Shown: one piece after another, positions 1 through 64,000 of the stretch | Position numbering within the stretch: position 1 is the first letter of the stretch | How the letters are laid out: every line of letters starts with the position of its first letter | The notes under the pieces: generated by a model | Databases searched by the model: none | The model's input: only the letters and a program-made list of their open reading frames with translations | Told to the model about the DNA's origin: nothing | Assembly: GCA_964606385.1 (NCBI GenBank) | Contig: CAZSFZ010000009.1 | Location: 5,762 to 69,761 of the forward strand | DNA: 64,000 nt | Reading direction: 5' to 3' | DNA from: an uncultured bacterium | Lineage (GTDB): Bacteria; Omnitrophota; Omnitrophia; Omnitrophales; Aquincolibacteriaceae | Made by a program: the position numbers and the translations under genes

Positions 1-93
1 TAAAGGAGGTGGCCCATCGAGAAAAAAAAGCGTGATCAGCGGTATGCGGTCCATAATGTAAAAAAAGAATATCAACCAAAGGAGAAAACGATC

Positions 94-588
94 ATGTCAA
101 ATGACAAGTACAGATCCATCGTAAAACTCGACTTCCAGTACGCGCACAGATTTATGAATTATCCTGGAGAGGCAAGCTATCTTCATGGACATTCGGGGTT
201 ACTAACGATTGAAATTGAAGGGGAGTTAAATAAACATAATTATGCCCACCCAGTTAAAGAGGCGCAAAAATTAGCATGGGCAGTAGCCGACAACTTCATG
301 CATGCAACGATTTTTCAAGAAGGTGATCCCTTGCTTGATCTAGTTTTGCAAGGATATGAGAAAACAGGAATGAAGGGCACAACCAATAGATTTGGGACGC
401 CTGCAAAAGCTCTCAACCACGAGCTGGTAAAATCGTTTCCTGAAAGCAGGGTCGCTGTGAGCAAAGGCCCCTCTACTTGCGAATGGTTCTGCACGGTGTT
501 CTATGAACTATTGAAAGACAAGTTGAATATTAAAAAAGTAGAATTCCGTTCTTCTTCGTTGAACTGCGCATCAAGAGAGTTTAATTAA
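94..588 (+). CDS. 6-pyruvoyl-tetrahydropterin synthase (PTPS/QueD)-like protein; the gene is low-GC (~42%)
   Basis: HGH zinc-binding motif in 'ASYLHGHSG' and overall PTPS-like pattern, but the usual catalytic Cys is replaced. RBS aaaggag precedes the ATG. GC is far below the window average. Confidence 0.45.
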   Translation: MSNDKYRSIVKLDFQYAHRFMNYPGEASYLHGHSGLLTIEIEGELNKHNYAHPVKEAQKLAWAVADNFMHATIFQEGDPLLDLVLQGYEKTGMKGTTNRFGTPAKALNHELVKSFPESRVAVSKGPSTCEWFCTVFYELLKDKLNIKKVEFRSSSLNCASREFN

Positions 589-812
589 AAAAAGATTATT
601 GGTCTGGCAACCTAGAAGAAAAGCCGGGGACAGGCGTCCCGCCTTTGCGGCGGTGGGATGTCTGTCCCTGTTACTTTCCGAAAGCGACGTCGAGGAGCGT
701 CATGAGGGCGAAGCCGAGGATGGTGCCGGTCGTTGAGGGGTCGCTGTTTTCGTTTCGCCGGAATCCCGAGATGACCCTCTCTCTACGGAAAAATTCTCGA
801 TCCCGGCCGGTC

Positions 813-1043
813 TTACAGGTCTAAAGTCCCGCCTTCCCGAAGAAGCGTGTCATTCTTTCCATAGGCTTTTTTAAAGAGGCGGACGCGCGAAAGTCCGATC
901 TTGTGCCTCCGGACGTTCTCCCAAAAAATGTCCGCCCGGCCGAATGCGTCAAACAGGACCCCGCCGACCAGGAACGAAACACCCCAGCGGAGCGTCTTCC
1001 GTTCCCGTTGCGTGGAGCCTTCCGCGATCAGACGGACCTTCAT
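813..1043 (-). CDS. Hypothetical small protein (76 aa), last gene of the minus-strand operon
   Basis: ORF overlaps the stop of the upstream gene by 4 nt (ATGA at 1040-1043). No recognisable motifs. Confidence 0.3.
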   Translation of the reverse strand: MKVRLIAEGSTQRERKTLRWGVSFLVGGVLFDAFGRADIFWENVRRHKIGLSRVRLFKKAYGKNDTLLREGGTLDL

Positions 1044-1384
1044 GGGTTTTCCAGGACCTCGGCGGCTTTACCGACGCATTCGTGACAGGGGAGTTTGCGA
1101 AGGGCCTTGATCTCTTTGCATTTCAGCGATCCCGCCGCGGCCTGAAGCTCTTCCATTCCGGGATCGAGCCGGTGCGGCAGATGTTGCTCCAGGATGCATT
1201 TCGCCGCGTAGAAAGCCCCGCAAAGTCCATCAGGCGCCATTCCGCCCCCGCACGCGCCGAGGATCGCCGCTTTCTTTTCTTCCAGCGGGAATTTACTGCG
1301 GAATGTTTCCGCGACCGACTGCGCGCAGTTCAGACGATACGGTCCTTTTTTCCCCAGGAAGTAGGCTTTTGCGGTTTCTTTCAT
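1040..1384 (-). CDS. C_GCAxxG_C_C family redox protein
   Basis: Motifs 'NCAQSV', 'GACGGGM' and 'GLCGAFYAAKC' are typical of the family. Start is at the internal ATG at 1384, after an AAAGGAAAAA RBS, giving a 4-nt ATGA overlap with the upstream thioesterase stop. The longer ORF-track start at 1624 is rejected. Confidence 0.65.
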   Translation of the reverse strand: MKETAKAYFLGKKGPYRLNCAQSVAETFRSKFPLEEKKAAILGACGGGMAPDGLCGAFYAAKCILEQHLPHRLDPGMEELQAAAGSLKCKEIKALRKLPCHECVGKAAEVLENP

Positions 1385-1845
1385 GATCCGGTTGTTTTTC
1401 CTTTGGTTTTTTGGAAGAATTTTTCGGGTTTTTCCATGAACTTTCCAGAAGCCCTCGCGACGGTCCGGCCGTTCTGGATCAATTCCGACTCCACAAGATA
1501 AAGAGGGGGGTTGATCCTTTTGATCTGCGCCCGAAGAGCGGCCTTCCCCTTGGCTTTTACGGGAAAGAGGAAGCGGACGTTGAGAGAGGCGGTCACGGCG
1601 GTTTTCCAGTGGGCAAAAAGGCAATTGGTCATGGCTCCGTCCAGCATGGCCGCGATCACACCCCCGTGGAGGAATCCATGATAACCCTGCAGCGCCGGGG
1701 CGCAGGAGAAACGCGCCTTCACGGAACCGTCCTTACAAAACAGGAAAGGGAGCTTCATGCCCCCGGAATGCTGCCTGCCGCAAATAATGCAGGAAGAATG
1801 AAAACGATCCCGGAAAAGTCTTAATTTTTGATGACCCTGTTTCAT
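1381..1845 (-). CDS. PaaI/4HBT-type hotdog-fold thioesterase
   Basis: Signature 'GFLHGGVIAAMLD'. 154 aa. Confidence 0.65.
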   Translation of the reverse strand: MKQGHQKLRLFRDRFHSSCIICGRQHSGGMKLPFLFCKDGSVKARFSCAPALQGYHGFLHGGVIAAMLDGAMTNCLFAHWKTAVTASLNVRFLFPVKAKGKAALRAQIKRINPPLYLVESELIQNGRTVARASGKFMEKPEKFFQKTKGKTTGS

Positions 1846-1878
1846 GAGCCGGAGACCTTGGATTTGGGATCACGGTCC

Positions 1879-2244
1879 TTAATGGCAACCATGCTGGGAG
1901 CAGGCGTTATGGGCTGTTAATTCCTCAAGCCCCCCTTTTAAGAATTGTTGCGCGATCGCCTCGACGGTCCCGGGGATGGCGCGGTAAGCTTTGATCCCTC
2001 CCTCGTTCAATTTTTGGACGGCCCGGGCTCCCATACCGCCGGTCACGACCGCATCGATCTCTTTCCCCGTGAGGGAGGCCATCGGATGGCACATGCCGTG
2101 GCTGTGATGCTGGTTCGAATTGTCGATGATCTCGATCGCGTCTTTTTCCGTGTCATACACCGTAAAAAATGGGGCGCTACCGAAATGTTCATGCACACGG
2201 GCGGATTTTCCGTCCCGGGTCGTGGTAGGGATGCAGATCTTCAT
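1879..2244 (-). CDS. NifX/NifB-like dinitrogenase FeMo-cofactor biosynthesis domain protein
   Basis: 'KICIPTT..HFGSAPFFTVYD...IDAVVTGGMGARA' pattern. 4-nt overlap with the upstream DUF134 gene. Confidence 0.7.
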   Translation of the reverse strand: MKICIPTTTRDGKSARVHEHFGSAPFFTVYDTEKDAIEIIDNSNQHHSHGMCHPMASLTGKEIDAVVTGGMGARAVQKLNEGGIKAYRAIPGTVEAIAQQFLKGGLEELTAHNACSQHGCH

Positions 2245-2549
2245 GAAGGTTTCCTCTTCTTGTGAATGGGTTGATTTTTTGAGATCTTGAGAGCTTTGCC
2301 GTTAACGATCGCGTCCGCGACTTTTTTTCTGGCGTCAGCGATGATGTTGCCAAAAGTCTGCCTCGAAACGTTCATTTTTTTCGCGGCTTTTTCCTGATAA
2401 AGCCCCTCCAGGTCCGCGAGCCGTACGGCTTCAAATTCGTCGATCGTGAGCCCGATCTCCTGCAGGTCCGAAAGGGGAATGCCTCGGGGCTTGAAATAAT
2501 CGGCGCTCGGCATTCCGAAAACGCGCCTGCATTTAAAAGGCCGGGGCAT
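2241..2549 (-). CDS. DUF134 (UPF0251) family protein, predicted DNA-binding
   Basis: N-terminus 'MPRPFKCRRV' is diagnostic. It commonly pairs with NifX-like domain proteins in anaerobes. Confidence 0.65.
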   Translation of the reverse strand: MPRPFKCRRVFGMPSADYFKPRGIPLSDLQEIGLTIDEFEAVRLADLEGLYQEKAAKKMNVSRQTFGNIIADARKKVADAIVNGKALKISKNQPIHKKRKPS

Positions 2550-2631
2550 GGAATCGTTCCAAAGTTATTAGCATATGCCAATAATAGACCGCATCGCACT
2601 ACCTGTCAAGGGGAGGGGGCATTAAGAAAAA

Positions 2632-2661
2632 GAGGCGGTCCCGCCATGGCAGGACCGCCTC
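2632..2661 (-). terminator. Rho-independent terminator of the arsR-CoAPR-peroxiredoxin operon
   Basis: Perfect 10-bp stem gaggcggtcc/ggaccgcctc with a 10-nt loop, followed on the minus strand by a T-run (AAAAA at 2626-2630 on +). Confidence 0.55.
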
Positions 2662-2685
2662 TCCAACGAACGCGAAAGGAACCGC

Positions 2686-3468
2686 TTAGGGTTTTTTCGC
2701 TAAAGCGGCATCGACCTCTTCTTTGGGAAGTTTTTTGAAGCACATAAACCAGTCTTTGCAGTCCATGTCTTTGTCCGGATGCGTCATGCGCTCTTTTGCG
2801 ACGCCGCAGGAGCCGGCCGGCGGTACGATCACGTCATCTCCCGGGCGCCAGTCGGCGGGCGTCGCGACCTTGAACGCGTCGGAGGTCTGCATGGCTATGA
2901 GGAGGCGCTTGATCTCGTCAAAGTTACGGCCGTTCGACAGCGGGTAATAAAGGACCGCCCGGATCTTGCCCGCGGGATCGATGAAGAAAACCGCGCGTAC
3001 GGCCTGGGTATCGCTGGCCGTGGGCTGGAGCATGCCGTATTTTTTGGCCACTTCCATCTTGAGGTCTTCGATCAGGGGAAAGGTGACCTCGACATCTTTC
3101 ATGCCTTTGTATTCGATCTTTTCCTTGATCGTGCGCAGCCACGCGATATGGCTGTAGCCGCTGTCGATCGACAGACCGACGAGCTGGGTATTGAGCTTTT
3201 CAAATTCCGGCTGCAGGGTCGCGAACGTCATGAATTCGGTCGTGCAGACCGGCGTGAAATCCGCGGGATGGCTGAACAGAATGATCCATTTTCCTTTATA
3301 GTCCTCCGGAAAATTGATCATTCCTTGTGTTGTTTTGGCCGTAAAGGCGGGCGCGGCCTCTCCGATGAGCGGTAAATGCGACGCGGCCTTGACTTCTTCC
3401 GCGAAAGCGGGAACGACGGGTCCCAACAGCATGCATGCCGCCAGCAAAATCGATGTGAATGCTTTCAT
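2686..3468 (-). CDS. Secreted 1-Cys-type peroxiredoxin (Prx6-like) with a Cys-rich C-terminal extension
   Basis: 'FTPVCTTE' peroxidatic motif. Signal peptide MKAFTSILLAACMLLGPVVPAFA. ATG at 3468 is preceded by AAGGAGG. C-terminal tail 'CGVAKERMTHPDKDMDCKDWFMCF'. Confidence 0.75.
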   Translation of the reverse strand: MKAFTSILLAACMLLGPVVPAFAEEVKAASHLPLIGEAAPAFTAKTTQGMINFPEDYKGKWIILFSHPADFTPVCTTEFMTFATLQPEFEKLNTQLVGLSIDSGYSHIAWLRTIKEKIEYKGMKDVEVTFPLIEDLKMEVAKKYGMLQPTASDTQAVRAVFFIDPAGKIRAVLYYPLSNGRNFDEIKRLLIAMQTSDAFKVATPADWRPGDDVIVPPAGSCGVAKERMTHPDKDMDCKDWFMCFKKLPKEEVDAALAKKP

Positions 3469-3502
3469 GTAAACCTCCTTCGAGGTGGGTTGAAAAGTTG
3501 TT

Positions 3503-5956
3503 TTAAATGAAAAGATTGACGTTGCCGTTCTCCGCGCGGTCAAGGTACATCGCGACGCCGCCTGTTTCCACGCCGTCGATCAATTCCTCGAGCTTGATCC
3601 CCATGAGGTCCATGGACATCGAGCAGGCGACCAGCTTCGCGCCCGCGGCCTTCGCGCTCATGATCAATTCCGTGAGCGAGGCCACGTTCTTTTTCTTCAT
3701 GATGCCTTTGATCATCTGAAGGCCCATCCCGCCCATGTTCATCTTGGAAAGGGCGAGCTTCTCGGGGCCTTTCGGCATCATGAATCCAAACATGCGCTCG
3801 ACGAGATTTTTTTTCACCGGCCCGGATTTGGGTTTTCTGAGGACGTTTAGGCCCCAGAAGGTAAAGAACATCGTGACTTCGCTGCCCATGGCGAGGGCGC
3901 CGTTGGCGATCACAAAGGCGGCCATTACTTTGTCGAAATCGGAACTGAACACAACGATCGTTTTTTTCTTCGGGTCCCCGGAGGGGGCGTTCGCGGCCAT
4001 GGGATTCTCCTTTTTCCGGATCGTCGCCTGGTATTTCCCGGCGGCGGGTTTTAGTTCGATCAGTTCATTTCCCGTGCTTTGGCACCAGGAGCGGATATCG
4101 CTCACAAATCCCGGGTCCGTCGCGGAGATCCGGAGCGCCTCTCCGTCCCGGAGCTTTTCGATCTCGTTTTTGACGCGGAGGATCGGGCCGGGGCACTGCA
4201 GGCCGCACGCGTCGACTTCTTTGGAAAGCATCACAGGCCCTGACGCGTCCGCGGGGACGTTGTCGCGGGCGCCCGTATCGTCTTTCATTTCCGCGGACAC
4301 GGGTTTTTGGGGAAGAAGTCCGAGGCTGGCCTGGTAGGTGTCGTAGCCGCCGGTCAGGTTCCTGCATTTGAAACCGTTCTGGGACAGGATGCGGCAGGCG
4401 AGATAACCCCGCAGGCCCACTTTACAATACGCGAGATATTCTTTTTCCTTCGAGAGTTCGCCGAGCCGCCCCCGGAGTTCGTGAAGCGGGATATGGAGCG
4501 CCCCCGGGATCATCCCCGAAGTCACTTCCTCGGCGGTGCGTATGTCCAGCACCTGCTGATCTTTTTTCGGATGCGTGGCGTCCTCGGGATGGCAAACAAG
4601 GACATCCTTGCGGAGGACGTTCGCCGCGGCAAAACCGGCGTAATTAACAGGGTCCTTGGCGGAACCATAGGGAGGAGCATAGGAAAGCTCCATATCTTCC
4701 AGATTGTAGACCGTGAGCCCCGCGCGAAGGGCCGTCGCGATCACATCGATACGCTTGTCCACACCGTCCGCCCCAACCGCCTGCGCGCCCAGGATCTTGC
4801 CGCTTTGCGGGTCAAAGATAAGTTTGAGGTTGATGGGAGAAGCACCGGGGTAATAACTCGCGTGCGAAGCGGCATGTACATAGATCTTTTCGTAAGGGAT
4901 CTTGAGCCGTTTCAAAGTCTTTTCGCTTGCCCCGGTCATGCCGATCGAAAGGCCGAAGACCTTGCAGATCGCAGTGCCCTGTGTGTTCTTGTAAGACGAG
5001 AGCCTTCCGAAAATATTGTCCGCAGCGATACGGCCCTGCCGGTTCGCCGGCCCCGCGAGGGGGATCAGGGCTGATTCGGCCGTGACGAGATCCTTCACTT
5101 CGACCGCGTCGCCGACAGCAAAAATAGAGGGATCGCTGGTCCGCATATATTCATCCACCAGGATGCCGCCGCGCGTTCCGGTCTTAAGTCCGGCTTCTTT
5201 TGCGAGTTTGATTTCGGGTTTGACGCCGATCGCGAGGACCGCGAAACTGCAAGCCAGGGATTCTCCCGTGCTGAGTTCCGCTCGGAGCCCGGAATGTTCT
5301 TCACGGAATGCCTTTACGGAAGTTCCGAGGCGCAGGTCGACCCCGTGGAGCGTGAGTTCCTGATGAAGAGGTGCGGCCATTTCGGGGTCCGCGGGCCCCA
5401 TGACCTGTCTGGTCAGCTCGACCAAAGTGACGGGGACCTGTTTTTCTCTCAAGGCCTCCGCCATTTCAAGGCCGATATAACCGCCTCCCACGATCAGGAC
5501 CGGACCGTTTGCGCGTGAAGCGATCTCCTTTTTGATCGCGTCCATATCGGGAATACTGCGCAAGGTGAGGACCTTTTTGGAGTCTATGCCCGGGATCGGG
5601 GGGCGAACAGGTTCCGCGCCGGGGCTTAATATAAGGAAGTCGTAGGGTTCCTTGCGCTCGATCCCGGTCGTGAGTTCCCGCGCGACGACCTGTTTTTGAG
5701 CCGGATCGATCCGCAGGACTTCCGTCCGGACGCGGACGTCGATATTGAAATTCTTCCGCATGCTTTCCGGGCTTTGGACGATGAGACGTTCGCGGTCGGG
5801 GATTACGCCGCCGATGTGGTAGGGAAGTCCGCAATTCGCGAACGAGATATGCTCGCCGCGCTCAAACAGGATGATATCGGCTTTTTCCGAAAGACGGCGC
5901 GCGCGGGCCGCCGCCGAGGCCCCTCCGGCCACGCCTCCTACGATCAAAATACGCAT
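3503..5956 (-). CDS. CoA-disulfide/CoA-persulfide reductase fused to rhodanese, TusA and DsrE domains (CoAPR plus CstA-like module)
   Basis: N-terminal FAD/NAD(P) disulfide oxidoreductase ('MRILIVGGVAGGASAA', 'CGLPY'), then rhodanese 'AYCKVGLRGY', then TusA 'CGLQCPGPIL', then DsrE-like 'IVVFSSDFDKVMAAFVIANGA...TMFFTFWG'. 817 aa. Confidence 0.8.
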   Translation of the reverse strand: MRILIVGGVAGGASAAARARRLSEKADIILFERGEHISFANCGLPYHIGGVIPDRERLIVQSPESMRKNFNIDVRVRTEVLRIDPAQKQVVARELTTGIERKEPYDFLILSPGAEPVRPPIPGIDSKKVLTLRSIPDMDAIKKEIASRANGPVLIVGGGYIGLEMAEALREKQVPVTLVELTRQVMGPADPEMAAPLHQELTLHGVDLRLGTSVKAFREEHSGLRAELSTGESLACSFAVLAIGVKPEIKLAKEAGLKTGTRGGILVDEYMRTSDPSIFAVGDAVEVKDLVTAESALIPLAGPANRQGRIAADNIFGRLSSYKNTQGTAICKVFGLSIGMTGASEKTLKRLKIPYEKIYVHAASHASYYPGASPINLKLIFDPQSGKILGAQAVGADGVDKRIDVIATALRAGLTVYNLEDMELSYAPPYGSAKDPVNYAGFAAANVLRKDVLVCHPEDATHPKKDQQVLDIRTAEEVTSGMIPGALHIPLHELRGRLGELSKEKEYLAYCKVGLRGYLACRILSQNGFKCRNLTGGYDTYQASLGLLPQKPVSAEMKDDTGARDNVPADASGPVMLSKEVDACGLQCPGPILRVKNEIEKLRDGEALRISATDPGFVSDIRSWCQSTGNELIELKPAAGKYQATIRKKENPMAANAPSGDPKKKTIVVFSSDFDKVMAAFVIANGALAMGSEVTMFFTFWGLNVLRKPKSGPVKKNLVERMFGFMMPKGPEKLALSKMNMGGMGLQMIKGIMKKKNVASLTELIMSAKAAGAKLVACSMSMDLMGIKLEELIDGVETGGVAMYLDRAENGNVNLFI

Positions 5957-5957
5957 G

Positions 5958-6260
5958 TTAATCCTCCTCCGAACAACTTTTCTTGATGCAGTTCAAAACA
6001 TTCAGGACTTGCGGGCGGGCCAGAGAATAATAACGGAAATTGCAATCGGCCTCGCTCGCGAGGATGCCGGCCTTCTTTAAAAGGGCGAGGTGTTTTGAGA
6101 TCACGGCCTGGGGCAGGTCGAGCCGAGTAGCCAGTTCACCAACGGCGGAACGCCGGGAACGGAGCATTTCCACGATCCGCAGGCGGTCCGGGTGCGCCAG
6201 GACCCGCAGTTTTTTCGCGGCCCGTGCAAGCGTCTTGGGGTCGATCGGGATCTTTTTCAT
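5958..6260 (-). CDS. ArsR/SmtB-family transcriptional regulator with C-terminal cysteines
   Basis: 'LAHPDRLRIVEMLRS..VGELA..L.LPQAVISKHLALLKKAGIL' wHTH. Cys residues lie in 'ADCNF' and 'LNCIKKSCSEED'. Its stop abuts the CoAPR start (5956/5958). Confidence 0.7.
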   Translation of the reverse strand: MKKIPIDPKTLARAAKKLRVLAHPDRLRIVEMLRSRRSAVGELATRLDLPQAVISKHLALLKKAGILASEADCNFRYYSLARPQVLNVLNCIKKSCSEED

Positions 6261-6363
6261 GTTGACAATATACTAATTTTGGAATATATAAGTCAAGGAA
6301 TATTTAACCGAGACGTTCGGCGCGGCTTCGGCCGGTGATCCTTACTGATAAAACAGGTTTTCA

Positions 6364-7791
6364 ATGACGAAGAAACTCTTTAAGATAGAGGCCATGATCC
6401 AGAAGATCCTTTCCCTTGTCCTGCCGGTCATGCTTTTGGCCGTGCAACCGGTGTTCGCTGAAACGCCCGTCACGACGGATCAGACATGCATCGAAAAGCT
6501 GACCTTCCTTGATTTTTACCAAAAAGTTCTCGCGCATTATCCTGCACTAAAAAAACAGTACGAGAAGATCGCGCAGGCGAAGGCCCAGCGCAATCTCGCG
6601 ATATCCGACCTTTTTCCGCACGTCCAGGGCGTGTTCTCCACCGTGACGACCGATGACCCGGTCGGCGTTTTCGGGGACCTTTTGCGCCAGCAAAAATTCA
6701 CCCAGAATGATTTTTCGCTGGAGTCGCTCAACCGGCCCGATGCCCGCACGAATTACCACGTGGGGATCGAAGGGGAGATGCTGCTTTTTGATTCTTTTAA
6801 TACGATCTCAAAGATCCGCTCGGCCCGCCGGATGGTCAAGTCCGCCGACCTTGAAGCGGATTTCACGGAAATGGAGGCGGGGATCGTGGCGCTTGAAAGT
6901 TACCTCGGGCTCCTTCTCGCGCAGGAGAACTTCGATATCGTCTCGGGCGTCAAATCCGAAAGCGATCAGGATATCCGGCAGGCCGAAGACCTGAAGGAAA
7001 AAGGGATGATCCTCGGGGCGGATTATTACGCGGCCCGCGTGATCGCGGCTTCGATCGAACGCGAATACCACCGTTCGGAGGCCCTCCTCAAAAGCTCCCG
7101 CATGCTCATGAATATCCTGATGGGCGCGGACCCGGGCCTCGCGTGGGACCCCGTGGGAAAACTTCCCGAGATCAAACGGGAAGCGGTCGACCTCCGGGTC
7201 TGGCTCGCGCAGTCCTACCAGCAACGGAAAGACCTTGCCGCGATGGACCAAATGGTGGACGCGGCGCGCATCGAATCGTTCCGCCAGAAAACATCCTTTC
7301 TCCCAAAATTCTACGGTTTCGGAAGTCTTAATGAAGACGCGAACACCTGGCGCTCGGGCGGCGAGAATTTCACGGTGGGGTTCAAGGGGACCATGGATTT
7401 TCTTGATCCCGCGCTCCCGGGAAGGATCCAGAAGGCCAAGCATCAATATGAAGAGCTCAAGGCCGACCGGCAGGCGCTCCGGGACGCGATCGTCAAGGAC
7501 CTGGTGCTGGAATTGGCCCGGTATGAATCCGCGACCGCCGACCAGCCCGTCCTGAAACAGGCCGCGCAGGACGCGCAGCAGGCGAGCGAACAGACGGCCA
7601 AGCTTTATCAGGAGGGACGGAAATCCATCGCGGACCTTCTGGAGATCCGCCGCCTGCATCTGGACACCACTTCCGGTTTCCGGAGCCTCCTTATGGCGCT
7701 GGAGCTGGAGTACGCCAAATTATTATTCCTTTCCGGCCAGCTTGATGAAAACGGGCTTCGACAAGTCAACGAACGATTCAATAACCAGTAA
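6364..7791 (+). CDS. TolC-family outer membrane efflux protein (OMF)
   Basis: 475 aa with signal peptide; two repeat halves of coiled-coil/beta-barrel type. Upstream divergent promoter contains TTGACA. Confidence 0.75.
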   Translation: MTKKLFKIEAMIQKILSLVLPVMLLAVQPVFAETPVTTDQTCIEKLTFLDFYQKVLAHYPALKKQYEKIAQAKAQRNLAISDLFPHVQGVFSTVTTDDPVGVFGDLLRQQKFTQNDFSLESLNRPDARTNYHVGIEGEMLLFDSFNTISKIRSARRMVKSADLEADFTEMEAGIVALESYLGLLLAQENFDIVSGVKSESDQDIRQAEDLKEKGMILGADYYAARVIAASIEREYHRSEALLKSSRMLMNILMGADPGLAWDPVGKLPEIKREAVDLRVWLAQSYQQRKDLAAMDQMVDAARIESFRQKTSFLPKFYGFGSLNEDANTWRSGGENFTVGFKGTMDFLDPALPGRIQKAKHQYEELKADRQALRDAIVKDLVLELARYESATADQPVLKQAAQDAQQASEQTAKLYQEGRKSIADLLEIRRLHLDTTSGFRSLLMALELEYAKLLFLSGQLDENGLRQVNERFNNQ

Positions 7792-7829
7792 CACCTACGA
7801 GGTGTAGAGACACCACACCTCGTAGGTGT
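7791..7829. repeat. Perfect 15-bp-stem inverted repeat between the OMF stop and the RND RBS
   Basis: acacctacgaggtgt-agagacacc-acacctcgtaggtgt. No T-run follows, and an RBS (gagaagg) plus ATG at 7848 come next. Confidence 0.5.
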
Positions 7830-7847
7830 GAGAAGGTAACGGTTCCT

Positions 7848-10800
7848 ATGTCCCAACATCATCATTCCGATATCATCAGCGGGATCGTCAGTTATTTCGC
7901 CAAATCCAAGATCACGCCGCTCATTATCGCGGTGTCGATCGTGCTCGGCGTTTTCGCGGTCATGAACCTGCCGCGGGAGGAAGAACCGCAGATCTCGGTG
8001 CCGATGTTCGATATTTTCGTGTCCTATCCCGGCGCGGATTCCAAAGAAGTCGAGCAACGGATCGTCACACTTGGAGAGAGAAAGCTCTGGGAGATCCCCG
8101 GCGTGGAATACGTGTACTCCACGATCGAGCCGGAAGGCGCGCTTATCATCGTGCGGTTCAAGGTCGGCGAAGACCCCGAAAAGAGCCTGATCAAGCTCTA
8201 TACCAAAGTTTATTCCAATCTCGATTTCCTGCCTCAGGGCGCGACCCAGCCTTTCATTAAAGTCCGTTCGATCGACGATGTGCCGATCCTGACGCTGACC
8301 TTCCATTCCAAGGACAAGGATCCGGTGACGCTGCGGCGCACGGTCGCCAATATCCAGAACGTCGTGAATGCCATTCCGGATGTGTCCGAGACCCACATCA
8401 CGGGCGGGCGCAAACGCCAGTTCCAGGTCTTTTTCGACGAAGAAAAGCTCAGGGCCCGTCTTTTGAACCCTCTCGAGATCGCGCAGATCATCCGTTCGGC
8501 GAACGTGAAACAGGCCGCCGGTCATCTGGAAAGATCGCCGGAACTTGAATCGGTGGAAGCGAATTCGTTTTTCCGAACGAAGTCCGACCTTGAAAACCTC
8601 GTGGTCGGCGTCAGCGCCGGAAGCGTTGTGACCCTGAAAGACATCGCGAAGGTCGTTGACGGGCCGGACGAGGAAGAGCGGGCGGCCGGGATCTTCTTCG
8701 GACCTGCGTCGAAGGCCGCGGACAAAGGACCTTTTCAGGCGGTAACACTCTCGATCTCAAAACGCAAGGGCGCCAATGCCGCGCATCTTTCGGAAGTGAT
8801 CCTGCATGCCATCAAGGAATTGCCGGAATCAACGCTTCCAAAGGATATCGAAATGACCGTGACGCGGGACTACGGCGAGACCGCCAAAGAAAAATCCGAC
8901 GAACTGCTTTTTCATATGGCGATTGCGGTCTTCGGCGTGAGCCTTTTGATCGCCTGGTCGCTCGGGCTCCGGGAATCGGGGGTCGTGGCGATTGCGATCC
9001 CGATGACGCTCGCCTTGACGCTCGCCACCTTTTATTTTCTCGGGTTCACGCTGAACCGCATCACGCTTTTCGCGCTGATCTTTTCGATCGGTATCCTGGT
9101 CGATGACCCGATCGTGGATGTCGAGAATATCGTGCGCCACCTCCGGCTTCCCAATAACAAAGGGAAATCCATCCTGGATATTACGATCGAGGCCGTGAAT
9201 GAGGTCCGCAGCCCCTTGATCCTCGCGACGCTTACGGTGATCGCGGCGATCCTGCCGATGGCTTTTGTGAGCGGGCTCATGGGGCCTTACATGCGGCCGA
9301 TCCCGATCGGGGCGAGCGCGGCGATGATGTTCTCGATGTTCGTGGCTTTTGTCGCGACCCCCTGGGCCGCGTATCAGATCCTGGGGAAAGCCTTCGCGCA
9401 AGGGAAACTCAAGGCACACCATGAAGGGGAAAAGGAAGATTTTCTTACGCGTCTTTACCGCTCGTACATGAACCCGCTGATCTTTAATCCCAAGGTCCGT
9501 AAATTTTTTCTGATCGGACTGGGCGGCGCCTTGATCCTCGCGATGGCCCTCGTGCCGCTCAAATTGGTCCGGATGAAGATGCTGCCCTTTGATAACAAGA
9601 ACGAGTTCCAGGTTATCCTCAATATGCCGGACGGCGCTTCGCTTGAAGCGACGCAAAAAGCGATCACCGAGATCGCGGATTATCTCGTGACGGTCCCCGA
9701 GGTGAAGGATATCGAGATGTATGTGGGGTCTGCCGCGCCTTACAACTTTAACGGGCTGGTTCGGCATTATTTCCTCCGTTCGAAGCCGCATCAGGCCGAC
9801 CTTCAGGTGAATCTTGCCGGGAAACATGACCGCAAACGGCAAAGCCACGACATTGCTAAAGCGGTGCGTCCGAAGATCCATGAGATCGTGGAAAAATACA
9901 AAGGTCATGTCCAGGTGGCGGAGGTCCCGCCAGGTCCGCCGGTCCTTTCAACCCTCGTGCTTGAGATCTACGGCCCCACGCTCGCCGGACAGCAAGAGCT
10001 TGCCAAGCAGATCGAAGGCCTGCTGGCCTCGGCGGAAGGCGTGACCGATATCGATACCTATGTCCGGGAGCCCGAGAAACTCGCGCGGCTGAGGGTCAAT
10101 ACGGAAAAGGCGTCGCTGAACGGCATTCCCGTGGATCAGATCGCCACGGCCATCACGGCCGCCGTAGGCGGGAAGACCGTGGACCTCGCGCACTTGTCGG
10201 AGGAATACGAACCCGTGGAGATCCTCCTGAGGCTGCCGAAAGAAAAACGCGCCGGGCTTGATAGTGTGCTCAATATGACGCTTCTGTCGCGTTACGGTAA
10301 TCCGATCCCGGTCCGCGAACTGGTCCATGTCGAGAAGGACCGGAAGGACCTTGCGATCTATCACAAGAACCTGATGCGCGTTTCCTATGTGATCGCGGAC
10401 GTGGCGGGGAAATACGAAAGCCCGGCGTACGCGATCCTGAAACTGAAAAAAGAGATCGCGCAGATCCCGGCGCCGGAAAATCATGAAGGACAAAGAACGG
10501 TCGACCAGATCTTTAACGGCCAGCCCAAAACGGCGGACCGCTGGACCTTGAAATGGGACGGGGAATGGCAGATCACGTACGAAGTGTTCCGGGACCTCGG
10601 GATCGCGTTCGCGTTCGTCCTGCTCCTGATCTACGCGCTCGTGGTCGGCTGGTTCCAGTCGTTCAAGACGCCCTGGATCATCATGCTGCCGATCCCGCTC
10701 ACGTTGATCGGGATCCTGCCGGCCCATTGGCTCGGCGGTGTTTTCTTCACGGCGACTTCCATGATCGGCATGATCGCCGGCGCGGGGATCGTGGTGCGGA

Positions 10801-11087
10801 ATTCGATCATCCTGGTGGATTTTATCGAACTGCGTCGCGCCGAGGGCATGCCCCTCGAGGAAGCCGTGATCGACGCGGGCGCGAAGCGTTTCAGGCCGAT
10901 GCTTCTGACGGCCGCGGCGGTCGTGGTCGGGGCTTCGGTGATCCTCTTCGATCCGATCTTTCAGGGATTGGCCGTGGCGCTGATGGCGGGCGAGATCGCT
11001 TCGACGATCCTGTCGCGCACGGCAGTGCCGGTTTTCTATTACATGATGGCTAAAAAAGAAAAAATCTCGGGGAACGTGGAACGTTGA
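7848..11087 (+). CDS. RND-superfamily efflux permease (AcrB/CzcA-type)
   Basis: 1079 aa with 12-TM/2-loop architecture. 'GILVDDPIVDVENIVRH' motif. The C-terminal 6 aa (SGNVER) are encoded by a GGAACG heptamer repeat. Confidence 0.85.
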   Translation: MSQHHHSDIISGIVSYFAKSKITPLIIAVSIVLGVFAVMNLPREEEPQISVPMFDIFVSYPGADSKEVEQRIVTLGERKLWEIPGVEYVYSTIEPEGALIIVRFKVGEDPEKSLIKLYTKVYSNLDFLPQGATQPFIKVRSIDDVPILTLTFHSKDKDPVTLRRTVANIQNVVNAIPDVSETHITGGRKRQFQVFFDEEKLRARLLNPLEIAQIIRSANVKQAAGHLERSPELESVEANSFFRTKSDLENLVVGVSAGSVVTLKDIAKVVDGPDEEERAAGIFFGPASKAADKGPFQAVTLSISKRKGANAAHLSEVILHAIKELPESTLPKDIEMTVTRDYGETAKEKSDELLFHMAIAVFGVSLLIAWSLGLRESGVVAIAIPMTLALTLATFYFLGFTLNRITLFALIFSIGILVDDPIVDVENIVRHLRLPNNKGKSILDITIEAVNEVRSPLILATLTVIAAILPMAFVSGLMGPYMRPIPIGASAAMMFSMFVAFVATPWAAYQILGKAFAQGKLKAHHEGEKEDFLTRLYRSYMNPLIFNPKVRKFFLIGLGGALILAMALVPLKLVRMKMLPFDNKNEFQVILNMPDGASLEATQKAITEIADYLVTVPEVKDIEMYVGSAAPYNFNGLVRHYFLRSKPHQADLQVNLAGKHDRKRQSHDIAKAVRPKIHEIVEKYKGHVQVAEVPPGPPVLSTLVLEIYGPTLAGQQELAKQIEGLLASAEGVTDIDTYVREPEKLARLRVNTEKASLNGIPVDQIATAITAAVGGKTVDLAHLSEEYEPVEILLRLPKEKRAGLDSVLNMTLLSRYGNPIPVRELVHVEKDRKDLAIYHKNLMRVSYVIADVAGKYESPAYAILKLKKEIAQIPAPENHEGQRTVDQIFNGQPKTADRWTLKWDGEWQITYEVFRDLGIAFAFVLLLIYALVVGWFQSFKTPWIIMLPIPLTLIGILPAHWLGGVFFTATSMIGMIAGAGIVVRNSIILVDFIELRRAEGMPLEEAVIDAGAKRFRPMLLTAAAVVVGASVILFDPIFQGLAVALMAGEIASTILSRTAVPVFYYMMAKKEKISGNVER

Positions 11088-11131
11088 ACGAAAAAGCATT
11101 TACGTTCACCGTTTCCCGTTAGCCGTTCTCC
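11069..11131. repeat. GGAACGN/NCGTTCC heptamer-array palindromic element (copy A)
   Basis: ggggaacgtggaacgttgaacg ... cgttcaccgtttcccgttagccgttctcc. Overlaps the RND stop codon. Confidence 0.6.
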
Positions 11132-11153
11132 GAGTTCTCAAAGGAGAGCTTCT

Positions 11154-11363
11154 ATGACCATAGAAAAATCGATCCCTATCATGGCCGGGTCTTTTATCCT
11201 GATCAGCCTTGCGTTGGCGGTCTGGGTGAACAAGTGGTGGCTTCTCTGGACGGCCTTTGTCGGCGTGAACCTGGTCCAGTCCGCGATCACGGGGTGGTGC
11301 CCCGCGGAAGGCCTTCTTAAAAAACTCGGCATGAAAAACTGTTGCCCCAGCCCTGAGAAATAA
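11154..11363 (+). CDS. DUF2892 (YgaP-like) small membrane protein
   Basis: 69 aa, 2 TM, conserved 'GWCPAEGLLKKLG' (GxCP motif). Confidence 0.6.
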   Translation: MTIEKSIPIMAGSFILISLALAVWVNKWWLLWTAFVGVNLVQSAITGWCPAEGLLKKLGMKNCCPSPEK

Positions 11364-11393
11364 TCGCATCACGCCATTTCCTAGGAGGTGTTT

Positions 11394-12041
11394 ATGAAAA
11401 TGATCCGTTCCTTTGCGTGTTTGGTGGTTTCTTTCATGATCATGGCCGCGTGCGTGATGGCTCCTGCGGTTTTGGCGGCGACGAGTACGGAAGGAAAGAA
11501 AAGCCTTCTCGCGCTCGGCAGCGAAGCGCCTGATTTCGCACTGCCGGATGTGGTGACCGGGGAGCTTGTGAGCCGGGACGATTTCAAGGACGCGGACGCG
11601 CTCCTCGTCGTGATCCTTTGCCGGCATTGCCCGTACGTGAAACACATCCGTCCCGATCTTGTGAAGTTCGGCAAGGATTACGCGGGCAAGAGCCTCGCGA
11701 TCGTCGGGATCAGCGCGAACGATCCGGTCGCTTACCCGGAGGACGGCCCGGAAAGCCTCAAGGAAATGGCCGTAAGCGAAGGTTTCACATTTCCCATCCT
11801 TTTTGACGGGACCCAGGAGGTCGCGAAGGCCTACACGGCGGTCGCTACGCCGGATTTTCTTCTCTTTGACAAGGACCGAAAACTTGTTTACCGGGGCCAG
11901 TATGATGACGCCCGGCCGGGGAGCAAGACACCCGTCACCGGCAAGGACCTTCGCGCTGCGGTGGACGCGGTGCTTGCGGGGGAGCCCGTCCCTGCAGACC
12001 AGCAACACGCGATCGGCTGTTCCGTTAAATGGAAAAAATAG
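11394..12041 (+). CDS. Periplasmic thioredoxin-like thiol:disulfide oxidoreductase (TlpA/redoxin family)
   Basis: Signal peptide. 'CRHCPYVKH' has a CxxC-like spacing. AGGAGG RBS lies 6 nt before the ATG at 11394. Confidence 0.65.
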   Translation: MKMIRSFACLVVSFMIMAACVMAPAVLAATSTEGKKSLLALGSEAPDFALPDVVTGELVSRDDFKDADALLVVILCRHCPYVKHIRPDLVKFGKDYAGKSLAIVGISANDPVAYPEDGPESLKEMAVSEGFTFPILFDGTQEVAKAYTAVATPDFLLFDKDRKLVYRGQYDDARPGSKTPVTGKDLRAAVDAVLAGEPVPADQQHAIGCSVKWKK

Positions 12042-12895
12042 AAAAACTGGGCCGAGAACACAAGGCGCACCTTCACGCGCGCCTCAAGCGCGTCGGTTCC
12101 GCGCTTTCCGAATACAGTTTTGCCAACCTTTATCTTTTCCGCGATACCCATGATTATCATGTGGTCAACGTTCCGGAGGGGGTCTTTATCCGGGGCAAGG
12201 CCTATGACGGCAGCTCTTTTCTCATGCCAACGGAAGAGATCAAAAAAGAAAACGCCCCTTCGATTCTTAAGCTCCTGAAGAACTCAGAATATCTTTTTCC
12301 GGTCCCGGAAGCCTGGCTTCCCGCGTTCGAGGGGCAGAATGTTTCGGCGGAGTTCTCGGAAGACGATTCGGATTACGTTTACACAGCCGAAAAACTTTCG
12401 ACTTACAAAGGACAAAAACTTCATGGGCAGAAAAATCTCCTGAACCAGTTCCTCGCGCGCTACGTGCCCGAGGCCAAGCCGCTGACGCGGGATCGGATGG
12501 ACGACGCGCGGGAGGTCCTTGAGACGTGGCAGACGGATGTGGGGGAGGAAAAGGCGGCGACGGATTATTTTCCGTGCCGGGAAGCCTTGGATCTCTATGA
12601 TGAACTCATCCTTTGCGGCGGCATTTATTACGTCGAAGGGGAGCCGGGCGGGTTCGTGATCGGCGAGGAGGTCCGCCCCGACATGTTCGCGCTTCATTTC
12701 GCGAAGGGCAAACGGAAATTCAAAGGGCTTTACCAGTACATGTATAATCACTTCGCGAAGATCCTCCCGAAACAGTACGCCTTTCTCAATTTCGAGCAGG
12801 ATCTGGGCAAGCTCGCCCTCCGGATCGCGAAATCCTCCTACGACCCCGACCGGAGCCTCAAAAAATACCGCGTCCGTCCTGGCATCCTTGTCTAA
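12029..12895 (+). CDS. DUF2156-like protein (MprF C-terminal GNAT-like fold), candidate
   Basis: 288 aa cytoplasmic protein. The pattern is reminiscent of the standalone DUF2156 family, but the assignment is from memory only. Confidence 0.35.
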   Translation: MEKIEKLGREHKAHLHARLKRVGSALSEYSFANLYLFRDTHDYHVVNVPEGVFIRGKAYDGSSFLMPTEEIKKENAPSILKLLKNSEYLFPVPEAWLPAFEGQNVSAEFSEDDSDYVYTAEKLSTYKGQKLHGQKNLLNQFLARYVPEAKPLTRDRMDDAREVLETWQTDVGEEKAATDYFPCREALDLYDELILCGGIYYVEGEPGGFVIGEEVRPDMFALHFAKGKRKFKGLYQYMYNHFAKILPKQYAFLNFEQDLGKLALRIAKSSYDPDRSLKKYRVRPGILV

Positions 12896-13017
12896 GATCT
12901 CTGGGCGGTAGACAAGGACGGCCCCAATTTCAGGAAATCTGAAATTAATAGGTATTGGGACCGTTTGACACCCTCTTCACATTCGGGCAGAATGTCCCCT
13001 CAACCCAGAGGGATTTC

Positions 13018-13302
13018 ATGGAATTCAATATTGATAAGGTCGCGGAACTTGCGCGGCTGAACCTCAAGACAGAAGAAAAATCCAAACTCGGGAAAGACCT
13101 CGGAGCGATCCTCGATTACGTCAAGAAGCTCGAGAAACTGGAAACCCGGAATATCGAGCCGACGAGCCATGTCCTGGACCTCGAGAACGTCTACCGGAAA
13201 GACGAGGTCAAACCCTCGGATGCAGCCGACAAGGCCCTGGCGCACGCCCCGCACGCCGACGGCCGTTTCTTCAAAGTTCCCAAGATCGTGCAGAGGGACT
13301 GA
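13018..13302 (+). CDS. gatC: Glu-tRNA(Gln)/Asp-tRNA(Asn) amidotransferase subunit C
   Basis: 'MEFNIDKVAELARLNL...EEK' matches the GatC N-terminus. The ORF-track 5' extension is rejected. Confidence 0.8.
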   Translation: MEFNIDKVAELARLNLKTEEKSKLGKDLGAILDYVKKLEKLETRNIEPTSHVLDLENVYRKDEVKPSDAADKALAHAPHADGRFFKVPKIVQRD

Positions 13303-13303
13303 T

Positions 13304-14752
13304 ATGGCCGATCTTTGCTCCCTGACTCTCAAAGAAGCGATTGACGTCGCGAAAAAAGACGGTGCGCAGCCGATCCTGGATGCTTTCGCGAAGCGCGCCG
13401 AGGCGCTTAATCCGACGATAAACGCGTTCCTTCGTTTTGAGCAACCCATCCGACCCCGGGGGTCGGATAAATCCGACCCCGGGGGTCGGATGGGGGAGGG
13501 GGCGCTTCACGGGGTGCCCATTTCGATCAAGGATAATATCTGCATGGAAGGCAAGGAAGTGACATGCGCGTCGAAGATCCTGGCCAAGCACGTGCCGCCG
13601 TATAACGCGACGGTCATCACCAAATTGAAAGATGCGGGCGCGACGCTTTTCGGCCAGTGCAACATGGACGAATTCGCGTTCGGTTCCTCGTGCGAAACCT
13701 CGGCCTTCGGGCCGTGTAAAAATCCCTGGGACCTGACGCGCGTGCCCGGCGGCTCTTCCGGCGGCTCCGCGGCCTCGGTTGCGGCGGACATGACACTTGC
13801 CGCGCTCGGGAGCGATACCGGCGGCTCCATCCGTCAGCCCGCCGCGCTTTGCGGCGTGGTCGGCGTGAAACCCACTTACGGACGCGTGTCGCGCTACGGC
13901 CTTATCGCGTTCGGTTCGAGTTTTGACCAGATCGGCCCCATCACAAAGACCGTAGAAGACGCGGCGATCCTGATGAATGTGCTGAGCGGCCATGACCCGA
14001 AAGATTCTACCTCCGCGCCGCAGAATGTCCCTGATTTCACGCAAGCGCTCAAGCGGGACGTCAAAGGCCTGAAGATCGGTCTGCCGAAGGAATATTTTAT
14101 CGAAGGCATCGACCCCGAGATCGAAAAAAGCGTGCGCGCGGCAGCGGACCTTTATAGGAAACTCGGCGCGGAGATCAAGACGATCTCTCTGCCTCATACC
14201 GAATACTCCGTCGCGGTCTACTATATTGTCGCCGTCGCGGAGGCAAGCTCGAACCTCGGCCGGTTCGACGGCGTAGAGTACGGCCTGCGTGTACCCACCA
14301 AAGATCTTCGCGAGATGTATTTTGAGACACGCGACCAGGGGTTCGGACAGGAGGCCAAGCGCCGCATCCTGCTCGGCACTTTTGTGCTTTCCGCGGGTTA
14401 TTATGAAGCTTACTACTTAAAGGGGCAGAAGGTCCGCACGCTCATCCGCCAGGATTTCGAGAAGGTGTTTAAAGAAGTGGATGTGATCCTTTCGCCGACC
14501 TCGCCTACACCAGCCTTCAAGATCGGCGAAAAGGCCGCGGACCCGATCGCCATGTACTTATCTGATATTTTTACAATCCCGGCGAACCTTGCAGGGATCC
14601 CCGCGATGTCCGTGCCGTGCGGTTTTACCTCAGGCGGTCTGCCCATCGGCATGCAGCTCATGGCCCGCCCGTTCGACGAGGCGACCATGCTCCGTGCTGC
14701 TTATGCGTTTGAACAAGAGGCTGGAATCCACAAAAAGAAACCGGTTCTTTAG
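13304..14752 (+). CDS. gatA: Glu-tRNA(Gln) amidotransferase subunit A
   Basis: Amidase signature 'GGSSGGSAASVAA', 'HGVPISIKDNI'. ATG at 13304 is 1 nt after the gatC stop. Confidence 0.9.
   Translation: MADLCSLTLKEAIDVAKKDGAQPILDAFAKRAEALNPTINAFLRFEQPIRPRGSDKSDPGGRMGEGALHGVPISIKDNICMEGKEVTCASKILAKHVPPYNATVITKLKDAGATLFGQCNMDEFAFGSSCETSAFGPCKNPWDLTRVPGGSSGGSAASVAADMTLAALGSDTGGSIRQPAALCGVVGVKPTYGRVSRYGLIAFGSSFDQIGPITKTVEDAAILMNVLSGHDPKDSTSAPQNVPDFTQALKRDVKGLKIGLPKEYFIEGIDPEIEKSVRAAADLYRKLGAEIKTISLPHTEYSVAVYYIVAVAEASSNLGRFDGVEYGLRVPTKDLREMYFETRDQGFGQEAKRRILLGTFVLSAGYYEAYYLKGQKVRTLIRQDFEKVFKEVDVILSPTSPTPAFKIGEKAADPIAMYLSDIFTIPANLAGIPAMSVPCGFTSGGLPIGMQLMARPFDEATMLRAAYAFEQEAGIHKKKPVL
13448..13491. 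repeat. Tandem copy of a 21-nt perfect palindrome inside the gatA coding region
   Basis: atccgaccccgggggtcggat-aa-atccgaccccgggggtcggat. It is read in-frame as 'IRPRGSDKSDPGGRM'. Confidence 0.6.
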
Positions 14753-14761
14753 GAGGTTGTT

Positions 14762-14992
14762 ATGGCGAAGACGAAGATGCCGTTCGTGATGGACATGCAG
14801 CCAGGGGAATATTACTGGTGTTCCTGCGGGGAATCCGCGAAGCAGCCGTTCTGCGACGGGTCGCATAAGACGAAGGCGCCCGGCATGCAGCCCATGAAGA
14901 CAGTGATCGATGCGTCGAAAAAGATCGCGTGGTGCGGCTGCAAAGCTTCGGGGAAGAAACCCTTTTGCGACGGGACGCATACAAAACTTTAA
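14762..14992 (+). CDS. CDGSH iron-sulfur domain protein (two CDGSH motifs)
   Basis: 'CSCGESAKQPFCDGSH' and 'CGCKASGKKPFCDGTH'. Confidence 0.8.
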   Translation: MAKTKMPFVMDMQPGEYYWCSCGESAKQPFCDGSHKTKAPGMQPMKTVIDASKKIAWCGCKASGKKPFCDGTHTKL

Positions 14993-15034
14993 ATGGTGAC
15001 GGTTATCTGTTTTTTATAGTACAGCAATAGGAGC

Positions 15035-15544
15035 ATGCGAGTGAGCCGATTTACGTCGAAAAGCATAAGGGCTCTTTTTGAAGCAAATAAAAAACAAGCT
15101 CAAAGGAAACTGAGGAGCCTTAAAGTTTGCTGCACCGACGAGCCCGATTTCGCGGGGCTCAATGGGTGGGTATTCGAACAGACGATTCAGTATTGTATTC
15201 GACAAGAACTCTTGTCCCAAGGGGTTCGTCCCAGGATTGAAGAGCAGTTTAACTTGGGCGGTCGAGCAAGAGCAGATTTGAAGATTGGTGGAAACATCGC
15301 TATCGAGATCAAAGTGGCTGGTCTTTTCAGCGAAGACGATATCTTAAAATATAAAAAATACCGTCAAATGGCAGAGCAACAAGGCTTTCGCTATCTGTTT
15401 TTGTCATGGGAGGAAAGTCATCTTCCCTTCCGGAAGGGGATTGCACGAGTTTTGGATGCAGCCAATGTCTTTTATCTTGATCGTTCACAAGACTGGAAAA
15501 GATTCATCAATGGATTGGTTGAGTTTCTCAAGAAAACCGCGTAG
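15035..15544 (+). CDS. Hypothetical protein with a PD-(D/E)xK-like nuclease motif; low-GC (~45%) insertion between gatA and gatB
   Basis: 'RADLKIGGNIAIEIKV' fits the D...(E/Q)xK core. GC is well below the neighbours. No homologous context in the conserved gatCAB operon. Confidence 0.4.
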   Translation: MRVSRFTSKSIRALFEANKKQAQRKLRSLKVCCTDEPDFAGLNGWVFEQTIQYCIRQELLSQGVRPRIEEQFNLGGRARADLKIGGNIAIEIKVAGLFSEDDILKYKKYRQMAEQQGFRYLFLSWEESHLPFRKGIARVLDAANVFYLDRSQDWKRFINGLVEFLKKTA

Positions 15545-15588
15545 AAATCGGATGATACCGTTCGGAGAAGGAATGAGAAAGAATAATT

Positions 15589-17040
15589 ATGAAATTTGAA
15601 CCAGTCATCGGACTAGAAGTCCACGTGCAATTAAAAACAAAGTCAAAACTGTTCTGCTCGTGCTCGACGGAATTTGGGGCGGAGGGGAATAGCCACACAT
15701 GTCCCGTGTGCCTCGGCTGGCCGGGGTCGCTTCCGGTGGTGAATGAGACGGCGCTGAAGCTCGGGATCAAGGCTGGGCTCGCGCTCAACTGTAAAGTGGC
15801 GGAGCGCCTCAAGTTCGACCGGAAGAATTATTTCTATCCGGACCTTCCCAAGGCTTATCAGATCTCCCAGTACGATATGCCGGTGAATGGGAAGGGGTTT
15901 GTTGATGTTGAAACGAAAAGCGGGGAACGTGGAACGGGGAACGTGGAACGAAAGCGAATCGGGATCACGCGCGCACATTTGGAAGAAGATGCGGGAAAAC
16001 TTCTGCATGAAGGGATCTCGGACGGAAGCTTGGTCGATTACAACCGTGGCGGCGTGCCGCTCCTTGAGATCGTTTCTGAACCGGATATCCGCTCGCCCCA
16101 GGAAGCGTACGATTACCTTAGCGCGCTCAAAGCGATCTTGCAATACGTAGAAGTGAGCGACTGTGATATGGAAAAGGGAAGCCTCCGCTGCGACGCGAAC
16201 GTATCCGTACGGCCGGTCGGTCAGGAGAAATTCGGGACGAAAGTTGAGATCAAGAACCTGAACTCGTTCAAGATGGTGCAGAAAGCCATTCAGTACGAGA
16301 TCGAACGCCAGACGCGGGCGCTCGAGGACGGTGAAACGATCGTTCAGGAAACGCGGCTCTGGAATGACGCCAAGGGCACGACGTTCTCCATGCGTTCCAA
16401 AGAGGAAGCCCACGATTACCGTTATTTTCCGGACCCGGACCTTGTAGCGTTCACGCTTTCCAGAGAACTCGTGGACGGGATCAGGAAGACCCTGCCGGAA
16501 TTGCCGCTCGAGCGCGCGAAGCGGTTCATGAAAGATTACGGCCTTTCCGAATACGACGCTTATGTGCTGGTGCAGGAAAAGAAACTCGCGGAATATTTCG
16601 AGTCCTGCGTGCGCGAGGGCGCCGCGGCAAAGCTCGCGAGCAACTGGATCCAGAATGAACTTCTCGCGTTATTAAATGAGAAGAATATCGCGATCGAAAC
16701 ATGCCTTGTTTCTCCCCATGCGCTGGCCGGGTTGATCCGTCTTGTCGAGCAGGGGACGGTGAGCGGCAAGACTGCCAAGGATGTGCTTCAGGAAATGGCG
16801 GCCACGGGCAAAGCGGCCGACGTGATCGTCAAAGAAAAAGGTCTGACGCAAGTTTCGGATACCGGTCTGATCGAGAAAACGGTTGAGAAAGCGATCGCGG
16901 CGAATCCCACGGCGGTCGCGGAATTCAAAGCTGGGAAACAAAAAGCCTTGGGTGCGCTTGTAGGTTTCGTCATGAAAGAGACCGGAGGCAAGGCGAATCC
17001 GAAGCTTGTGAATGAAATACTCATTCAAAAGCTCGGCTAA
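15589..17040 (+). CDS. gatB: Glu-tRNA(Gln)/Asp-tRNA(Asn) amidotransferase subunit B
   Basis: 'MKFEPVIGLEVHVQL', 'KRIGITRAHLEEDAGK'. Contains an in-frame heptamer-repeat insertion at 15922-15950. Confidence 0.9.
   Translation: MKFEPVIGLEVHVQLKTKSKLFCSCSTEFGAEGNSHTCPVCLGWPGSLPVVNETALKLGIKAGLALNCKVAERLKFDRKNYFYPDLPKAYQISQYDMPVNGKGFVDVETKSGERGTGNVERKRIGITRAHLEEDAGKLLHEGISDGSLVDYNRGGVPLLEIVSEPDIRSPQEAYDYLSALKAILQYVEVSDCDMEKGSLRCDANVSVRPVGQEKFGTKVEIKNLNSFKMVQKAIQYEIERQTRALEDGETIVQETRLWNDAKGTTFSMRSKEEAHDYRYFPDPDLVAFTLSRELVDGIRKTLPELPLERAKRFMKDYGLSEYDAYVLVQEKKLAEYFESCVREGAAAKLASNWIQNELLALLNEKNIAIETCLVSPHALAGLIRLVEQGTVSGKTAKDVLQEMAATGKAADVIVKEKGLTQVSDTGLIEKTVEKAIAANPTAVAEFKAGKQKALGALVGFVMKETGGKANPKLVNEILIQKLG
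15922..15950. repeat. GGAACG heptamer array (4 units) embedded in-frame in gatB
   Basis: ggggaacgtggaacggggaacgtggaacg, read as 'GERGTGNVER'. Its 15-mer ggggaacgtggaacg is identical to copy A at the RND 3' end. Confidence 0.65.
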
Positions 17041-17125
17041 CGTGGAACGGCAAACGATGAACGCAAAAAAGAAAAATAATAAGCGTTTTCGTTCCCCGTT
17101 CCCCGTTCCCCGTTCCCCGTTTTTT
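17038..17125. repeat. GGAACGN/NCGTTCC heptamer-array palindromic element (copy C) with (CGTTCCC)x4 and a terminal T-run
   Basis: cgtggaacggcaaacgatgaacgc-A-rich loop-cgttttcgttccccgttccccgttccccgttccccgtttttt. Overlaps the gatB stop and the tsaD 5' end. Confidence 0.6.
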
Positions 17126-18124
17126 ACCCTCGGCATAGAAACATCGTGTGATGAAACCTCCTGTTCCGTTCTTAAGGATAAAGACACGATCCTTTCCAAT
17201 GTTGTTTCCTCGAGCCTTTTCCGGCACAAAAAATTCGGCGGTGTGGTGCCCGAGATCGCCTCGCGGCATTGCATGGAACAGATCCAGTGTGTTTTTGAGG
17301 AAGCACTTCGACAGGCTCAGTGCAAGGCGCGGGATTTGGATTTAATAGCGGTGACGCAGGGGCCGGGGCTCATCGGTTCGCTCCTCGTCGGCGTGTCGTT
17401 TGCCAAGGCGCTGGCTTATCAACTAGGCATCCCAATTGTTGGCGTCAATCATATGGAAGCGCACCTCGTGGCGAACTTCTTTGGCCAGCCGGAACCCAAG
17501 CGATATATCGGCCTGCTCGTGTCGGGCGGTCACACCATGCTGACGTTCTGTGAAAAAGGGAAGATCCATATTTTTGGCGAAACCGTGGATGACGCAGTTG
17601 GCGAGGCCTATGACAAAGTCGCTAAGATCATGGGCCTCAGTTATCCCGGAGGCCCCATCATCGACAAGTTCGCGAAGGAAGGAAATTCGCGGGCGTTCCA
17701 ATTCACAAAGCCGAAGCAGGACGACCGGTTCAGTTTCAGCTTCAGCGGCGTCAAGACCGCGGTGCTGTACCAATTCCACGACCCTAAAACGGGAAAGCCG
17801 AATCCCCAGGCGCCTTCTGTGAAAGATATGGCGGCGAGTTTTCAGCACGCGGTGATCGGGTGGCTTGTCGAAAAAGCGCTTGATGCCTGTGAATTTAAAC
17901 ACGCGGCTGATATCGTGGTCGGCGGCGGCGTCAGCGCAAATTCTTATTTGCGGGAAAAACTCACGCGCGAAGCGGCGGCGCAGGGGATCAAGGTCTGGTT
18001 CCCGCCGTTCGTCTTAAGCACGGACAACGCGGCGATGATCGCGCGGCGGGGATTTGAGCTTTACCAACAGGGAAAACGGTCGAAACTTAATATGACCGGA
18101 GATCCGGCACTACAAATAAAATAA
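17057..18124 (+). CDS. tsaD: tRNA N6-adenosine threonylcarbamoyltransferase
   Basis: 'LGIETSCDETSCSV', 'HMEAHL'. The only in-frame ATG (17057) puts 22 repeat-encoded residues (RFRSPFPVPRSPFF) before the conserved core, so the start is uncertain. Confidence 0.75.
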   Translation: MNAKKKNNKRFRSPFPVPRSPFFTLGIETSCDETSCSVLKDKDTILSNVVSSSLFRHKKFGGVVPEIASRHCMEQIQCVFEEALRQAQCKARDLDLIAVTQGPGLIGSLLVGVSFAKALAYQLGIPIVGVNHMEAHLVANFFGQPEPKRYIGLLVSGGHTMLTFCEKGKIHIFGETVDDAVGEAYDKVAKIMGLSYPGGPIIDKFAKEGNSRAFQFTKPKQDDRFSFSFSGVKTAVLYQFHDPKTGKPNPQAPSVKDMAASFQHAVIGWLVEKALDACEFKHAADIVVGGGVSANSYLREKLTREAAAQGIKVWFPPFVLSTDNAAMIARRGFELYQQGKRSKLNMTGDPALQIK

Positions 18125-18214
18125 GTATCAGCATGTCAGAGTATCAAAGTGTCACAACACAGAGCCTGATACTCTGACACCTTGACACTGTGACACGCAT
18201 TTAGGGGAGGTCTT

Positions 18215-18685
18215 ATGTGTTCTTTTATGGGATTGACGCTGCATGACATCGACAGCGTTACACGGCTTCTTGTTGCGACGGGGCTCGGCGCTCTGATCGG
18301 TTTGGAACGGGAATATAACGGCAAAGAGGCCGGTTTTAAGACCTACACGCTGGTTTGCCTGGGGTCCGCGCTCATGATGATCGTTTCGGCGGATATTTTC
18401 CTGATCTATAAGGGCCTTGCCGCGGTCGATCCTTCGCGCATCGCGGCCCAGGCGGTAACGGGCATCGGCTTTTTGGGCGCCGGTGCGATCATCCGTGACC
18501 AGCAGAAGGTCCGCGGGCTCACGACGGCGGCCGGCATCTGGGCTGTGTGCGGTGTCGGGTTGGCGTGCGGGATCGGACTTTATAAACCCGCGATCGCCGC
18601 GACGCTCCTGATCCTTGTTGTGCTGGTCCTTTTTCAGAAGTTTGAGAAAAAGATCCTTCCCAAAAAAGACCAGCATCCGCGCTAG
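18215..18685 (+). CDS. mgtC: MgtC/SapB-family membrane protein
   Basis: 'LGALIGLEREYNGKEAGFKTYTLVCLGSAL', 156 aa, ~5 TM. AGGGGAGG RBS. Confidence 0.75.
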   Translation: MCSFMGLTLHDIDSVTRLLVATGLGALIGLEREYNGKEAGFKTYTLVCLGSALMMIVSADIFLIYKGLAAVDPSRIAAQAVTGIGFLGAGAIIRDQQKVRGLTTAAGIWAVCGVGLACGIGLYKPAIAATLLILVVLVLFQKFEKKILPKKDQHPR

Positions 18686-18740
18686 AGCGGGGCATTCCAG
18701 GATTGACACCCTGAGGGCAACAAGCTAGAATCCGCTCCCT

Positions 18741-19613
18741 ATGAATAAGCTCAAGATCGCACTCCCTAAAGGCAGTTTGGAAGAAGCCACCTGTAATCTT
18801 TTTAAACGCGCCGGTTTCAAGATCAACGTAAGTTCGCGTTCCTACATCCCTTCCATCGATGACGCCGAGATCGAAGTGGTGCTTTTCCGCCCTCAGGAGA
18901 TGTCCCGCTACGTGGAAGACGGGATCGTGGATTGCGGTCTGACCGGGCATGACTGGGTCACGGAAAACAATTCTGATGTCGCCGAGCTCTGTGAACTCCA
19001 GTATTCCAAACGCACATCCAATCCCGTCCGATGGGTGCTGGCTGTGCACGAGTCCTCGCCCTTCAAGAGCGTCAAAGACCTGGACGGGAAAAAGGTCGTG
19101 ACCGAGCTCGTGGAGGTCACCAAGCGCTACCTCAAGAAGAACAAAGTGGACGCGGAAGTGGAATTTTCGTGGGGCGCCACGGAAGCCAAGCCGCCCCGTC
19201 TCGCGGACGCCATTGTCGAAGCGACGGAGACCGGTTCCAGCCTCCGCGCGAACAAGCTCAAGATCATCGATACCGTGATCGTTTCCATTCCGAAATTCAT
19301 CGCGAATAAGAAAAGTCTGAAAGATCCCTGGAAGAAGCAAAAAATGGAAACGCTCGTGATGCTCCTGGAAGGCGCGATGCGCGCTCAGGAAAAGGTCGGC
19401 CTCAAAATGAACGTTGAGAAGAAGAACCTCGAGAAAGTCCTGGCGCTTCTTCCGGCGATGAAAAAACCGACGATCGCGAATTTGACGGACAAGAACTGGC
19501 TCGATGTCGAAACGATCATCGACGAATCCGTGGTCCGCGAACTGATCCCAGCCCTCAAAAAAGCCGGCGCGTCGGGCATTATCGAATACCCGCTCAATAA
19601 AGTTATTCCCTAA
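18741..19613 (+). CDS. hisG: ATP phosphoribosyltransferase (long form)
   Basis: 'MNKLKIALPKGSL' start. 290 aa with C-terminal regulatory domain. Sigma-70-like promoter TTGACA-17-TAGAAT upstream. Confidence 0.85.
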   Translation: MNKLKIALPKGSLEEATCNLFKRAGFKINVSSRSYIPSIDDAEIEVVLFRPQEMSRYVEDGIVDCGLTGHDWVTENNSDVAELCELQYSKRTSNPVRWVLAVHESSPFKSVKDLDGKKVVTELVEVTKRYLKKNKVDAEVEFSWGATEAKPPRLADAIVEATETGSSLRANKLKIIDTVIVSIPKFIANKKSLKDPWKKQKMETLVMLLEGAMRAQEKVGLKMNVEKKNLEKVLALLPAMKKPTIANLTDKNWLDVETIIDESVVRELIPALKKAGASGIIEYPLNKVIP

Positions 19614-19637
19614 ACCAAGATCAAAGGAGTTCCATTC

Positions 19638-19736
19638 ATGCCTTGGGCTCGTAAACAGCGCAAGAAGAAGATGAACAAGCATAAGCGCAAGAAAAAACTG
19701 CGCCGGAACCGTCACAAGAAAAAAGACTGGTCCTAG
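19638..19736 (+). CDS. bS22-like (AURKAIP1/COX24-domain) small basic ribosomal protein, 32 aa
   Basis: MPWARKQRKKKMNKHKRKKKLRRNRHKKKDWS matches the 'KRRKRMxKKKHRKLLRRTR' pattern of bS22. AAAGGAG RBS 8 nt upstream. A terminator follows immediately. Confidence 0.5.
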   Translation: MPWARKQRKKKMNKHKRKKKLRRNRHKKKDWS

Positions 19737-19737
19737 C

Positions 19738-19761
19738 AAAATGCCGCTTTCGCGGCATTTT
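19738..19761 (+). terminator. Rho-independent terminator after the bS22-like ORF
   Basis: aaaatgccgc-tttc-gcggcatttt: perfect 10-bp stem (6 G/C base pairs plus A/T flanks) and a T-run. Confidence 0.6.
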
Positions 19762-19763
19762 GC

Positions 19764-19831
19764 GTGAAACGGGGAACGGTAAGCGGGAAACGCAATGTTT
19801 GGCGTTCCCCGTTGATCGTTTCCCGTTTTTT
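19764..19831. repeat. GGAACGN/NCGTTCC heptamer-array palindromic element (copy D)
   Basis: gtgaaacggggaacggtaagcgggaaacgc-aatgtttgg-cgttccccgttgatcgtttcccgtttttt. Confidence 0.55.
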
Positions 19832-19871
19832 GCTTATAAAAAGGTCCTAACGGTCTTTCCGTGAAGGCATT

Positions 19872-20747
19872 ATGAAAGAAATCGTTCTTCAGAGTCCTGC
19901 CAAGCTGAACCTGCACCTGCGCATCCTCGGGAAGCGCCCGGACGGGTACCATGAGCTCCTGACGCTTTTTCACCGCATTTCGCTCGTGGACACGATCGTG
20001 ATCCGTAGGCGTCCCGCGGGTTTCAATCTCGCCACGAATCTTCCTTCCCTGGAAACGGGAGAGGGGAATCTCATTACCAAGGCCTATCGCCTGCTTCAGG
20101 CTAAATTCCCAAGTTTGGGCGGGGTCTCCGTGAGGCTAACCAAGCGTATTCCCCTGGGCGGCGGGCTCGGCGGGGGGTCCAGCAACGCGGCGCATTTCCT
20201 GCTGGGGATGAAGAAACTTTTTGGCCTTAAGATCTCCCCAAAAGAGCTTTTAGCTATGGGGAAGAAGCTGGGCGCGGATGTTCCTTTTTTCCTTCTGGAG
20301 GCCCGGCAGGCCATGGCGTGGGGGATCGGGGAGAAGCTCCGCAAGGTGCCCTGCAAGCGCCGGCTCGGGTTCCTGTTGCTTGTGACCCATCAAGGACTTA
20401 ACACGAAAAAAGTGTACCAAAAACTCGCCTGGAAGGGCCGGCCCCTTTCCTTGACAAAGGAGATGCGTATTGCTAAAATTCTGCGCTTTTCTCTTGAAAG
20501 CAAGAGGATCCGGGAAGCGGCATCCTGCGCGCGGAATGACCTGGAAAGACCGGCGTTTTGCATGATGCCGGCCGTTCCGAAAGCCATCAAGGCCCTCAGG
20601 GGCTTGGGCGCGCCTTTCGTTCTGATGAGCGGGAGCGGGGCCACGGTCTTCGCAGCGTTCTCCAGCCGGAAAGAAGCATTCGACCTATCGAAGAGATTGA
20701 AAGCAGTTCCCTTTCCTTTTCGCAAGGTGATTTGTCACTCATACTAG
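19872..20747 (+). CDS. ispE: 4-diphosphocytidyl-2-C-methyl-D-erythritol kinase
   Basis: 'PAKLNLHLRI..KRPDGYHEL', 'PLGGGLGGGSSNAA' GHMP-kinase motifs. Confidence 0.85.
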   Translation: MKEIVLQSPAKLNLHLRILGKRPDGYHELLTLFHRISLVDTIVIRRRPAGFNLATNLPSLETGEGNLITKAYRLLQAKFPSLGGVSVRLTKRIPLGGGLGGGSSNAAHFLLGMKKLFGLKISPKELLAMGKKLGADVPFFLLEARQAMAWGIGEKLRKVPCKRRLGFLLLVTHQGLNTKKVYQKLAWKGRPLSLTKEMRIAKILRFSLESKRIREAASCARNDLERPAFCMMPAVPKAIKALRGLGAPFVLMSGSGATVFAAFSSRKEAFDLSKRLKAVPFPFRKVICHSY

Positions 20748-20773
20748 TGGTACATAAGATTTGAGGTCGGGAA

Positions 20774-21082
20774 GTGAAGATCACGGAAATTCGCGTTTTT
20801 CCCCAAGCGAATAAAGAAAACAAATTGTGTGCCTTCGCCAATATCACGTTCGACGATTGTTTCGTGGTGCGCGGGCTTAAGGTGCTCGAGGGGTCGAAAG
20901 GCCTGTTCGTGGTGATGCCGTCGCGCAAGGTCAAGGGCGACGATTACCGGGACATCGCGCATCCCATTACGGCGGAGTTCAAGGATTACATCCAGGCAGA
21001 GGTCCTGAAGGCTTACGAGCTGTTCATCGAACATCAGCCCCAGGCGCATGCTCTTAGCGATGATGATCCTTACGAGCGCTGA
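20774..21082 (+). CDS. spoVG: Septation protein SpoVG
   Basis: 'MKITEIRVFP...KLCAFANITFDDCFVVRGLKVLEGSKGLFVVMPSRK' is almost invariant in SpoVG. Confidence 0.85.
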   Translation: MKITEIRVFPQANKENKLCAFANITFDDCFVVRGLKVLEGSKGLFVVMPSRKVKGDDYRDIAHPITAEFKDYIQAEVLKAYELFIEHQPQAHALSDDDPYER

Positions 21083-21103
21083 TTTTTGCAGTAGATAGAT
21101 TAT

Positions 21104-21174
21104 TGCCCCGTGGTGAAATGGTATCACACTGCCCTTTGGAGGCAAGGTTCCTGGTTCGAGCCCAGGCGGGGCAG
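21104..21174 (+). tRNA. tRNA-Gln (anticodon UUG)
   Basis: Hand-folded cloverleaf. 7-bp acceptor tgccccg/cggggca with U1:A72 and discriminator G73 (GlnRS identity elements). D-stem gtga/tcac. Anticodon loop ctTTGga. T-arm cctgg-ttcgagc-ccagg. CCA is not encoded. Confidence 0.7.
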
Positions 21175-21200
21175 AATTAAAATTCGGGATAAATAAAAAT

Positions 21201-22112
21201 ATGCTGAACGGACTCAAAGACAAAACGAAGGAAACGATCGCGGCGTACGGGTTCCTTTTGCCGAACCTGCTCGGGTTCCTTCTTTTTACGTCGATCCCGG
21301 TGCTCGCGTCGCTCGGCCTGAGTTTCGTGAAATGGGATCTTTTGTCCGACGGCCCGCAATTCGCGGGGCTCGCGAACTTTACGGAGCTTCTCAAAGATCC
21401 GTTTTTCGGGAAATATTGCTGGAACACGCTGGTGCTGATGGCGGCGATCCCGATCAGCATGGCGGGTTCGCTCTTGCTGGCGATCGCGCTCAACCAGAAG
21501 CTCAAGGGCACGGTCATTTTCAGGACGGTCTATTTTCTCCCCACGATCTGTTCGGGGGTCGCGATCTTCATGCTCTGGCGCCTGATCTATAATCCCAATT
21601 TTGGCCTCCTGAATTCCATGATCGCCGAATTCGGGAATATGCTGGGCTTGCACCTCGTGGGGCCGAACTGGCTCACGGACGAGGCGTGGGCGAAGCCGGC
21701 TTTTATCATTATGAGCGTGTGGCAATCGATCGGCGGGTACAACATGATCCTTTATCTCGCGGCGCTGCAGGGCGTTCCGCGCGATCTTTATGACGCCGCC
21801 GAAGTGGACGGTGCCAACAACTGGCAGAAGTTCTGGAACGTGACGTGGCCGCAAATTTCGCCGACGACTTTTTTTATCGCGACCATGAGCCTGATCGGCG
21901 GGTTCCAGGCCGGGTTCGATCAGGCCTACATCATGACGGGCGGCGGGCCGAACGGTTCGACGACAACGATCATTTACTACATTTTCAATAACGCGTTCGA
22001 ATGGTACCGCATGGGATACGCCGCGGCGATCTCGTGGGTGCTCTTCCTGATCATCTTCGCGGTGACGGTCGTGAAGTGGCGTTTCTTCGGAAAAGCCGTT
22101 CACTACACTTAA
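21201..22112 (+). CDS. Sugar ABC transporter permease (MalF/UgpA-like, CUT1)
   Basis: 6-TM permease with EAA-type loop 'AAEVDGANNWQKFWNVTWPQ'. Confidence 0.8.
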   Translation: MLNGLKDKTKETIAAYGFLLPNLLGFLLFTSIPVLASLGLSFVKWDLLSDGPQFAGLANFTELLKDPFFGKYCWNTLVLMAAIPISMAGSLLLAIALNQKLKGTVIFRTVYFLPTICSGVAIFMLWRLIYNPNFGLLNSMIAEFGNMLGLHLVGPNWLTDEAWAKPAFIIMSVWQSIGGYNMILYLAALQGVPRDLYDAAEVDGANNWQKFWNVTWPQISPTTFFIATMSLIGGFQAGFDQAYIMTGGGPNGSTTTIIYYIFNNAFEWYRMGYAAAISWVLFLIIFAVTVVKWRFFGKAVHYT

Positions 22113-22121
22113 GAGAGACCT

Positions 22122-23084
22122 ATGGGCACGCATATTGATCAGATGATCCAGGAGGAGATGAAGCAGGAGATCGCGGCTTCCGTTTCCCGGTCGAAATCGA
22201 AAAAGAAAAAACCTGTCAAGGTCGTGACCGAGCTCAAGGAAAAATCGCCCCTGAAAAGGAAAATGCAGCGCGGGCTGCTCTTTCTCGCGCTTTGTGTAGG
22301 CGCGGTCAGCATGGCGGCACCGTTCCTCTGGATGGTCTCGACCTCGCTTTCCGAAGCGGGGCAGGTTTTCTCGGAGAACCGTCCGTGGTGGCAGGAATGG
22401 CTGCCGGCGAGTTTCGTGTGGCAGAATTATGTGAAGGTGTGGTCGGTCGTTCCGTTCGCGAAGTTCTATCTGAATTCCATCTTTGTGAGCCTTTGTATCA
22501 CGTTCGGGCAGGTCGCCACGAGCGCGATGGCGGCCTACGCGTTCGCGCGCCTGAATTTTCCCGGACGCGACAGGATCTTTTTCGGTTATCTTGCGACCAT
22601 GATGATTCCGGGAGCGGTCACGATGATCCCGGTGTTCATCCTGCTCCGGCATTTCGGGTGGATCGATTCGTACAAGGCCCTGATCCTTCCGGGGATCTTT
22701 ACGGCGTACGGGACGTTCATGCTCCGGCAGTTCTTTCTCACGCTGCCGAAGGACCTGGAGGATGCGGCGAAGATCGACGGGTGTTCGTACGTCCGGATCT
22801 TCTGGCACATCATCCTGCCGCTTTCAAAGCCGGCGCTTGCGACGCTTACGACTTTTACGTTCATGGGGTCCTGGATGAACCTGATGTGGCCTCTGATCGT
22901 GGTGAACACACACACGAAATACACGCTGCCGGTCGGCTTGGCTTATTTTCAGGGCGTGCACGGGACGGATTGGACGCTCCTCATGGCGGCATCGATGATG
23001 ATGATCCTGCCGATCCTGATCGTGTTCCTGTTCAATCAGCGTTTCTTCGTCGAAGGTATCAAACTGACCGGGATCAAAGGATAA
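22122..23084 (+). CDS. Sugar ABC transporter permease (MalG/UgpE-like, CUT1)
   Basis: 'DAAKIDGCSYVRIFWHIILPLSKPAL' EAA loop. The Lys-rich N-terminal ~45 aa may be an over-extension. Confidence 0.8.
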   Translation: MGTHIDQMIQEEMKQEIAASVSRSKSKKKKPVKVVTELKEKSPLKRKMQRGLLFLALCVGAVSMAAPFLWMVSTSLSEAGQVFSENRPWWQEWLPASFVWQNYVKVWSVVPFAKFYLNSIFVSLCITFGQVATSAMAAYAFARLNFPGRDRIFFGYLATMMIPGAVTMIPVFILLRHFGWIDSYKALILPGIFTAYGTFMLRQFFLTLPKDLEDAAKIDGCSYVRIFWHIILPLSKPALATLTTFTFMGSWMNLMWPLIVVNTHTKYTLPVGLAYFQGVHGTDWTLLMAASMMMILPILIVFLFNQRFFVEGIKLTGIKG

Positions 23085-23088
23085 GATC

Positions 23089-24342
23089 ATGGAAGCGATC
23101 GTACTTGCAGCGGGAAAAGGAACGCGGATGGTTTCGGAGCTCCCGAAAGTCCTGCATCCCGTGTTCGGAAAACCGGTGCTTGGTTATGTTTTAGAAGCTT
23201 TGGCGGGAGCCGGTATCAAAGCGCCTTATGTGGTGGTCGGTTACAAAGCCGCGGAAGTCAGCTTTTTTTTGAAACCCTATGGCGCGACGCCCGTGCTTCA
23301 GCGCGAACAAAAGGGGACTGGGCACGCGGTCATGATGGCCAAGGCGGCGCTTAAGAACACCCAGGGCCCGATCCTGATCTGGCCGGGTGATATGCCGCTT
23401 GTAAAACCCGAAACGCTCGAAAAGTTTGTTGCGGCGCATAAAAAATCGCGGGCACATGTCAGCGTTCTGTCCTGCGAACAGCAGGATCCTTTTGGGTACG
23501 GAAGGATCGTGCGGGACGAAGGCCGTTTCGCGGCGATCCGCGAAGAACTGGACGCGACACCGGAAGAGCGAGCGATCCGGGAAGTGAATACCGGCATCTA
23601 TCTTTTTGATAAGAAGGCTTTGTTCGAGGCGCTTGAAAAGATCGGGCAGGATAACCGGAAAGGCGAATATTACCTGACGGACACGGTCGAGATCCTGCGG
23701 CGCGAAGGTTATTGTGTCGAGGCGTTCCCGCTGGCGAGCGCGGAAGAAGGGCAAGGGATCAATTCCAAGAAAGATCTGGCGACCGTGACCCAAAAGATCA
23801 ACGAGCGGGAGATCGCGAAGCATCAGGACAAAGGCGTGACCTTTATGGCGCCGGAGCAGACGTTCGTGGCGCCGGGCGTGAAGATCGGCAAAGGCACGAT
23901 GATCTATCCCTGGTGTTTCATCAAAACCGATGTGGTGATCGGAGAAAATTGCGAGATCGGGCCTTTCGCGAAAATACGCCGCGGCACCGTGATCGGGGAC
24001 GGATCCGTCATCGGGAGTTTTGTGGAAGTGAACCGCAGCCATATCGGCAAAAAGGTTTCCGCCAAGCACTTGGCGTATTTGGGGGACGCGGTGATCGGGG
24101 ACGGTTCGAATATCGGAGCCGGGACGATTACGGCCAATTTTGACGGCAAGAAAAAGCATCAGACGGTCATCGGCAAAGATGTCAGAGTGGGTTCGAATAC
24201 GGTCTTTGTGGCGCCTGTCCGGGTCCCGGACGGAGCGAGGACCGGCGCGGGGTCGGTGGTGATCCCGAAAACGATCATAAAAAAAGGCGATGTGGTCGTC
24301 GGCGTTCCCGCCCGGCCCGTCGCGAAAAAGAAGAAAAGGTAA
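23089..24342 (+). CDS. glmU: Bifunctional UDP-GlcNAc pyrophosphorylase / GlcN-1-P N-acetyltransferase
   Basis: 'MEAIVLAAGKGTRM' NTP-transferase N-terminus plus C-terminal left-handed beta-helix hexapeptide repeats. Confidence 0.85.
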   Translation: MEAIVLAAGKGTRMVSELPKVLHPVFGKPVLGYVLEALAGAGIKAPYVVVGYKAAEVSFFLKPYGATPVLQREQKGTGHAVMMAKAALKNTQGPILIWPGDMPLVKPETLEKFVAAHKKSRAHVSVLSCEQQDPFGYGRIVRDEGRFAAIREELDATPEERAIREVNTGIYLFDKKALFEALEKIGQDNRKGEYYLTDTVEILRREGYCVEAFPLASAEEGQGINSKKDLATVTQKINEREIAKHQDKGVTFMAPEQTFVAPGVKIGKGTMIYPWCFIKTDVVIGENCEIGPFAKIRRGTVIGDGSVIGSFVEVNRSHIGKKVSAKHLAYLGDAVIGDGSNIGAGTITANFDGKKKHQTVIGKDVRVGSNTVFVAPVRVPDGARTGAGSVVIPKTIIKKGDVVVGVPARPVAKKKKR

Positions 24343-24351
24343 GGTGTCCTT

Positions 24352-25341
24352 ATGGTGAAGATCGCGAAGTCCCAGATCAAAAAATTGAACGGGGATATGG
24401 TCCTCCTGACGGGAAGCTCCAACCCGGTGCTGGCCCAGGAGATCGCCCAGCAGCTCAATATCCCGCTCGGGGATATCCTGCTCGGCCGTTTTCCCGAAGG
24501 GGAGATCCAGCTGCAGATCCGCGACAACATACGCGGGAAGGACGTTTTTATCATTCAGCCGACCTGCACGCCGCCGAACGAGAGTTTGATGGAGCTTTTG
24601 ATCCTGATCGACGCCGCGCGCCGCGCCTCGGCCAAACGGATCACGGCCGTCCTGCCTTTCTTCGGTTACGCCCGCCAGGACCGCAAAGACCGGCCGCGCG
24701 TGCCGATCACGGCCAAACTTGTGGCGAATCTGATCGTGAGCGCCGGCGCGAACCGGGTCCTCACCATGGACCTTCACGCGGGGCAGATCCAGGGATTTTT
24801 CGATATCCCGGTGGACCACCTCTATTCGATCAACGTGATGGGGGCCTATTTCAAGAAAAAGAAGATCAAGGACCTTGTGGTCGTTTCCCCGGACGTGGGC
24901 GGGATCAAGATGGCGCGCGGGTACGCGAAACTGTTCAATTGCGATTTCGCGATCGTGGACAAACGCCGCGAGAGCGCTTCCCAGACGCATGTCATGCACA
25001 TCATCGGTTCCGTGAAAGGGAAGAACGTGGTCATTATCGATGATATGATCTCGACGGGCGGTTCCCTCGTAGAAGCGGCCCGGGCGCTCAAACAGGCCGG
25101 GGCATTGGACATCTATGCTAACATTGTGCACCCGGTCCTCGCGGGAAGCGCCGTGGAGAGGATCCAAGGTTCCGTCATCAAGGAACTGATCGTGACGAAC
25201 AGTATCCCGCTCCCGAAAGAAAAACGGATCAAAAAGATCACGCAGCTTTCGATCGCCTCGCTTCTGGCCGACGCGATCTGCCGTATCCATTACAATGTTT
25301 CGATCAGCACTCTTTTTTCAGGATCAGGAGTCGAAGCGTAA
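24352..25341 (+). CDS. prs: Ribose-phosphate pyrophosphokinase
   Basis: 'FPEGEIQLQIRDNIRGKDVFIIQPTC', 'DLHAGQIQGFFDIPVDHL', 'IIDDMISTGGS'. Confidence 0.9.
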   Translation: MVKIAKSQIKKLNGDMVLLTGSSNPVLAQEIAQQLNIPLGDILLGRFPEGEIQLQIRDNIRGKDVFIIQPTCTPPNESLMELLILIDAARRASAKRITAVLPFFGYARQDRKDRPRVPITAKLVANLIVSAGANRVLTMDLHAGQIQGFFDIPVDHLYSINVMGAYFKKKKIKDLVVVSPDVGGIKMARGYAKLFNCDFAIVDKRRESASQTHVMHIIGSVKGKNVVIIDDMISTGGSLVEAARALKQAGALDIYANIVHPVLAGSAVERIQGSVIKELIVTNSIPLPKEKRIKKITQLSIASLLADAICRIHYNVSISTLFSGSGVEA

Positions 25342-25413
25342 CCAAGGATCGTAGTGAACCGAACAAGAGGGAAGTTGCTTCCGTCTTAATCAATACAACA
25401 GGAGGAATTTTCA

Positions 25414-26142
25414 ATGCAAACATTCGAACTGCAAGCCAAACAGCGCACGATCGGCGGGACCCGTAAAGCCCGGGCCGTCCGCCGTAATGAAATGTTCCCG
25501 GCCGTGGTCTACGGTCACGGGATGGAACCGCTCGCGATCGAAGTGCCGGACAAGGCGTTCCTCAAGGCCATTCACACCAAGGCCGGCGCGAACGTGCTGA
25601 TCAGCCTTCAGGTCGAAGGCGTGAAGATGAAAGAATCGACCTGCCGGATTAAGGCGATCCAGCATAACCCTGTCACGGATAAGATCGACCACATCGATTT
25701 TATGGTCATTTCGCTCACAGAAAAGATCACGGTCAAAGTGCCGATCGTCCTGCTCCACATCGAGGACGCGCCTGGTATCAAGGAAGGCGGATCGCTGGAC
25801 CTCGTGCACCGCGAGATCGAAGTCGAATGTTTGCCGACCCAGATCCCGGAAAAGATCGAGATCGAGACCAAGGCCATGAAGATCAACGATTCGGTCCACG
25901 CCAAGGACCTGACGCTTCCTCAAGGGGTTCAATGCATGCTGCCTCAAGACGAGGTGGTGGTCGCGATCCATCCTCCTCGCGCGGAAGAAGTGAAACCCGC
26001 TGAAGAAGGGGCCGCGGAACCGGAAGTGATCGAGAAGGGCAAGAAGGAGAAGGAAGGCGAAGAAGGAGCGGCACCGAAAGCCGCGCCTGCCGCGGGAGCC
26101 AAACCCGCCGCGCCTGCTGCTCCGCCGAAAGACGGGAAATAA
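25414..26142 (+). CDS. rplY: Ribosomal protein bL25 (Ctc form) with a low-complexity Ala/Pro/Lys C-terminal tail
   Basis: 'MQTFELQAKQRTIGGTRKARAVRRNEMFPAVVYGHG' and the rest of the 242-aa protein match the L25/Ctc pattern. Confidence 0.85.
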   Translation: MQTFELQAKQRTIGGTRKARAVRRNEMFPAVVYGHGMEPLAIEVPDKAFLKAIHTKAGANVLISLQVEGVKMKESTCRIKAIQHNPVTDKIDHIDFMVISLTEKITVKVPIVLLHIEDAPGIKEGGSLDLVHREIEVECLPTQIPEKIEIETKAMKINDSVHAKDLTLPQGVQCMLPQDEVVVAIHPPRAEEVKPAEEGAAEPEVIEKGKKEKEGEEGAAPKAAPAAGAKPAAPAAPPKDGK

Positions 26143-26197
26143 CGAACGATCTTCCGGGTGTCGGGACGGTTGGACCCGGGATCTGTGGAGAGCTCTG

Positions 26198-26806
26198 ATG
26201 AAGCTCATTGTGGGGCTTGGGAATCCCGGAGAGGAATACGCCCGGACGCGTCACAACATCGGCCGCCGGTTGGTGGAACACATTGTTTTCCAGGAGAACG
26301 TCAAGTTCGCCTCCAAGAAGTCCCAGAAATCGGCCTTGTCCTCGGTCTGGTGGGAGGGGGAGGTCATCCAGCTGGCGCACCCGCTGACCTACATGAATCT
26401 TTCCGGCGAGGCGGTCGCGTTGCTTGTGAAATATTGGAAGGTCGCCCCGGCCAAGGACCTTTTGATCGTCGTGGATGATGTCGCGCTGCCTTTCGGAAAA
26501 TTCCGGTTGCGGGGCGAAGGAAGTCCGGGCGGGCACAACGGCCTGGTTTCGATCGAGGATCATCTCGGGACCCGTGAGTATCCGAGGCTCCGGATCGGGA
26601 TCGGTCCCGAAGGAAGTCCCGGGGAAGGTCCGGCGTGGGACGAAGGTGCCTTAAAAGATTTTGTGCTTTCTTCGTTTAGCACCGCGGAAGAGAAGAAAAT
26701 ACCGGGGCTTCTCGCGAAGGGCATGGAAGCGTGCCGCGCCTGGGCCCTGGAGCCTTTGGTCAAGGCCATGAACCGGTTCAACGCCTCGGATCCGGAACGG
26801 CCCTAG
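26198..26806 (+). CDS. pth: Peptidyl-tRNA hydrolase
   Basis: 'MKLIVGLGNPGEEYARTRHNIG'. Confidence 0.9.
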   Translation: MKLIVGLGNPGEEYARTRHNIGRRLVEHIVFQENVKFASKKSQKSALSSVWWEGEVIQLAHPLTYMNLSGEAVALLVKYWKVAPAKDLLIVVDDVALPFGKFRLRGEGSPGGHNGLVSIEDHLGTREYPRLRIGIGPEGSPGEGPAWDEGALKDFVLSSFSTAEEKKIPGLLAKGMEACRAWALEPLVKAMNRFNASDPERP

Positions 26807-26829
26807 AGGCGTTTTATTTATTGAGAATC

Positions 26830-27045
26830 AGAGTTGCCCAAGAGAGGCATTTGTGTTACATTGTGTCCTCTTTTAGCCTTTTCGAAGGTCTCAAAACTTC
26901 ATAACTGCTTCTGTAGCTTCTGTTTATGAAACTTACGGGAAAAGTTATCATTTAAATCCAGCACTGCGTTTTTTAAAATTCGAAGGATTCGCAGTGCAGT
27001 ACCGTTAGCCATGAATAAAAAATAAATGGAGAACGGTGCCAGCCG
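26830..27045 (+). promoter_or_regulatory. AT-rich structured leader upstream of rpsF; candidate ribosomal-protein leader or small ncRNA
   Basis: ~215 nt at ~38% GC in a 60% GC genome. Hairpin ccagcactgcg...cgcagtgcag. Sits in front of the rpsF-ssb-rpsR-rplI operon. Confidence 0.3.
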
Positions 27046-27060
27046 TTGAGGGAGTGTGTG

Positions 27061-27402
27061 ATGAAAAAATACGAAGGGTTGTTCATTTTTTCGCCGGAGA
27101 TCACGGGGGAGAGTCAGAAAGACCCTGCCGCCGAAGTCACGAAATGGATCGAGAAGTTCCAGGGCAAGGTGGTCCAGAAGACCGATCTCGGGAAAAAATC
27201 GCTCGGGCATATGATCGGCAAATATAAAGAAGGCCGGACGCTCGTGTTCGATTTTGAAATGGACCCCTCCCGGACCCAGGAATTCCGCAAGGAACTGGAG
27301 CTTCAGGAGAATCTTTTGAAATACATGGTGAGCATTCCCGCGAAGAAGCCGGCCCTGCCGCCTCTTCCGGCCGCTCCCGCCGCAGCAACGCCGAAAGCAT
27401 AA
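27061..27402 (+). CDS. rpsF: Ribosomal protein bS6
   Basis: 'MKKYEGLFIFSPEI'. Start is at the internal ATG with a GAGGGAG RBS. Confidence 0.85.
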   Translation: MKKYEGLFIFSPEITGESQKDPAAEVTKWIEKFQGKVVQKTDLGKKSLGHMIGKYKEGRTLVFDFEMDPSRTQEFRKELELQENLLKYMVSIPAKKPALPPLPAAPAAATPKA

Positions 27403-27434
27403 TCAACCCAGCACACAACCATATCGGGTGACCT

Positions 27435-27920
27435 ATGGCCGTCAGTTTAAATAAAGTGATGTTGATCGGGAACCTCACCCGTGATCCGGAACTCCGCTAC
27501 ATCCCTTCAGGGCAGGCCGTGACGACTTTCACGATCGCGGTCAACCGCACGTTCAATTCCAAGGCCGGCGAAAAGAAAGAAGAAGTCTGCTTCATCCGGA
27601 TCGTGGTCTGGGCGCGCCTCGCGGAGATCTGCAACGAATACCTTAAAAAAGGCCGTTCCGTTTTTGTGGAAGGAAGGATCCAGACGCGGAGCTGGGACGG
27701 TCCGGACGGGAACAAGCGTTATTCCACCGAAGTGGTCGCCGACAACGTGCAGTTCCTCGGCGCGAAATCGGGCGGCGGCAAAGGCGACGCGGGCGATGTG
27801 CCGACCATGGATGTAGACGACAGTATTTTTGAAGCTCCGGAAGGCAGCGCGCCTTCCAAAAAGGGTTCCGTCTCCGTTTCTAAGGATGAGCTGAAACCCG
27901 ACGAAGAAATTCCGTTCTAG
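27435..27920 (+). CDS. ssb: Single-stranded DNA-binding protein
   Basis: 'LNKVMLIGNLTRDPELRY...G' OB fold and acidic C-terminal 'DEEIPF'. Confidence 0.9.
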   Translation: MAVSLNKVMLIGNLTRDPELRYIPSGQAVTTFTIAVNRTFNSKAGEKKEEVCFIRIVVWARLAEICNEYLKKGRSVFVEGRIQTRSWDGPDGNKRYSTEVVADNVQFLGAKSGGGKGDAGDVPTMDVDDSIFEAPEGSAPSKKGSVSVSKDELKPDEEIPF

Positions 27921-28017
27921 GACTGCGTTACGATCCGTTTTACGGGTTTGCCGTATGGTACCGTTAACCCGTAAAAATAAATAAATAGCGGTACTCATCA
28001 ACCAGGTGTAAAAGAAC

Positions 28018-28338
28018 ATGAAACCGAGATCCTCTTCAAGATTTGGAAAAGACGAAAAGAAAAAACCTTTCGATAAGAATGCCCGCGGTCCCAAAAAAGG
28101 CGAAAAGGGTTACGGCTCCCCGAGCCGCGCTCCTTCCCGGCCGCAGCGCAAACGCATGCGCCGTGTCCTGCCGCACATGGATTACAAAGATGTGGAAGCG
28201 CTCGGCAAGTACATCACGGAGAAGGGCAAGATCCTTCCGCGCCGCATCACGAGGCTGAGCTCGAAAGACCAGAGGACGCTCACGCGGCTTATCAAGAAAT
28301 CACGGCATGCGGGGCTTTTGCCGTTCCAGGCGAACTGA
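28018..28338 (+). CDS. rpsR: Ribosomal protein bS18 with a ~45-aa basic N-terminal extension
   Basis: '[50 protein letters not shown]'. Confidence 0.8.
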
Positions 28339-28380
28339 TCGCCCGCTCATTTTAATTCAATAGAAAAGGGGAATTGATCC

Positions 28381-28836
28381 ATGGAATTATTGCTTTTGAA
28401 GAACGTGCCGGATGTCGGCAAAAAAGGTGATGTCGTGCGCGTGCGCGACGGATTCGCCCGGAATTTCCTGATCCCGCAGGATCTCGCGATCCCGGCGACG
28501 CGCGCCAACAAGGAATTTTTCGCGGAAAAACGCGCCCGCAGCGCCGCGCGCAAGCTGAAGGAAAAAGAAGCGGCCGAAAAACGCGCCAAGGACATGAAGG
28601 ACCTGAAGATCTCGCTCACGGTCCGCGCGGGAGAAGGGGACAAGCTTTACGGGTCCGTGACGGCCGAAGACCTCCGCGTCGAACTTGAAAAGCAGGGTTA
28701 CAGCTTCGAGAAAAAACAGGTCCGCATCAAGGACCCTTTGAAGACCCTGGGCACGCATCAGGTGGATCTGGAGATCTACCCGCAGGTCAAGACGCGCCTG
28801 ACGGTCGAGCTCGTCCGCAGCGCCGAGTCCCATTAA
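28381..28836 (+). CDS. rplI: Ribosomal protein bL9
   Basis: 'MELLLLKNVPDVGKKGDVVRVRDGFARNFLIPQ'. Confidence 0.85.
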   Translation: MELLLLKNVPDVGKKGDVVRVRDGFARNFLIPQDLAIPATRANKEFFAEKRARSAARKLKEKEAAEKRAKDMKDLKISLTVRAGEGDKLYGSVTAEDLRVELEKQGYSFEKKQVRIKDPLKTLGTHQVDLEIYPQVKTRLTVELVRSAESH

Positions 28837-28911
28837 TCCGTAGTCCCGTCGCCGTTCGGAGCATGATGTCCTGGTTCCGGCGGCCGTTTTAAACCTCTTT
28901 AGAGGTCTTTT

Positions 28912-30276
28912 GTGGCTGAATTAAAGACAACGGTCAATTCGTACGAGAAACTTCCGCCCCAGAACCGCGAAGCCGAAATGAGCGTTCTGGGCGCGATGTT
29001 TTTTGACGAGATCGCCCTCGCGAAGGCCATCGAGACCCTCACCCCGGATTTTTTCTACGACCAGCGTCATCAGAACATTTTCACCGCGATGACGGAACTT
29101 TTTTCCAAGAACCACCCCGTGGACCTCATCACCGTCTCCGAAGAGCTCAAGAAGCGCAAGCAGCTTGACGAAGTGGGCGGGATCAGCTACCTGACGCAGC
29201 TTACCACGATCGTTCCGACCGCCGCCAACATCGAACATTACGCCCGCATCGTCAAAGACAAGGCGCTCCTGCGCAAGCTCATCCAGTCCGGCACGCAGAT
29301 CGTGCAGGCGAGCCTTGAAGCGGACGGAAATGCCCGGGAAATGATCGACAGCGCGGAAAAAATGATCTTTGATATCGGTCAGTCCCAGATCGAGAACAAG
29401 ACCGTGCAGATCAAGGATATCATCCATGAGAGCATGGAAACGATCGACCAGCTCTTCCAGCGCAAGGAACACATCACGGGGGTCGCGACCGGCTTTCATG
29501 AATTTGATATGAAGACCGCCGGGCTGCAGCCTTCGGACCTTGTGATCGTGGCGGGACGCCCCTCCATGGGAAAATCCGCGTTCGCGACCGCGATCTGCGA
29601 ACACGCCGGCATCAACCTGAAAAAACCGGTCGTGATCTTCTCGCTTGAAATGAGCAAGGAACAGCTTGTGCAGAGGATGCTCTGTTCGCATGCCCGCGTG
29701 GACGCGCAAAAGGTCCGCACCGGATACCTTTCGCACCAGGACTGGCCGAAATTGACGAGTGCCGCGGGAAAACTTTCGGAAGCGCCGATCTTCATCGATG
29801 ATACGCCCGGACAGACCGTGCTCGAGATCCGCGCGAAGGCGCGCCGCCTCAAAATGAAACACGATATCTCCCTCGTCGTGATCGATTATTTGCAGCTCAT
29901 GCAGGCCGCCAAGCCCACCGAGAACAGGCAACAGGAAATTTCGGAGATCTCCCGCTCGCTCAAGGCGCTCGCGCGCGAACTCAGGGTCCCCGTGATCGCG
30001 GTGAGCCAGCTGTCGCGCGCCGTGGAGTCGCGGACCGGCAACCGTCCCCAGCTTTCCGACCTCCGGGAGTCCGGCGCGATCGAACAGGATGCGGACGTTG
30101 TTGTATTTTTGTTCCGGGAGGAGTATTATCAGCCATCCGAAGAGAACAAAAACAAGGCCGAGGCGATCATCGCCAAGCAGCGTAACGGCCCGACGGGCGC
30201 GATCCCGCTCGTGTTCTTGAAGGAATGGACGCGTTTCGATAATCCGGAATTTTTCAGGTCAGAGGAGTCTGCATGA
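28912..30276 (+). CDS. dnaB: Replicative DNA helicase
   Basis: Walker A 'GRPSMGKSAFA', 'VIDYLQLM'. 454 aa. Confidence 0.9.
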   Translation: MAELKTTVNSYEKLPPQNREAEMSVLGAMFFDEIALAKAIETLTPDFFYDQRHQNIFTAMTELFSKNHPVDLITVSEELKKRKQLDEVGGISYLTQLTTIVPTAANIEHYARIVKDKALLRKLIQSGTQIVQASLEADGNAREMIDSAEKMIFDIGQSQIENKTVQIKDIIHESMETIDQLFQRKEHITGVATGFHEFDMKTAGLQPSDLVIVAGRPSMGKSAFATAICEHAGINLKKPVVIFSLEMSKEQLVQRMLCSHARVDAQKVRTGYLSHQDWPKLTSAAGKLSEAPIFIDDTPGQTVLEIRAKARRLKMKHDISLVVIDYLQLMQAAKPTENRQQEISEISRSLKALARELRVPVIAVSQLSRAVESRTGNRPQLSDLRESGAIEQDADVVVFLFREEYYQPSEENKNKAEAIIAKQRNGPTGAIPLVFLKEWTRFDNPEFFRSEESA

Positions 30277-32738
30277 GGCGTTGGGTCATTCTGTTTTTGA
30301 TGGTGCTTCTATGCGGGCCCTTTTCTTCGCAGGTTTTCGCGGAAGATACGGCCGCTACGACCGAGGCCGCACCGGCCGCGGCCGAACAACCCGTCCCTGC
30401 CGCTGCTTCCAATCAGCCCGAGGAGGCGGTTCCGGCGGCTCCCGCTCCGGAGACCCCGGTCCAAGCCCCCGCGGCCGAACCCGTAGTAGCTCCTGCTGAA
30501 GCACCTGCCGCATCCGTCCCGCAACCCCCTCAAAAAACCGTCGTGTCGGTGGACGTGCGCGGGAACCGCATCGTCAGCACGAACACGATCCTGAGCAAGA
30601 TCCAGACCAAGCAGGGATTGACCCTCAAACAGCAGACCGTGAATGAGGATATCAAGCGTCTTTATGGCACCGGTTTTTTTGAGGACGTAAAGCTGGAAGT
30701 CGAAGAGCTTCCTGAAGGCTTTAAATTAATCGTGGTGGTGGAGGAAAAACCCATCATCAAGCAGATCGTGATCGAAGGGGCCACCTCCTTTAAAGAAGAC
30801 AAGCTTCGTAAAACCTTGGGCGTGATGGAAGGCCAGATCCTTGACCGCAAGGCCGTCAAAAAAGGCGAGGAAGAGATCCGCAAACTTTACGCGGACAAAG
30901 GATACCGGTTCGTGGACCTTCAGGCGGAAGTGAACGTCGATCCGCAAACCAAAGAAGCTGTGGTCACGATCAAAGTCTTTGAAGGAAAAAAATTCAAGAT
31001 CACCAAGATCTCTTTTGAGGGGAATCAGTCCTTCAAGACCAAAGAGCTTCAAAAGCTCATGAAGACGAAAGAAAAGAAATGGTTCCTGTTCGGCACCTTC
31101 AAGGAAGGTGATTTCGAAAAAGACCTTGAGAAGATTGCTTTCTTTTATCAAAAGGAAGGTTATCTGGATGTGAAAGTGGTGCCGGCCTTCGATTACAATA
31201 AAGATCAGAACACCATCCAGATCCTCATCAAGATCGACGAGGGACAGCACTACGTGACTGGCGAGGTCCGTTTCAAAGGCAACACGATCTTCCCGGAATC
31301 CGAGCTTTGGCAGCAGCTTGAGATGCTCCCCGGTTTGACCTATTCCCAGTATTACGTGTCGCAGGACATGGAGAAGATCCGCCAGTTCTACGCGAACGAA
31401 GGTTATATAGAAGCCCGTGTGGTGCCGGACGTAAAGCTCAACCGTGATACGGGGAAGGTGGATGTTGTTTATGAGATCCAGGAAGGGGACCTCTATTTTG
31501 TGGAGAAGGTCCAGATCCGTGGGAACACCAAGACCCGCGACAAGGTGATCCGCCGCGAACTCCGCATCCGTCCGGGAGAACGCTTCGATGGTAAAAAGAT
31601 CGAGAAGTCTAAGGAACGCCTTCAAAACCTTAATTATTTTGAAGAGATCACCTATGATACCGAGCCGACCGATGCCGGTGCGAACCGTAAGGATCTCATC
31701 TTCCGGGTGAAAGAAAAGCGCACCGGGGAACTTTCTTTCGGCGGCGGCATTAGCTCGATCGATACGTTCATGGGGTTTGCCGAGATCTCGCAGCGCAATT
31801 TTGATATTCTCAATTGGCCTCGCTTCACGGGCGGCGGTCAATCCCTTTCGATCCGCGGGCAGATCGGCACGATCCATCAGGAGTACGATGTCAGCTTTGT
31901 GGAACCCTATCTTTTCAACAAACCTATCTCCTGGGGGACCAACCTTTTCCTCACTTCGCAGGACAATAAGAACACCCTTTTCGGAGAAAGACGGATGGGG
32001 GCCTCTACGACCTTGTCCCGTCTTTTTAAGGATGTTCTCCGAGTGGGCGGCGGCTACACGCTTGAACGCGTCGAACTCAGGGATATTGCGAGCAATGCGC
32101 CGACCTCCGTTACGGATTTTGACGGACCGGACTGGCTTTCCCGGCTTCGCGCTTTCACGACCTTTGATAACCGCGACAACGTCTTCAGCCCGACCAAGGG
32201 CCGCGTGGTCAATTTTGGCGGTGATCTGATCGGCAGTATCCTGGGCGGCGATCAGGAGTACTACATCCTGCGCGGCGGATATACGGAATACCTCACGTTC
32301 CACAAAAAACACCAGGTTGAATTCCAGGCACATTTGGCCACCTCCCAGTCTTTCGGGAAAACATCCACCACCCCTGCGTATGACCGGTTCTTTGCCGGCG
32401 GTCTCGGAACCGTTCGCGGTTTCAATTACCGCCGCGTGGGTCCCCAGGAGGACGGGGAGGCCGTGGGCGGTCAGACCATGGCGATCTTCAACCTGGACTA
32501 TTCGTTCCCGCTGCCATGGCTTGACGCCTTCCGCGGCGTGGTGTTCATTGATGCGGGTAATGTTAGCAGCGATTCCTATAATATCGATTTCGGCAAGTTT
32601 TCACTGAGCACCGGCCCTGGGATCAAGGTCAAAACCCCGATCGGTCCTTTGGCCTTCTACTACGGAATTCCGATCGCGAACCGGGACACCAAGGACCGGA
32701 ACGGCCGTTTCGAGTTCAGCCTGAGCCGCAGCTTCTAA
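30273..32738 (+). CDS. bamA: Outer membrane protein assembly factor BamA with an ~80-aa Ala/Pro-rich N-terminal linker
   Basis: POTRA repeats then a 16-strand barrel ending '...FEFSLSRSF'. Low-complexity AP-rich segment after the signal peptide. Confidence 0.85.
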   Translation: MRRWVILFLMVLLCGPFSSQVFAEDTAATTEAAPAAAEQPVPAAASNQPEEAVPAAPAPETPVQAPAAEPVVAPAEAPAASVPQPPQKTVVSVDVRGNRIVSTNTILSKIQTKQGLTLKQQTVNEDIKRLYGTGFFEDVKLEVEELPEGFKLIVVVEEKPIIKQIVIEGATSFKEDKLRKTLGVMEGQILDRKAVKKGEEEIRKLYADKGYRFVDLQAEVNVDPQTKEAVVTIKVFEGKKFKITKISFEGNQSFKTKELQKLMKTKEKKWFLFGTFKEGDFEKDLEKIAFFYQKEGYLDVKVVPAFDYNKDQNTIQILIKIDEGQHYVTGEVRFKGNTIFPESELWQQLEMLPGLTYSQYYVSQDMEKIRQFYANEGYIEARVVPDVKLNRDTGKVDVVYEIQEGDLYFVEKVQIRGNTKTRDKVIRRELRIRPGERFDGKKIEKSKERLQNLNYFEEITYDTEPTDAGANRKDLIFRVKEKRTGELSFGGGISSIDTFMGFAEISQRNFDILNWPRFTGGGQSLSIRGQIGTIHQEYDVSFVEPYLFNKPISWGTNLFLTSQDNKNTLFGERRMGASTTLSRLFKDVLRVGGGYTLERVELRDIASNAPTSVTDFDGPDWLSRLRAFTTFDNRDNVFSPTKGRVVNFGGDLIGSILGGDQEYYILRGGYTEYLTFHKKHQVEFQAHLATSQSFGKTSTTPAYDRFFAGGLGTVRGFNYRRVGPQEDGEAVGGQTMAIFNLDYSFPLPWLDAFRGVVFIDAGNVSSDSYNIDFGKFSLSTGPGIKVKTPIGPLAFYYGIPIANRDTKDRNGRFEFSLSRSF

Positions 32739-32781
32739 GATCTTTCAACTATCGTTCCAGATAAAAAAAAGGAGAAACACC

Positions 32782-33294
32782 ATGAACCGTAAAATGACAG
32801 CAGGTTTTTTAGCGATCCTGATGATGTTGGGCATGAGCCTTCCGGCGTTCGCGGTCGAAATGAAAGTCGCGTATGTCGATGTGGGTGAGGTTTTTGACAA
32901 TTACCAGAAGACCAAGGACCAGGACCTGGTGCTCAAAACCGCGGGAGAAGCCAAAGAAAAAGAACGTAATGACATGATGGCCAAGATCCGCTCGATGGAA
33001 GACGAATTGGCCCTTTTGGCCGCCGACGCCCGCGCCACCAAACAGGAACAGCTGATCGAAAAGAAGCGCCAGCTCGAGGATTTTGACCGCAACGTCCGCC
33101 AGCAGCTCGCGGAACAGCGCGACAAGGTGGTGCGCGAGATCTTCCAGGAGATCGATGTGATCGTTCAGGACCTTTCGACCAAGGGCGGTTACGACATGAT
33201 CTTCAATAAGCGCGTGCTGCTCGCCCAGAAGAAGACATTCGATATCACGGCCCAGGTCTCCGCGGAGCTCGCGAAGAAATACAAGAAGGCCTGA
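32782..33294 (+). CDS. skp: Periplasmic chaperone Skp (OmpH family)
   Basis: Signal peptide plus coiled-coil-rich 170 aa. Conserved position after bamA. Confidence 0.75.
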   Translation: MNRKMTAGFLAILMMLGMSLPAFAVEMKVAYVDVGEVFDNYQKTKDQDLVLKTAGEAKEKERNDMMAKIRSMEDELALLAADARATKQEQLIEKKRQLEDFDRNVRQQLAEQRDKVVREIFQEIDVIVQDLSTKGGYDMIFNKRVLLAQKKTFDITAQVSAELAKKYKKA

Positions 33295-33305
33295 ACCGGA
33301 AAGTA

Positions 33306-34586
33306 ATGAAACAAAAGACTCTCAAAAACCGGGTTGTTTTTGAAGGTACGGGGCTCCATACCGGCCGTAAGGTGACGGTTTGCGTGCGCCCCGCCGCTGA
33401 GAACACCGGGATCCTTTTTTGCCGCGTCGATCTTGCCCCCGAGCTCAAGGTACGGGCCTCCATCGAGAACGTCTGTTCCGATGAAGCGCGCCAGACCGCG
33501 ATCAAGGTCGGCGAAGGCCGTGTCCGCACGATCGAGCACCTCATGGCCTCGTTCCACGGCCTGGGGGTCGATAACGCCCTGGTCGAGATCGACGGGGAAG
33601 AAGTCCCCGGGATGGACGGTAGCGCCCTCGAATTCACTAACGGCCTCATGACCGCCGGCCTCGAGGAGCAACATGCCGAGCGGCAGTTCCTGACGGTCCA
33701 GACGCCTGTCTATGTCGATCAGGGGGACCAATCGATCGTGATCCTGCCCGCGGAATCCTTCTCGGTCTCCTACATGCTCAATTACCGGGACGCGGACCTG
33801 CGGGACCAGTATCTGTCCCTGCCGATCCTTCCGGAGATCTTCGAGCGCGAGCTCGCGCCGGCCCGCACGTTCTGCCTCAAAAAAGAAGCCGAACTCCTTC
33901 TTTCGATGGGGTTCGGCAAAGGCGCGAATCCTTCCAACACGCTTATTTTTGAAAAGAACCAGCCGCTCCAGAATACGCTGCGGTTTGAGAACGAAGCCTG
34001 CCGCCACAAGATGATGGATATCCTGGGCGATCTTTTTCTGTGCGGCAAATTCATCCGTGGGCACGTGATCGCCTCCCGGAGCGGTCACGCCCTTAACGTC
34101 GAACTTGTGAGGAAATTAACGATGAGCACACCCGCCGAAACGAAACCCTTCTCCAAAACCCTGACCGTTGAAGATATCCAGAAGGTCATCCCGCACCGTT
34201 ATCCGTTCCTTTTTGTGGACCGGATCGAGAATTTTGAGCCGGGGACCCGGGCGACGGGTTTCAAGCAGGTCACCATGAATGATTATTTCTTCCAGGGGCA
34301 TTTCCCCGGACATCCCGTGATGCCGGGGGTCCTGATCGTGGAGGCCATGGCGCAGGTCGGCGGCGTGATCATGCTCGGAGAGCCCGAGAACCGCGGGAAG
34401 ATCGCTTATTTCATGAGCGTGGATCAGGTCAAGTGGCGCAGTCCCGTGCTTCCGGGAGACACGCTCCGGATGGAAGTTGAAGTCCTGAAGAAACGCGCGA
34501 AATTCGGCCAGTGTGCCGGCAAGGCTTATGTGGGAGATAAACTTGTATGCGAAGCGGATGTGAAGTTCGCCGTGGTGGATGCGTGA
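33306..34586 (+). CDS. lpxC/fabZ: Bifunctional UDP-3-O-acyl-GlcNAc deacetylase / beta-hydroxyacyl-ACP dehydratase (LpxC-FabZ fusion)
   Basis: N-terminal ~280 aa is LpxC ('GTGLHTGRKV', 'HLMASFHGLGVDN'). C-terminal ~145 aa is FabZ ('HRYPFLFVDRI', 'GHFPGHPVMPGVL'). Confidence 0.85.
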   Translation: MKQKTLKNRVVFEGTGLHTGRKVTVCVRPAAENTGILFCRVDLAPELKVRASIENVCSDEARQTAIKVGEGRVRTIEHLMASFHGLGVDNALVEIDGEEVPGMDGSALEFTNGLMTAGLEEQHAERQFLTVQTPVYVDQGDQSIVILPAESFSVSYMLNYRDADLRDQYLSLPILPEIFERELAPARTFCLKKEAELLLSMGFGKGANPSNTLIFEKNQPLQNTLRFENEACRHKMMDILGDLFLCGKFIRGHVIASRSGHALNVELVRKLTMSTPAETKPFSKTLTVEDIQKVIPHRYPFLFVDRIENFEPGTRATGFKQVTMNDYFFQGHFPGHPVMPGVLIVEAMAQVGGVIMLGEPENRGKIAYFMSVDQVKWRSPVLPGDTLRMEVEVLKKRAKFGQCAGKAYVGDKLVCEADVKFAVVDA

Positions 34587-35350
34587 TCCATCCGACGGCG
34601 ATCGTCCACCCGGACGCCGTTCTTGGTGAAGGCGTTGAGATCGGCCCCTGGTCGATCATTGAGGGGACGGTCAAGATCGGAGCGAGGACCAAGGTCGGTC
34701 CCCGCGTCACGATCGAAGGCCATACCACGATCGGGGAAGATAACGTCATCTTCACGGGTGCCATCGTCGGCAGTCTGACCCAGGACAAAAAAGCCGATGG
34801 GGGCGTGAGCTACCTCCGGATCGGCGACCGCAACACGATCCGCGAATACGCGACCCTGAACCCCGGCACGCTGAACGGCACCGAGACCGTGATCGGGAAC
34901 GATAACCTCCTGATGGCGTACGCGCATGTCGCGCATGACTGCATCATCCATAACGGGGCAACGCTTGCCAATAACGCGACGCTTGCGGGCCATGTGATCG
35001 TGGAGGACAAGGCGATCATCGGAGGCCTTTCCGCGGTCCATCAGTTCGTGCGGATCGGGAGCCTTTCGATCACGGGAGGCTGTTCCAAAGTCGTGCAGGA
35101 CATCCCTCCTTATATGATGGTGGACGGTCATCCGGCTACGGCGTTCGGGATCAATTCCGTCGGCCTGGACCGGGCGGGGTTCTCCAAAGAAGAAAAATCC
35201 GCCATCAAAAAAGCTTTCAAGATCATCTTCCGGTCCGGTCTGATCCTGAAGAACGTCATCAAACAGATCCAGCAAGACATTCCCCTCACTCCTTCCATCC
35301 AAACGATCCTGACATTCCTGGAAAAGTCCGAACGGGGCATTTGCGGCTAG
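34583..35350 (+). CDS. lpxA: Acyl-ACP--UDP-GlcNAc O-acyltransferase
   Basis: GTG start overlaps the fabZ stop (GTGA). 'IHPTAIVHPDAVLGEGVEIGP' hexapeptide repeats. Confidence 0.85.
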   Translation: MIHPTAIVHPDAVLGEGVEIGPWSIIEGTVKIGARTKVGPRVTIEGHTTIGEDNVIFTGAIVGSLTQDKKADGGVSYLRIGDRNTIREYATLNPGTLNGTETVIGNDNLLMAYAHVAHDCIIHNGATLANNATLAGHVIVEDKAIIGGLSAVHQFVRIGSLSITGGCSKVVQDIPPYMMVDGHPATAFGINSVGLDRAGFSKEEKSAIKKAFKIIFRSGLILKNVIKQIQQDIPLTPSIQTILTFLEKSERGICG

Positions 35351-35451
35351 GGCTTGCCCCGCGCCCGCGTGCCGCGGGACTGTTTCCGGCCGTCTAGCGC
35401 AAGGGATGAAGACGGTGCCCCTTTCTGGTATAATCCTGGCGAGGTGACTTT

Positions 35452-36267
35452 ATGAAGACCATGGGCATTATCGCGGGGAACGGCCGTTTTCCCATCCTGG
35501 TGGCCGAAGAGGCCAAAAAGACCGGGTACCGGGTCGTGACCTGCGGCATCGAGCAGGAAGCGGAACCCGTTCTGGAAAAGCTCTCGGACGCTTTTCTTTG
35601 GGTCAAGGTCGGCGAACTCAAGAAACTTTCAAAATTCCTGAAAGAGGAGGGCGCGCACGAGGCCATCATGGCCGGGAAGATCGAGAAGGTCCGTTTCTTT
35701 AAAGAGAACGTGCGGCTGGACCTCGACATGATGTCGGTCCTTGTGAAGCTGAAGGACCACAAGGACGACTCGCTCCTGGGCGGTATCGCGGACTATCTTT
35801 TCAAGAAGGGGATCGTCCTGCAGGACTCCACCTGTTTATTGAAAGACATGATGCCGGGGCCGGGGCTTCTCGGGAAACGGAAACCCTCCAAGGCCGTTAT
35901 GGATAATATCGATTTTGGTTTCGAAATGGCGCAGAAGGTCGCGGGCGCCGATATCGGGCAGACCGTGGTCGTGAAGAAAAAGGCAGTGCTCGCGGTCGAA
36001 GCGATCGAAGGGACCGACGAGGCCATCCGCCGCGGCGCGGCCCTCGGGAACGGCAAGATCGTGGTCGTGAAGATCGCCAAGCCGAACCAGGACATGCGCT
36101 TCGATGTGCCCGCGGTGGGGCTCAAGACCCTGGAAGGCCTCATCGCCGCCAAAGCCGAGGCCTTCGCCTTTGAGGCCCATAAGACCCTTTTCATCGGAAA
36201 GGATATTTTTGTCGAGAAGGCCAACCGAGCCGGCATCGTTCTCTACGGAGTCAGCGATCGCCCCTGA
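35452..36267 (+). CDS. lpxI: UDP-2,3-diacylglucosamine hydrolase LpxI (DUF1009)
   Basis: 271 aa. '[11 protein letters not shown]' start typical of LpxI. TATAAT -10 element upstream. Confidence 0.7.
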
Positions 36268-36278
36268 TCCCCGGACCT

Positions 36279-37862
36279 ATGAGCACCGAAAGATCAAAAC
36301 CCACCACAGGTCTTAAACGCGAGATCCAGGAACTCAGCGTCCTCTATGAGATTACGCGCCACATGACGGCGCCGTTCCCGATCGAGGAGAGGATGAGGAA
36401 AGCGCTCGACGTGCTCCATGAGAAGATGGACATGCACCGCGGCACCTTGACGCTTTTGGATCCCGACGGCGAGAGTCTGACGATCGAGATCGCCCACGGC
36501 CTTGATGATCAGGCCAAAAAAAAAGGGCGCTACAAGATCGGCGAGGGCATCACTGGGAAAGTCGTGGAAGCGGGGGAGCCGATCGCGGTACCGAACATCG
36601 GGGAAGAGCCGCTTTTCCTTAACCGGACCGGCGCGCGCAAGGACCTCCGGCGCAACCGGGTCGCTTTCATCTGCGTTCCCGTGAAAATCGACCAGGAGAC
36701 CATCGGCGCGCTCAGCGTGGACCGCCTTTTTGAAGGGGACGTTTCTTTGGAGGAGGACCTGAGGCTCCTCACCATCATCAGTTCGATCCTCGCGCAGACC
36801 GTCGCGAGTTACCGCCTTCGTGAAAAAGAGAAAGCGAAACTCCAGTTCGAGAATGTGGAGCTGAAGCGCGAACTCGCCAAAAAATTCCATCCGGCCAACA
36901 TCATCGGCAAGAGCAAGCGCATGGAAGAGGTCTACGAGGCGATCGACACCGTCAGCCGCACCCGTTCGACCGTGCTTTTGCGGGGCGAGACGGGGACCGG
37001 CAAGGAACTGGTGGCGCACGCAATCCACTATAATAGTCACCGGGCGAAAGGCCCGTTCATCAAAGTCTCCTGCGCCGCTTTGCCGGAAACGCTTCTTGAG
37101 AGCGAGCTTTTCGGGTACGAAAAGGGGGCGTTCACGGGGGCCGCGGCCAGAAAACTCGGGCGTTTTGAGATGGCCGACGGCGGCACGCTTTTCCTCGATG
37201 AGATCGGGGATATTTCCGCTTCGACCCAGATCAAGCTTCTGCGCGCGCTCCAGGAGCGTGAATTCGAACGGGTGGGCGGGACGGAGACGATCCGCATCGA
37301 CGTGCGCGTGATCGCGGCCACGAACCGGGACCTTGAAAAGGCGATCCAGGAAAAACAATTCCGGGAAGATCTCTATTACCGTCTGAACGTCGTGCCGATC
37401 CTTTTGCCGTCTCTGCGGGAAAGGCGGGAAGACATTCCTCTTTTGGTCTCTCATTTCCTCAAAAAAGCCGGGCTCGAGAACGGCAAGAAAGTAAAGTATG
37501 TCTCCGACGCGGCCATGGAATACCTGATGAACTACAACTGGCCGGGGAATATCCGCGAGCTTGAGAACGCCGTGGAGCGGGCCGTGATCCATTGCAAGAC
37601 GGACACGCTCGAGGCCGATCTTTTCCCGATCCCGGGGCCCAAAGGGCATCCGGTCACGATCCAGCTCCAGGGGGCGCAGACCTTCCAAGGCATGCCTGAA
37701 GAGATCTCCGGAGACCTTCCAAGCGCGGTCGAAGAGCTTGAAAAGAAAATGATCCGGGAGGCTTTTCAGCGGACAGGCGGGAACCAGCGCAAAGCGGCCA
37801 GGATCCTCGGGGTGACCGAACGAATCCTCGGCTATAAGGCCAAGCTCTACAAACTTAAATAA
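36279..37862 (+). CDS. GAF-domain sigma-54-dependent transcriptional activator (NifA-like enhancer-binding protein)
   Basis: N-terminal GAF domain. AAA+ domain with 'GESGTGKE'-type Walker A ('[11 protein letters not shown]') and 'GAFTGA' motif. C-terminal Fis-type HTH. Confidence 0.85.
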
Positions 37863-37913
37863 GTCTACAATTTTGTAGACTTTAATTACCTTCTTGTATA
37901 CAAATTTGTATAC
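37863..37913. promoter_or_regulatory. Two palindromic upstream activator sequences (candidate EBP binding sites)
   Basis: GTCTACAATTTTGTAGAC (perfect 8-2-8) and TTGTATACAA-ATTTGTATAC, 50-100 bp upstream of the sigma-54 promoter. Confidence 0.4.
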
Positions 37914-37963
37914 TCGAGACACCTGTCAGCGTATAATCCCTCAGTAACCTTTAATTTTCGAGT

Positions 37964-37979
37964 TGGCACGGAACTTGCA
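37964..37979 (+). promoter_or_regulatory. Sigma-54 (-24/-12) promoter of glnN
   Basis: TGGCAC-ggaac-TTGCA, an exact match to TGGCAC-N5-TTGCW, ~30 nt before the ATG. Confidence 0.65.
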
Positions 37980-38009
37980 TTTTCTATGTAAAACAAAGGG
38001 GAGGTTCGT

Positions 38010-40124
38010 ATGCACAAGCAGATCGATGTTACGGAAATCTTTGGAAGTAATGTTTTTAATGACCGGGTGATGAAGGAAAGGCTCCCGAAGGATACCTATA
38101 AAGCCCTGAAGAAAACGATCCAGGAAGGATTGCCGCTTTCTTTAGAGGTCGCTAATGTGGTCGCGAGCGCCATGAAGGACTGGGCGATCGAGAAGGGCGC
38201 GACGCATTACACGCACTGGTTCCAGCCTTTGACCGGCCGGACTGCGGAAAAACATGATTCTTTTATCGCGCCGACCGAAGACGGAAGCGTCATTATGGAG
38301 TTCTCCGGGAAGCAGTTGACTCAGGGGGAGCCGGACGCGTCCTCCTTCCCGAGCGGCGGCCTGCGTTCCACGTTCGAAGCGCGCGGCTATACGGCCTGGG
38401 ATTGTACTTCGCCGGCATTTCTCAAAACGGATGCCTCGAGTAACGTGACGCTTTGTATCCCGACGGCCTTCTGCTCCTATACGAGCGAAGCCCTGGATAA
38501 GAAGACGCCGCTTCTCCGTTCTATGGAAGCCGTCTCAAAACAGGCGGTCCGCGTGCTGAGGGCCTTGGGTAACAAGACCGTGAAACGGGTGACCTCCACC
38601 GTGGGGCCCGAACAGGAATACTTTCTGATCGACAAATCGTGCTACGAGAAGCGTCTCGACCTCATCGTTTCCGGTCGGGCCCTTTTTGGTGCGCCGGCTC
38701 CCAAAGGACAGGAGTTGGAGGACCAATATTTTGGCGCGATCAAGGACCGTATTGCTGATTTCATGCGGGACCTTGATATCGAGCTTTGGAAGATGGGGAT
38801 CTCATCCAAAACGAAACACAACGAAGTGGCTCCCGCGCAGTATGAAATGGCGCCGATCTTTTCGACGACCAACATCGCGGCGGACCATAACCAGCTGGTG
38901 ATGGAGACCATGCAGAAAGTGGCGCTGCGCCACAATCTCGTGTGCCTGCTCCATGAAAAACCGTTCGCGGGAGTGAACGGTTCCGGCAAGCATAACAACT
39001 GGTCGCTTTCGACCGACGACGGGCAGAACCTGCTCGAGCCGGGGAGAACGCCCTCCGAGAACGAGCAGTTCCTGATCTTCGTGAGCGCGATGATCATGGC
39101 GGTGGACCGCCACGCGGCGAAACTGCGCGCGAGCTGCGGCAATCCCGGGAACGACCTCCGCCTCGGCGCGAACGAAGCGCCGCCGGCCATCATCTCGATC
39201 TTCATGGGGGATGAGTTCACGGAGATCCTGCAGGGGATCGCGAGCGGCAAGAAGGTCGCGAGCCGCGGCCAGCATTTCCTCCAGATCGGCGTGGATTCGC
39301 TGCCGCAGCTTCCGAAGGACAACACGGACCGGAACCGGACCTCACCGTTCGCGTTTACCGGCAACAAGTTCGAATTCCGCATGGTCGGGTCCTCGGCGTC
39401 CATTTCGGGGCCTAACATCGTGATCAACGTGATCGCGGCGGAAGCCCTGGATGAGATCGCGACGCGTCTCGAAAAGGCCGGGAAGGCCAACCTGCACAAG
39501 GAAGCGCAGGCGATCGTGCGCGACGCGATGAAAAAGCACGGCCGGGTTATTTTTAACGGCAATAACTATTCCGACGAGTGGGTCGCTGAAGCCAAGAAAC
39601 GCGGCCTGCCGAACGTCAGGACGGGCGTTGAAGCGCTCGCCTCGATGGCGTCTCCGGAAGCGGTCAAGCTTTTCGAAAAGTACAAAGTGCTTTCCAAGGA
39701 AGAACTGCACGCCCGCTACGAGATCTACCTCGAGATCTACGTCAAGCACGTGAATATCGAGGCTCAGGCGGCGGTCCAGATGGTGAAGCGGCAGTACCTC
39801 CCCGCGGTGATCAAGTTCACGAAAGACCTCGCCAAGACCGTCTCGGAGCTCAAAGCGGCCGGGGCGCCTTTCAAGGTCCAGAAGGAACTCCTCACGAAGG
39901 TCAGCGCCCTTTTGGAATCGGCGAATGAAAAGCTGGAAGTTCTCGAGTCTTCCATCGAGAAGGCGCACGCCGTGGCGGATATCGCCAAGCGCGCCGAAGC
40001 GTTTCGCGATAAAGTATTCGTCGCCATGAGCGCTTTGCGTAAGGACATCGACGCGTTGGAAGGCCTTGTCTCGGCGAATCTCTGGCCGGTCCCGACCTAC
40101 GCCGAAATGCTCTTCAAGCTTTAA
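38010..40124 (+). CDS. glnN: Glutamine synthetase type III
   Basis: 704 aa. '[35 protein letters not shown]' matches the GSIII N-terminus. Confidence 0.85.
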
Positions 40125-40263
40125 GGCGCGATTTATAGCGCACTTATCCTGAGCAAGCCCGAAGGGCGCGTCGAAGGATATACTTCGACTCCTTCGCCAA
40201 AGGCTTAGTCGCTCAGGATGATTAGGATTGGCAATGGCCAATCCTAAACAATCAGGGCAAGGC

Positions 40264-40305
40264 AGGCGGGTTCTCTCATCTCCTGGGAGACCCGCCTTTT
40301 TATTT
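40264..40305 (+). terminator. Rho-independent terminator downstream of glnN
   Basis: ggcgggttctc / gagacccgcc stem with a T-run (ttttatttttc). Confidence 0.5.
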
Positions 40306-40375
40306 TTCAGGCAGCGAAGTTCCCCCGCAATTCCCCACAAAATATTTTTAATTAATTTTTTCATTCCTTTGAAGT

Positions 40376-40391
40376 TGGCACGCGTCTTGCA
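40376..40391 (+). promoter_or_regulatory. Sigma-54 (-24/-12) promoter of amtB-glnK
   Basis: TGGCAC-gcgtc-TTGCA, ~95 nt upstream of the amtB ATG. Confidence 0.6.
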
Positions 40392-40488
40392 CATCCCATG
40401 GGTGTAGAACAAAACAGTGTTTGATAAGTTTCGTGATGACAAAAGTGTCGGACAAATTTGTAAGTGGATCAAAAAGGAGGATCGCACA

Positions 40489-41817
40489 ATGAGAAAAGCA
40501 ACAAAGTGGTTTTTGGGAAGCGCGGGGTTTTTAATGCTCATGGGGATCTCGGGGTTGGCGCTGGCCGCGGACGCGGCCGCTCCGGTCATTAATGCCGGGG
40601 ATACGGCCTGGGTCCTTATTTCGGCGGGGCTGGTCTTTTTAATGACGCCGGGGCTTGCGTTCTTTTATGGAGGCCTGGTCCGTAAAAAGAACATGCTCTC
40701 GATCCTCATGCAATGTTTCATGCTGATGTGCATCATGACGCTTCAATGGGTCGTGATCGGGTACAGCCTTTCGTTCGGTCCGGACATCAAGGGGATGATC
40801 GGGAGTCTGAGCTGGGCGGGCCTCCACGGCGTAGGTCTGGAGCCTTTCGCGGATTATTCGGCGACGATCCCGCATCAGGCGTTCATGATCTTTCAGGCGA
40901 TGTTCGCCATCATCACGCCGGGCCTCATCCTGGGAGCTTTCGCGGAGCGCATGAAATTCTCGGCGTTCGTGGTCTTCTCGCTCCTTTGGGCTACGCTGGT
41001 CTATGATCCGGTCTGCCATTGGGTGTGGGCTGTGGGCGGTTTTCTCCGTAACTCGGGTGCGTTGGACTTCGCGGGCGGCACGGTGGTGCATATCAATGCC
41101 GGTATCGCGGCGCTCGTTTGCGCGATCGTCCTGGGAAAAAGGAAAGGGTATCCCAAGCACATGTCGCCCCCGCACAATCTTCCTTTTGCTGTGCTCGGGG
41201 CCGGGCTTCTCTGGTTCGGATGGTTCGGGTTTAACGGCGGGAGCGCCCTTGCGGCTAACGGCCTTGGCGTGAGCGCTTTTGTGGTGACGCATATCGCCGC
41301 GGCGGCGGCCGGACTGACCTGGTCGCTCATTGAATGGAAGATCAACTCCAAACCGACGATGCTCGGGATGATCACGGGCGCGGTGGGTGGCTTGGTCGCG
41401 ATCACGCCGGCGGCGGGATTCGTGGGGCCCATCGACGCGATATGGATCGGCGTCGGGGTTTCCGTGATCTGCTATTTCTTTGTGGCGATCGTAAAGAACA
41501 AATTCGGCTATGACGATTCGCTGGACGCGTTCGGCGTGCACGGGATCGGCGGCATCTGGGGCGCGCTGGCGACGGGTCTCTGGGCCTCCAAGGCGGTGAA
41601 TCCGGCCGGCAATGACGGCCTCTTTTACGGCAATCCGGGGCTTCTCTGGATCCAGCTGAAGGCCGTGATCGTTACGATCGTTTATTCGTTCATCGTTTCT
41701 TTCGTGCTTCTCAAGATCGTCGACGCCTTGATGGGGCTTCGCGTGACCGAGGATGAAGAGCGCATCGGGCTTGACCTGACGCAGCACCGCGAGTCCGCTT
41801 ACACCATCATTGACTAA
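40489..41817 (+). CDS. amtB: Ammonium transporter
   Basis: Signal peptide plus 11 TM. AAGGAGG RBS before the ATG at 40489. The ORF-track GTG extension at 40417 is rejected. Confidence 0.85.
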   Translation: MRKATKWFLGSAGFLMLMGISGLALAADAAAPVINAGDTAWVLISAGLVFLMTPGLAFFYGGLVRKKNMLSILMQCFMLMCIMTLQWVVIGYSLSFGPDIKGMIGSLSWAGLHGVGLEPFADYSATIPHQAFMIFQAMFAIITPGLILGAFAERMKFSAFVVFSLLWATLVYDPVCHWVWAVGGFLRNSGALDFAGGTVVHINAGIAALVCAIVLGKRKGYPKHMSPPHNLPFAVLGAGLLWFGWFGFNGGSALAANGLGVSAFVVTHIAAAAAGLTWSLIEWKINSKPTMLGMITGAVGGLVAITPAAGFVGPIDAIWIGVGVSVICYFFVAIVKNKFGYDDSLDAFGVHGIGGIWGALATGLWASKAVNPAGNDGLFYGNPGLLWIQLKAVIVTIVYSFIVSFVLLKIVDALMGLRVTEDEERIGLDLTQHRESAYTIID

Positions 41818-41839
41818 TAAAACTCAAAGGAGGTAGGTC

Positions 41840-42181
41840 ATGAAATACGTTATCGCAGTGATCCAGCCGGACCGGGTGGATGAGGTCCTCCGGATCCTTG
41901 AAGAAAAAGAGATCCATCTCGTGACGGTCACGAACGTGATGGGCCGCGGGCGGCAGAAGGGGATCTCGGAGGTCTACCGCGGGCATAAGGAGGCGGGACG
42001 GCTTCTCCGGAAGGTGAAGCTCGAGATCGCCGTGAACGAAGCGTTCGTGAAAGCGACCGTCGACGCGATCAAGGAAGGCGCCCGGACCGGCCATGTCGGA
42101 GACGGGAAGATCTTCGTGGTCGATCTTAAAGAATGTTATCGCATCCGTACCGGTGAGATCGGCGAAGTGGCGATCGGATGA
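41840..42181 (+). CDS. glnK: Nitrogen regulatory protein P-II
   Basis: T-loop 'GRGRQKGISEVYRGHKEAG' with Tyr51 (Y in VYRG). 'GDGKIFV'. Confidence 0.85.
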   Translation: MKYVIAVIQPDRVDEVLRILEEKEIHLVTVTNVMGRGRQKGISEVYRGHKEAGRLLRKVKLEIAVNEAFVKATVDAIKEGARTGHVGDGKIFVVDLKECYRIRTGEIGEVAIG

Positions 42182-42221
42182 TCGCCCTTTACCGGAAAAT
42201 CAAGCGACAAAGGAGAAAAAC

Positions 42222-43562
42222 ATGGACAGGATCTTGAGGAACGTTTGGATTTTAAGCCTGATCGGAATGTGTCTGACGCCGGGAGCGGCTTTTGCGGCAG
42301 ACGATAGCGGGGAAGTGGCGGCGCTCAAGGCGCAGATCGACGCGCTGAGCCGCAAGCTCGAGGCCATGGACAGCAAAATGATGACCATGGAAAAGCCGGC
42401 GCCGGGAGCCCAGACGACTTATATTCCTCCCGCCGAGGAGTCCAAGGGGGGATTTCTCCGTACCGCCATGTCGGACATCCAAATGGGCGGTTATGTGGAA
42501 GCCCAGTTCAACAATAAGGTCGATCAACCCCAGCAGAACGGGAACGTGGGCCGTTCGCTGAGCGATAAATCCGCGGATACTTTCTCCCTGCCGGGAGCCA
42601 AGCTCTGGTTCGAGAAGCTCGCGAATCCCGAAGGCGGCGCCGGGTTCCGCATCGACATGATGATGGGAAGCGACACACGCTATTTCTTCAACAATTTCCA
42701 GAACGATAATCTGGGGACTTCGAATGGCGGAAGCAGCGGAAACACCGCTTTCGCGTTCGAACAAGCCTATGTGCAACTTGTCGCCCCGCTGGGTTTCTGG
42801 TCCAGCAGCGAGGTTCTCCCGCACACTATGGACATCAAGGCGGGCCGTATGACCACGCTTGCGGGGAATGAAGTGATCGAGGGGCCGTTCAACTGGAACA
42901 TCAGCCGTTCGGCGTCCTTCGGTTACGCGCTTCCGTTCACGCATACCGGCGTGCGGGCGAGCTACGCGCTTTTCAATAACTACCTGACCATGTATCACGG
43001 TATCAATAACGGTTGGGACAACGATATCGACAACAATTCGTACAAGACCTTCGAAAACGCGTTCAGCTTCAGTCCGTTCAAGAACACCAAATGGACCACG
43101 GCGACCTATTTCGGGCCCGAGAACAACAACGCGAGTGGCGGAAAGCGTTTTCTTGTCACGAACGTCGCCAGTTGGGACGCCACTTCGAAGCTCTCGTTCG
43201 TCGGGGAATTCGATATGGGCAACCAGCCCCGCGTGGATATCGCCATGGACGACAATTTCCACACGGCGCAGTGGTTCGACTACGCGGCGTATGCCAAGTA
43301 CAAATTCACGGACAAATGGGCCGCGGCGTACCGTTTCGAATACTTCGATGACAGCCAACGTTACCGCAATTGGACGGGGGCCGGCACGGCCGGAGCCCAG
43401 AGGGATCTGGCGAATACCCTGACGCTTGAGTACAAGCCGTGGGAGAACGTGATCGCCCGGGCGGAGTATCGGATCGATTACGCGCACGCCGGCGACGGGA
43501 ACGTTTTCGGCGGCAAAAATCAGCAGAATACTTTTGGAGCTCAGCTCAGCTACCTTTTTTAA
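42222..43562 (+). CDS. Outer-membrane porin-like protein with an N-terminal coiled coil
   Basis: Signal peptide. 'AALKAQIDALSRKLEAM' coiled coil. Alternating amphipathic beta strands. C-terminal '...AQLSYLF' aromatic end. Confidence 0.5.
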   Translation: MDRILRNVWILSLIGMCLTPGAAFAADDSGEVAALKAQIDALSRKLEAMDSKMMTMEKPAPGAQTTYIPPAEESKGGFLRTAMSDIQMGGYVEAQFNNKVDQPQQNGNVGRSLSDKSADTFSLPGAKLWFEKLANPEGGAGFRIDMMMGSDTRYFFNNFQNDNLGTSNGGSSGNTAFAFEQAYVQLVAPLGFWSSSEVLPHTMDIKAGRMTTLAGNEVIEGPFNWNISRSASFGYALPFTHTGVRASYALFNNYLTMYHGINNGWDNDIDNNSYKTFENAFSFSPFKNTKWTTATYFGPENNNASGGKRFLVTNVASWDATSKLSFVGEFDMGNQPRVDIAMDDNFHTAQWFDYAAYAKYKFTDKWAAAYRFEYFDDSQRYRNWTGAGTAGAQRDLANTLTLEYKPWENVIARAEYRIDYAHAGDGNVFGGKNQQNTFGAQLSYLF

Positions 43563-43657
43563 GACGGGTATCTCTGAGAGGCCGGGAGGCGTTAAGTGCC
43601 CGGTCTCTCAGGAGTTACGTATCTCCATCCCGGCCCAGATCGCCTCCCCTGGTGATT

Positions 43658-43713
43658 GCCCCGGCCCCTCCCTTATCGTTAAGGGAAGCCGGGGCGGGGC
43701 CGGGACTTTTTTT
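43658..43713 (+). terminator. Imperfect GC-rich hairpin plus T-run after the porin gene
   Basis: gccccggcccctccctt...aagggaagccggggcggggc, then ttttttt. Confidence 0.4.
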
Positions 43714-43787
43714 CAATTTCGGAGCTCCGGGGGCCTTCCGATCGTGCATATCCATTGCTGGACAGTTCTCAAAAGGTGAAGTATTCT

Positions 43788-44978
43788 ATGCGCCAACGTA
43801 AAGGCTGTTTGGCCGGTTATCAAAGCCCACTGATTGACTTACCCCCAGTAGAAATCGTGAAAAAAGCGATACTAGCGCTCGAGGATGGTGTGTGGTTCGA
43901 AGGCGAAGGTTTTGGCGCCGACGGTGAAGCATTCGGGGAAGTCGTCTTCAATACGGGGTTGAGCGGGTACCAGGAGATCTTGACCGATCCTTCCTACAAA
44001 GGCCAGATGGTCTGCATGACCTACCCTCATATCGGCAATTACGGCATTAACGCCGCGGATGTCGAATCTTCCAGGCCCTGGGTCGAAGGATTTATCGTCA
44101 AAGAGGTCAGCCCGATCGTGAGCAATTACCGCTCCGAGATGACGCTCGACCAATACCTCAAACAATATAATATCCTCGGCATCCAGGGGATCGATACCCG
44201 CAAACTTGTGAAGCACCTCCGGACCGTGGGCGCGAAGAAAGCCGTCATTTCCACGCTGGAACAGGATCCCCAAAAACTTGTCCAAAAGGCCAAAAGGTCC
44301 CCGAGCATTGTCGGCGTGGACCTCGTCAAGGAAGTGACCTGCCCGAAGCCGTACGTTTTCGAAGAAACGATGCCGTCGGAGTTCGCGTGGGGCGCCGCCC
44401 AGAAAAGAAGGTTCAAGGTCGTCGCGGTGGATAGCGGTGTCAAATACAACATCCTGCGCAAGCTCAACCAGCACGGTTTCAACGTCCAGGTCGTTCCGGC
44501 CAGCGCGACCGCGGAAGAGATCCTGGCCTATAAACCGGACGGCGTTTTCCTCGCGAACGGTCCCGGCGATCCCGCGGCGGTGCAGTACCTTGTCACCGCG
44601 GTCCGCAAACTGATCGGCAAAGTCCCGATGTTCGGGATCTGTCTCGGTCACCAGATGATCGGACAGGCCCTTGGCGGCAAGACCTCCAAACTCAAGTTCG
44701 GCCACCACGGCAACAACCATCCGGTGATGGACCTGAAGACGCGAAAGATCGAGATCACCTCGCAGAACCACAACTTTGTCGTGAATATCGACACGCTTCC
44801 GAAAGGGGATGTCGAGATCACGCATGTCAATTTGAACGATAAAACGCTCGAAGGCCTGCAGCACAAGAAACACCCGCTTTTCAGCGTCCAGTACCACCCG
44901 GAAAACGCTCCCGGGCCGCATGACAGTGATTATCTTTTTACCCGTTTTTATGAACTGATCAGTCAACACGTAAGTTAA
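43788..44978 (+). CDS. carA: Carbamoyl-phosphate synthase small (glutaminase) subunit
   Basis: 'GICLGHQ' GATase motif. 396 aa from the ATG at 43788. Confidence 0.85.
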
Positions 44979-44997
44979 ACAAGGGGACGTGTGATCT

Positions 44998-47900
44998 ATG
45001 CCAAAACGCAACGACATTAATAAGATCCTGATCATCGGATCGGGGCCGATCATTATCGGCCAGGCCTGCGAGTTCGATTATTCCGGGACCCAGGCTTGTA
45101 AAGCGCTCCGCAAAGAAGGGTACGAGATCGTGCTCGTCAATTCCAATCCCGCGACGATCATGACGGATCCGGAAATGGCGGACCAGACCTATATCGAACC
45201 ATTGACCCTGGAGAGCCTTGAGAAGATCATTGCCAAGGAACGGCCGGACGCGCTTCTTCCCAATCTGGGCGGTCAGACGGGGCTCAATCTCTCTTCTGCG
45301 CTTTATAAAAACGGCATTCTCGAAAAATACGGCGTTCAGATCATCGGGGTGAAGGCGGACGCCATCGAACGGGGTGAGGACCGTGAGGTTTTCAAGGCCA
45401 CCATGGCCCAGCTCGGGATCCCGGTGCCTCAATCGGCGACGGCCAATACCGTCGAAGAATGCGAAGCGATCGCCCAGAAGATCGGTTACCCGGTCGTGAT
45501 CCGTCCCGCGTATACAATGGGCGGAACGGGCGGCGGGATCGCCTATAACGTGGAAGACCTGCGGGTGATCGCGCTCCGGGGGCTTACGGTGAGTATTGCC
45601 CGCCAGGTGCTGATCGAAGAAGCAGTGATCGGATGGGAAGAGCTGGAACTCGAGGTCGTCCGCGACGCGAAGAACCAGAAGATCACGGTATGTTTTATCG
45701 AGAACGTGGACGCGATGGGCGTGCACACCGGGGACAGTTTTTGCGTGGCGCCGATGCTCACGGTCGCGCCCGAGCTCCAGAAAAAGCTCCAGGAATATTC
45801 TTATAAGATCGTCGACGCGATCGGTGTGGTCGGAGGCACGAACATCCAGTTCGCGCACAATAAAAAAGACGGCCGCGTGGTGGTGATCGAGATCAATCCG
45901 CGCACGTCCCGTTCGTCCGCGCTCGCTTCGAAAGCGACGGGGTTTCCGATCGCGATGGTGTCAACGCGTCTTGCGGCCGGTCTCACGATGGATGAGATCC
46001 CTTACTGGCGGGATGGGTCGCTTGAGAAATACACGCCGAGCGGGGAGTACGTGGTCGTGAAATTCGCCCGTTGGGCGTTTGAAAAGTTCCCCAAGGCCCA
46101 GGATGTTTTGGGAACGCAGATGAAAGCTGTCGGCGAGGTCATGTCCATCGGCAAGAATTTCAAGGAGGCTTTTCAGAAGGCCATCCGGTCTCTCGAGATC
46201 GGCCGCTACGGCCTCGGTGGGGCCAAAGATTTCAAGCAGCTGACCGTCGAACAGCTCCGGGGTCGCCTGGCGCATGCTTCCAGCGAACGGATCTTCCTCA
46301 TGTATGAAGCCCTTCGGAAGGGTTTCTCCGTCGAAGAGCTTTACCGCATGACCCACATCGGGCTGTGGTTCATCCAGGAAATGAAGGACCTCGTGACGTT
46401 CGAGGAAGAGATTATCCAGAATCCTTGGGACAAATTCACGGACAAGGACCTCGTGAAGGCCAAGGAATGGGGTTTTTCGGACCGGTACCTTGCGGGGCTT
46501 TTCGGGGTTTCGGAGACGGCGGTGCGTGAACGCCGCATCCGCCTCGGCAAGATCGCCCGGTATGAGGCCGTTCCTGTGAGCGGCGTGGAAAACGCGGCGT
46601 ATTATTACTCCACCTATCACGTGGGTAAGGAAGATGTGGCGGTTTCCAGGAATAAAAAGATCCTGATCCTGGGCGGCGGGCCGAACCGGATCGGGCAGGG
46701 GATTGAATTCGATTACACCTGCGTGCACGCGGTGATGGCGCTCCGCGCGGCCGGTTATGAATCGATCATGATCAACTGTAACCCCGAAACGGTATCGACC
46801 GACTACGATACGGCGAACAAGCTTTATTTTGAGCCCCTGACGGTGGAGGACGTTCTGACGATCTATGAAAAAGAAAAACCGGACGGCGTGATCGTCCAGT
46901 TCGGCGGACAAACGCCTCTCAATATCGCCAGGCAGCTTAAAGACGCGGGTGTGAAGATCCTGGGGACCACCCCGGAAAGCATCGCGTTCGCGGAAGACCG
47001 CGAACTTTTCCGCGAAAAAATGATCGAGCTCGGCATCCCGCAGCCCGAAAGCGGCATCGCGCGTTCGTTGGAAGAGGCGCTTGGGATCGCGGAGCGGATC
47101 GGCTATCCCCTCATGGTCCGTCCTTCTTTCGTGCTCGGCGGCCGCGGCATGGAGATCATTTACGATGAGGCCATGCTGAGAAAATACGCGGTGGAAGCCA
47201 TCAAGGTGAGCCCGGAGCATCCGATGCTGATCGACCGGTTCCTGGATAAGGCGCTTGAATGCGAAGTGGACGCCCTTTCCGACGGGACCGACGCTTTTGT
47301 CACGACGGTCATGGAACACATTGAATGGGCCGGGGTGCATTCGGGGGATTCGGCCTGCTCCATCCCGAGCCGGACGATCTCCAAAGAGCATCTGAAGCAG
47401 ATCGAGGACTACACGGCCAAGATCGCCAAGGCGCTCAGCGTCGTGGGCCTCATCAATGTCCAATACGCGATCTGCGACGGTAAGGTCTATATCCTGGAAG
47501 CGAACCCCCGCGCCTCGCGCACGGTGCCGATCGTTTCCAAAGTGACGGGAGTTCCGATCGCGCGCATCGCGACCGAAATGATGCTCGGCAAAAAGATCGG
47601 TGATTTCCCGCAGCTCAAGAATGTCAAAGCGCGGTTTTTCGGCGTGAAAGAAGCCGTGTTCCCCTTCAACATGTTCCCCGAAGTCGATCCGATCCTGGGT
47701 CCCGAAATGCGGGCGACGGGAGAAGTGATGGGGGTGGGGGATAATTTCGGCGCGGCGTTCTACAAGGCGCAGGAAGCCACGGGCGCGAAGCTTCCGCTGG
47801 AAGGGAATGCTCTTTTAACGGTGGCGGGTAAGGACAAGGAGATGCTGCCGCCTATCGCGAAAAAACTGATCTCGCTCGGTTTCAAGATCTTCGCGACGGA

Positions 47901-48219
47901 GAAGACCAGCGCGTTCCTGACGGCGCAAAAGATCGAGAACACCTTCATTAAAAAGATCCATGAAGGGCAGCCGAATATCGCGGACGCGATCAAGAACGGC
48001 GAACTGCAGCTGATCATCAACACGCCGGAAGGACGCGGCAGCCAGGTGGACGACAGCTACATCCGCATGATGGCGATCCAGCGCAAGCTGCCGTACGTGA
48101 CCTCCATCGCGGCGGCGGAAGCGACCGTGGAAGGCATCACCGCGGCGAAAAAAGACAAGATCACGCCCAAATCCCTTCAGGATTATTACGGCGTCAAGAA
48201 ACAGATGGTGGCGGTTTAA
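44998..48219 (+). CDS. carB: Carbamoyl-phosphate synthase large subunit, copy 1
   Basis: Two ATP-grasp halves ('[21 protein letters not shown]' / '[24 protein letters not shown]') plus MGS-like C-terminus. 1073 aa. Confidence 0.9.
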   Translation: MPKRNDINKILIIGSGPIIIGQACEFDYSGTQACKALRKEGYEIVLVNSNPATIMTDPEMADQTYIEPLTLESLEKIIAKERPDALLPNLGGQTGLNLSSALYKNGILEKYGVQIIGVKADAIERGEDREVFKATMAQLGIPVPQSATANTVEECEAIAQKIGYPVVIRPAYTMGGTGGGIAYNVEDLRVIALRGLTVSIARQVLIEEAVIGWEELELEVVRDAKNQKITVCFIENVDAMGVHTGDSFCVAPMLTVAPELQKKLQEYSYKIVDAIGVVGGTNIQFAHNKKDGRVVVIEINPRTSRSSALASKATGFPIAMVSTRLAAGLTMDEIPYWRDGSLEKYTPSGEYVVVKFARWAFEKFPKAQDVLGTQMKAVGEVMSIGKNFKEAFQKAIRSLEIGRYGLGGAKDFKQLTVEQLRGRLAHASSERIFLMYEALRKGFSVEELYRMTHIGLWFIQEMKDLVTFEEEIIQNPWDKFTDKDLVKAKEWGFSDRYLAGLFGVSETAVRERRIRLGKIARYEAVPVSGVENAAYYYSTYHVGKEDVAVSRNKKILILGGGPNRIGQGIEFDYTCVHAVMALRAAGYESIMINCNPETVSTDYDTANKLYFEPLTVEDVLTIYEKEKPDGVIVQFGGQTPLNIARQLKDAGVKILGTTPESIAFAEDRELFREKMIELGIPQPESGIARSLEEALGIAERIGYPLMVRPSFVLGGRGMEIIYDEAMLRKYAVEAIKVSPEHPMLIDRFLDKALECEVDALSDGTDAFVTTVMEHIEWAGVHSGDSACSIPSRTISKEHLKQIEDYTAKIAKALSVVGLINVQYAICDGKVYILEANPRASRTVPIVSKVTGVPIARIATEMMLGKKIGDFPQLKNVKARFFGVKEAVFPFNMFPEVDPILGPEMRATGEVMGVGDNFGAAFYKAQEATGAKLPLEGNALLTVAGKDKEMLPPIAKKLISLGFKIFATEKTSAFLTAQKIENTFIKKIHEGQPNIADAIKNGELQLIINTPEGRGSQVDDSYIRMMAIQRKLPYVTSIAAAEATVEGITAAKKDKITPKSLQDYYGVKKQMVAV

Positions 48220-48252
48220 AAGTTTTTAAAGCGGCAGAAGGCAAACACTCAA

Positions 48253-51200
48253 ATGGCGAAACGAACGGACATCAAGAAGATCCTTATCATCGGTTCCGGC
48301 CCGATCATCATCGGTCAGGCCTGCGAATTCGATTATTCCGGCGCCCAGGCTGTGAAAGCCCTGAAAGAGGAGGGCTATAAGGTCGTCCTGATCAATTCCA
48401 ACCCCGCGACGATCATGACCGATCCGGAGCTCGCGGACGCGACCTATATCGAGCCGCTGACCGTGGAATTCCTCGAGAAGGTCATCATGAAGGAAAAGCC
48501 CGACGCGGTCCTGCCGACCATGGGTGGACAAACGGGGCTGAACCTCGCGGTCGAGGCCTTTGAGGCAGGTGTGTTCAAACGTCATAACGTTGAGATGATC
48601 GGCGCGAAATACGAAGCGATCAAAAAAGCCGAGAACCGGGAAGAATTCAAGCGCGCGATGCAGAAGATCGGCCTGGACCTTCCCAAAAGCGATTTCGCGT
48701 ATTCGCTGGAGGAGGCCGAAAAGGTCGCCGAAAAGATCGGTTATCCGGTGATCGTCCGCGCGAGTTTCACGCTCGGCGGTTCCGGAAGCGGTGTTTGCCA
48801 TAATGTCGAGGAGCTCCGGGCTACGGCCCGTACAGGACTCGACTACAGCCGGGTCCACGAGATCCTGATCGAGGAATCGATCGTCGGGTGGAAGGAATAC
48901 GAGCTCGAGGTCATGCGGGACAAGAATGATAATTTCGTTGTGATCTGCTCGATCGAGAACCTGGACCCGATGGGGATCCATACGGGTGATTCCATTACCG
49001 TGGCGCCCGCACAGACCCTGACGGACCGGGAATACCAGCGGATGCGCGACGCCGCCCGCAAGGTTATGTCCGAGATCGGGATCGAGACCGGCGGTTCGAA
49101 CGTCCAGTTCGCGGTCGATCCCAAAAACGGGCGCATGGTCATCATTGAAATGAACCCGCGCGTTTCCCGGTCTTCGGCCCTGGCATCCAAAGCCACGGGA
49201 TTTCCCATCGCGAAATTCGCGGCCAAACTCGCGGTCGGCCTCACGCTTGATGAGATCCCGAACGATATCACGAAGTACACGCCCGCCTCCTTCGAACCCT
49301 CGATCGACTATTGCGTGGTCAAGATCCCGCGTTTTGCTTTTGAGAAATTCGAAGGGGTGGATGACCGTCTGACCACCCAGATGAAATCCGTGGGGGAGGT
49401 GATGTCGATCGGCCGCACTTTTAAGGAATCTTTCCAGAAAGGCCTGCGTTCGCTCGAGACCAAGCGGTTCGGTTTCGGCGGGGACGGCAAAGATAAGGTT
49501 TTCGACCTTGAGCTTAAGACTCGCGCGGCGTACGTGAAATTCCTGCATCAGGCCCCGAATGATGGGGAGCTCCGCAAAAAGATCTTCGAACATGTCAAGA
49601 TCCCGCGCGACGGACGGGTCTTCTATCTGAAATACGCGTTCCTCGCGGGGTTCACCCTGGAGGAGATCTACAAACAGACAGGCGTTGATCCCTGGTTTCT
49701 CGCCCAGCTCAAGCAGATCATCGATCTCGAAAAAGAGCTTCTGGACGCGCGGGGGGACGAAAAGGAGCGGAAGTCCCTGCTCCGCAAGGCCAAGCAGTAC
49801 GGATTTTCGGATGTCCAGCTCGCCTTCTTCTGGGGCATGCGACAGCCCGAGGTAAGAAAGCTCCGGAAAAAAATCGGGATCAAACCGGTTTACAAACTGG
49901 TGGATACCTGCGCCGCCGAATTCAAGGCCTATACCCCTTATTTTTATTCGACCTATGAGGATGAAGACGAAGCGAACCCCAGCCGCAAAAAGAAGGTCAT
50001 GATCCTGGGCGGCGGGCCGAACCGGATCGGACAGGGGATCGAGTTCGATTACTGCTGCGTGCACGCGGTGTTCGCGCTCAAAAAAATGGGTTATGAGACC
50101 ATCATGGTCAACTCGAACCCCGAAACGGTCTCAACCGATTACGACACGTCCGACAAGCTTTTCTTCGAGCCGCTCACGCTGGAAGACGTGCTCAATATCT
50201 ATGAGAATGAAAAACCGGTCGGAGTGATCCTGCAGTTGGGCGGGCAGACCCCTCTTAACCTTGCGAAATCCCTTCTGGCGAACGGCGTCAGGATCCTCGG
50301 CACTTCTGTGGACGCGATCGATCGCGCGGAAGACCGGGACCGGTTCAAGAAGCTCCTTAAAAAGATCGGTCTCCGTCAGCCCGCGAATGGGATCGCGACC
50401 AGCCTCGAAGAAGCCCAGCAGATCGCTAAAGAGATCGGCTATCCCGTGGTGATCCGGCCGTCCTACGTGCTCGGCGGGCGCGCGATGGAGATCGTCTATG
50501 ACCAGACCTCGCTCAAGAAATACATGAAGACCGCTGTCGAGGCGAGCGATGACCAGCCTATTCTGATCGATAAATTCCTTGAGGATGCGACCGAAATGGA
50601 CGTGGACCTTATTTCGGACGGGAAGACAGCCGTTGTGGGCTCGGTGATGGAACATATTGAAGAGGCCGGCATCCATTCGGGCGACAGCGCGTCCGTGATC
50701 CCTCCCTTTTCTGTTTCTCGTGAGATCGTCGAAGAGATCGTCCAAAAGACCAAACAGATCGCCAAGGAACTGCATGTCGTGGGCCTCATGAACGTCCAGT
50801 ACGCGATCCAGAAGGACCAGGTCTATTGCCTGGAGGTGAATCCGCGCGCTTCCCGGACCGTGCCTTTCGTGAGCAAAACGATCGGGGTGCCGCTCGCGAA
50901 GCTCGCGGCCCAGCTCATGGTCGGGAAAACCTTAAAAGATCTCAAATTCACCGAAGAGATCATCCCGAAACACGTCGCGGTGAAAGAATCCGTGTTCCCG
51001 TTCGTGAAATTTCCGGGCGTGGACATCATCCTGTCCCCCGAAATGAAATCCACCGGGGAAGTGATGGGGATCGATAAGGATTTCGGGAAGGCTTTCTATA
51101 AATCGCAGGATGCGGCGATGTCCCATATCCCGCGCAAAGGCACGGTTTTTATCAGCGTCAAGGATACCGACAAACCGAAGATCGCCGAGGTCGCGAGGGA

Positions 51201-51543
51201 TTTCCACCGGCTTGGTTTCAAGGTCGTTTCGACCAAAGGCACCGCGCAGGTCCTGAGGGATTACCGGGTTCCCGTCCAGGAGATCCTGAAGATCACCGAG
51301 GGAAGCCCCCACATCGGGGACTGGGTCAAAACCAAGAAGATGGATCTCATTATCAACACGCCGAGCGGCAAGGGCCCCATGCTGGACGAGGGCAAGATCC
51401 GTTCACTCGCGGTCTCTTTCAATATTCCCTGCATCACGACCTTGAGCGCCGCGCGCGCCGCGATCCGGGGACTTCAGGCTGTCAAGGACGATGACCTGGA
51501 TGTGCGGTCGATCCAGGATTATCAGGGGATGAATAGCAAATAA
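48253..51543 (+). CDS. carB: Carbamoyl-phosphate synthase large subunit, copy 2 (diverged paralog)
   Basis: Full length, 1096 aa. Both ATP-grasp halves and the MGS domain are intact. Roughly 60% identity to copy 1 by eye. Confidence 0.9.
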
Positions 51544-51579
51544 TTTGCTGCGGTTGTATCAACATAAAAGGAAAGTACT

Positions 51580-54156
51580 TTGATCAGTTCAGGAGTGAGA
51601 GGTCTCGATAAGGTCACGACGGGGCTCCGCCTCGGCGATAACGTCGTCTGGCAGGTCGATGCCATCCATCATTACGTGGAATTCGTCACGCCTTTCGTGC
51701 AAAAAGCCCTCGAAGAAAAACGCCGGCTTGTCTACATCCGCTTCGCCAATCACGAACCTCTTCTTAAAGAGAATCCCAATATCAAGGTCTACAAGCTCGA
51801 CCCGCATATCGGATTCGAACCTTTTTCCGCGGAGATCCACAGCATCGCGAAAAAAGAAGGCGAAGGCGTTTTTTATGTGTTCGACTGCCTCTCCGACCTT
51901 CTCTCGGCCTGGGCCAATGACCTCATGATCGGGAATTTCTTCAAGATCACCTGCCCGTACCTTTATGAACTCAACACGATCGCCTATTTCGCGCTCTTGC
52001 GGAGCCGGCATTCGTTCAAGACCGTCGCGCGCATCCGCGACACGACCCAGCTTTTGATCGATCTCTATTACTATCACGGCGATTGTTACGTCCATTTCCT
52101 CAAGGTCTGGAACCGGTATTCCCCGACGATGTTCCTGCCGCATGTCCGTCAGAAGGACAAATTCGTTCCCATCGCCAACAGCGCCGACACGGCGAAGGTT
52201 TTTTCGGAGATCTTCAAGAAAGGCGCCAAGAGCGCCAAACGAAACCTGGATTACTGGGACCAGCTTTTCATGAAGGCCGAAGACCTGGCGGGGCAGAAGA
52301 AGGCCTCCCGCGAGGTTAAGGAACAGATGATGGACCAGCTATGCCGGATTGTCCTGGCCCGCGATGAAAAAATGCTGGGGTTGGCCAAGGCAAACCTTGA
52401 GCTGGATGACCTGCTCACGATCAAATCAAGGATGATCGGGACCGGGTTCATCGGCGGCAAATCGGTCGGGATGCTGATCGCCCGGAGCATTTTATCAAAG
52501 GAGAAATCCCTCGAGGCCGAAAAACTTTTTGAACCGCACGATTCCTTTTATATCGGGTCTGATGTTTTTTACACGTATATCGTGGAGAACGGCCTGTGGA
52601 AAGACCATATGGCCCAGCGGACCCCTGAAGGTTATTTTGATGTCGCCGGAAAACTCCACGATGAGCTGGCGCGCGGCGTGTTCCCGGAAGAGATCAAGGA
52701 CCAGTTCCAGCAGATGATCGAATATTTCGGGCAATCGCCGATCATCGTCCGTTCGAGCAGCCTTCTCGAGGATAGTTACGGGAACGCGTTCGCGGGAAAG
52801 TATGAAAGTGTTTTTCTTGTGAATCAGGGCACGCCCGACGAGCGGTTCGTGAAGTTCGTTGAGGCGGTGAGAAGGATCTACGCGTCTACCATGAACCCGG
52901 ATGCCCTGGCCTACCGCCGGCAGCGCGGCCTCGACCAGATGGACGAGCAGATGGCGCTTCTGGTGCAGCGCGTTTCGGGCGCCTATCACCAGGATTATTT
53001 TTTTCCGGACGCGGCCGGCGTCGGGATCTCGCAGAATGTTTTCGTCTGGAAAAATGGTTTGGACCCCAAGGCGGGCATGTTGCGCCTTGTGTTGGGGCTT
53101 GGCACCCGCGCGGTGAACCGCGTGGAAGGGGATTACCCGCGTGTTGTGGCGCTGGATGAACCGCTTCTCAAGGCTTACGCCGGGATGGCGGCGACCCAGC
53201 GGTTCTCCCAGCATGAAGTCGACGTGCTCAACATCAAAGAAAACGCGCTGCAGACGGTCTCTTTCAGGAAGCTGCTGAAGGAAAAAATGGAAATGCCGCT
53301 GGAGCTTTTGGCGATCAAGGACCATGAGGTCGCGGAAAAGTTAAAAGAAATGGGTTCGGAGGAGGAACCCTGGATCATCACGTTCGACGAGCTTCTCTCA
53401 AAGACGGAATTTTCCGGGATCATGCAGAAGATCCTGAAATCGCTGGAAACGGCCTACGGGTATCCCGTGGATATCGAGTTCACGGTGAATTTCAAGAAGA
53501 ACGGCGCTTTCCAGGTGAACCTGCTCCAGTGCCGTCCGATGCAGACCAAGGGCCTGGGCCATCGCGTGAAGATCCCTAAAACGATCGCGAAGGACAAGAT
53601 CCTTTTCCAGGCGAAAGGGAATTTTCTGGGCGGGAACATCCTGCAGGCGATCGACAAGATCATCTACGTGGATCCCCAAGCCTATTGCGCGCTCGAGACG
53701 CAATCCGACCGGTATGATGTCGCGCGCGCGGTGGGAGAGCTCAACCGCATGATCGGAAGCCGGGACCGCATGGCCGTGATGCTCCTCGGGCCCGGCCGGT
53801 GGGGGACGACGACCCCGTCGCTTGGGGTGCCGGTTTCATTCGCCGAGATCAACCATATCACTATCCTGGGGGAGATCGCGTTTGTGTCGGAGAATGCGTC
53901 CCCCGAGATCTCTTTCGGGACGCACTTTTTCCAGGACCTCGTGGAGACGGGGATCTTTTACGTGGCGCTTTTCCCCGATGACGCCGGGACTTTCATGAAT
54001 CAGAAATTTTTTGACGCGGCCCCCAAAACGCTCCGGAAACTCGCGCCGGAATACAAGAAGTACAAGCACGTGATCAAGGTCTGCGACGTCAAAAAAGAGC
54101 ATCTCAAGATCGCGGCGGACATCCTCTCCCAAAAAGTCGTCTGTTACTTCGAATAA
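51580..54156 (+). CDS. Multidomain protein: degenerate RecA/KaiC-like N-terminus fused to a PEP-utilising (PPDK_N ATP-grasp) domain
   Basis: N-terminus 'SGVRGLDKVTTGLRLGDNVVWQVD' resembles the KaiC/RadA GLD..GG..G lead-in but has no Walker A. The C-terminal half has 'GGKSVGM', 'IIVRSSSLLEDSYGNAFAGKYESVFLVN', 'MALLVQRVSG', 'VDIEFTVN...LLQCRPM', all typical of PEP synthase/PPDK N domains. Confidence 0.65.
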   Translation: MISSGVRGLDKVTTGLRLGDNVVWQVDAIHHYVEFVTPFVQKALEEKRRLVYIRFANHEPLLKENPNIKVYKLDPHIGFEPFSAEIHSIAKKEGEGVFYVFDCLSDLLSAWANDLMIGNFFKITCPYLYELNTIAYFALLRSRHSFKTVARIRDTTQLLIDLYYYHGDCYVHFLKVWNRYSPTMFLPHVRQKDKFVPIANSADTAKVFSEIFKKGAKSAKRNLDYWDQLFMKAEDLAGQKKASREVKEQMMDQLCRIVLARDEKMLGLAKANLELDDLLTIKSRMIGTGFIGGKSVGMLIARSILSKEKSLEAEKLFEPHDSFYIGSDVFYTYIVENGLWKDHMAQRTPEGYFDVAGKLHDELARGVFPEEIKDQFQQMIEYFGQSPIIVRSSSLLEDSYGNAFAGKYESVFLVNQGTPDERFVKFVEAVRRIYASTMNPDALAYRRQRGLDQMDEQMALLVQRVSGAYHQDYFFPDAAGVGISQNVFVWKNGLDPKAGMLRLVLGLGTRAVNRVEGDYPRVVALDEPLLKAYAGMAATQRFSQHEVDVLNIKENALQTVSFRKLLKEKMEMPLELLAIKDHEVAEKLKEMGSEEEPWIITFDELLSKTEFSGIMQKILKSLETAYGYPVDIEFTVNFKKNGAFQVNLLQCRPMQTKGLGHRVKIPKTIAKDKILFQAKGNFLGGNILQAIDKIIYVDPQAYCALETQSDRYDVARAVGELNRMIGSRDRMAVMLLGPGRWGTTTPSLGVPVSFAEINHITILGEIAFVSENASPEISFGTHFFQDLVETGIFYVALFPDDAGTFMNQKFFDAAPKTLRKLAPEYKKYKHVIKVCDVKKEHLKIAADILSQKVVCYFE

Positions 54157-54381
54157 TTCCCTCTCCTCGTTCCGGCCGCTTCTTTCGCCGCGTTCATTTG
54201 CCAATCCGGATCTGGCGTGTTAGTTTTTAAATAAGGGCAAAACCTGAGAGATCAGGTGACGTCCGCCGCATGGCGCGGCGGACCCGCGGAAATGTCCCGC
54301 GGGCAAAACCACAATCCCGAACGCTTGAGCCTGTGAGAATCTTCAAGCGAGGGAAGTTGGGTTGCCGGGAGGTAGGCTCTC

Positions 54382-54867
54382 GTGACGGATGCTGTGAGAA
54401 GGTTTCTTGCCGCTTTCATCTTCATGACCCTGCCGTTCGTGTACGCGCAGCCCGTTTCTTTTTCCCAGGATCTCGCGTTGAGTCCCGGGACCTCTCCGTC
54501 GGCTTTCTCACTGTTTTCAACGGCAGGGGATGTGATGGTTCCCGGGGCCGTTTTTTACGGGACCGCGTCCTGGTACAGCCGGTCCGATCGCGGCGTCAAA
54601 AAGAGAACAGCGAGCGGCGCTGTTTTTGATCACTCGAAAAAGACCTGCGCCGCGTGGGGATTGCCGTTCGGGACCCGGGTCCGGGTGACCAATCTGGAGA
54701 ACGGGCGTTCCGTGATCTGCACCGTGAATGACCGCGGGCCTTCGAAAAAACTCAAACGCCTGGTGGACCTGACTAAAAGCTCTTTCAAGGAGATCGCGAA
54801 CCCCCGGCACGGCCTTATCCGGGTTAGCGTGGTCCCTCTTGAGGCCGACTCAAAAGGATCCCTCTGA
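54382..54867 (+). CDS. rlpA: RlpA-like (DPBB) septal-ring lytic transglycosylase family protein
   Basis: GTG start with GGGAGG RBS. Signal peptide. 'GTASWYS...GVKKRTASGAVFD...AAWGLPFGTRVRVTNLENGRSVICTVNDRGP'. Confidence 0.7.
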   Translation: MTDAVRRFLAAFIFMTLPFVYAQPVSFSQDLALSPGTSPSAFSLFSTAGDVMVPGAVFYGTASWYSRSDRGVKKRTASGAVFDHSKKTCAAWGLPFGTRVRVTNLENGRSVICTVNDRGPSKKLKRLVDLTKSSFKEIANPRHGLIRVSVVPLEADSKGSL

Positions 54868-54913
54868 ATTTGCGCTGGTCATCCCCCGGGTTCGATGCTA
54901 GATTATCCCCGCC

Positions 54914-55291
54914 ATGCAGAGAATCGCTAAGATATTCACCACTTTTTTTGTTTTGTTCGCCTTCGTTTGTCCTTTGATGGCCGGGGAGGTGGCACCGGAA
55001 GCGGACATTCAAAATAACGGGACGTTTATGCGTAAAGCCCAGCGCGGGTTCCTCAATATCGCGCTCTCTCCTTTTGAGATCTCCAACGAACTTGCCAAAG
55101 AGGTCCGGAAAGACACCCTGCCGCCGAGTTGGATCGCCGGAGCGGGCCGCGGCGCTTTCTACATGGTGGGACGTGCTTTGGTGGGCGTGTATGAGCTGGT
55201 GACTTTTCCGATCCCTTATCCCGCGAATTATCAGCCGATCCTTAAGCCCGAATTTCCCTGGGAACTCGCCGAGAATAAACCGAATTTCTAA
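54914..55291 (+). CDS. Small secreted protein, TIGR04073-like (exosortase-system-associated family)
   Basis: Signal peptide. 'RGFLNIALSPFEI...GAGRGAFYMVGRALVGVYELVTFPIPYPANYQPILKPEF' resembles the family's R.GxxN...E....G...G..R..VGVYE.VTFP.P motif (from memory). Confidence 0.4.
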   Translation: MQRIAKIFTTFFVLFAFVCPLMAGEVAPEADIQNNGTFMRKAQRGFLNIALSPFEISNELAKEVRKDTLPPSWIAGAGRGAFYMVGRALVGVYELVTFPIPYPANYQPILKPEFPWELAENKPNF

Positions 55292-56421
55292 CGAGTAAGA
55301 AAAGCGAGCACTTCTTTCGCGGCGCGCGTGCTCGCGCCTTTTTCCCCGAGTTTTTCCCGCACTTGACGGAACTCTTCTTTCATTTTCTTCTGTAATTCCG
55401 GGCTTTGGAGGAACACTTTCGCTTCGTGGGCGAGCGTTTCGGAATGGGCGTCCTGCTGGATGAACTCCGGGATCACGCGGGTATCGGCAAGAAGGTTCAC
55501 AAGCCCGAGGTAGGGAACTTTGATCAGGCGTTTTCCGAGGAAGTACGTCGACCAGCTTGCTTTATAGAGCAGAAAGAACGGCGTTCCGAGGAGCGCCGTC
55601 TCAAGCGTGGCGGTGCCGGAAGCCACATACGCGAAATCCATCGATTTGACGAGTTCGTAGAAGGGAACCGAAGGACATTGAACTTCAAGGTCTGATCCGT
55701 GGAGTAGTGCGTCATAGACTTCCGGCCGGACGTTCAGCGACCTGGAAATAAAAAAAGACGCTTCCGGAATATCTTTTTTCAGCAAAGCGGCCGCCTGGAG
55801 CATGACGGGGAGGATCCTTTTCACCTCTTTTTCTCTCGAGCCTGAAAAAAGGCCGATCGCTTTTTGCCCCGGGGCGATGCCGATCCTGGCGCGTAGCACT
55901 GCCGCTTCCGGAAGGACCGGGATCGCATCCAGCAGGGGATGCCCCACAAATTTGACGGCCACACCCTCCTTTTCATAAAAATCTTTCTCGAAGGGAAGGA
56001 TCACAAGCATCTCACGGATATGTTTCTTCACAATATGGATCCGGCGCTTGCCCCAGGCCCAGAGTTGCGGCGAGATGTAATAAAGCACCGGAGCATTTGC
56101 GGGGAGCTTTTTGGCAAGCCGGAGATTGAAAGCCGGAGAATCGATCAGGACCACGGCATCCGGCTTCTCATCCCGGATATTCGCAAGCGTTTCGTTGAAG
56201 ATCTTCAGGTACTTGAAATAGTTCCGGAGGACATCCCCCAGGCCGAGCGCGGAGATCTTTGTCATGTCGTTAAAGACCTGCATGCCTGCCGCCTGCATTT
56301 TTGCGCCGCCCACGCCGCAAAAAACCGTATCCGGCACGAGCTTTTGGATCTCCGAGATCAGATGAGCGCCGTGGAGATCGCCCGAGGCTTCACAAGCGAC
56401 GAGGAATATCTTTTTAGACAT
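55288..56421 (-). CDS. lpxB: Lipid-A-disaccharide synthase
   Basis: 'MSKKIFLVACEASGDLHGAHLI' GT-B N-terminus. 377 aa. Confidence 0.85.
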   Translation of the reverse strand: MSKKIFLVACEASGDLHGAHLISEIQKLVPDTVFCGVGGAKMQAAGMQVFNDMTKISALGLGDVLRNYFKYLKIFNETLANIRDEKPDAVVLIDSPAFNLRLAKKLPANAPVLYYISPQLWAWGKRRIHIVKKHIREMLVILPFEKDFYEKEGVAVKFVGHPLLDAIPVLPEAAVLRARIGIAPGQKAIGLFSGSREKEVKRILPVMLQAAALLKKDIPEASFFISRSLNVRPEVYDALLHGSDLEVQCPSVPFYELVKSMDFAYVASGTATLETALLGTPFFLLYKASWSTYFLGKRLIKVPYLGLVNLLADTRVIPEFIQQDAHSETLAHEAKVFLQSPELQKKMKEEFRQVREKLGEKGASTRAAKEVLAFLTR

Positions 56422-56440
56422 AGAATTCGGCGGTTGTATT

Positions 56441-56566
56441 TAAATTCGAAATACGAAGCGCGAAATCCGAAACAAAATTTAAACCCGAATTTCTTAATGT
56501 CTCAAGCGTTTTAAATTTTGGTAATTCGAATTTGTTTCGAGTTTCGGATTTAGGATTTCGGATTTT
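56441..56566. repeat. AT-rich ~125-bp quasi-palindromic element built of CGAAAT/ATTTCG heptamer-like units
   Basis: Left arm ttcgaaatacgaagcgcgaaatccgaaacaaaattt. Right arm aaattcgaatttgtttcgagtttcggatttaggatttcggatttt. Lies between lpxB start and the upstream gene end. Confidence 0.5.
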
Positions 56567-56625
56567 GGCCATAGAGGTTATGAATTCATCAAAAGCCGTT
56601 TAGGAAAGCCAGGTTCGATCTCATT

Positions 56626-57567
56626 TTAATGAGAATCGCTCGGTTTGGGGTGTTCGGCCTGGATCTTGCGCGCGATCTCGAGAGCGATCGCGAGGGCATC
56701 CCGGGCTGCCGTATCGGGCTTTCCGATGCTTTTTCCGGTGCTGATCCCGTTCAAGAAGAATCGCAACTCTTCTTTCAGAGGTTCGGCCTTTTCGATGGAG
56801 ACTTCCTCCTGATGGACCTCGTTCCCGGTCTTGCGGATGATCTTGCCGGTCTGGGCGCCGTAATCGAGTGAGATGTAGGCGTCTTCCTGGAAGATGCGGA
56901 TCTTTCGCTGTTTTTCGAAGGTCAGGCGTGAGGCGGTAATGTTGGCGACGGCGCCGTTCTTGAACTTGAGGCGTACATTTGCGATGTCCTCGAAAGGCGT
57001 GAGGACATTCACACCGAGCGCATCGAAGCCTGCGACAGGGGAATCGACCAGCCCCATCACGATATCCAAGTCATGGATCATGAGGTCCAGCACCACGCCG
57101 CAATCGTTGATCCGTCCCGTGAAAGGCCCGAGGCGGTGGATCTCGAGAAAACGGATGTTTTTCGCGATCTCACGGACGCGTTTGAAACCGGGATTGTGCC
57201 GCTCAATATGTCCGACCTGAAGGGATAAATTCTTTTGTCGGGCAAGTTCGAGAAGTTCGTCTGCTTCTTTCAGGTTCAGCGTGATCGGTTTTTCGATCAG
57301 GGTGTGGATGCCGGCCTTGAGGAACTCTTTGGCGACGGCGTAATGGGTCGAGGTCGGGGTGGCGATACTGACGGCTTCCACTTTACCGATCAGGTCCTTG
57401 GGGTCGGCATAATAGGCAGTCCCGAGTTCCTTGGCTTTATCCGCCTTGGCGGGGTCCTGGTCCGAGATCCCGACCAGTTCGGCCTCGGGGAGGTCACGAT
57501 AGATCCGGGCATGTTCTTTGCCGAGGTGACCCACGCCGACGACGCCGACTTTCAGGGGTTTTTGCAT
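56626..57567 (-). CDS. Gfo/Idh/MocA-family NAD(P)-dependent oxidoreductase (possible GnnA-type UDP-GlcNAc 3-dehydrogenase)
   Basis: 'LKVGVVGVGHLGKEHARIY' Rossmann N-terminus, 'EKP' motif. Position beside lpxB suggests a lipid-A role, but there is no adjacent aminotransferase. Confidence 0.7.
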   Translation of the reverse strand: MQKPLKVGVVGVGHLGKEHARIYRDLPEAELVGISDQDPAKADKAKELGTAYYADPKDLIGKVEAVSIATPTSTHYAVAKEFLKAGIHTLIEKPITLNLKEADELLELARQKNLSLQVGHIERHNPGFKRVREIAKNIRFLEIHRLGPFTGRINDCGVVLDLMIHDLDIVMGLVDSPVAGFDALGVNVLTPFEDIANVRLKFKNGAVANITASRLTFEKQRKIRIFQEDAYISLDYGAQTGKIIRKTGNEVHQEEVSIEKAEPLKEELRFFLNGISTGKSIGKPDTAARDALAIALEIARKIQAEHPKPSDSH

Positions 57568-57688
57568 CCGAAATCCTTCATATCACAATAGTTATCGGGA
57601 AGAAAAATAACGCTCAAGGAGCTTAAATCATAACCTTGAGCAGTGTCAACGGATATGTTACAGTGTGGGCCCTTGCTTTCCAAGGGCC

Positions 57689-57745
57689 CGGGAAACGGAG
57701 AACGTCGAACGTCATCGTTTCCCGTTCCCCATTTACTGTTCCCCG
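57689..57745. repeat. GGAACGN/NCGTTCC heptamer-array palindromic element (copy E)
   Basis: ggaaacggagaacgtcgaacg-tcat-cgtttcccgttccccatttactgttcccc. Preceded by the hairpin gggccctt-gctttcc-aagggccc. Confidence 0.55.
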
Positions 57746-57758
57746 ATCCGGGAGGATT

Positions 57759-59522
57759 ATGGACATCTATAAACGACTACTGGGTTATGTGAAACCGTAC
57801 CGCTGGCGCCTTGCCGTCGCCTTCCTGTGCATGCTCGCTTTTTCAATGGCGAACGCGCTGGTCTCGGTCGCGCTCTACGTCATCACCAAAGGGTTCTTTC
57901 AAAAGAACCAGGTGGTTGTGGACAATGTTCCTTACATCTCCAAATATTTTCCGCAGCTGACCTCGGTCGCGTTGCCCATGATCTGGATCCCGGGCATTCT
58001 GATCGGGGTTTTTGCCTTGCGCGGTTTTTTCGATTACATTTCAAACTATAACATGGCCAACGTGGGGATCCTTGCGATCCGCCAGGTCCGGGACGATCTC
58101 TACCGTCATCTGGTCTATCTCTCTCATGATTTTTACTCGAAGGGCCGCACGGGAGATTTTTTAAGCCGTATCACCAACGACGTGAGCCAGATCCAGGGCG
58201 CGATCACGGATGTGATCACGGACCTCATCAAACAACCGCTCGTCATTCTCTTCAACATCCCGTTTATTTTTATCTGGGGCGGGAAATTCGCGATCATCGC
58301 GATATTCGTCTTTCCGCTCGTGGCCATCCCGATCGTGCTTTTGGGGAAACAGCTCCGGAAATTGACAAAAAAGATGCAGGCGCGGGTCGGCGACATCACC
58401 TCCTTTATCGGGGAGACCTTGTCCGGGGCCCATATCGTCAAGGCCTTTACCAGCGAAGAACGCGAGATCCGGCGTTTTGAAGAGATCAATTTCGCCGTGT
58501 TCAATTACTTCAGAAAAACGATCAAGGTCACGATCATCCAGCGCCCCTTGATCGAGTTGATCGGCGCGGTCGGCGCGGGGTTTGCCGTGTGGTACGGGAT
58601 GCAGTACCTTTCGCCGGAGCGTTTTGCCGCTTTTTTTATCTCTCTCTACATTTGTTATGAGCCTCTCAAAAAGCTGAGTAAAGTGAATAGCACGATCCAG
58701 CAGTCGATCGCTTCGGGGCAGCGTATTTTCGAGATCCTGGACGCCAAACCCACGATCCATAACAAACCGGATGCCCTTGTTTATCACGAACCGGTCCGCG
58801 AGATCAGCTTTGAGCACGTGGGGTTCTATTATGAACTTGATAAATGGGTGCTCAGAAATATCGAGATCAAGGCCAAGCACAATGAGGTGGTCGCCTTCGT
58901 GGGAGCCAGCGGCTCGGGAAAAACGACGCTCGTGAGCCTGCTCCTCCGGTTTTATGACCCCGTGGAAGGTGTGATCAAGATCAACGGCAAGGATATCCGG
59001 GATCTCACGCTGCACTCCCTCAGAAGCCTGATCGGGATCGTTTCCCAGGAGACCGTGCTGTTTAACAGCACGATCCGGGAGAACATCGCTTATGGCCGTC
59101 CGGAGGCAAGCCTCGATGACATCAAGCGTGCCGCCGAGATCGCCTATGCCTCTCATTTTATCGAAGCCCTGCCGCAAGGCTATGAAACGCCGCTCGGGGA
59201 CCGGGGACTCAAGCTTTCGGGCGGCGAGCGCCAGCGTATCGCGATCGCCCGCGCGCTTTTAAAGGACCCGCCGATCCTGATCCTTGATGAGGCGACCTCG
59301 CATCTGGATACCCAAAGCGAAAAAGAGGTCCAGAACGCCTTGGAGAACCTTATGAAGGAGCGTACGGTTTTCGTGATCGCTCACCGTCTTTCTACCATCC
59401 AAAAAGCCGACCGCATCCTTGTGATGGACAAAGGCAAGATCGTCCAGCAGGGAACGAACGAGTTCCTCCTGCGCCTCGGCGGCATGTATAAAAAACTCTA
59501 CGACCTGCAGTTTAATCTTTGA
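57759..59522 (+). CDS. msbA: ABC transporter permease/ATPase, MsbA-like lipid A flippase
   Basis: 6 TM plus NBD with 'GASGSGKTT', 'LSGGERQRIAIARAL', 'ILILDEATS'. ATG at 57759 with GGGAGGA RBS. Upstream ORF-track extension rejected. Confidence 0.8.
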   Translation: MDIYKRLLGYVKPYRWRLAVAFLCMLAFSMANALVSVALYVITKGFFQKNQVVVDNVPYISKYFPQLTSVALPMIWIPGILIGVFALRGFFDYISNYNMANVGILAIRQVRDDLYRHLVYLSHDFYSKGRTGDFLSRITNDVSQIQGAITDVITDLIKQPLVILFNIPFIFIWGGKFAIIAIFVFPLVAIPIVLLGKQLRKLTKKMQARVGDITSFIGETLSGAHIVKAFTSEEREIRRFEEINFAVFNYFRKTIKVTIIQRPLIELIGAVGAGFAVWYGMQYLSPERFAAFFISLYICYEPLKKLSKVNSTIQQSIASGQRIFEILDAKPTIHNKPDALVYHEPVREISFEHVGFYYELDKWVLRNIEIKAKHNEVVAFVGASGSGKTTLVSLLLRFYDPVEGVIKINGKDIRDLTLHSLRSLIGIVSQETVLFNSTIRENIAYGRPEASLDDIKRAAEIAYASHFIEALPQGYETPLGDRGLKLSGGERQRIAIARALLKDPPILILDEATSHLDTQSEKEVQNALENLMKERTVFVIAHRLSTIQKADRILVMDKGKIVQQGTNEFLLRLGGMYKKLYDLQFNL

Positions 59523-59543
59523 CCTTTTCGCAAAGGGTTTGGG

Positions 59544-59798
59544 ATGAACCTTAAAAAGGTTATGACGCGGGAAGTTCTCCTGCTGTGCGGATTTTTCGTC
59601 ACGGCCCTTTTACTCTTCATCTTTTTGGAAAGCAAATTCCCGGACCTGACGCGATACCACCTCAAGATCTCACTTGCGGTTTTCATTGTCCTGTACATTG
59701 GCCGTTGGATCCTCCGCATTTTTAAAGGTCTTTTGTTGATCCTTTTTATTGCTGCCATCGCAGGCGTTCTCTGGATCCTGTTCAGGCTTCCGGCCTAG
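59544..59798 (+). CDS. Hypothetical small membrane protein (2 TM, 84 aa)
   Basis: Two hydrophobic helices; no motifs. Confidence 0.4.
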   Translation: MNLKKVMTREVLLLCGFFVTALLLFIFLESKFPDLTRYHLKISLAVFIVLYIGRWILRIFKGLLLILFIAAIAGVLWILFRLPA

Positions 59799-59878
59799 CA
59801 TTTATTTTGAGAGGCTTTATCGAAAATCCCCGCGGCCTTCGGGGCTTACGCGCAACCTTTACATAAAGAAAAAATTTT

Positions 59879-60748
59879 ATGCCTATCGTAGCTCCTGTGA
59901 TACGGCCGCCGTCGGAAGCGGAGAGTTTCCTCCTTCAGGTCACCCTCGGATGTTCGGCGGATCACTGCACCTTTTGCGGCGCGTATAAGACCAAACCCTT
60001 CCGCGCAAAAGATCCCCAAGAAGTTTTTGCGGACATGGACCGGTTCGCCAAACGGTATCCCCAGACCCGGCGCGTATTCCTGATGGATGGCGACGCGCTG
60101 GTCCTCGCGAATGAAAAACTGGTCCCGATCCTTAAAAAGCTCCAACAGGCTTTTCCGAAATTGTCCCGCGTCTCCGCATACGCGAATGGTTCCAATTTCA
60201 AGCGGAAATCCGATGAAGATCTCGCGGAACTATACCGCCATAAACTGAGCCTGATCTATATGGGGCTTGAGAGCGGGAGCCAGAAGGTCCTTGACCATTG
60301 CGGCAAAACTTCCAGCGTGGAAGATATGGTAGAAGCCGTGCGTCGCGCGGAAAAGGCCGGCATCCGGTCCTCCGTCATTGTCCTTTTGGGTTTAGGAGGA
60401 AAAAAAGATTCGGGGGAACATGTGCGGGGGACGATCGAAGCTTTGAACCGGATGAAGCCGCGTTATCTTTCGTTTCTGTCGCTCATGGTCATTCCGGGGA
60501 CGCCGCTGGCAGAGGAAGTGGGCCGAGGGGAATTTGTGGAACTCAACAGTCAGGAGCTGTTACAAGAAGCCCACGATATCCTGCAAGGGCTTGAGCTGGA
60601 ACATACTATTTTCCGGTCAAACCACGCTTCGAATTACCTGCCGCTTGAAGGAACGCTCCCGAAAGACAAACCGGAGCTTTTGAAGGTGCTCAAGGCCGGT
60701 CTCGAAGGGAAGCTCTGGCTGAGGCCCGAAGGCTGGAGGGGATTATAA
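59879..60748 (+). CDS. Radical SAM domain protein with non-canonical CX4CX2C cluster motif
   Basis: 'LGCSADHCTFCGAY' (Cys spacing 4/2 rather than 3/2). Glycine-rich SAM-binding region 'LMDGDA'. 289 aa, no SPASM domain. Confidence 0.65.
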   Translation: MPIVAPVIRPPSEAESFLLQVTLGCSADHCTFCGAYKTKPFRAKDPQEVFADMDRFAKRYPQTRRVFLMDGDALVLANEKLVPILKKLQQAFPKLSRVSAYANGSNFKRKSDEDLAELYRHKLSLIYMGLESGSQKVLDHCGKTSSVEDMVEAVRRAEKAGIRSSVIVLLGLGGKKDSGEHVRGTIEALNRMKPRYLSFLSLMVIPGTPLAEEVGRGEFVELNSQELLQEAHDILQGLELEHTIFRSNHASNYLPLEGTLPKDKPELLKVLKAGLEGKLWLRPEGWRGL

Positions 60749-60752
60749 AAAA

Positions 60753-60782
60753 AGCCGGACATCCCAGGAATGTCCGGCTTTT
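60753..60782. terminator. Bidirectional Rho-independent terminator
   Basis: agccggacat-cccagga-atgtccggct flanked by an A-run and a T-run. Sits between convergent genes. Confidence 0.6.
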
Positions 60783-60796
60783 ATGAAAAAAATTTA

Positions 60797-61225
60797 TTAA
60801 AACTTGAAGAGTTTGATCTTGGCGGCGTCGCCGGACTTGTCTTCGGCCTGTTCGATCTCGTAGTCGTCATTCTTGGCGTAACCGAGGGAGGCGACCTTCT
60901 TAACGCCTTTGATCGTGTTGTCGACGACTTTTTCTCCGGCCTGCTGCGTTCCGTCCAAGGTCCCGACCACCGGTTTTTCGCTTACGGTGCCGTGCCCGGT
61001 ATCGGCCAAGGTGTCGCGGACATTGTCATAGGTCATTTCCTTGACGCCCGTCGCGAAATTCTTCGCGGGTTGATGTTTTTCCTGGGCCTGGGCTTCTTTT
61101 TCCATGGCTCTTTGGGCATTTTCTTGCGCGCGCGCGTCTTGATCGTACTGGTCCGGTTTGCGGGCCATTCCGAGATTGGCGACGGCAGCGACGAGGACAA
61201 GGGAGAGGAGAATTTTTATTTTCAT
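60797..61225 (-). CDS. Hypothetical secreted/periplasmic charged protein (142 aa)
   Basis: Signal peptide MKIKILLSLVLVAAVANLGMA. Gln/Glu/Lys-rich. Start is at the internal ATG 61225. Confidence 0.5.
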   Translation of the reverse strand: MKIKILLSLVLVAAVANLGMARKPDQYDQDARAQENAQRAMEKEAQAQEKHQPAKNFATGVKEMTYDNVRDTLADTGHGTVSEKPVVGTLDGTQQAGEKVVDNTIKGVKKVASLGYAKNDDYEIEQAEDKSGDAAKIKLFKF

Positions 61226-61347
61226 TTCGAAGCCCCTTTTTTGAATGATGTAGGAGAGCAAGCGGGAATAGTATACATAAACCGGACTTAAAGTAAACCT
61301 CATTGGAAATGCAAAATACCATTTCCCGCTGAGCGGAGAAGGTCAAG

Positions 61348-61395
61348 CGGGGAACGATTCGTTTGCCGTTTTCCATGACCCGTTCCCCGGTTTTT
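61348..61395. repeat. GGAACGN/NCGTTCC heptamer-array palindromic element (copy F, short left arm)
   Basis: cggggaacg-att-cgtttgccgttttccatgacccgttcccc-ggttttt. Confidence 0.5.
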
Positions 61396-61495
61396 CAAGC
61401 AAGGGCTGTTTGATTTTCCTTGATTGGTAAGTTATACTACGCGAACTTACTTAAGGTTTTGTCATCACTGAACTTAGGACATTTACGGACGAAAA

Positions 61496-62791
61496 ATGAA
61501 AAAGATAAGGATCGGACTTCTCGGATTGGGACAGATCGGCACCGGGCTCTATGAGATTCTGGCGGCCAAGAAGGCTCTTTTTGCCCGTCAATTAGGGGTG
61601 ACTTTCGAGCTCGCTCGCATCGCGGAAAAATATCCCGAGCGGAATAAAAAGGTCCGCCCGCCCAAGAGTATCCTGACCAAGGACGCTTTCGCCGTCGTGC
61701 GAGATCCATCCATCGATGTGGTCGTGGAACTCATCGGAGGAACAACGGTCGCCCGTCAGCTCATCAAAGAAGCCCTGAAGAACGGTAAGCATGTCGTGAC
61801 GGCGAACAAGGCGCTTTTGGCCGAGCACGGCGACGAGATATTCGAACTCGCGCACAAGATGAAACGGTGGCTCTGTTTTGAGGCGAGCGTGGGCGGCGGG
61901 ATCCCGTGCATCAAGGCGCTCCGGGAAGGCCTTGCTGCCAATCGCATCGACTCGATCCACGCCATCATCAACGGCACGACGAACTACATCCTGACCCAGA
62001 TGACGGCTAGGGGCATGAATTTCGCGGAGGCACTGGCCGGCGCGCAAAAGTTGGGGTTTGCCGAGGCGAACCCGTTCCTCGACGTGAGCGGGCATGACGC
62101 CGCGCACAAGCTCGCCATCCTCGCGCGCTTCGCGTTCGGCGGCAAAGTGAAGTTCAAGGACATCTATTGCGAAGGGATCACCGAGATCTCCAGCGACGAT
62201 ATCGCTTTCGCCAAGGAATTCGGATACACGATCAAACTGCTCGCGATCGCCAAGCGGTCCGGCGAAGGGATGGAGGCGCGCGTTCAGCCGACACTCCTGC
62301 CGAATTCGCATATCCTCGCGAACGTGAACGGATCGTTCAACGCGATCCTGATGCGCGGCGATGAGGTGGGCGACGTGCTCTTTTACGGCCGCGGCGCGGG
62401 GCCGCATCCGACCGCGAGCGCCGTCGTGGCGGACCTGGTGGATATCGCCAAATCGCCGTCCTTCGGGCCGGTGGAGGATAAGTTCGTGGTGCGTGCGCTC
62501 GGGAAGACGATCCCCGTGAAAAGCATTTTTTCGATCCTTTCGCGCTATTACCTGCGTTTTTACGTGATCGACCGGCCGAGTGTGCTCGCGGCGATCTCGA
62601 AAGTGCTCGGGAAATATAAGATCAGTATTTCGGATGTCATGCAGCGCGAACGCAGCGCCGGCCGCGTGGTGCCTCTCATCCTTCTCACGCACGACACGCA
62701 TGAAAAAGACCTGAGGGCCGCGATCCGTGAGATCGATCGTATGTCCTGCATCAAGAAGAAGACCCAGGTCATCCGGATCGAGGGGGCGTAA
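61496..62791 (+). CDS. hom: Homoserine dehydrogenase with C-terminal ACT domain
   Basis: '[15 protein letters not shown]' Rossmann. '[10 protein letters not shown]' active-site region. 431 aa. Confidence 0.9.
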
Positions 62792-62795
62792 TCCT

Positions 62796-63866
62796 ATGGG
62801 CAAATACGCGGTCAAAAAGATCGGGATCATTGAGCGTTACCAGGAATACCTTCCGGTCACGGACAAAACGCCGATCGTTTCGCTGAACGAGGGCAACACG
62901 CCGCTCATCCTTGCGGAAGCGCTGCCCGCCGAGCTTGGGCTGAAGAATGTCCGCATCTACTACAAGTTCGAAGGCCTGAACCCGACCGGTTCTTTCAAGG
63001 ACCGCGGCATGACCATGGCAATCTCCAAAGCCGTGGAAGCGGGTTCGAAGGCGGTGATGTGCGCCTCGACCGGCAACACCTCCGCTTCCGCCGCGGCGTA
63101 CGCGTGCCGGTGCGGTTTAAAATGCTACGTGCTTATCCCGGAAGGGAAGATCGCGAAAGGGAAACTTTTGCAGGCGTACCGCTACGGCGCGAAAGTGATC
63201 ATGATCGAAGGGAATTTTGACAAGGCGCTTGAGCTTGTGAAGGAGATCACGGCGGAGGGCAAGATCACGCTCGTGAATTCCATCAACCCGTACCGCATCG
63301 AAGGACAGAAGACCGCGGCGTTCGAGATCGTGGATGACCTCGGGGACGCACCGGAATACCACGCGATCCCGGTCGGGAACGCCGGCAATATCACGGCGTA
63401 CTGGAAAGGCTACAAGGAATATAAAAAAGCGGGGAAATCCGAAACGCTTCCCAAGATGCTCGGTTTCCAGGCCGCGGGTTCGGCGCCGATCGTGCTGGGC
63501 CACCCGGTGGAAAAACCGGAGACGATCGCGACCGCGATCCGCATCGGGAACCCGGCGAGCTGGCAGGGCGCCGTGGCCGCGCGTGACGAATCGGGCGGTT
63601 TGATCGACATGGTGACGGACGAGGAGATCACGAAGGCTTACCGTTTCATCGCGGAGCGTGAAGGCGTGTTCGCCGAACCGGCCTGTGCCGCGCCGGTGGC
63701 CGGTGTGATCAAACTTGCGCAAAAAGGATTTTTCAAGGAAGGGTCCCGCGTCGTGATCACGCTGACGGGAGCCGGGTTGAAGGACCCCGATTTCGCGCTT
63801 AGTTTTGATGATCCCGTGTATAAGGTCAAATCCACGTTGAATGCCGTCAAGGAGGTGATCCGATGA
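62796..63866 (+). CDS. thrC: Threonine synthase
   Basis: '[12 protein letters not shown]' PLP-lysine motif. ATG at 62796; the ORF-track 5' extension is rejected. Confidence 0.9.
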
Positions 63867-64000
63867 AGTCGATCGTTGTGGTGCTCGCGGGCGCAGCGGA
63901 TCATCCGACCGAAGAACTCGGCGGGAAAACCCCCTTGGAAGCGGCCAAGGTGCCGAACCTGAATTTTTTCGCGAAGAACGGCAAAGTAGGCATGGCGAAG
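63863..64000 (+). CDS. Cofactor-independent phosphoglycerate-mutase homolog (apgM-like; proposed alternative homoserine kinase), 5' fragment
   Basis: '[40 protein letters not shown]' is the typical N-terminus of the apgM/TIGR02535 family. Runs off the window end. Confidence 0.55.

Follow-up and report, generated by a model that had tools for sequence, protein, structure and literature searches.

Palindromic heptanucleotide arrays at gene junctions of an uncultured Omnitrophota bacterium: a further example of paired heptamer repeats

The junction between gatB and tsaD in an uncultured Omnitrophota bacterium is occupied by a palindrome built of tandem 7-nt units, which raises the question of what kind of element this is and whether it represents a new family. 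Within the window, the whole 64-kb stretch of DNA that was analysed, four clear palindromes of the form (GGAACGN)n-loop-(NCGTTCC)n are present (E1, E3, E4 and E5; Table 1). In each, a single 7-nt unit is repeated in tandem in two short arrays, which stand in inverted orientation with the G-rich arm first and are separated by an A/T-rich, non-conserved loop; most of the elements lie in tight junctions between co-directional genes. These elements are interpreted here, with a probability of about 0.55, as hairpin-forming heptanucleotide simple-sequence repeats maintained by slippage, the Omnitrophota counterpart of the convergent heptamer-array pairs of Xanthomonas. They are neither REP/BIME elements nor MITEs; their kind is already described in bacteria, and the GGAACGN set is a further example of it. 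The palindromic heptamers recognised in an earlier, sequence-only reading of this DNA are real, but their novelty was overstated. The more interesting aspect, judging from the junctions compared, appears to be that relatives keep a palindrome in place, yet with different units.

Table 1. Heptamer elements and associated features in the window (E1 to E8; a point in the strand column means that no strand is assigned)
Feature	Position	Strand	Context
E1, GGAACGN palindrome	11066..11134	.	between ACR_tran gene and ygaP-like gene
E2, direct array of 6 heptamers, no inverted partner	15910..15951	+	in frame inside gatB
E3, GGAACGN palindrome (locus of the sequence-only reading)	17041..17125	.	gatB stop to conserved TsaD N-terminus
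In-frame ATG in E3 left arm	17057..17059	+	position fits start of 355-aa NCBI TsaD protein P0001 (MNAKKKNNKRFRSPFPVPRSPFFTLGIETSCDE)
E7, palindrome AGTATCA / TGTCAC ... TGATACT CTGACAC CTTGACA	18124..18200	.	tsaD stop to mgtC
Conventional GC hairpin, GCAAAATGCCGC TTTC GCGGCATTTTGC	19736..19763	+	3' of 32-aa basic ORF, directly upstream of E4
E4, GGAACGN palindrome, then T-run	19764..19831	.	upstream of ispE (19872)
E8, AT-rich heptamer palindrome	56442..56565	.	between GFO_IDH_MocA gene and lpxB, both minus strand
GC hairpin, GGGCCCTTG CTTTC CAAGGGCCC	57667..57689	.	adjoins E5, divergent intergenic region
E5, GGAACGN palindrome	57689..57745	.	upstream of msbA-like ABC transporter gene (ATG 57759)
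E6, weak degenerate GGAACGN palindrome, then T-run	61348..61395	.	upstream of homoserine dehydrogenase gene

The left arm of E1 (11071-11091) reads GGAACGT GGAACGT TGAACGA and is followed by the loop AAAAGCATTTA and a right arm at 11103-11130 (MFE -29.4, z -3.9). E3 begins directly after the gatB stop codon (17038-17040), and its left arm GGAACGG CAAACGA TGAACGC is separated by an A-rich loop from a right arm of (CGTTCCC)x4, read as (GGGGAAC)x4 on the minus strand; its fold has a z-score of -5.0. The arms of E4 are GAAACGG GGAACGG TAAGCGG GAAACGC and GCGTTCC CCGTTGA TCGTTTC CCGTTTT, and the fold, which includes the adjoining GC hairpin, reaches z -8.7. E5 (GAAACGG AGAACGT CGAACGT / CGTTTCC CGTTCCC ..., z -3.9) ends 6 nt before the Shine-Dalgarno sequence GGGAGGA of the msbA-like gene. 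The sequence-only reading had counted six copies in 64 kb, and its two remaining members are of a different quality: E6, with the sequence GGGGAACG ATT CGTTTGC CGTTTTC CATGACC CGTTCCCC, is weak, and the copy placed at 15922-15950, part of E2, has no complementary arm. The predicted RNA folds agree with this division, since the four main loci have z-scores from -3.9 to -8.7, but the fold of E6 is not significant (z -1.7, equalled by 14 of 200 shuffles) and E2 gives no signal (z -0.85). The 42 nt of E2 comprise the units GAAACGA AAAGCGG GGAACGT GGAACGG GGAACGT GGAACGA.

Two heptamer palindromes with other units, E7 and E8, had been overlooked. E7 uses the units GTATCA/TGTCAC with a period of 7-8 and stands directly before a Shine-Dalgarno sequence without a T-run; E8 has the structure (AAATNCG)x4-5, a 54-nt spacer and (TTTCGGA)x4. 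The window carries several unrelated units, namely GGAACG, GTATCA/TGTCAC and AATCCGA. An ungapped inverted-repeat finder detected E7 and E8 and missed the GGAACGN elements because these contain a mismatch at each N.

The 7-nt periodicity is borne out as the defining feature, as a unit-agnostic scan of the window found strict tandem arrays at lag 7 only, with none at lags 4-6 or 8-12. The sequence GGAACGNGGAACG, with at most one mismatch, has 11 matches in the window against 0.99 expected, a count reached in none of 100 shuffles, and the pattern AACGNNRAACG-N(3-33)-CGTTYNNCGTTY matches 13 times, at four loci, with 0 expected. In every pair of the window the G-rich arm comes first, and the palindromic pattern with the opposite arm order (C-arm first) has no match there. 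By hand count from the unit lists, the AACG core recurs at 7-nt spacing in 36 of 41 units, and the window contains tandem arrays of at least two heptamers with a conserved core and heterogeneous positions. The N position agrees between arms in 23 of 30 cases against 9.9 expected, a comparison confounded by genome-specific units. CRISPR was ruled out, as the units are 7 nt long and there are no spacers. No element in the window matched an Rfam covariance model, the sole match being a tRNA-Gln at 21104-21174, and folding of sense versus antisense RNA, as a test of RNA-level selection, revealed no consistent G-U asymmetry.

The gene map confirms the placement of the elements at gene ends and starts. 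Of the eight, six occupy junctions of co-directional genes and one a divergent spacer; E6 was counted apart because the ORF upstream of it has no Pfam match and may be spurious. About 7 of the 31 spacers of at least 40 nt in the window are occupied. The exceptions to non-coding placement are E2, which lies within gatB, and E1 and E3, which overlap coding ends. The elements run into coding sequence where the frame can be kept: E2 lies in the part of gatB that encodes a variable surface loop (SGERGTGNVER), the left arm of E1 encodes the C-terminus of the ACR_tran protein together with its stop codon (...KISGNVER*, stop 11085-11087), and E3 forms an N-terminal extension of TsaD. The tsaD frame is open throughout E3, as it is in all five genomes that carry the element, and relative to the empty site the E3 inserts measure 69, 57, 93, 57 and 63 nt, each divisible by 3. 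Besides the ATG in the left arm, a second in-frame tsaD ATG at 17012, within the 3' end of gatB, is conserved in relatives. The predicted TsaD N-terminus reads MNAKKKNNKRFRSPFPVPRSPFF.... Among the 78 listed TsaD relatives, most of those with the conserved motif carry variable K/R/S/P-rich N-terminal extensions, readable as translated arms. Heptamer arrays in frame occur in two essential genes, gatB and tsaD. The elements also distort gene calls, as the variable TsaD starts illustrate, and break assemblies: Logan contig L001 begins 37 nt before E1 and stops about 160 nt after E3.

This coding overlap bears on the possibility that the elements serve as intrinsic terminators or attenuators of transcription, possibly in both directions, and that the heptamer composition of their stems is incidental. 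Such a role would agree with the stable predicted hairpins, the G-rich 5' and C-rich 3' arms, the position downstream of stop codons and the T-runs 3' of E3, E4 and E6. The T-run of E3 (17120-17125), however, belongs to the TsaD codons CCG TTT TTT (Pro-Phe-Phe), which are conserved as PFY in a relative that has no element, and the whole of E3 lies within the open tsaD frame. E1 and E7 have no T-run and stand between tightly linked co-directional genes, just upstream of a Shine-Dalgarno sequence, while E4 already has a conserved conventional hairpin upstream, which is kept in the related genome L204 with compensatory changes. At the E4 orthologous sites of L125 and L126 T-runs are absent, E5 occupies a divergent promoter region, and a scan of the window for consensus terminators and promoters flagged none of the elements. 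The elements are not consistently terminators, and this reading is improbable. The statement that they usually end in a T-run is correspondingly weakened: a run follows three of five palindromes, but that of E3 is translated and the runs are not conserved at orthologous sites. A separate GC hairpin, said to precede the elements often, is found at two loci (E4 and E5) and not at the others; the one adjoining E5 lies in a divergent spacer and therefore, under the present annotation, does not terminate the upstream gene.

Orthologous junctions in relatives (L122-L126, L202 and L204) provide the most direct view of how the elements change. At the sites of E1, E2, E3, E4 and E7 the heptamer architecture is retained, with variation in unit sequence as well as in unit number. 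In L202, which ranks as the nearest relative in each of the genes compared (84-95% amino acid identity), both E1 and E3 have changed from GGAACG to GGATG. The two differ as whole elements, loops included, and the change looks like replacement rather than gradual drift. In the gatB loop of the same genome, a new (GGGACAC)x4 array stands beside a remnant of the GGAACG array. In the more distant L204, the four sites compared (E1-E4) all retain GGAACG units with similar A/T-rich loops, and the gatB array is (GGGGAAC)x4. Families also recur across genomes at different sites: the GGGACTC/GGGACAC family is found at E3 of L124 and at E2 of L126 and L202, and the TTCGGAG family at E1 of L124, at E3 of L123 and L125, and at E7 of L125. 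L124 and L125 each carry two or three unrelated units, and on the TsaD tree the unit families are intermingled. Empty sites occur as well, at E1 in L125, where the genes overlap as ATGA, and at E3 in L122.

These observations give some weight to another explanation, namely that the palindromes represent non-autonomous mobile elements of very small size, either REPIN/MITE-like or hairpin-homing, which insert at or replace junction hairpins in competition between families and depend on an enzyme encoded elsewhere in the genome. One unit family occupies several dispersed junctions of a single genome, E1 and E3 are entirely replaced in L202, arms and loop, while L204 retains the ancestral elements, and filled and empty sites, shared families, the mixed gatB loop and the intermingled tree all point in the same direction. 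Against this, no termini are conserved outside the repeat unit, and comparison of E1 and E3 with the empty sites of L125 and L122, respectively, revealed no target-site duplication. A candidate duplication at E3, CTCGGC on both sides, proved to be gatB and tsaD coding sequence. Same-family copies at different loci have unrelated loops and thus lack a master-copy signature; the combination of terminal inverted repeats, target-site duplication and shared internal sequence by which MITEs are recognised is not present. No transposase, RAYT or reverse transcriptase was found among the approximately 55 ORFs scanned in the 64-kb window. The GTAG/CGTC tag that defines REP at the end of a 20-40 nt palindrome is likewise missing, the ends being CTCGGGG, TAACGTGG, GCGTGAAACGG and CCCGGGAAACGG; together with the internal periodicity of the arms, this upholds the earlier statement that the elements are not classic REP/BIME. 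In addition, the excess of period 7 spans hundreds of unrelated units in many phyla, which is easier to reconcile with a general mutational process than with many separate transposons. Mobility of this kind is accordingly regarded as unlikely, though not negligible. Family switching at fixed junctions lends some support to the suggestion of a mini mobile element, but the identical 15-mers that had been taken as a sign of recent spread do not: the shared 15/16-mer CGGGGAACGTGGAACG (11068-11083 and 15921-15936) is real, but as it is just two units plus CGG, it is a weak indicator.

A bolder form of the same idea, which seems rather unlikely, would treat palindromic heptamer arrays in Omnitrophota, and perhaps widely, as very small self-propagating hairpin elements whose competing families home to tight junctions and permissive coding loops, where one whole element would supplant another within short evolutionary times. 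If true, this would imply an unrecognised copying or "writing" mechanism, by hairpin-targeted template switching or an enzyme, and could account for the surplus of 7-nt repeats that has long been noted in prokaryotes.

In the favoured interpretation as slippage-maintained repeats, slipped-strand mispairing in a 7-nt register would cause the arrays to grow, shrink and homogenise, and the complementarity of the arms may be kept by fold-back or template-switch copying, or by selection on the hairpin. In-situ slippage cannot place one unit at five or six unrelated loci, and it cannot switch E1 and E3 jointly from GGAACG to GGATG in L202. Slippage alone is therefore insufficient and transfer between loci is needed, which might occur through ectopic template switching, gene conversion or true mobility. 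Once transcribed, the hairpin would probably behave like an intercistronic REP, stabilising or uncoupling neighbouring cistrons, and would be unlikely to act as a dedicated terminator or operator.

The heptamers are not confined to this lineage. GGAACGN arrays of at least three units were detected in more than 120 contigs, which belong to Gemmatimonadota, Rhodanobacteraceae and other Xanthomonadales, Verrucomicrobiota, Planctomycetota, Cyanobacteria, Chloroflexota and others, which speaks against lineage-specificity. Arm order in the GGAACGN pairs of other phyla is G-arm first in 30 cases and C-arm first in 5. The stop-free span hints at an intergenic trend for these pairs (68% versus 90% of positions in long stop-free frames), although high-GC genomes contain many spurious open frames. 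Among viral contigs, 24 have arrays of at least three units, just one of them paired. The 7-nt period itself is general and not bound to the GGAACGN unit: 0.92 Mb around gatB homologues contain 24 strict arrays at lag 7 against 0-4 at other lags (4-12), with very diverse units, and 0.87 Mb around GGAACGN matches contain 270 against 1-48 at other lags.

The recurrence of GGAACGN across many phyla and the AACG core in 36 of 41 units would also be compatible with arrays bound by a sequence-specific protein, each subunit of which would recognise one heptad, on DNA in the manner of omega repressor or on RNA. The omega repressor of inc18 plasmids, a ribbon-helix-helix protein, binds contiguous 7-bp heptads in direct and inverted orientation, and the contiguous units of the window, present in both orientations, resemble such operators. 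Omega operators, however, are few promoter sites with one unit sequence and a known protein, whereas the window elements occupy many chromosomal junctions, use several units and have no linked protein. For RNA, MacGregor has proposed RNA-binding proteins for heptamer repeats (PMC4679880), with CsrA, Csp and S1 as candidates for TAACTGA. Nevertheless, several unrelated units coexist per genome (in the window, L124 and L125), the unit changes freely at orthologous sites, complementarity of the arms extends to the variable position, which a binding array would not need, arrays lie within coding sequence, and no candidate gene is linked to the elements. The proposal of arrayed protein-binding half-sites is weakened by the diversity and switching of units, and this function appears quite improbable.

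Formation of G-quadruplexes, as suggested for the heptamers of Xanthomonas and Nostoc, is very improbable. The minus strand of E3, (GGGGAAC)x4, is a canonical G4N3 motif identical to the gatB array of L204, and Rehm et al. (PMC4692102) have shown that related heptamer units form quadruplexes. In the window, the G-tracts of most arms are only two G long or interrupted (GGAACGT, TGAACGA, GAAACGC), and all arms except the E3 minus strand lack four tracts of at least three G. The other families at these sites are not G-rich (GTATCA, AAATNCG, GAAGACC), and a quadruplex would face competition from the hairpin. As a common property it was rejected because G3 tracts are missing from most arms. The G-tract requirement belongs to the G-rich subclass of Rehm et al., not to heptamer repeats generally.

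Palindromes inside genes have a precedent: Rickettsia palindromic elements (RPE) were reportedly found in frame within protein genes by Ogata and colleagues in 2000. RPE share with the present elements their tolerance in frame in housekeeping genes, at permissive surface positions, but are said to be copies of 100-150 bp with a defined consensus and no arrays of 7-nt units. REP, BIME and REPIN elements (PMC3116915, PMC3733652) are similar in being abundant short intergenic palindromes between co-directional genes that are transcribed as hairpins, with several families per genome and a content that varies among relatives. Unlike them, the window elements have arms of 7-nt periodicity instead of unique sequence and are longer, at about 57-125 nt.

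Heptamer repeats are the closer comparison. Full-text literature searches for the exact repeat strings, GGAACG/CGTTCC heptamers and Omnitrophota heptamer or palindromic repeats returned nothing relevant. The family cannot be called new in kind, as heptamer repeats and convergent pairs are already documented (PMC4679880, PMC4692102). That bacteria contain heptanucleotides in excess was recognised with the cyanobacterial STRR (1990) and the genome surveys of 2007. According to Mrazek 2007, as cited in PMC4679880, heptanucleotides form the most abundant and most over-represented class of long simple repeat in the majority of prokaryotic genomes, and slippage was suggested as the cause of this general excess. 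The cyanobacterial STRR, such as Nostoc GGGGA(C/T)T (Mazel 1990, cited in PMC4692102), are, as summarised there, likewise tandem and dispersed in non-coding DNA, with several families per genome, an over-represented period of 7 and slippage as the proposed origin; according to the same summaries, cyanobacterial arrays are mostly direct, reach 26 units and include few inverted pairs, whereas short paired arrays are the rule in the window. TAACTGA repeats of Beggiatoaceae, Cyanobacteria and Bacteroidetes (MacGregor 2015, PMC4679880) also form short arrays of 2-6 copies directly upstream of start codons, in operon spacers and in some ORFs, and share one unit among distant phyla, but 169 direct sets stand against 1 indirect, and they were proposed as single-stranded RNA binding sites without hairpins.

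The nearest relatives are the GGGAATC-type arrays of Xanthomonas, of which about 70-75 pairs are convergent (inverted), intergenic and mostly of about four units, and which occupy equivalent junctions in two species but vary extensively in length and sequence (Rehm et al. 2015, PMC4692102). In both systems the 7-nt unit combines a conserved core with variable positions, GGGAATC resembling GGGAACG; both have about 2-5 units, most commonly 4, near stop and start codons; many convergent array pairs capable of a stem-loop; and junctions shared among related species with variable length and sequence. The Omnitrophota elements differ in unit and phylum, in that most arms of the window are unable to form G-quadruplexes, and in their extension in frame into coding sequence; moreover, unrelated unit families coexist in them and swap at identical junctions. 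With several junctions sampled in close relatives, this Omnitrophota lineage is a compact system for comparison, in which slippage in place can be tested against copying between loci, and the effect of the hairpin on expression can be examined, in a setting where the inverted heptamer architecture is kept while the unit is swapped.

The feature itself is real: element E3, for example, reads TAA-CGT GGAACGG CAAACGA TGAACGC, followed by an A-rich loop and GCGTTTT (CGTTCCC)x4 CG TTTTTT, and the AACG core stands in 7-nt register in 36 of 41 units counted from the unit lists. With at most one mismatch allowed, the window has 11 copies of GGAACGNGGAACG where 0.99 are expected; 0 of 100 shuffles reached 11. 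By a three-unit score, plus-strand arrays lie at 11064, 15910, 17037, 19766 and 57685, and minus-strand arrays at 11102, 17089, 19802 and 57715; one extra match (38356) is at chance level. The palindrome pattern AACGNNRAACG-N(3-33)-CGTTYNNCGTTY has 13 matches at four loci of the window, against 0 expected, and the opposite arm order has none anywhere in it. Strict tandem arrays were found at lag 7 only in a unit-agnostic scan of the window. The sequence-only reading had described six palindromic copies, which is right in part: fold prediction bears out the four main loci, which are palindromic and fold far better than shuffles (z -3.9 to -8.7); the fifth, E6, is weak (z -1.7 for 61335-61400), and the sixth, E2, is a direct array without a partner, with no fold signal in 15915-15965. 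Two palindromes, E7 and E8, had been overlooked. G-quadruplex potential is confined to the minus strand of E3.

Heptamer-repeat elements of the window, their gene context and units at the same sites in relatives (L numbers: metagenome contigs, with loci around gatB and tsaD), followed by other features
Feature	Position	Context	Unit in window	L204 or L205	L202	Other relatives
E1	11066-11134	between ACR_tran and ygaP-like gene; left arm encodes ...GNVER and stop codon	GGAACG	L204 GGAACG, loop AT-rich as in window	GGATG core	L124 TTCGGAG; in L125 site empty and genes overlapping as ATGA
E2	15910-15951	inside gatB; 14 codons of variable GatB loop	GGAACG x4-6	L204/L205 (GGAACGG)x4	(GGGACAC)x4 adjoining GGAACG remnant	L126 (GGGACTC)x4; L125, L136 with insertions of other kinds, not heptamers; none in L122, L123, L124, L127
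E3	17041-17125	between gatB stop and conserved TsaD N-terminus	GGAACG	L204/L205 GGAACG, loop nearly identical	GGATG core	L123, L125 TTCGGAG-like; L124 GGGACTC-like; L126 GCCACAA; L122, L127 without element
E7	18124-18200	between tsaD and mgtC	GTATCA/TGTCAC ... TGACAC	L204 GTAC type	GGAACG	L126 GTATCA-like; L125 TTCGGAG; none in L122, L123
E4	19764-19831	upstream of ispE; preceded by 32-aa basic ORF with conserved GC hairpin	GGAACG	L204 GGAACG	contig stops before E4	L125 GAAGACC; L126 GTACGG; L123 ambiguous
E8	56442-56565	between two minus-strand genes	(AAATNCG) ... (TTTCGGA)			
E5	57689-57745	divergent spacer, directly before Shine-Dalgarno sequence of msbA-like gene				
E6	61348-61395	upstream of homoserine dehydrogenase gene				
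Fusion gene	3503-5956	minus strand; 817 aa; pyridine nucleotide-disulphide oxidoreductase, rhodanese, TusA and DsrE-like domains; adjoins ArsR-family regulator gene				
Basic ORF	19638-19737	between hisG and ispE; 32 aa, extremely basic, MPWARKQRKKKMNKHKRKKKLRRNRHKKKDWS; no Pfam match; then a conserved GC hairpin		conserved in L204		conserved in L123, L125, L126
Paired genes	44998-48219, 48253-51543	adjacent full-length carbamoyl-phosphate synthase large-subunit genes (1073, 1096 aa), 3' of small-subunit gene				
Hairpin	60750-60782	3' of radical SAM gene; 15-bp perfect hairpin AAAAGCCGGACATCCC AGG GGATGTCCGGCTTTT, A and T runs flanking; looks like a conventional bidirectional terminator				
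ORF	60770-61291	downstream of radical SAM gene; no Pfam hit, may be spurious				

About 7 of the 31 window spacers of at least 40 nt hold an element. The window derives from an uncultured bacterium. Its gene map from Pfam scans is one of housekeeping genes, and these scans returned no transposase, RAYT or reverse transcriptase among the window genes. TsaD relatives in the database carry the name Candidatus Omnitrophica, and GatB has an exact match in a single record, a 6.3-kb Logan metagenome contig. This contig (L001, window 11027-17281), the sole other assembly of the sequence, begins 37 nt upstream of E1 and stops about 160 nt past E3; because its ends adjoin these elements, heptamer palindromes are suggested to break up short-read assemblies.

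Judged from its reading frame, E3 is predicted to be translated and not to act as a terminator. No stop codon interrupts the tsaD frame between an ATG at 17012, inside the gatB 3' end, and the far end of E3, and in L123 and L125 the ATG within gatB is the sole in-frame start codon. Compared with L122, whose site is empty, the inserts add 69, 57, 93, 57 and 63 nt; each of these lengths is divisible by 3 despite the 7-nt unit. The T-run 3' of E3 forms the codons CCG TTT TTT (Pro-Phe-Phe), and PFY stands at the corresponding TsaD position in relatives, the element-free L122 included. Of the 78 listed TsaD relatives with a recognised conserved motif, most have variable N-terminal extensions, rich in K/R/S/P and up to 59 residues long, that read as translated arms, such as RSPFPVPRSP for (CGTTCCC)n and HPPSSILHP for (GCCATCC)n. 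The database TsaD protein P0001 (355 aa) starts at the equivalent of ATG 17057, within the E3 left arm. An out-of-frame ATG within the last 29 nt of gatB (17012-17040) is conserved in six relatives (positions in L122-L126) and opens the tsaD frame, which suggests that gatB and tsaD are overlapping, translationally coupled genes; many database TsaD proteins have MKSSRKNS...-type N-termini.

Comparison of the same junctions site by site shows conservation of site and architecture among relatives and not of the unit. In each of the genes compared, L202 stands nearest to the window (84-95% aa); L204 is farther away (62-93% aa). In L202, two dispersed junctions changed family together, loops included, and unit families turn up again in different genomes at different sites. 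Unit families and apparent absences are intermingled in the TsaD tree, even between near-identical proteins, although some of these absences may merely reflect the gene caller's start placement.

Other repeats also occupy coding loops. In gatA (13445-13494), the loop after ...NAFLRFE holds the 23-nt palindrome ATCCGACCCCGGGGGTCGGAT(AA) as an in-frame tandem duplicate, and relatives carry other insertions there, such as VIPAKAGIQ...-type sequences in L204 and L125; the lineage thus tolerates several kinds of palindromic repeat within coding loops. Repeats of different classes make the GatB loop a hotspot: at the heptamer-array position, L125 (about 10330-10370) carries another palindrome, CTCACCCCAACCCTCTCCCCAGGGGAGAGG, which reads TLTPTLSPGER in translation, and L136 has a longer insertion, APHPNPLPRQIEGGQAQGEGR....

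Specificity to the lineage, raised by the sequence-only reading, is contradicted by the wider distribution of the unit, with (GGAACGN)x3 found also in many other phyla. It occurs in at least 120 contigs and more, against roughly 17 expected under the rough assumption of uniform composition over 596 Gb. Hosts among the matches listed include Gemmatimonadota, Rhodanobacteraceae, other Xanthomonadales, Verrucomicrobiota, Planctomycetota, Cyanobacteria, Chloroflexota and Longimicrobia. Paired GGAACGN arrays beyond the lineage have the G-rich arm first in 30 cases and the C-rich arm first in 5, with spacers of 14-56 nt; the arms agree at the variable position in 23 of 30 pairs (9.9 expected), a figure confounded by genome-specific units. 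Period 7 outnumbers every other period in both locus sets, around gatB homologues (24 vs 0-4) and around GGAACGN hits (270 vs 1-48), with very diverse units.

The best-supported account treats the elements as heptamer simple repeats that form hairpins. Slippage in 7-nt register would maintain the arrays, fold-back copying or selection on the hairpin would keep the arms complementary, and tight junctions between genes and permissive sites within coding sequence would tolerate the elements, whose effect on mRNA, if any, would probably be REP-like. Sense and antisense RNA folds showed no consistent asymmetry that would separate a role at the RNA level from one at the DNA level. Slippage explains neither the presence of one unit at several loci of a genome nor the joint replacement of whole elements by another family in L202. 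Information transfer between loci is therefore needed; ectopic template switching, gene conversion and true mobility are the candidate routes. This transfer is the sole part of the finding that could prove new, and family switching is an evolutionary behaviour unexplained by slippage yet testable.

Known repeat classes were compared. REP sequences carry a GTAG/CGTC tag; the window elements lack it, are too long and have internally periodic arms, and so fall outside the REP definition. They also fall outside the MITE definition, with no internal sequence common to the copies and no target-site duplication seen against the empty sites. An Rfam search gave no match for the elements. Judged from E3 in the tsaD frame, from orthologous sites, where T-runs are not conserved, and from a consensus scan that flagged none of them, the elements do not consistently look like terminators. 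Summaries in PMC4679880 and PMC4692102 credit Mrazek et al. 2007 with the finding that heptanucleotides are the most abundant long simple repeats and with the proposal of polymerase slippage with a 7-nt contact as the cause. Xanthomonas has about 185 GGGAATC-type arrays per genome, mostly of four units and intergenic (Rehm et al. 2015, PMC4692102), and 70-75 of them are paired in convergent orientation. In two species, the same neighbouring genes flank these arrays, which vary extensively; PMC4692102 assigns them no function. TAACTGA arrays are common to distant phyla, some within ORFs (MacGregor 2015, PMC4679880); a distant gatB-relative locus, L148 (1328-1385), has (GATTACT)n directly adjoining (CTCCCCA)n, and a single mismatch separates the former unit from TAACTGA as found in Beggiatoaceae and Cyanobacteria. 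Given the heptamer repeats reported by Mrazek, Rehm and MacGregor, the earlier claim of novelty was overstated: the window elements belong to a described kind of repeat, in which the unit and the phylum are new.

Follow-up and report, generated by a model that had tools for sequence, protein, structure and literature searches.

We analysed a 64,000-nt stretch of DNA (the window) from an uncultured bacterium of the phylum Omnitrophota, in which gatB, the gene for a tRNA-amidating enzyme, carries a G-rich tandem array of seven-base units in frame. The features discussed below, all on the forward strand, are as follows.

11068..11132, +, full copy of the repeat at the 3′ end of the RND pump gene (repeat match, RNA folding)
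15589..17040, +, gatB CDS, 483 aa, intact, host of the array (ORF list, Pfam, 3h0l_B match)
15919..15954, +, codons for SGERGTGNVERK, residues 111-122, at a beta-hairpin tip (AlphaFold2 and alignment gaps)
15922..15950, +, lone G-rich arm of four seven-base units, the codon phase shifting from unit to unit (repeat finding)
17041..17125, +, full copy immediately after the gatB stop codon (repeat match, RNA folding)
17057..18124, +, tsaD (ORF list, Pfam TsaD 1.2e-90)
19766..19831, +, full copy, intergenic and terminator-like, between a small ORF and the ORF 19872..20747 (repeat match, RNA folding)

The array, GGGGAACGTGGAACGGGGAACGTGGAACG, is 29 nt long (15922-15950, + strand) and lies in frame within gatB, 333 nt past the start and 1090 nt before the stop codon. 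Its units read GGGGAAC GTGGAAC GGGGAAC GTGGAAC, followed by a single G, a heptamer tandem in the sense of two or more units; Tandem Repeats Finder reports a period of 7 (3.9 copies, 15924-15950) and also a period of 14 (2.1 copies, 100% matches). The host ORF matches Pfam GatB_N (412 bits, 1.3e-123) and GatB_Yqey (179 bits, 5.3e-53), its product matches Aquifex GatB (3h0l_B, 4e-163), and the protein keeps every conserved motif. Most of SGERGTGNVERK (S-G-E-R-G-T-G-N-V-E-R-K) is supplied by GGGGAACGTGGAACGGGGAACGTGGAACG, with three units making up one 7-residue peptide period. A first-pass annotation of this DNA had described a heptamer tandem array translated in frame inside gatB, located in a variable segment ahead of KRIGITRAHLEEDAGK and represented by a single arm. 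Our analysis agrees on each of these points. No reverse-complement arm was found inside gatB. The gatB copy showed neither a partner arm nor local RNA structure, and the folding of its region compared with shuffled sequence gave z = +0.6.

The window holds four copies of this GGAACGK family, namely the one in gatB and three that are two-arm inverted pairs. Allowing at most one mismatch, GGAACGKGGAACG matched the window 11 times where chance predicts 0.43 matches, and for the full 29-mer, at up to three mismatches, there were two matches against an expectation of 0.00, so the array is not a chance sequence. Its proposed kinship with the copy at the 3′ end of the RND gene was confirmed by the 16-mer CGGGGAACGTGGAACG, which recurs exactly at 11068-11083. 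That copy has a left arm of three GGAACGK-type units (11068-11090), a spacer (11091-11102) and a C-rich right arm (11103-11132), forming a hairpin of -29.4 kcal/mol (z = -4.0), and the RND pump ORF (Pfam ACR_tran) terminates within the left arm, ending in ...SGNVER with its stop codon at 11085-11087. The copy after gatB has a degenerate left arm (17041-17063), an A-rich spacer (17064-17089) and a right arm of four CGTTCCC units (17090-17119) followed by T6 (17120-17125), with a hairpin of -27.3 kcal/mol (z = -4.7). The copy at 19766-19831 forms a hairpin of -39.3 kcal/mol (z = -5.7), and here the left arm GAAACGG GGAACGG TAAGCGG GAAACG is followed by a spacer, the right arm CGTTCCC CGTTGAT CGTTTCC CG and T6. 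A T6 run thus follows two of the three two-arm copies, all of which begin at an upstream stop codon or within about 30 nt of one. Counting the window and close loci together, we found 38 arrays in 327 kb, 64 kb of it from this genome. In this Omnitrophota clade the arrays are normally inverted pairs in which an A/T-rich spacer separates the G-rich arm from a C-rich one; such pairs normally sit exactly at gene 3′ ends, form long hairpins and often precede a T-run, an arrangement that would fit a role as terminator or 3′-end stabiliser. An Rfam scan detected no known RNA family besides the tRNA at 21104-21174, and a simple terminator scan misses hairpins with long loops.

Repeats also affect genes other than gatB, essential ones among them. 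The sole in-frame start of tsaD before the conserved LGIETSCDE is an ATG within the 17041-17063 left arm. Translation from there carries the spacer and the C-rich arm into the protein as an extended N-terminus (MNAKKKNNKRFRSPFPVPRSPFF...); JGI gene calls for tsaD in L081 and L082 begin at the equivalent ATG. At the orthologous site the post-gatB element is present in L081-L083, L001-L003, L005-L008 and L085-L088, and absent from L004 and L084. Most genomes have in-frame hairpin inserts in gatA, the one in the window lying at 13448-13491, and in L006 one 36-nt hairpin occurs twice in gatB with a related hairpin in gatA.

An AlphaFold2 monomer model has the array at a beta-hairpin tip that joins strands 103-110 and 119-135, with residues 111-118 as coil and pLDDT below 50 at 113-116, and alignments to solved GatB structures open their gaps at the array position. 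In this model the array forms a disordered hairpin tip in the GatB cradle domain. The tip is away from the known tRNA-discriminating 3-10 turn, described at S. aureus residues 183-186 (PMC2811023). The first-pass annotation had put the insertion at about 9 amino acids, which needs correcting, as the window loop is 7-8 residues longer than those of solved GatBs and only 3 residues longer than the native loop ETKTADGKMVEKTIG of the nearest native-loop orthologues (L083/P0007). The small difference from the latter arises because the array replaces the native tip rather than being added to it (TADGKMVEK in the native tip, SGERGTGN(VERK) in the window). The last array unit, GTGGAACG, aligns with the native-derived NVER codons AACGTAGAACG of the sister genome L081.

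The same loop is modified in many relatives. Among the 63 closest Omnitrophota GatBs with a locatable loop, about 31 have a repeat-derived insert at the same tip, as judged by reading the loop sequences by eye, and the earlier statement that the insert is missing from GatB proteins elsewhere is thus not supported; about half of the close relatives have the native tip. At least 10 sequence types occupy the loop. The GGAACGK family is found at the same position in L082/P0044 (GGGGAAC x4 in L082), and the loop arrays of other genomes are GGGACAC x4 (L081) and GGGACTC x4 (L003, L008 and L088). All five seven-base arrays seen in the GatB loop have exactly four units. Complete two-arm palindromes occur in frame in this loop in L005, L167, P0013 and others, those of L005 and L167 being built of seven-base units, so the suggestion that coding regions tolerate half-elements only does not hold, and L002 and L006 have other hairpins in the loop. 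The accompanying idea of a reading-frame filter fared better, since among intact genes only frame-preserving versions were observed. Internal insertions in 120 homologues cluster at residues 109-121 (about 38 proteins), the single other multi-insertion site being after residue 343-344 (7 proteins). Of 100 more distantly related GatB loci, 78 have a loop segment of 32-33 aa and only 4 have one of 41 aa or more.

The relation between the loop arrays and their surroundings differs from genome to genome. The loop unit belongs to the genome's intergenic unit family in three cases (the window, L082 and L003) and differs from nearby intergenic arrays in four (L081, L005, L008 and L167). The window and L082 arrays are 90% identical, at or above the level of their flanks. 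The 120-nt flanks do not track element affinity, and on this ground we rejected a recombination tract that brought in the element together with its flanks. A single clade of insert-bearing GatBs was likewise rejected, as insert and native-loop proteins are intermixed both in a neighbour-joining tree and by nearest-neighbour identities. We do not take this discordance as proof of recombination because one key contig, L165, is a chimera or recombinant.

We consider it probable that the array is a tolerated passenger copy of the genome's own dispersed G-rich heptamer family in a permissive loop. A lone four-unit G-rich arm would occupy the GatB hairpin tip in place of the native one and be merely translated, the tip would be a permissive site at which selection retains only frame-preserving versions, and the array itself would presumably be neutral and of no use to GatB. 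A dispersed copy could have been the source, by way of copying or gene conversion that was seeded where it shares short homology with native codons; alternatively, related lineages could have exchanged the segment that holds the loop. Family membership, the hairpins formed elsewhere, the location at a tip, the intact gene and the insertion hot spot in the loop all support a passenger copy. On the other side, the array edge overlaps native-like codons (GTGGAACG compared with AACGTAGAACG), which also fits growth in place, the exact four units in five of five loop arrays could reflect a constraint besides tolerance, and the loop unit does not match the nearby intergenic unit in the four genomes named above. 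The array is older than the split from the L082 lineage, in which family, position and flanks are all shared with the window; in L081, the closest relative, the site is occupied by a different array.

The first-pass annotation had also seen in the array the mark of a mobile repeat. Mobility of the heptamer arrays is plausible, but no clear target-site duplication was found at the gatB array, nor an associated enzyme among the six nearby ORFs scanned against Pfam. The flanking direct repeats comprise GAAACAAA in L008 and, in the window, GAAACRAAAGCG-like sequences, GAAACGAAAAGCG and GGAACGAAAGCG; they are imperfect, overlap native ET(K) codons and are at most suggestive. The gatB copy lacks an inverted terminus.

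Growth in place by slippage or duplication of a native seven-base stretch, for example GGG GAA CG (Gly-Glu-Arg), seems to us an unlikely origin, although several observations point to it. The coding frame would allow only three-unit (21 nt) steps, so that one unit would have become four, and the likeness to the dispersed family would reflect a genome-wide bias in which units amplify rather than copying. Removing three units leaves ETKSGERKRIGITR, a tip that by eye resembles those of solved GatBs such as Aquifex (..PNGEKKKVRI..), the array ends coincide with native-like codons (NVER in the window), and the constant count of four in all five loop arrays is what such a step would give. Elsewhere, the GGATAAA of the empty site at the gatB stop of L004 is the first unit of the L083 array, and five unit families occur within 7.5 kb in L167. 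Among the longer simple repeats of bacteria, heptamers are moreover reported to be the commonest, which has been ascribed to polymerase slippage (PMC4679880). Against this, a single unit recurs at four separate sites in each of the window, L082 and L001, while L003 has three such sites, and with at least 8 families circulating a shared unit is far beyond chance. No allele of one or seven units was found among the 120 homologues, and the exact 14-nt period (GGGGAACGTGGAAC x2) should be unreachable through in-frame intermediates by single slippage steps.

Still less probable, in our estimate, is that the array is kept for a function, whether as a quadruplex, a protein-binding site, a pairing partner tuning gatB/tsaD, or a flexible loop rich in Gly, Arg and Glu that aids binding of tRNA or a partner synthetase. 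Conservation of family and position between the window and L082, with array identity no lower than that of the flanks, would be expected of a functional element, and the preference for four units matches quadruplex formation in GGGAATC and GGGGAYT repeats (PMC4692102). The loop arrays of L082, L003 and L008 do fit the canonical motif of G3+ tracts, (G3+ N1-7)x3 G3+. The motif is absent from the window array, in which alternate units read GTGG, and from that of L081, and we therefore rejected a quadruplex as the cause of the four units. As to pairing, the C-rich arm at the tsaD start is complemented much better by the loop array than by its own partner, in the window with a predicted -57.8 kcal/mol (15922-15950 with 17090-17119) as against -25.6 and in L082 with -73.0 as against -26.8. 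However, no long-range complement to this arm was found in L081 or L008, that of L003 is no better than the local left arm, and translating ribosomes would be expected to break pairing across 1.1 kb. Loop content is also wholly different among close relatives, about half of which have the native tip, and the encoded peptide has low model confidence. Finally, an assembly artefact or chance low-complexity stretch is effectively refuted. The source is a metagenome-assembled contig, and L165, one of the related Logan contigs, combines two strains as a chimera or recombinant. However, the independent Logan assembly of run SRR15237811 agrees with the window without a difference along 3693 nt that take in the array. 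The array, at 29 nt, is shorter than one sequencing read and leaves the frame unbroken, in-frame arrays occupy the equivalent place in at least 5 other assemblies of related genomes, and the expected number of chance matches is the 0.00 given above.

Beyond the passenger copy itself, the clade may, in a more speculative interpretation that we would not favour, hold undescribed miniature elements. These would be seven-base-array hairpins, nearly all with CG in the unit, residing at fixed 'addresses' and overwritten in place by sister families through targeted copy-and-replace or templated repeat-writing. The addresses would be the 3′ ends of genes together with a small number of permissive loops in essential proteins, and the GatB tip might then be a repeatedly re-colonised landing pad instead of the relic of one old insertion. 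The interpretation is prompted by the observations that element identity does not track flank identity, that at least 10 sequence types share one loop, and that some genomes hold one family at three or four sites.

The gatB array resembles two described systems, namely the G-rich heptamers known from Xanthomonas and Nostoc and the palindromic elements that Rickettsia carries in frame. The former are akin to the STRR repeats of cyanobacteria. Xanthomonas GGGAATC and Nostoc GGGGAYT repeats (Rehm et al. 2015, PMC4692102) share with ours a heptamer unit that starts with a G-run, a typical length of about four units, dispersal over the genome, a position mostly directly 3′ of ORFs, frequent convergent inverted pairs able to form stem-loops, and occupancy of the same intergenic sites in related genomes with varying lengths and sequences; overlap with ORFs is seen in a minority. 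Copies in the window are likewise dispersed, mostly intergenic and close behind the upstream ORF, and the three intergenic copies form convergent inverted pairs (z = -4.0 to -5.7) while the gatB copy is unpaired. In contrast to those systems, many families coexist here (GGAACGK, GGATGRC, GGGACTC, GTACGGN, GCGCAAC and others), genomes whose proteins are only 5-15% diverged have different families at orthologous sites, arrays and hairpins lie in frame deep inside essential genes, the phylum is another one, and the window array lacks the four tracts of at least 3 G needed for canonical quadruplex capacity.

Rickettsia palindromic elements (Ogata et al. 2000), as summarised in PMC10969869, are dispersed in-frame repeats in unrelated housekeeping genes, translated as an extra peptide at positions judged compatible with the fold. 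We found the same situation in gatB, in gatA (13448-13491) and at the tsaD N-terminus, and in the AlphaFold2 monomer the gatB array falls at a low-confidence hairpin tip outside the tRNA-discriminating 3-10 turn. The Rickettsia elements are palindromic, about 150 bp long (about 100-150 bp as a class) and encode a conserved peptide, whereas the gatB array has 29 nt, a single arm and a peptide that shifts with codon phase and family; one loop is hit by at least 10 sequence types here, and there is no sequence relationship. The extragenic palindromes known as REP/REPIN, which RAYT transposases mobilise (Bertels and Rainey 2011, PMC3116915), are also short, abundant, hairpin-forming elements at gene ends with genome-specific sequence families, but REPs are extragenic by definition and have no tandem seven-base units, and our copy is internal to gatB. 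TAACTGA direct repeats of marine Beggiatoaceae (MacGregor 2015, PMC4679880) are abundant heptamer tandems beside genes, some overlapping ORF ends and a few inside ORFs. They have one unit sequence, lie mostly upstream of start codons and in forward orientation contain stop codons in every frame, whereas the arrays described here are G-rich, mostly paired as hairpins downstream of genes, and readable in frame. In Borg elements, fast-evolving tandem DNA repeats are reported to be translated into flexible segments and to create disordered protein regions (PMC9879509). Seven bases, the unit length here, cannot be divided by three, so the phase changes with each unit and only three-unit steps keep the frame. 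Our literature search found no link between Omnitrophota and heptamer repeats.

The locus indicates that tiny repeat elements can reside in an essential translation-fidelity enzyme without breaking it. One GatB loop that absorbs many repeats in one uncultured phylum provides a natural map of insertion tolerance, as does GatA, and a compact system in which to study the origin, spread and replacement of heptamers. Loops derived from repeats make proteins look more diverged than they are and may mislead gene-start calls, as for tsaD, and phylogenies of metagenome-assembled genomes. The GGAACGK unit also exists elsewhere as an ordinary simple repeat: a scan of viral contigs returned nine unrelated direct arrays, mostly near gene starts, which are uninformative on the origin of the family. 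A metagenome scan with GatB identified, among the matches listed, at least about nine further close relatives.

The gatB array is translated as part of an intact gene. As the first-pass annotation had it, the repeat sits in frame, and the reading frame that contains it matches GatB_N (412 bits) and GatB_Yqey (179 bits) in Pfam and the GatB structures of Aquifex, Thermotoga and Staphylococcus (E = 4e-163 to 9e-153). The array is translated within residues 111-122 of the product, S-G-E-R-G-T-G-N-V-E-R-K. Because the unit length of seven is not divisible by three, the codon phase shifts from one unit to the next, and a seven-residue period corresponds to three units. Tandem Repeats Finder reports a period of 7 in 3.9 copies and also a period of 14 in 2.1 copies at 100% matches. 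Chance does not explain the array: the two-unit pattern matches 11 times in the window where 0.43 matches would be expected, and the 29-mer at up to three mismatches occurs twice against 0.00 expected. Nor is it an assembly artefact, since a Logan assembly made independently from run SRR15237811 agrees with the window at every position over 3693 nt, array included. The finding is real, and it is also not confined to the window genome.

Repeats and genes of the window around gatB
11068-11132, GGAACGK inverted pair overlapping the end of the AcrB-type pump gene; hairpin z -4.0, no T-run
13448-13491, two tandem ATCCGACCCCGGGGGTCGGAT palindromes, in frame (..QPIRPRGSDKSDPGGRMGEG..) inside gatA (13304-14752)
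15589..17040, gatB ORF, 483 aa, complete GatB by Pfam and structure matches
15922-15950, + strand, seven-base array GGGGAACGTGGAACGGGGAACGTGGAACG inside the gatB ORF
17041-17125, GGAACGK inverted pair directly 3' of the gatB stop codon; hairpin z -4.7, T6
19766-19831, GGAACGK inverted pair, intergenic; hairpin z -5.7, T6

Three further sites in the window carry the unit (GGAACG plus G or T), each time as an inverted pair in which an A/T-rich spacer separates a G-rich arm from a C-rich one. These pairs resemble long-stem intrinsic terminators or 3'-end stabilisers and may act as such. The pump gene (7848-11087) ends inside the left arm of its pair (11068-11090), where the terminal SGNVER and the stop codon are repeat-encoded; in the related loci L081 and L082, the orthologous pump gene ends within arrays of other units. 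The proposed kinship of the gatB array with the pump-gene copy is borne out by a common 16-mer, CGGGGAACGTGGAACG, and the gatB copy is indeed one arm only, its partner being absent and its folding no better than that of shuffles (z = +0.6). Rfam holds no match to any seven-base element of the window, GGAACGK or TCCGAAA-like. Immediately upstream of the 19766-19831 palindrome is another hairpin, short, GC-rich and followed by a T-run (GCCGCTTTCGCGGCATTTT, 19741-19762); the two make a tandem of terminator-like structures 3' of a small basic ORF ending at 19735.

In the protein, the array-encoded segment falls exactly at a 7-8 residue alignment gap in three solved bacterial GatBs, between ...G(F/Y)(V/I)D(V/I)E... 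and KRIGITRxH(L/M)EEDAGK. An AlphaFold2 model of the window GatB, computed from a 54-sequence alignment (mean pLDDT 79.9), has strands at residues 103-110 and 119-135 and coil at 111-118, with pLDDT below 50 at 113-116; the array is thus predicted to encode a beta-hairpin tip within the cradle domain. This tip lies elsewhere than the 3-10 turn (S. aureus GatB residues 183-186) that reads the first tRNA base pair (PMC2811023), and the variability of the loop suggests that it is exposed within the GatCAB complex.

The organism belongs to Candidatus Omnitrophota, and the idea that other GatB proteins have no such insert does not survive comparison with close relatives. About half of the closest homologues have a uniform native tip, ...ETKTADGKMIERKIGITR, while 31 of the 63 with a locatable loop carry a longer, highly diverse sequence at exactly the same place (loop sequences read by us). 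By our count, at least ten sequence types occupy the loop.

GatB loop sequences of related loci, read from DNA
L082: GGGGAAC x4
L081 (closest relative): GGGACAC x4
L003, L008, L088: GGGACTC x4
L005, L167: full seven-base palindromes, both arms
L002, L006: a different hairpin, 36-50 nt

With both arms present in L005 and L167, the suggestion that coding regions tolerate half-elements only is not supported either. Internal insertions of at least four residues among 120 homologues cluster at residues 109-121 (about 38 proteins), the only other site with multiple insertions being after residue 343-344 (7 proteins). We also measured the segment in 100 GatB loci from farther afield, where it spans 32-33 aa in 78 and at least 41 aa in only 4, which marks the insertion hot spot as specific to the clade of the window. 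One gatB, that of L006, carries an identical 36-nt hairpin, CAGGGACAGGTCCTGAAAAAAGAGGACCTGTCCCTG, in frame twice (about 10310-10345 and 11060-11095), at the hairpin tip and after the residue that corresponds to 343. The gatA of the same locus has a longer relative (9820-9900), between GFTSG and LPIGMQLM.

An insertion of about nine residues had been expected. The gap in the solved GatBs is 7-8 residues; against the native-loop orthologue L083 (ETKTADGKMVEKTIG), the window loop is just three residues longer. The array has replaced the native tip and is not simply inserted into it. The native second half is still recognisable in the L081 loop (EGQNVERKR beside DGKMVEKT), and the alignment pairs L081 AACGTAGAACGA with window AACGTGGAACGA, so that the last 'unit' of the window array consists of native-derived NVER codons. 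An overlap of this kind is compatible with copying seeded by homology as well as with growth in place, by a three-unit slippage that takes one unit to four. Growth in place would account for both the overlapping boundaries and the four units in all five arrays of the GatB loop, but it leaves unexplained the same unit at four sites of one genome and the exact 14-nt periodicity, and we regard it as the main rival reading, though an unlikely one.

Other essential genes are occupied in the same way. The gatA segment from NAFLRF to LHGVPISIKDN has in-frame hairpin repeats in most genomes; those of L081, L082, L001, L007, L008 and L087 differ from the window palindromes. Every genome with the gatB-tsaD element has its tsaD start codon within the left arm, so that spacer and C-rich arm are translated as extra N-terminal residues. 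At the 5' end of the window tsaD (17057-17125), the sole usable start codon is in the last unit of that arm, and the N-terminal extension is the translated spacer plus the CGTTCCC x4 C-rich arm, MNAKKKNNKRFRSPFPVPRSPFF, followed by the conserved TLGIETSCDE. In L004 and L084, which lack the element, a GTG directly preceding PFYTLGIE serves as the tsaD start. The C-rich arm at the start of tsaD (17088-17123) is complemented almost perfectly by the gatB loop array 1.14 kb upstream of it, with a duplex energy of -57.8 kcal/mol; pairing of the C-rich arm with its own left arm, which is degenerate, gives -25.6 kcal/mol. The corresponding values in L082 (10182-10217 / 11357-11393) are -73.0 and -26.8 kcal/mol, and the loop array is not the better complement in L081, L003 and L008.

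We compared orthologous sites at the pump gene 3' end, the gatB loop, the gatB-tsaD junction and upstream of the GHMP-kinase gene. Most genomes hold arrays at these sites, and the unit family varies (GGAACGK, GGATGRC, GGGACTC, GTACGGN, GCGCAAC, GGAGTYC and others). A single family occupies three or four sites in the window, L082, L001 and L003, and L167 mixes five families within 7.5 kb. Over five proteins, L081 is nearest to the window (86-96% identity), followed by L082. The window and L082 have family and spacer in common; L081 has another family, which it shares with the more distant L083 together with a 29-nt spacer of identical sequence, and the L005 spacer is near-identical. Affinities of the element are not mirrored in its 120-nt flanks. 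At the loop, these flanks are 91% and 88% identical between window and L081 (element 48%), and 86% and 83% between window and L082 (element 90%). Identical loops occur in proteins just 81% identical elsewhere, for example P0012 and P0042, and GatB proteins about 95% identical may differ in loop type. We treat exchange or replacement as likely rather than proven, because one discordant case depends on L165 (Logan contig SRR7151596_199311), a recent recombinant or else a chimera assembled from two strains; the first ~1260 nt of its gatB are 100% identical to L003, and the last ~270 nt plus the next spacer to L166. In the window and 19 close loci (327 kb), 34 of 38 seven-base arrays have CG in the unit, against ~36% expected of random units (our estimate, not a tool result), and most units fit GGNNNNC(G).

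We think it probable that the gatB array is a passenger, one copy of a repeat family that is the genome's own. Such a copy would have become fixed at a permissive GatB hairpin tip, where it would be translated and tolerated, with selection permitting frame-preserving versions alone. The data show directly that the array belongs to the family, that it sits at the hairpin tip of an intact gene product, that inserts recur in this loop and that further essential genes are affected likewise; that it is neutral for GatB, that the paired copies act as terminators, and the way in which the array arrived are inferences. A functional role is less likely still than growth in place, as no quadruplex motif is present in the window array and the content of the loop is unconserved.

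Among described repeats, the nearest are the G-rich seven-base ones of Xanthomonas and Nostoc, which prefer four units, form convergent inverted pairs, lie just 3' of ORFs, occupy the same sites across related species with variable sequence, and overlap ORFs in 7-11% of cases (PMC4692102). The window array does not belong to them by sequence and lacks their defining quadruplex motif. Rickettsia palindromic elements (PMC10969869) offer a parallel in their in-frame occupation of housekeeping genes, but they are unrelated by sequence, and the array lacks their 150-bp palindrome with its conserved peptide. Nine unrelated viral contigs hold GGAACGK arrays as ordinary direct repeats, and our literature search found no paper connecting Omnitrophota with such seven-base repeats. 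Taken alone, the gatB array is of modest interest. More notable is the pattern across the clade, in which many repeat families have landed in one loop of GatB and one of GatA and families are probably replaced at fixed sites; this merits dedicated study using complete genomes.

The window also holds a second seven-base family with TCCGAAA-like units, paired at 56442-56565 between two minus-strand ORFs (AAATTCG AAATACG AAGCGCG AAATCCG / TTTCGAG TTTCGGA TTTAGGA TTTCGGA, 54 nt apart; RNA fold z = -2.6). The gap that separates the outer-membrane factor gene from the pump gene contains an inverted pair, ACACCTACGAGGTGT / ACACCTCGTAGGTGT (7791-7829), whose CCACCTCGTAGGTGG-type hairpin recurs in frame within gatA of L081, L001 and L007. 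Directly 3' of the tsaD stop codon is an imperfect inverted repeat, AGTATCAGCATGTCAGAGTATCA / TGATACTCTGACACCTTGACACT (18124-18189); a period-8 repeat, TGACACCG x2.8, occupies 18175-18196.

Follow-up and report, generated by a model that had tools for sequence, protein, structure and literature searches.

Gene content of the locus

The analysed DNA is a stretch of 64,000 nucleotides from an uncultured Omnitrophota bacterium (the window), in which the gene of a one-component enhancer-binding protein is followed by glnN, amtB, glnK and a porin gene (Table 1). All four elements of the initial annotation (palindromes, promoters, activator and neighbouring genes) were confirmed at its coordinates, and Pfam and NCBIfam assigned glnN, amtB and glnK the same identities as it had given them. 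AmtB has the length of its orthologues, and GlnK carries Glu at position 51, where enterobacteria have a Tyr that undergoes uridylylation. The porin gene starts 40 nt past glnK and keeps this position in the related loci L083 and L084; the amtB operon therefore probably ends with it.

Table 1 Genes, promoters and candidate regulatory sites of the nitrogen locus (positions in the window)
Feature	Position	Strand	Basis
One-component enhancer-binding protein (activator), 527 aa	36279..37862	+	Pfam, NCBIfam, structure matches
Distal candidate activator site GTCTACAATTTTGTAGAC, core TACAATTTTGTA	37863-37880, core 37866-37877		Sequence, DVU1949 matrix
Proximal candidate activator site (TT)GTATACAAATTTGTATAC, perfect 18-bp palindrome	37894/37896-37913, core 37899-37910		Sequence, DVU1949 matrix
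Sigma-54 promoter of glnN TGGCACGGAACTTGCA	37964..37979	+	Exact consensus match; GG 37965-66, GC 37977-78
glnN, type III glutamine synthetase, 704 aa	38010..40124	+	Pfam GSIII_N, Gln-synt_C, Gln-synt_C-ter
Intrinsic terminator of glnN AGGCGGGTTCTCTC...GAGACCCGCC then TTTTTATTTTT	40264..40307	+	Sequence, consensus fold
Sigma-54 promoter of amtB-glnK-porin TGGCACGCGTCTTGCA	40376..40391	+	Exact consensus match
Single activator-type site CGGACAAATTTGTAAG in the amtB leader	40449..40464, core 40451-40462		DVU1949 matrix
amtB, ammonium transporter, 442 aa from ATG 40489	40489..41817	+	Pfam Ammonium_transp, TIGR00836
glnK, P-II signal protein, 113 aa	41840..42181	+	Pfam P-II
OmpL-like beta-barrel porin (BBP2)	42222..43562	+	Pfam BBP2; own start and ribosome-binding site

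The activator consists of a GAF domain (aa 35-175), a Sigma54_activat domain (PF00158, aa 208-374, 1.3e-74), an AAA lid and an HTH_8 domain (aa 484-521), as defined by Pfam. Its GAFTGA loop is intact within 'EKGAFTGAA' and is invariant or nearly so among 37 orthologues. Pfam found no Response_reg match in the protein, and no kinase gene adjoins it. The NtrC profile TIGR01818 covered residues 193-518 only and scored 358 against a cut-off of 559, and the NCBIfam nifA profile TIGR01817 was passed narrowly (544.4 bits; cut-off, 528.85). The Pfam domains and the TIGR01817 pass bear out the initial view of a GAF sensor in place of a receiver domain, in a protein that is NifA-like rather than NtrC-like. 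Of the solved structures, A. vinelandii NifA (9qq6_C, 1e-115, full length) matches best, and the GAF domain is nearest to that of Aquifex Nlh1 (4g3k, 1e-23). The activator gene starts 11 nt past the lpxI stop codon and overlaps the end of lpxI in orthologous loci. No predicted activator sites were found upstream of the activator gene itself, so the activator is probably not autoregulated.

Sigma-54 promoters and paired palindromes upstream of glnN

Both sigma-54 promoters read exactly TGGCACG-N4-TTGCA. They are the only exact matches to TGGCAC-N5-TTGC in the window (0.03 expected), and none of 100 shuffled sequences reached two, which places the textbook promoters of the initial annotation beyond chance. 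The glnN promoter lies 30 nt ahead of the ATG at 38010, with transcription presumably starting near 37990, and the amtB promoter lies 97 nt ahead of the likely amtB ATG. The terminator between glnN and amtB is conserved and separates the two transcription units; its consensus fold across five lineages keeps 7 pairs through changes on both sides. A search for rpoN within the 64-kb window gave no gene.

Two palindromes with the core TACA-N4-TGTA occupy the spacer between the activator gene and the glnN promoter. Counted from the presumed start of glnN transcription, their centres are located at about -118 and -86; they are 33 bp, about three helical turns, apart. No other match to the palindromes with up to 2 mismatches exists in the 64 kb (0.51 expected with up to 3 mismatches). 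NtrC sites, of the form TGCACC-N5-GGTGCA, are unrelated to them. The classical NifA site TGT-N10-ACA is missing from 37863-37963 and 40125-40376, yet it is plain in our positive control, the alphaproteobacterial nifA locus L015, where it occurs twice in tandem upstream of both sigma-54 promoters.

The sites were scored with a matrix built solely from 93 published Desulfovibrionales sites of the activator DVU1949. Among the 64,000 positions, the proximal palindrome ranked 1 (19.1 bits), the distal palindrome 3 (13.2 bits) and the site in the amtB leader 4 (12.9 bits), and all three fit the DVU1949-type sequence TTnACA-wwww-TGTnAA. About 1.3 matches of at least 12.9 bits and 0.03 of at least 19 bits are expected per window. 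The palindromes were initially described as unlike the NtrC and NifA consensus sequences, which holds for their common core. The distinct recognition sequence deduced from this does differ from NtrC and NifA sites, but it is not new, since it fits the DVU1949 motif (PMC4641369). Comparative genomics suggests that the palindromes are probably dimer sites for the Fis-type HTH of the activator.

Conservation across Omnitrophota

Alignment of the activator-glnN spacer with six other Omnitrophota lineages left the palindrome pair, the -24/-12 promoter and the ribosome-binding site as the only conserved blocks. In a six-lineage alignment, TGG.CA...TTGC of the glnN promoter was invariant. The distal site is kept at -112 to -118 and the proximal site at -82 to -86 in L083, L084, L210 and L211. 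Orthologous loci with an intergenic spacer have paired TACAA-N2-TTGTA-type sites at -84 ± 2 and -113 ± 3 together with the promoter, and the spacing of the pair is 28, 29, 30, 33 or 39 bp. Across 11 orthologous loci (protein identity 63-82%), the activator gene always comes after lpxI and is followed by a nitrogen cassette with glnN, glnA, glnE, the porin gene or between one and three copies of amtB-glnK. In L088 and L089, glnA lies so close to the activator gene that a promoter would not fit between them, and the circuit is therefore not uniform across the phylum.

The distal palindrome begins directly after the activator stop codon, where a terminator scan also reports a minus-strand hairpin. 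Both would fit a reading in which the lpx-activator operon terminates in this palindrome and the second one, rich in A and T, arose by chance. We regard this as hardly credible: the stem of the first, with just 3 G-C pairs, lacks a proper plus-strand T-run, and the second palindrome outscores it. Moreover, the TACA/TGTA core is invariant and complementarity is lost as the outer positions vary, which is the pattern of a protein site, and paired sites also turn up ahead of nitrogen genes with no gene end close by.

Recurrence of the paired sites in metagenomes

A metagenome scan for paired sites gave 80 loci, comprising 37 simple TATATG repeats and 43 others. Nearly half of the latter (21/43) flank glnN, glnA, amtB, glnK, gltB, gdhA, nifH or a NifA-like activator gene, and in most of these 21 a sigma-54-type promoter lies at a distance of 45-200 bp. 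Several paired-site loci adjoin a NifA-like activator gene, whose product shares the 'TERIxGYK'-type recognition helix of the window protein. In Acidobacteriota-type loci the same sites lie between a NifA-like activator gene and glnA. Recurrence near other sigma-54 promoters, on which the initial annotation had staked its reading of the palindromes, was thus found beside nitrogen-gene promoters across metagenomes. The sigma-54 nitrogen module with a GAF activator that it proposed is supported by this recurrence and by the fixed positions of the palindromes at glnN-type Omnitrophota loci. The motif TACA-N4-TGTA, predicted in 2015 for Desulfovibrionales, extends well beyond that order to NifA-like activators and glnN, glnA, amtB, gltB, gdhA and nifH, and can thus serve to predict regulons in metagenome-assembled genomes.

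The palindromes, which comparative genomics links to the activator, might instead be operators of another, non-activator factor, for example a CRP/NtcA-like protein or a global nitrogen repressor, with the activator recognising something else or acting from solution. The occurrence of two recognition-helix types (TPRQMGYR and TERILGYK) with one motif favours such a factor, as does L107, where gdhA is preceded by three sites and no sigma-54 promoter. Nevertheless, the paired positions at -84 and -113 are typical enhancer positions that do not overlap the promoter, and in at least 10 unrelated lineages a NifA-like activator gene is the immediate neighbour of the sites. The motif is also unlike the sites of NtcA (GTA-N8-TAC), TnrA/GlnR (TGTNA-N7-TNACA) and NtrC. 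On these grounds, operators of another factor are unlikely, and binding by the activator is the preferred reading.

A NifA-like protein that probably activates assimilation rather than fixation

The pass of the nifA equivalog cut-off, the name NifA in the public records of close relatives, and the unrelated metagenome contig L157, with paired sites ahead of nifH-nifI1-nifI2, favour a genuine nif-specific NifA with nitrogenase targets elsewhere in the genome and only incidental proximity to glnN and amtB. However, no nif gene was found in the 64-kb window, nor in any of the 11 related loci (~13-22 kb each), and linkage to glutamine synthetase and/or amtB-glnK is kept across the phylum. The lack of TGT-N10-ACA, so plain in the positive control, also stands against a nif-specific role. 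The recognition helix, TERILGYK, does not follow the classical NifA type GxTPRQ(V/I/M)(A/G)Y, which is GMTPRQIAYR in A. vinelandii NifA and GITPRQIGYA in L015, and in a quick neighbour-joining tree the Omnitrophota activators formed a clade of their own, separate from the NifA/DVU1949-like branch. A nif-specific function is therefore very unlikely, and the sequence evidence indicates that the protein annotated as 'NifA' most likely governs assimilation, not fixation, in this lineage. The automatic name 'nif-specific NifA' misleads here, and counting such genes as evidence of nitrogen fixation in metagenomes would be an error.

Classical NifA (A. vinelandii, Klebsiella, rhizobia) shares the GAF/AAA+/HTH architecture and sigma-54 dependence, and in both, nitrogen/carbon sensing is likely to fall to the GAF domain. 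In contrast, nif genes, NifL and the Cys-rich interdomain linker are missing at the Omnitrophota locus, and the predicted site is ACA-N4-TGT, not TGT-N10-ACA. The NtrB/NtrC system of Proteobacteria likewise has a sigma-54 promoter and paired upstream enhancer sites before glutamine synthetase and amtB-glnK genes, but the Omnitrophota activator has neither a receiver domain nor a kinase gene, and sensing is built in. Aquifex aeolicus has the NifA-like activators Nlh1 and Nlh2 in a non-diazotroph; Nlh1 reportedly binds ~100 bp upstream of glnBA, in work ascribed to Studholme et al. in 2000. In the model mechanism of Nlh1, the GAF dimer and a coiled-coil linker keep the AAA+ domains apart until ligand binds. 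Nlh1 is thought to control nitrogen assimilation, not fixation (PMC9866876). Experimental binding upstream of amtB is described for Leptospira EbpA, also a GAF-containing activator of amtB, in a review (PMC12655853); EbpA is needed for sigma-54 transcription of amtB and of two lipoprotein genes and for low-nitrogen growth, and differs in having two GAF domains and in being described as FhlA-like.

A close parallel in target genes and motif is DVU1949, for which Kazakov et al. 2015 (PMC4641369) reconstructed a regulon computationally in D. vulgaris and other Desulfovibrionales and predicted the motif; its members include amtB-glnB-glnD, glnN and glnA. DVU1949 is likewise a single-component sigma-54 activator, and its predicted 16-bp sites (e.g. 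TATACAATTTTGTAAC and TCTACATTTTTGTAAG), often paired ~30-45 bp apart, lie upstream of the sigma-54 promoters of amtB-P-II, glnN, glnA and glutamate synthase genes. It belongs to another phylum, however, and the window activator is ~43% identical to a DVU1949-like protein (L010). The recognition helix of the latter is TPRQMGYR, of the classical NifA type, against TERILGYK here, so the same specificity is not self-evident. Unlike that of DVU1949, the Omnitrophota activator gene is in a lipid-A operon without upstream sites of its own. The regulon type is thus already known, so far by computation alone, and the Omnitrophota case is an added member; a circuit of this kind was predicted earlier in sulfate reducers, and the present finding is sound but fairly ordinary.

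Proposed circuit

Taken together, the locus is probably an ammonium-assimilation regulon of an Omnitrophota bacterium, a sigma-54 module under a NifA-like activator. The activator would be made constitutively as the product of the last gene of the lipid-A operon (lpxC/fabZ-lpxA-lpxI), and its Fis-type HTH would bind the TACA-N4-TGTA palindromes as a dimer, the two predicted sites upstream of glnN serving as enhancers. Under nitrogen limitation, the GAF domain would no longer keep the AAA+ domains inactive; by analogy, its signal could be 2-oxoglutarate, as in A. vinelandii NifA, or involve P-II, as in other NifA proteins. The AAA+ ring would then assemble, loop to the sigma-54 holoenzyme at -24/-12 and open the promoter through its GAFTGA loops, and glnN transcription would end at the conserved hairpin. 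The second sigma-54 promoter would drive amtB-glnK-porin. This offers a testable nitrogen-assimilation circuit for Omnitrophota, in which gene regulation has been almost unknown so far.

A broader proposal is tentative, and we would not expect it to hold in full. The phylum-spanning clade labelled 'nif-specific NifA' might, in many anaerobes (Omnitrophota, Acidobacteriota-like, Thermodesulfobacteriota-like and others), act as the master activator of ammonium assimilation, reading ACA-N4-TGT, that is, NifA half-sites in the opposite arrangement, and using a single phased enhancer in the amtB leader.

A single site in the amtB leader

The initial annotation named a palindromic upstream activating sequence together with sigma-54 promoters on glnN and amtB-glnK. 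Palindromes lie upstream of the glnN promoter but not of that of amtB, where no recognisable activator site was found in the 250 bp upstream of the promoter (top matrix score, 4.8) and the sole recognisable site is in the leader, centred at about +54 and ~30 nt ahead of the start codon. The equivalent amtB promoter is kept in L083, L084, L210, L211 and L213. Among Omnitrophota promoters, [T/G]ACAAwwwTGT occurs in the leaders of 7/10 amtB promoters and 0/6 glnN promoters; L083 lacks it, and in L084 and L210 it is weak. Its offsets from the -24 GG are 57.5, 69.5-70.5, 79.5-81.5 and 89.5 bp, a period of 10-11 bp (Rayleigh p ~0.01, from seven promoters that are partly paralogues). We propose, as the weakest step of our interpretation, that the leader site may act as a downstream enhancer dependent on the face of the helix. 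If it truly is an enhancer, it would be a compact natural case of downstream activation at sigma-54 promoters.

NtrC-type enhancers can work across kilobases, and sites that overlap transcription units repress. Alternatively, then, amtB might be driven by the glnN sites 2.4 kb upstream or by a second, unseen activator such as an NtrC-type response regulator encoded elsewhere, with the leader site acting as a brake at which bound, inactive activator would block or attenuate transcription under plentiful nitrogen. One dimer site is normally insufficient for an AAA+ ring, L083 has the conserved promoter without a detectable site, and the amtB genes of L087, L211 (amtB3) and L213 have upstream sites, all of which favour this alternative. 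So does the D. vulgaris amtB operon, which was assigned to two activators, DVU3220 and DVU1949 (PMC4641369); the leader-site arrangement is not described in that study. On the other side, the conserved terminator lies between glnN and amtB, and the leader site is the sole conserved activator-type element near most amtB promoters. Such a brake or other activator is rather doubtful on balance, though it deserves more weight than the other alternatives considered here. The leader site stays in helical register while its distance shifts by whole turns, and contact with the promoter complex fits this better than a roadblock does.

Sigma-54 promoters and paired palindromes at the glnN-amtB locus

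Both palindromes and both sigma-54 promoters described in the initial annotation were found exactly at the positions it gave (Table). On the plus strand, the genes run in the order lpxC/fabZ, lpxA, lpxI, activator, glnN, amtB, glnK/P-II and OmpL-like porin. TGGCAC-N5-TTGC was present in two exact copies in 64 kb versus 0.03 expected, and both fitted the longer consensus TGGCACG-N4-TTGCA, while neither 18-bp palindrome had a further match at ≤2 mismatches in the window. With the transcription start set ~12 nt past the GC element, the palindrome centres lie at about -118 and -86 relative to the inferred glnN start, which are normal enhancer positions. No sigma-70 promoter was detected upstream of glnN by a simple scan. 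Between the palindromes and the promoter lies a block, GTATAATCC...CAGTAA, that was common only to the window, the related locus L084 and partly L083; therefore, we claim neither an IHF site nor a further promoter there. An Rfam search of 36000-44000 gave no match above noise, indicating that this region holds neither a glutamine riboswitch nor a leader RNA of a known kind. To our knowledge, none of the NtcA, TnrA/GlnR and NtrC sites fits the palindromes, and these regulators were rejected.

Table. Coordinates of the features discussed, in the window and in other loci
Feature	Locus	Position	Strand
Disulfide reductase fusion, 817 aa	Window	3503-5956	-
GGAACG/CGTTCC hairpins	Window	11068-11130, 15907-15953, 17034-17066, 19763-19830, 57682-57735	
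Matrix match in gatC	Window	13022-13037	
Lipid-A cluster parts	Window	33306-36267 and 55288-56421	
Activator, GAF/AAA+/HTH enhancer-binding protein, 527 aa	Window	36279-37862	+
Distal palindrome	Window	37863-37880	
Proximal palindrome	Window	37896-37913	
glnN sigma-54 promoter	Window	37964-37979	
glnN, type III glutamine synthetase	Window	38010-40124	+
Spacer hairpins	Window	40140-40307	
amtB sigma-54 promoter	Window	40376-40391	
amtB leader site	Window	40449-40464	
amtB	Window	40489-41817	+
glnK/P-II	Window	41840-42181	+
OmpL-like beta-barrel porin (BBP2)	Window	42222-43562	+
Tandem carB genes	Window	44998-48219, 48253-51543	
amtB leader site	L084	~14379	
amtB leader sites	L210	~12355, ~14255	
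amtB leader sites	L211	~12265, ~14128	
amtB leader site	L213	~9828	
glnN -24 element	L086	~11720	
Sites and promoter before nifH	L157	2717-3840	
Site pair, glnN/gltB	L105	2925-3059	
Site pair, glnN/gltB	L169	894-1071	
Sites before gdhA	L107	3970-4160	

The palindromes match the predicted DVU1949 motif

Kazakov et al. reconstructed the sigma-54 regulons of Desulfovibrionales and gave amtB-P-II-glnD, glnN, glnA and other operons to the single-component regulator DVU1949; the 16-mers in their supplementary site list include TATACAATTTTGTAAC and TCTACATTTTTGTAAG (PMC4641369). We derived a symmetric matrix from 93 published DVU1949 sites and scanned the 64,000 positions of the window. Results showed that the proximal palindrome was the best of all positions (19.1 bits, above the training median), with the distal palindrome third (13.2 bits) and the amtB leader site fourth (12.9 bits). 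First-order Markov simulations gave 1.27 expected matches at ≥12.9 bits and 0.03 at ≥19 bits. The second-ranked match covers the first codons of gatC without a TACA/TGTA core and was treated as chance. The proposal of a distinct recognition sequence thus holds in that the motif differs from those of NtrC and classical NifA, but the motif is not new, being that of DVU1949 (PMC4641369). The locus is a new case, from a poorly known phylum, of a regulon type that comparative genomics had already predicted. Our literature search turned up neither later work on DVU1949 nor any paper on sigma-54 regulation in Omnitrophota, and nothing on glnN activators.

Conservation within Omnitrophota

Eleven further Omnitrophota loci (L083-L089, L210-L213) were obtained by exact-protein look-ups. 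In all of them the activator gene lies directly 3' of lpxI, often overlapping its stop codon, within a conserved rpsF-ssb-rpsR-rplI-dnaB-bamA-ompH-lpx block; a nitrogen cassette of variable content invariably comes next, and lpxB after it. Depending on lineage, the cassette contains glnN, glnA, one to three amtB-glnK pairs, glnE or porin. In the window and these loci, the activator and cassette are inserted into the conserved lipid-A cluster lpxC/fabZ-lpxA-lpxI ... lpxB; the window's cassette additionally holds carA, two carB genes and a PEP-utilising enzyme.

Every glnN-type locus (L083-L086, L210-L212) has a TACAA-N2-TTGTA-type palindrome pair after the activator stop and a -24/-12 promoter 3' of it, and in five lineages the site centres fall at -82 to -86 and -112 to -118. 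Spacer alignment revealed the palindromes, the -24/-12 elements and the ribosome-binding site as the only conserved blocks. Equivalent sites precede an amtB sigma-54 promoter in L087 and L213. In L088 and L089, the activator gene and glnA are directly adjacent with no spacer between them, and the arrangement is therefore not universal. The glnN -24 element of L086 reads TGCCAT, with GG lost and both palindromes intact, which could reflect promoter decay or sequencing error.

Recurrence of the paired sites in other lineages

A scan of the metagenome collection for TACAWWWWTGTA-N14-30-TACAWWWWTGTA returned at least 80 loci. TATATG-type simple repeats made up 37 of the 80 matches listed; 21 of the 43 non-repeat matches listed adjoin glnN, glnA, amtB, glnK, a NifA-like activator gene, gltB, gdhA or nifH, most of these 21 with a sigma-54-type promoter at a distance of 45-200 bp. 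The recurrence beside other sigma-54 promoters on which the initial annotation had staked its reading was thus found. Metagenome contig L102 carries activator, sites and amtB-glnK in the same order as the window, and L141 and L147 have divergent glnN and activator genes with the sites between them. Metagenome activators adjoining the sites end in ...ITERIIGLRV, ...LSERIIHYKI or ...TTERIIGYRI, the helix type of the window protein.

The genome-collection scan with the whole-activator alignment picked generic AAA+ peptides (LFLDEIGD, YxWPGNxRE), and no Omnitrophota were among the matches listed; L001-L015 served as outgroups and NifA positive control. Among the genome-collection matches listed, high-scoring sites adjoin NifA-like activator genes in contigs labelled Deltaproteobacteria, Blastocatellia, Acidobacteriota, Desulfobulbus and Desulfovibrionaceae, where the divergent genes include glnA (L005, L009), putA (L007) and an amino-acid binding protein gene (L010). 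The positive control L015, an alphaproteobacterial nifA locus, has tandem TGT-N10-ACA and no TACA-N4-TGTA sites. Directly observed here are the elements themselves, which are conserved, exceed chance expectation and are associated with nitrogen genes and NifA-like activators; given the conserved elements and the nitrogen-gene association, we judge the initial reading as a sigma-54 nitrogen module sound.

Some contigs showed further arrangements. In both L105 and L169, divergent glnN and gltB share one site pair, which is flanked on either side by a sigma-54 promoter. Three sites precede gdhA in L107 without a sigma-54 promoter and could mediate repression.

The activator is NifA-like and is not filed as nif-specific NifA

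The nearest public relatives of the activator (81-87% identity) are labelled Candidatus Omnitrophota. Its GAFTGA loop is intact, and a domain search found no receiver domain. It narrowly passed the NCBIfam NifA model (544 versus a cut-off of 529 bits), its best full-length solved relative is A. vinelandii NifA, and the closest match of its GAF domain is that of Aquifex Nlh1. The domains and the NCBIfam score agree with the earlier description of a NifA-like protein with a GAF sensor instead of a receiver.

The GAF/AAA+/HTH architecture and model score are thus those of NifA. However, no linkage to nif genes was found in the window and related loci, no TGT-N10-ACA site of NifA was found upstream of glnN or amtB in the window, and the recognition helix is TERI-type, whereas that of classical NifA is TPRQxxY. 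For these reasons we did not file the activator as a nif-specific NifA; it is filed as a NifA-family protein working like NtrC, as a general nitrogen-assimilation switch. In a rough, unbootstrapped neighbour-joining tree, the Omnitrophota proteins formed their own clade, 'TERI'-helix activators a second, and classical NifA with DVU1949-like proteins a third. The NifA-like family may control fixation where fixation exists; compare L157, an unrelated metagenome contig in which paired TACA-N4-TGTA sites and a promoter, TGGCATGGTCTGTGC, precede nifH and then two P-II-like (nifI) genes. The most useful by-products are this caveat on annotation under the name 'NifA' and the leader-site arrangement.

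The activator, probably co-transcribed with lpxI, would bind the palindromes, and by analogy its GAF domain may sense nitrogen status. Possible models for this domain are 2-oxoglutarate sensing by A. vinelandii NifA (PMC12998190) or, alternatively, release of the GAF/coiled-coil lock of Aquifex Nlh1 (PMC9866876). The P-II protein scored 94 bits, far below the NCBIfam GlnB/GlnK cut-offs of 181-202. Its position 51 is Glu, not the Tyr that is the enterobacterial uridylylation site, which makes an enterobacterial-type uridylylation relay unlikely.

A candidate activator site in the amtB leader

No activator site was found in the 250 bp upstream of the amtB promoter (best score 4.8 bits), a region holding REP-like hairpins and the glnN terminator, which is conserved and shows compensatory changes. 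Instead, the leaders of 7 of 10 Omnitrophota amtB promoters, against none of six for glnN, carry a single [T/G]ACAAwwwTGT; a matrix score ≥9.5 has a background frequency of 3.9e-4 per position. The site centres lie 57.5, 69.5-70.5, 79.5-81.5 or 89.5 bp past the -24 GG, in steps of ~10-11 bp or roughly a turn of the helix (Rayleigh test on seven non-independent promoters, p ~0.01). With modest confidence, we read the site as a phase-dependent downstream enhancer; alternatively, it may be a brake, or the amtB promoter may be served by another activator.

The glnN-amtB spacer also carries long hairpins, CCTGAGC...GCTCAGG and GGATTGGC...GCCAATCC, which are near-identical in L210, duplicated in L084 and without a match in Rfam. 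The glnN terminator lies 3' of these hairpins, and five lineages show unusual conservation of its stem and of the AGGGCAAGGC before it.

Other features of the window

The porin gene starts 40 nt after glnK and is also 3' of glnK in L083 and L084; in L212 it is 3' of glnN. The porin may form a channel in the outer membrane that is regulated together with ammonium uptake. Following carA are two tandem full-length carbamoyl-phosphate synthase large-subunit genes, with 71-79% DNA identity over repeated stretches. GGAACG/CGTTCC heptad-repeat hairpins, mostly at gene ends or starts with one copy within gatB, resemble a REP or terminator element specific to this genome. The 817-aa fusion joins a pyridine-nucleotide disulfide reductase to rhodanese, TusA and DsrE-like domains.
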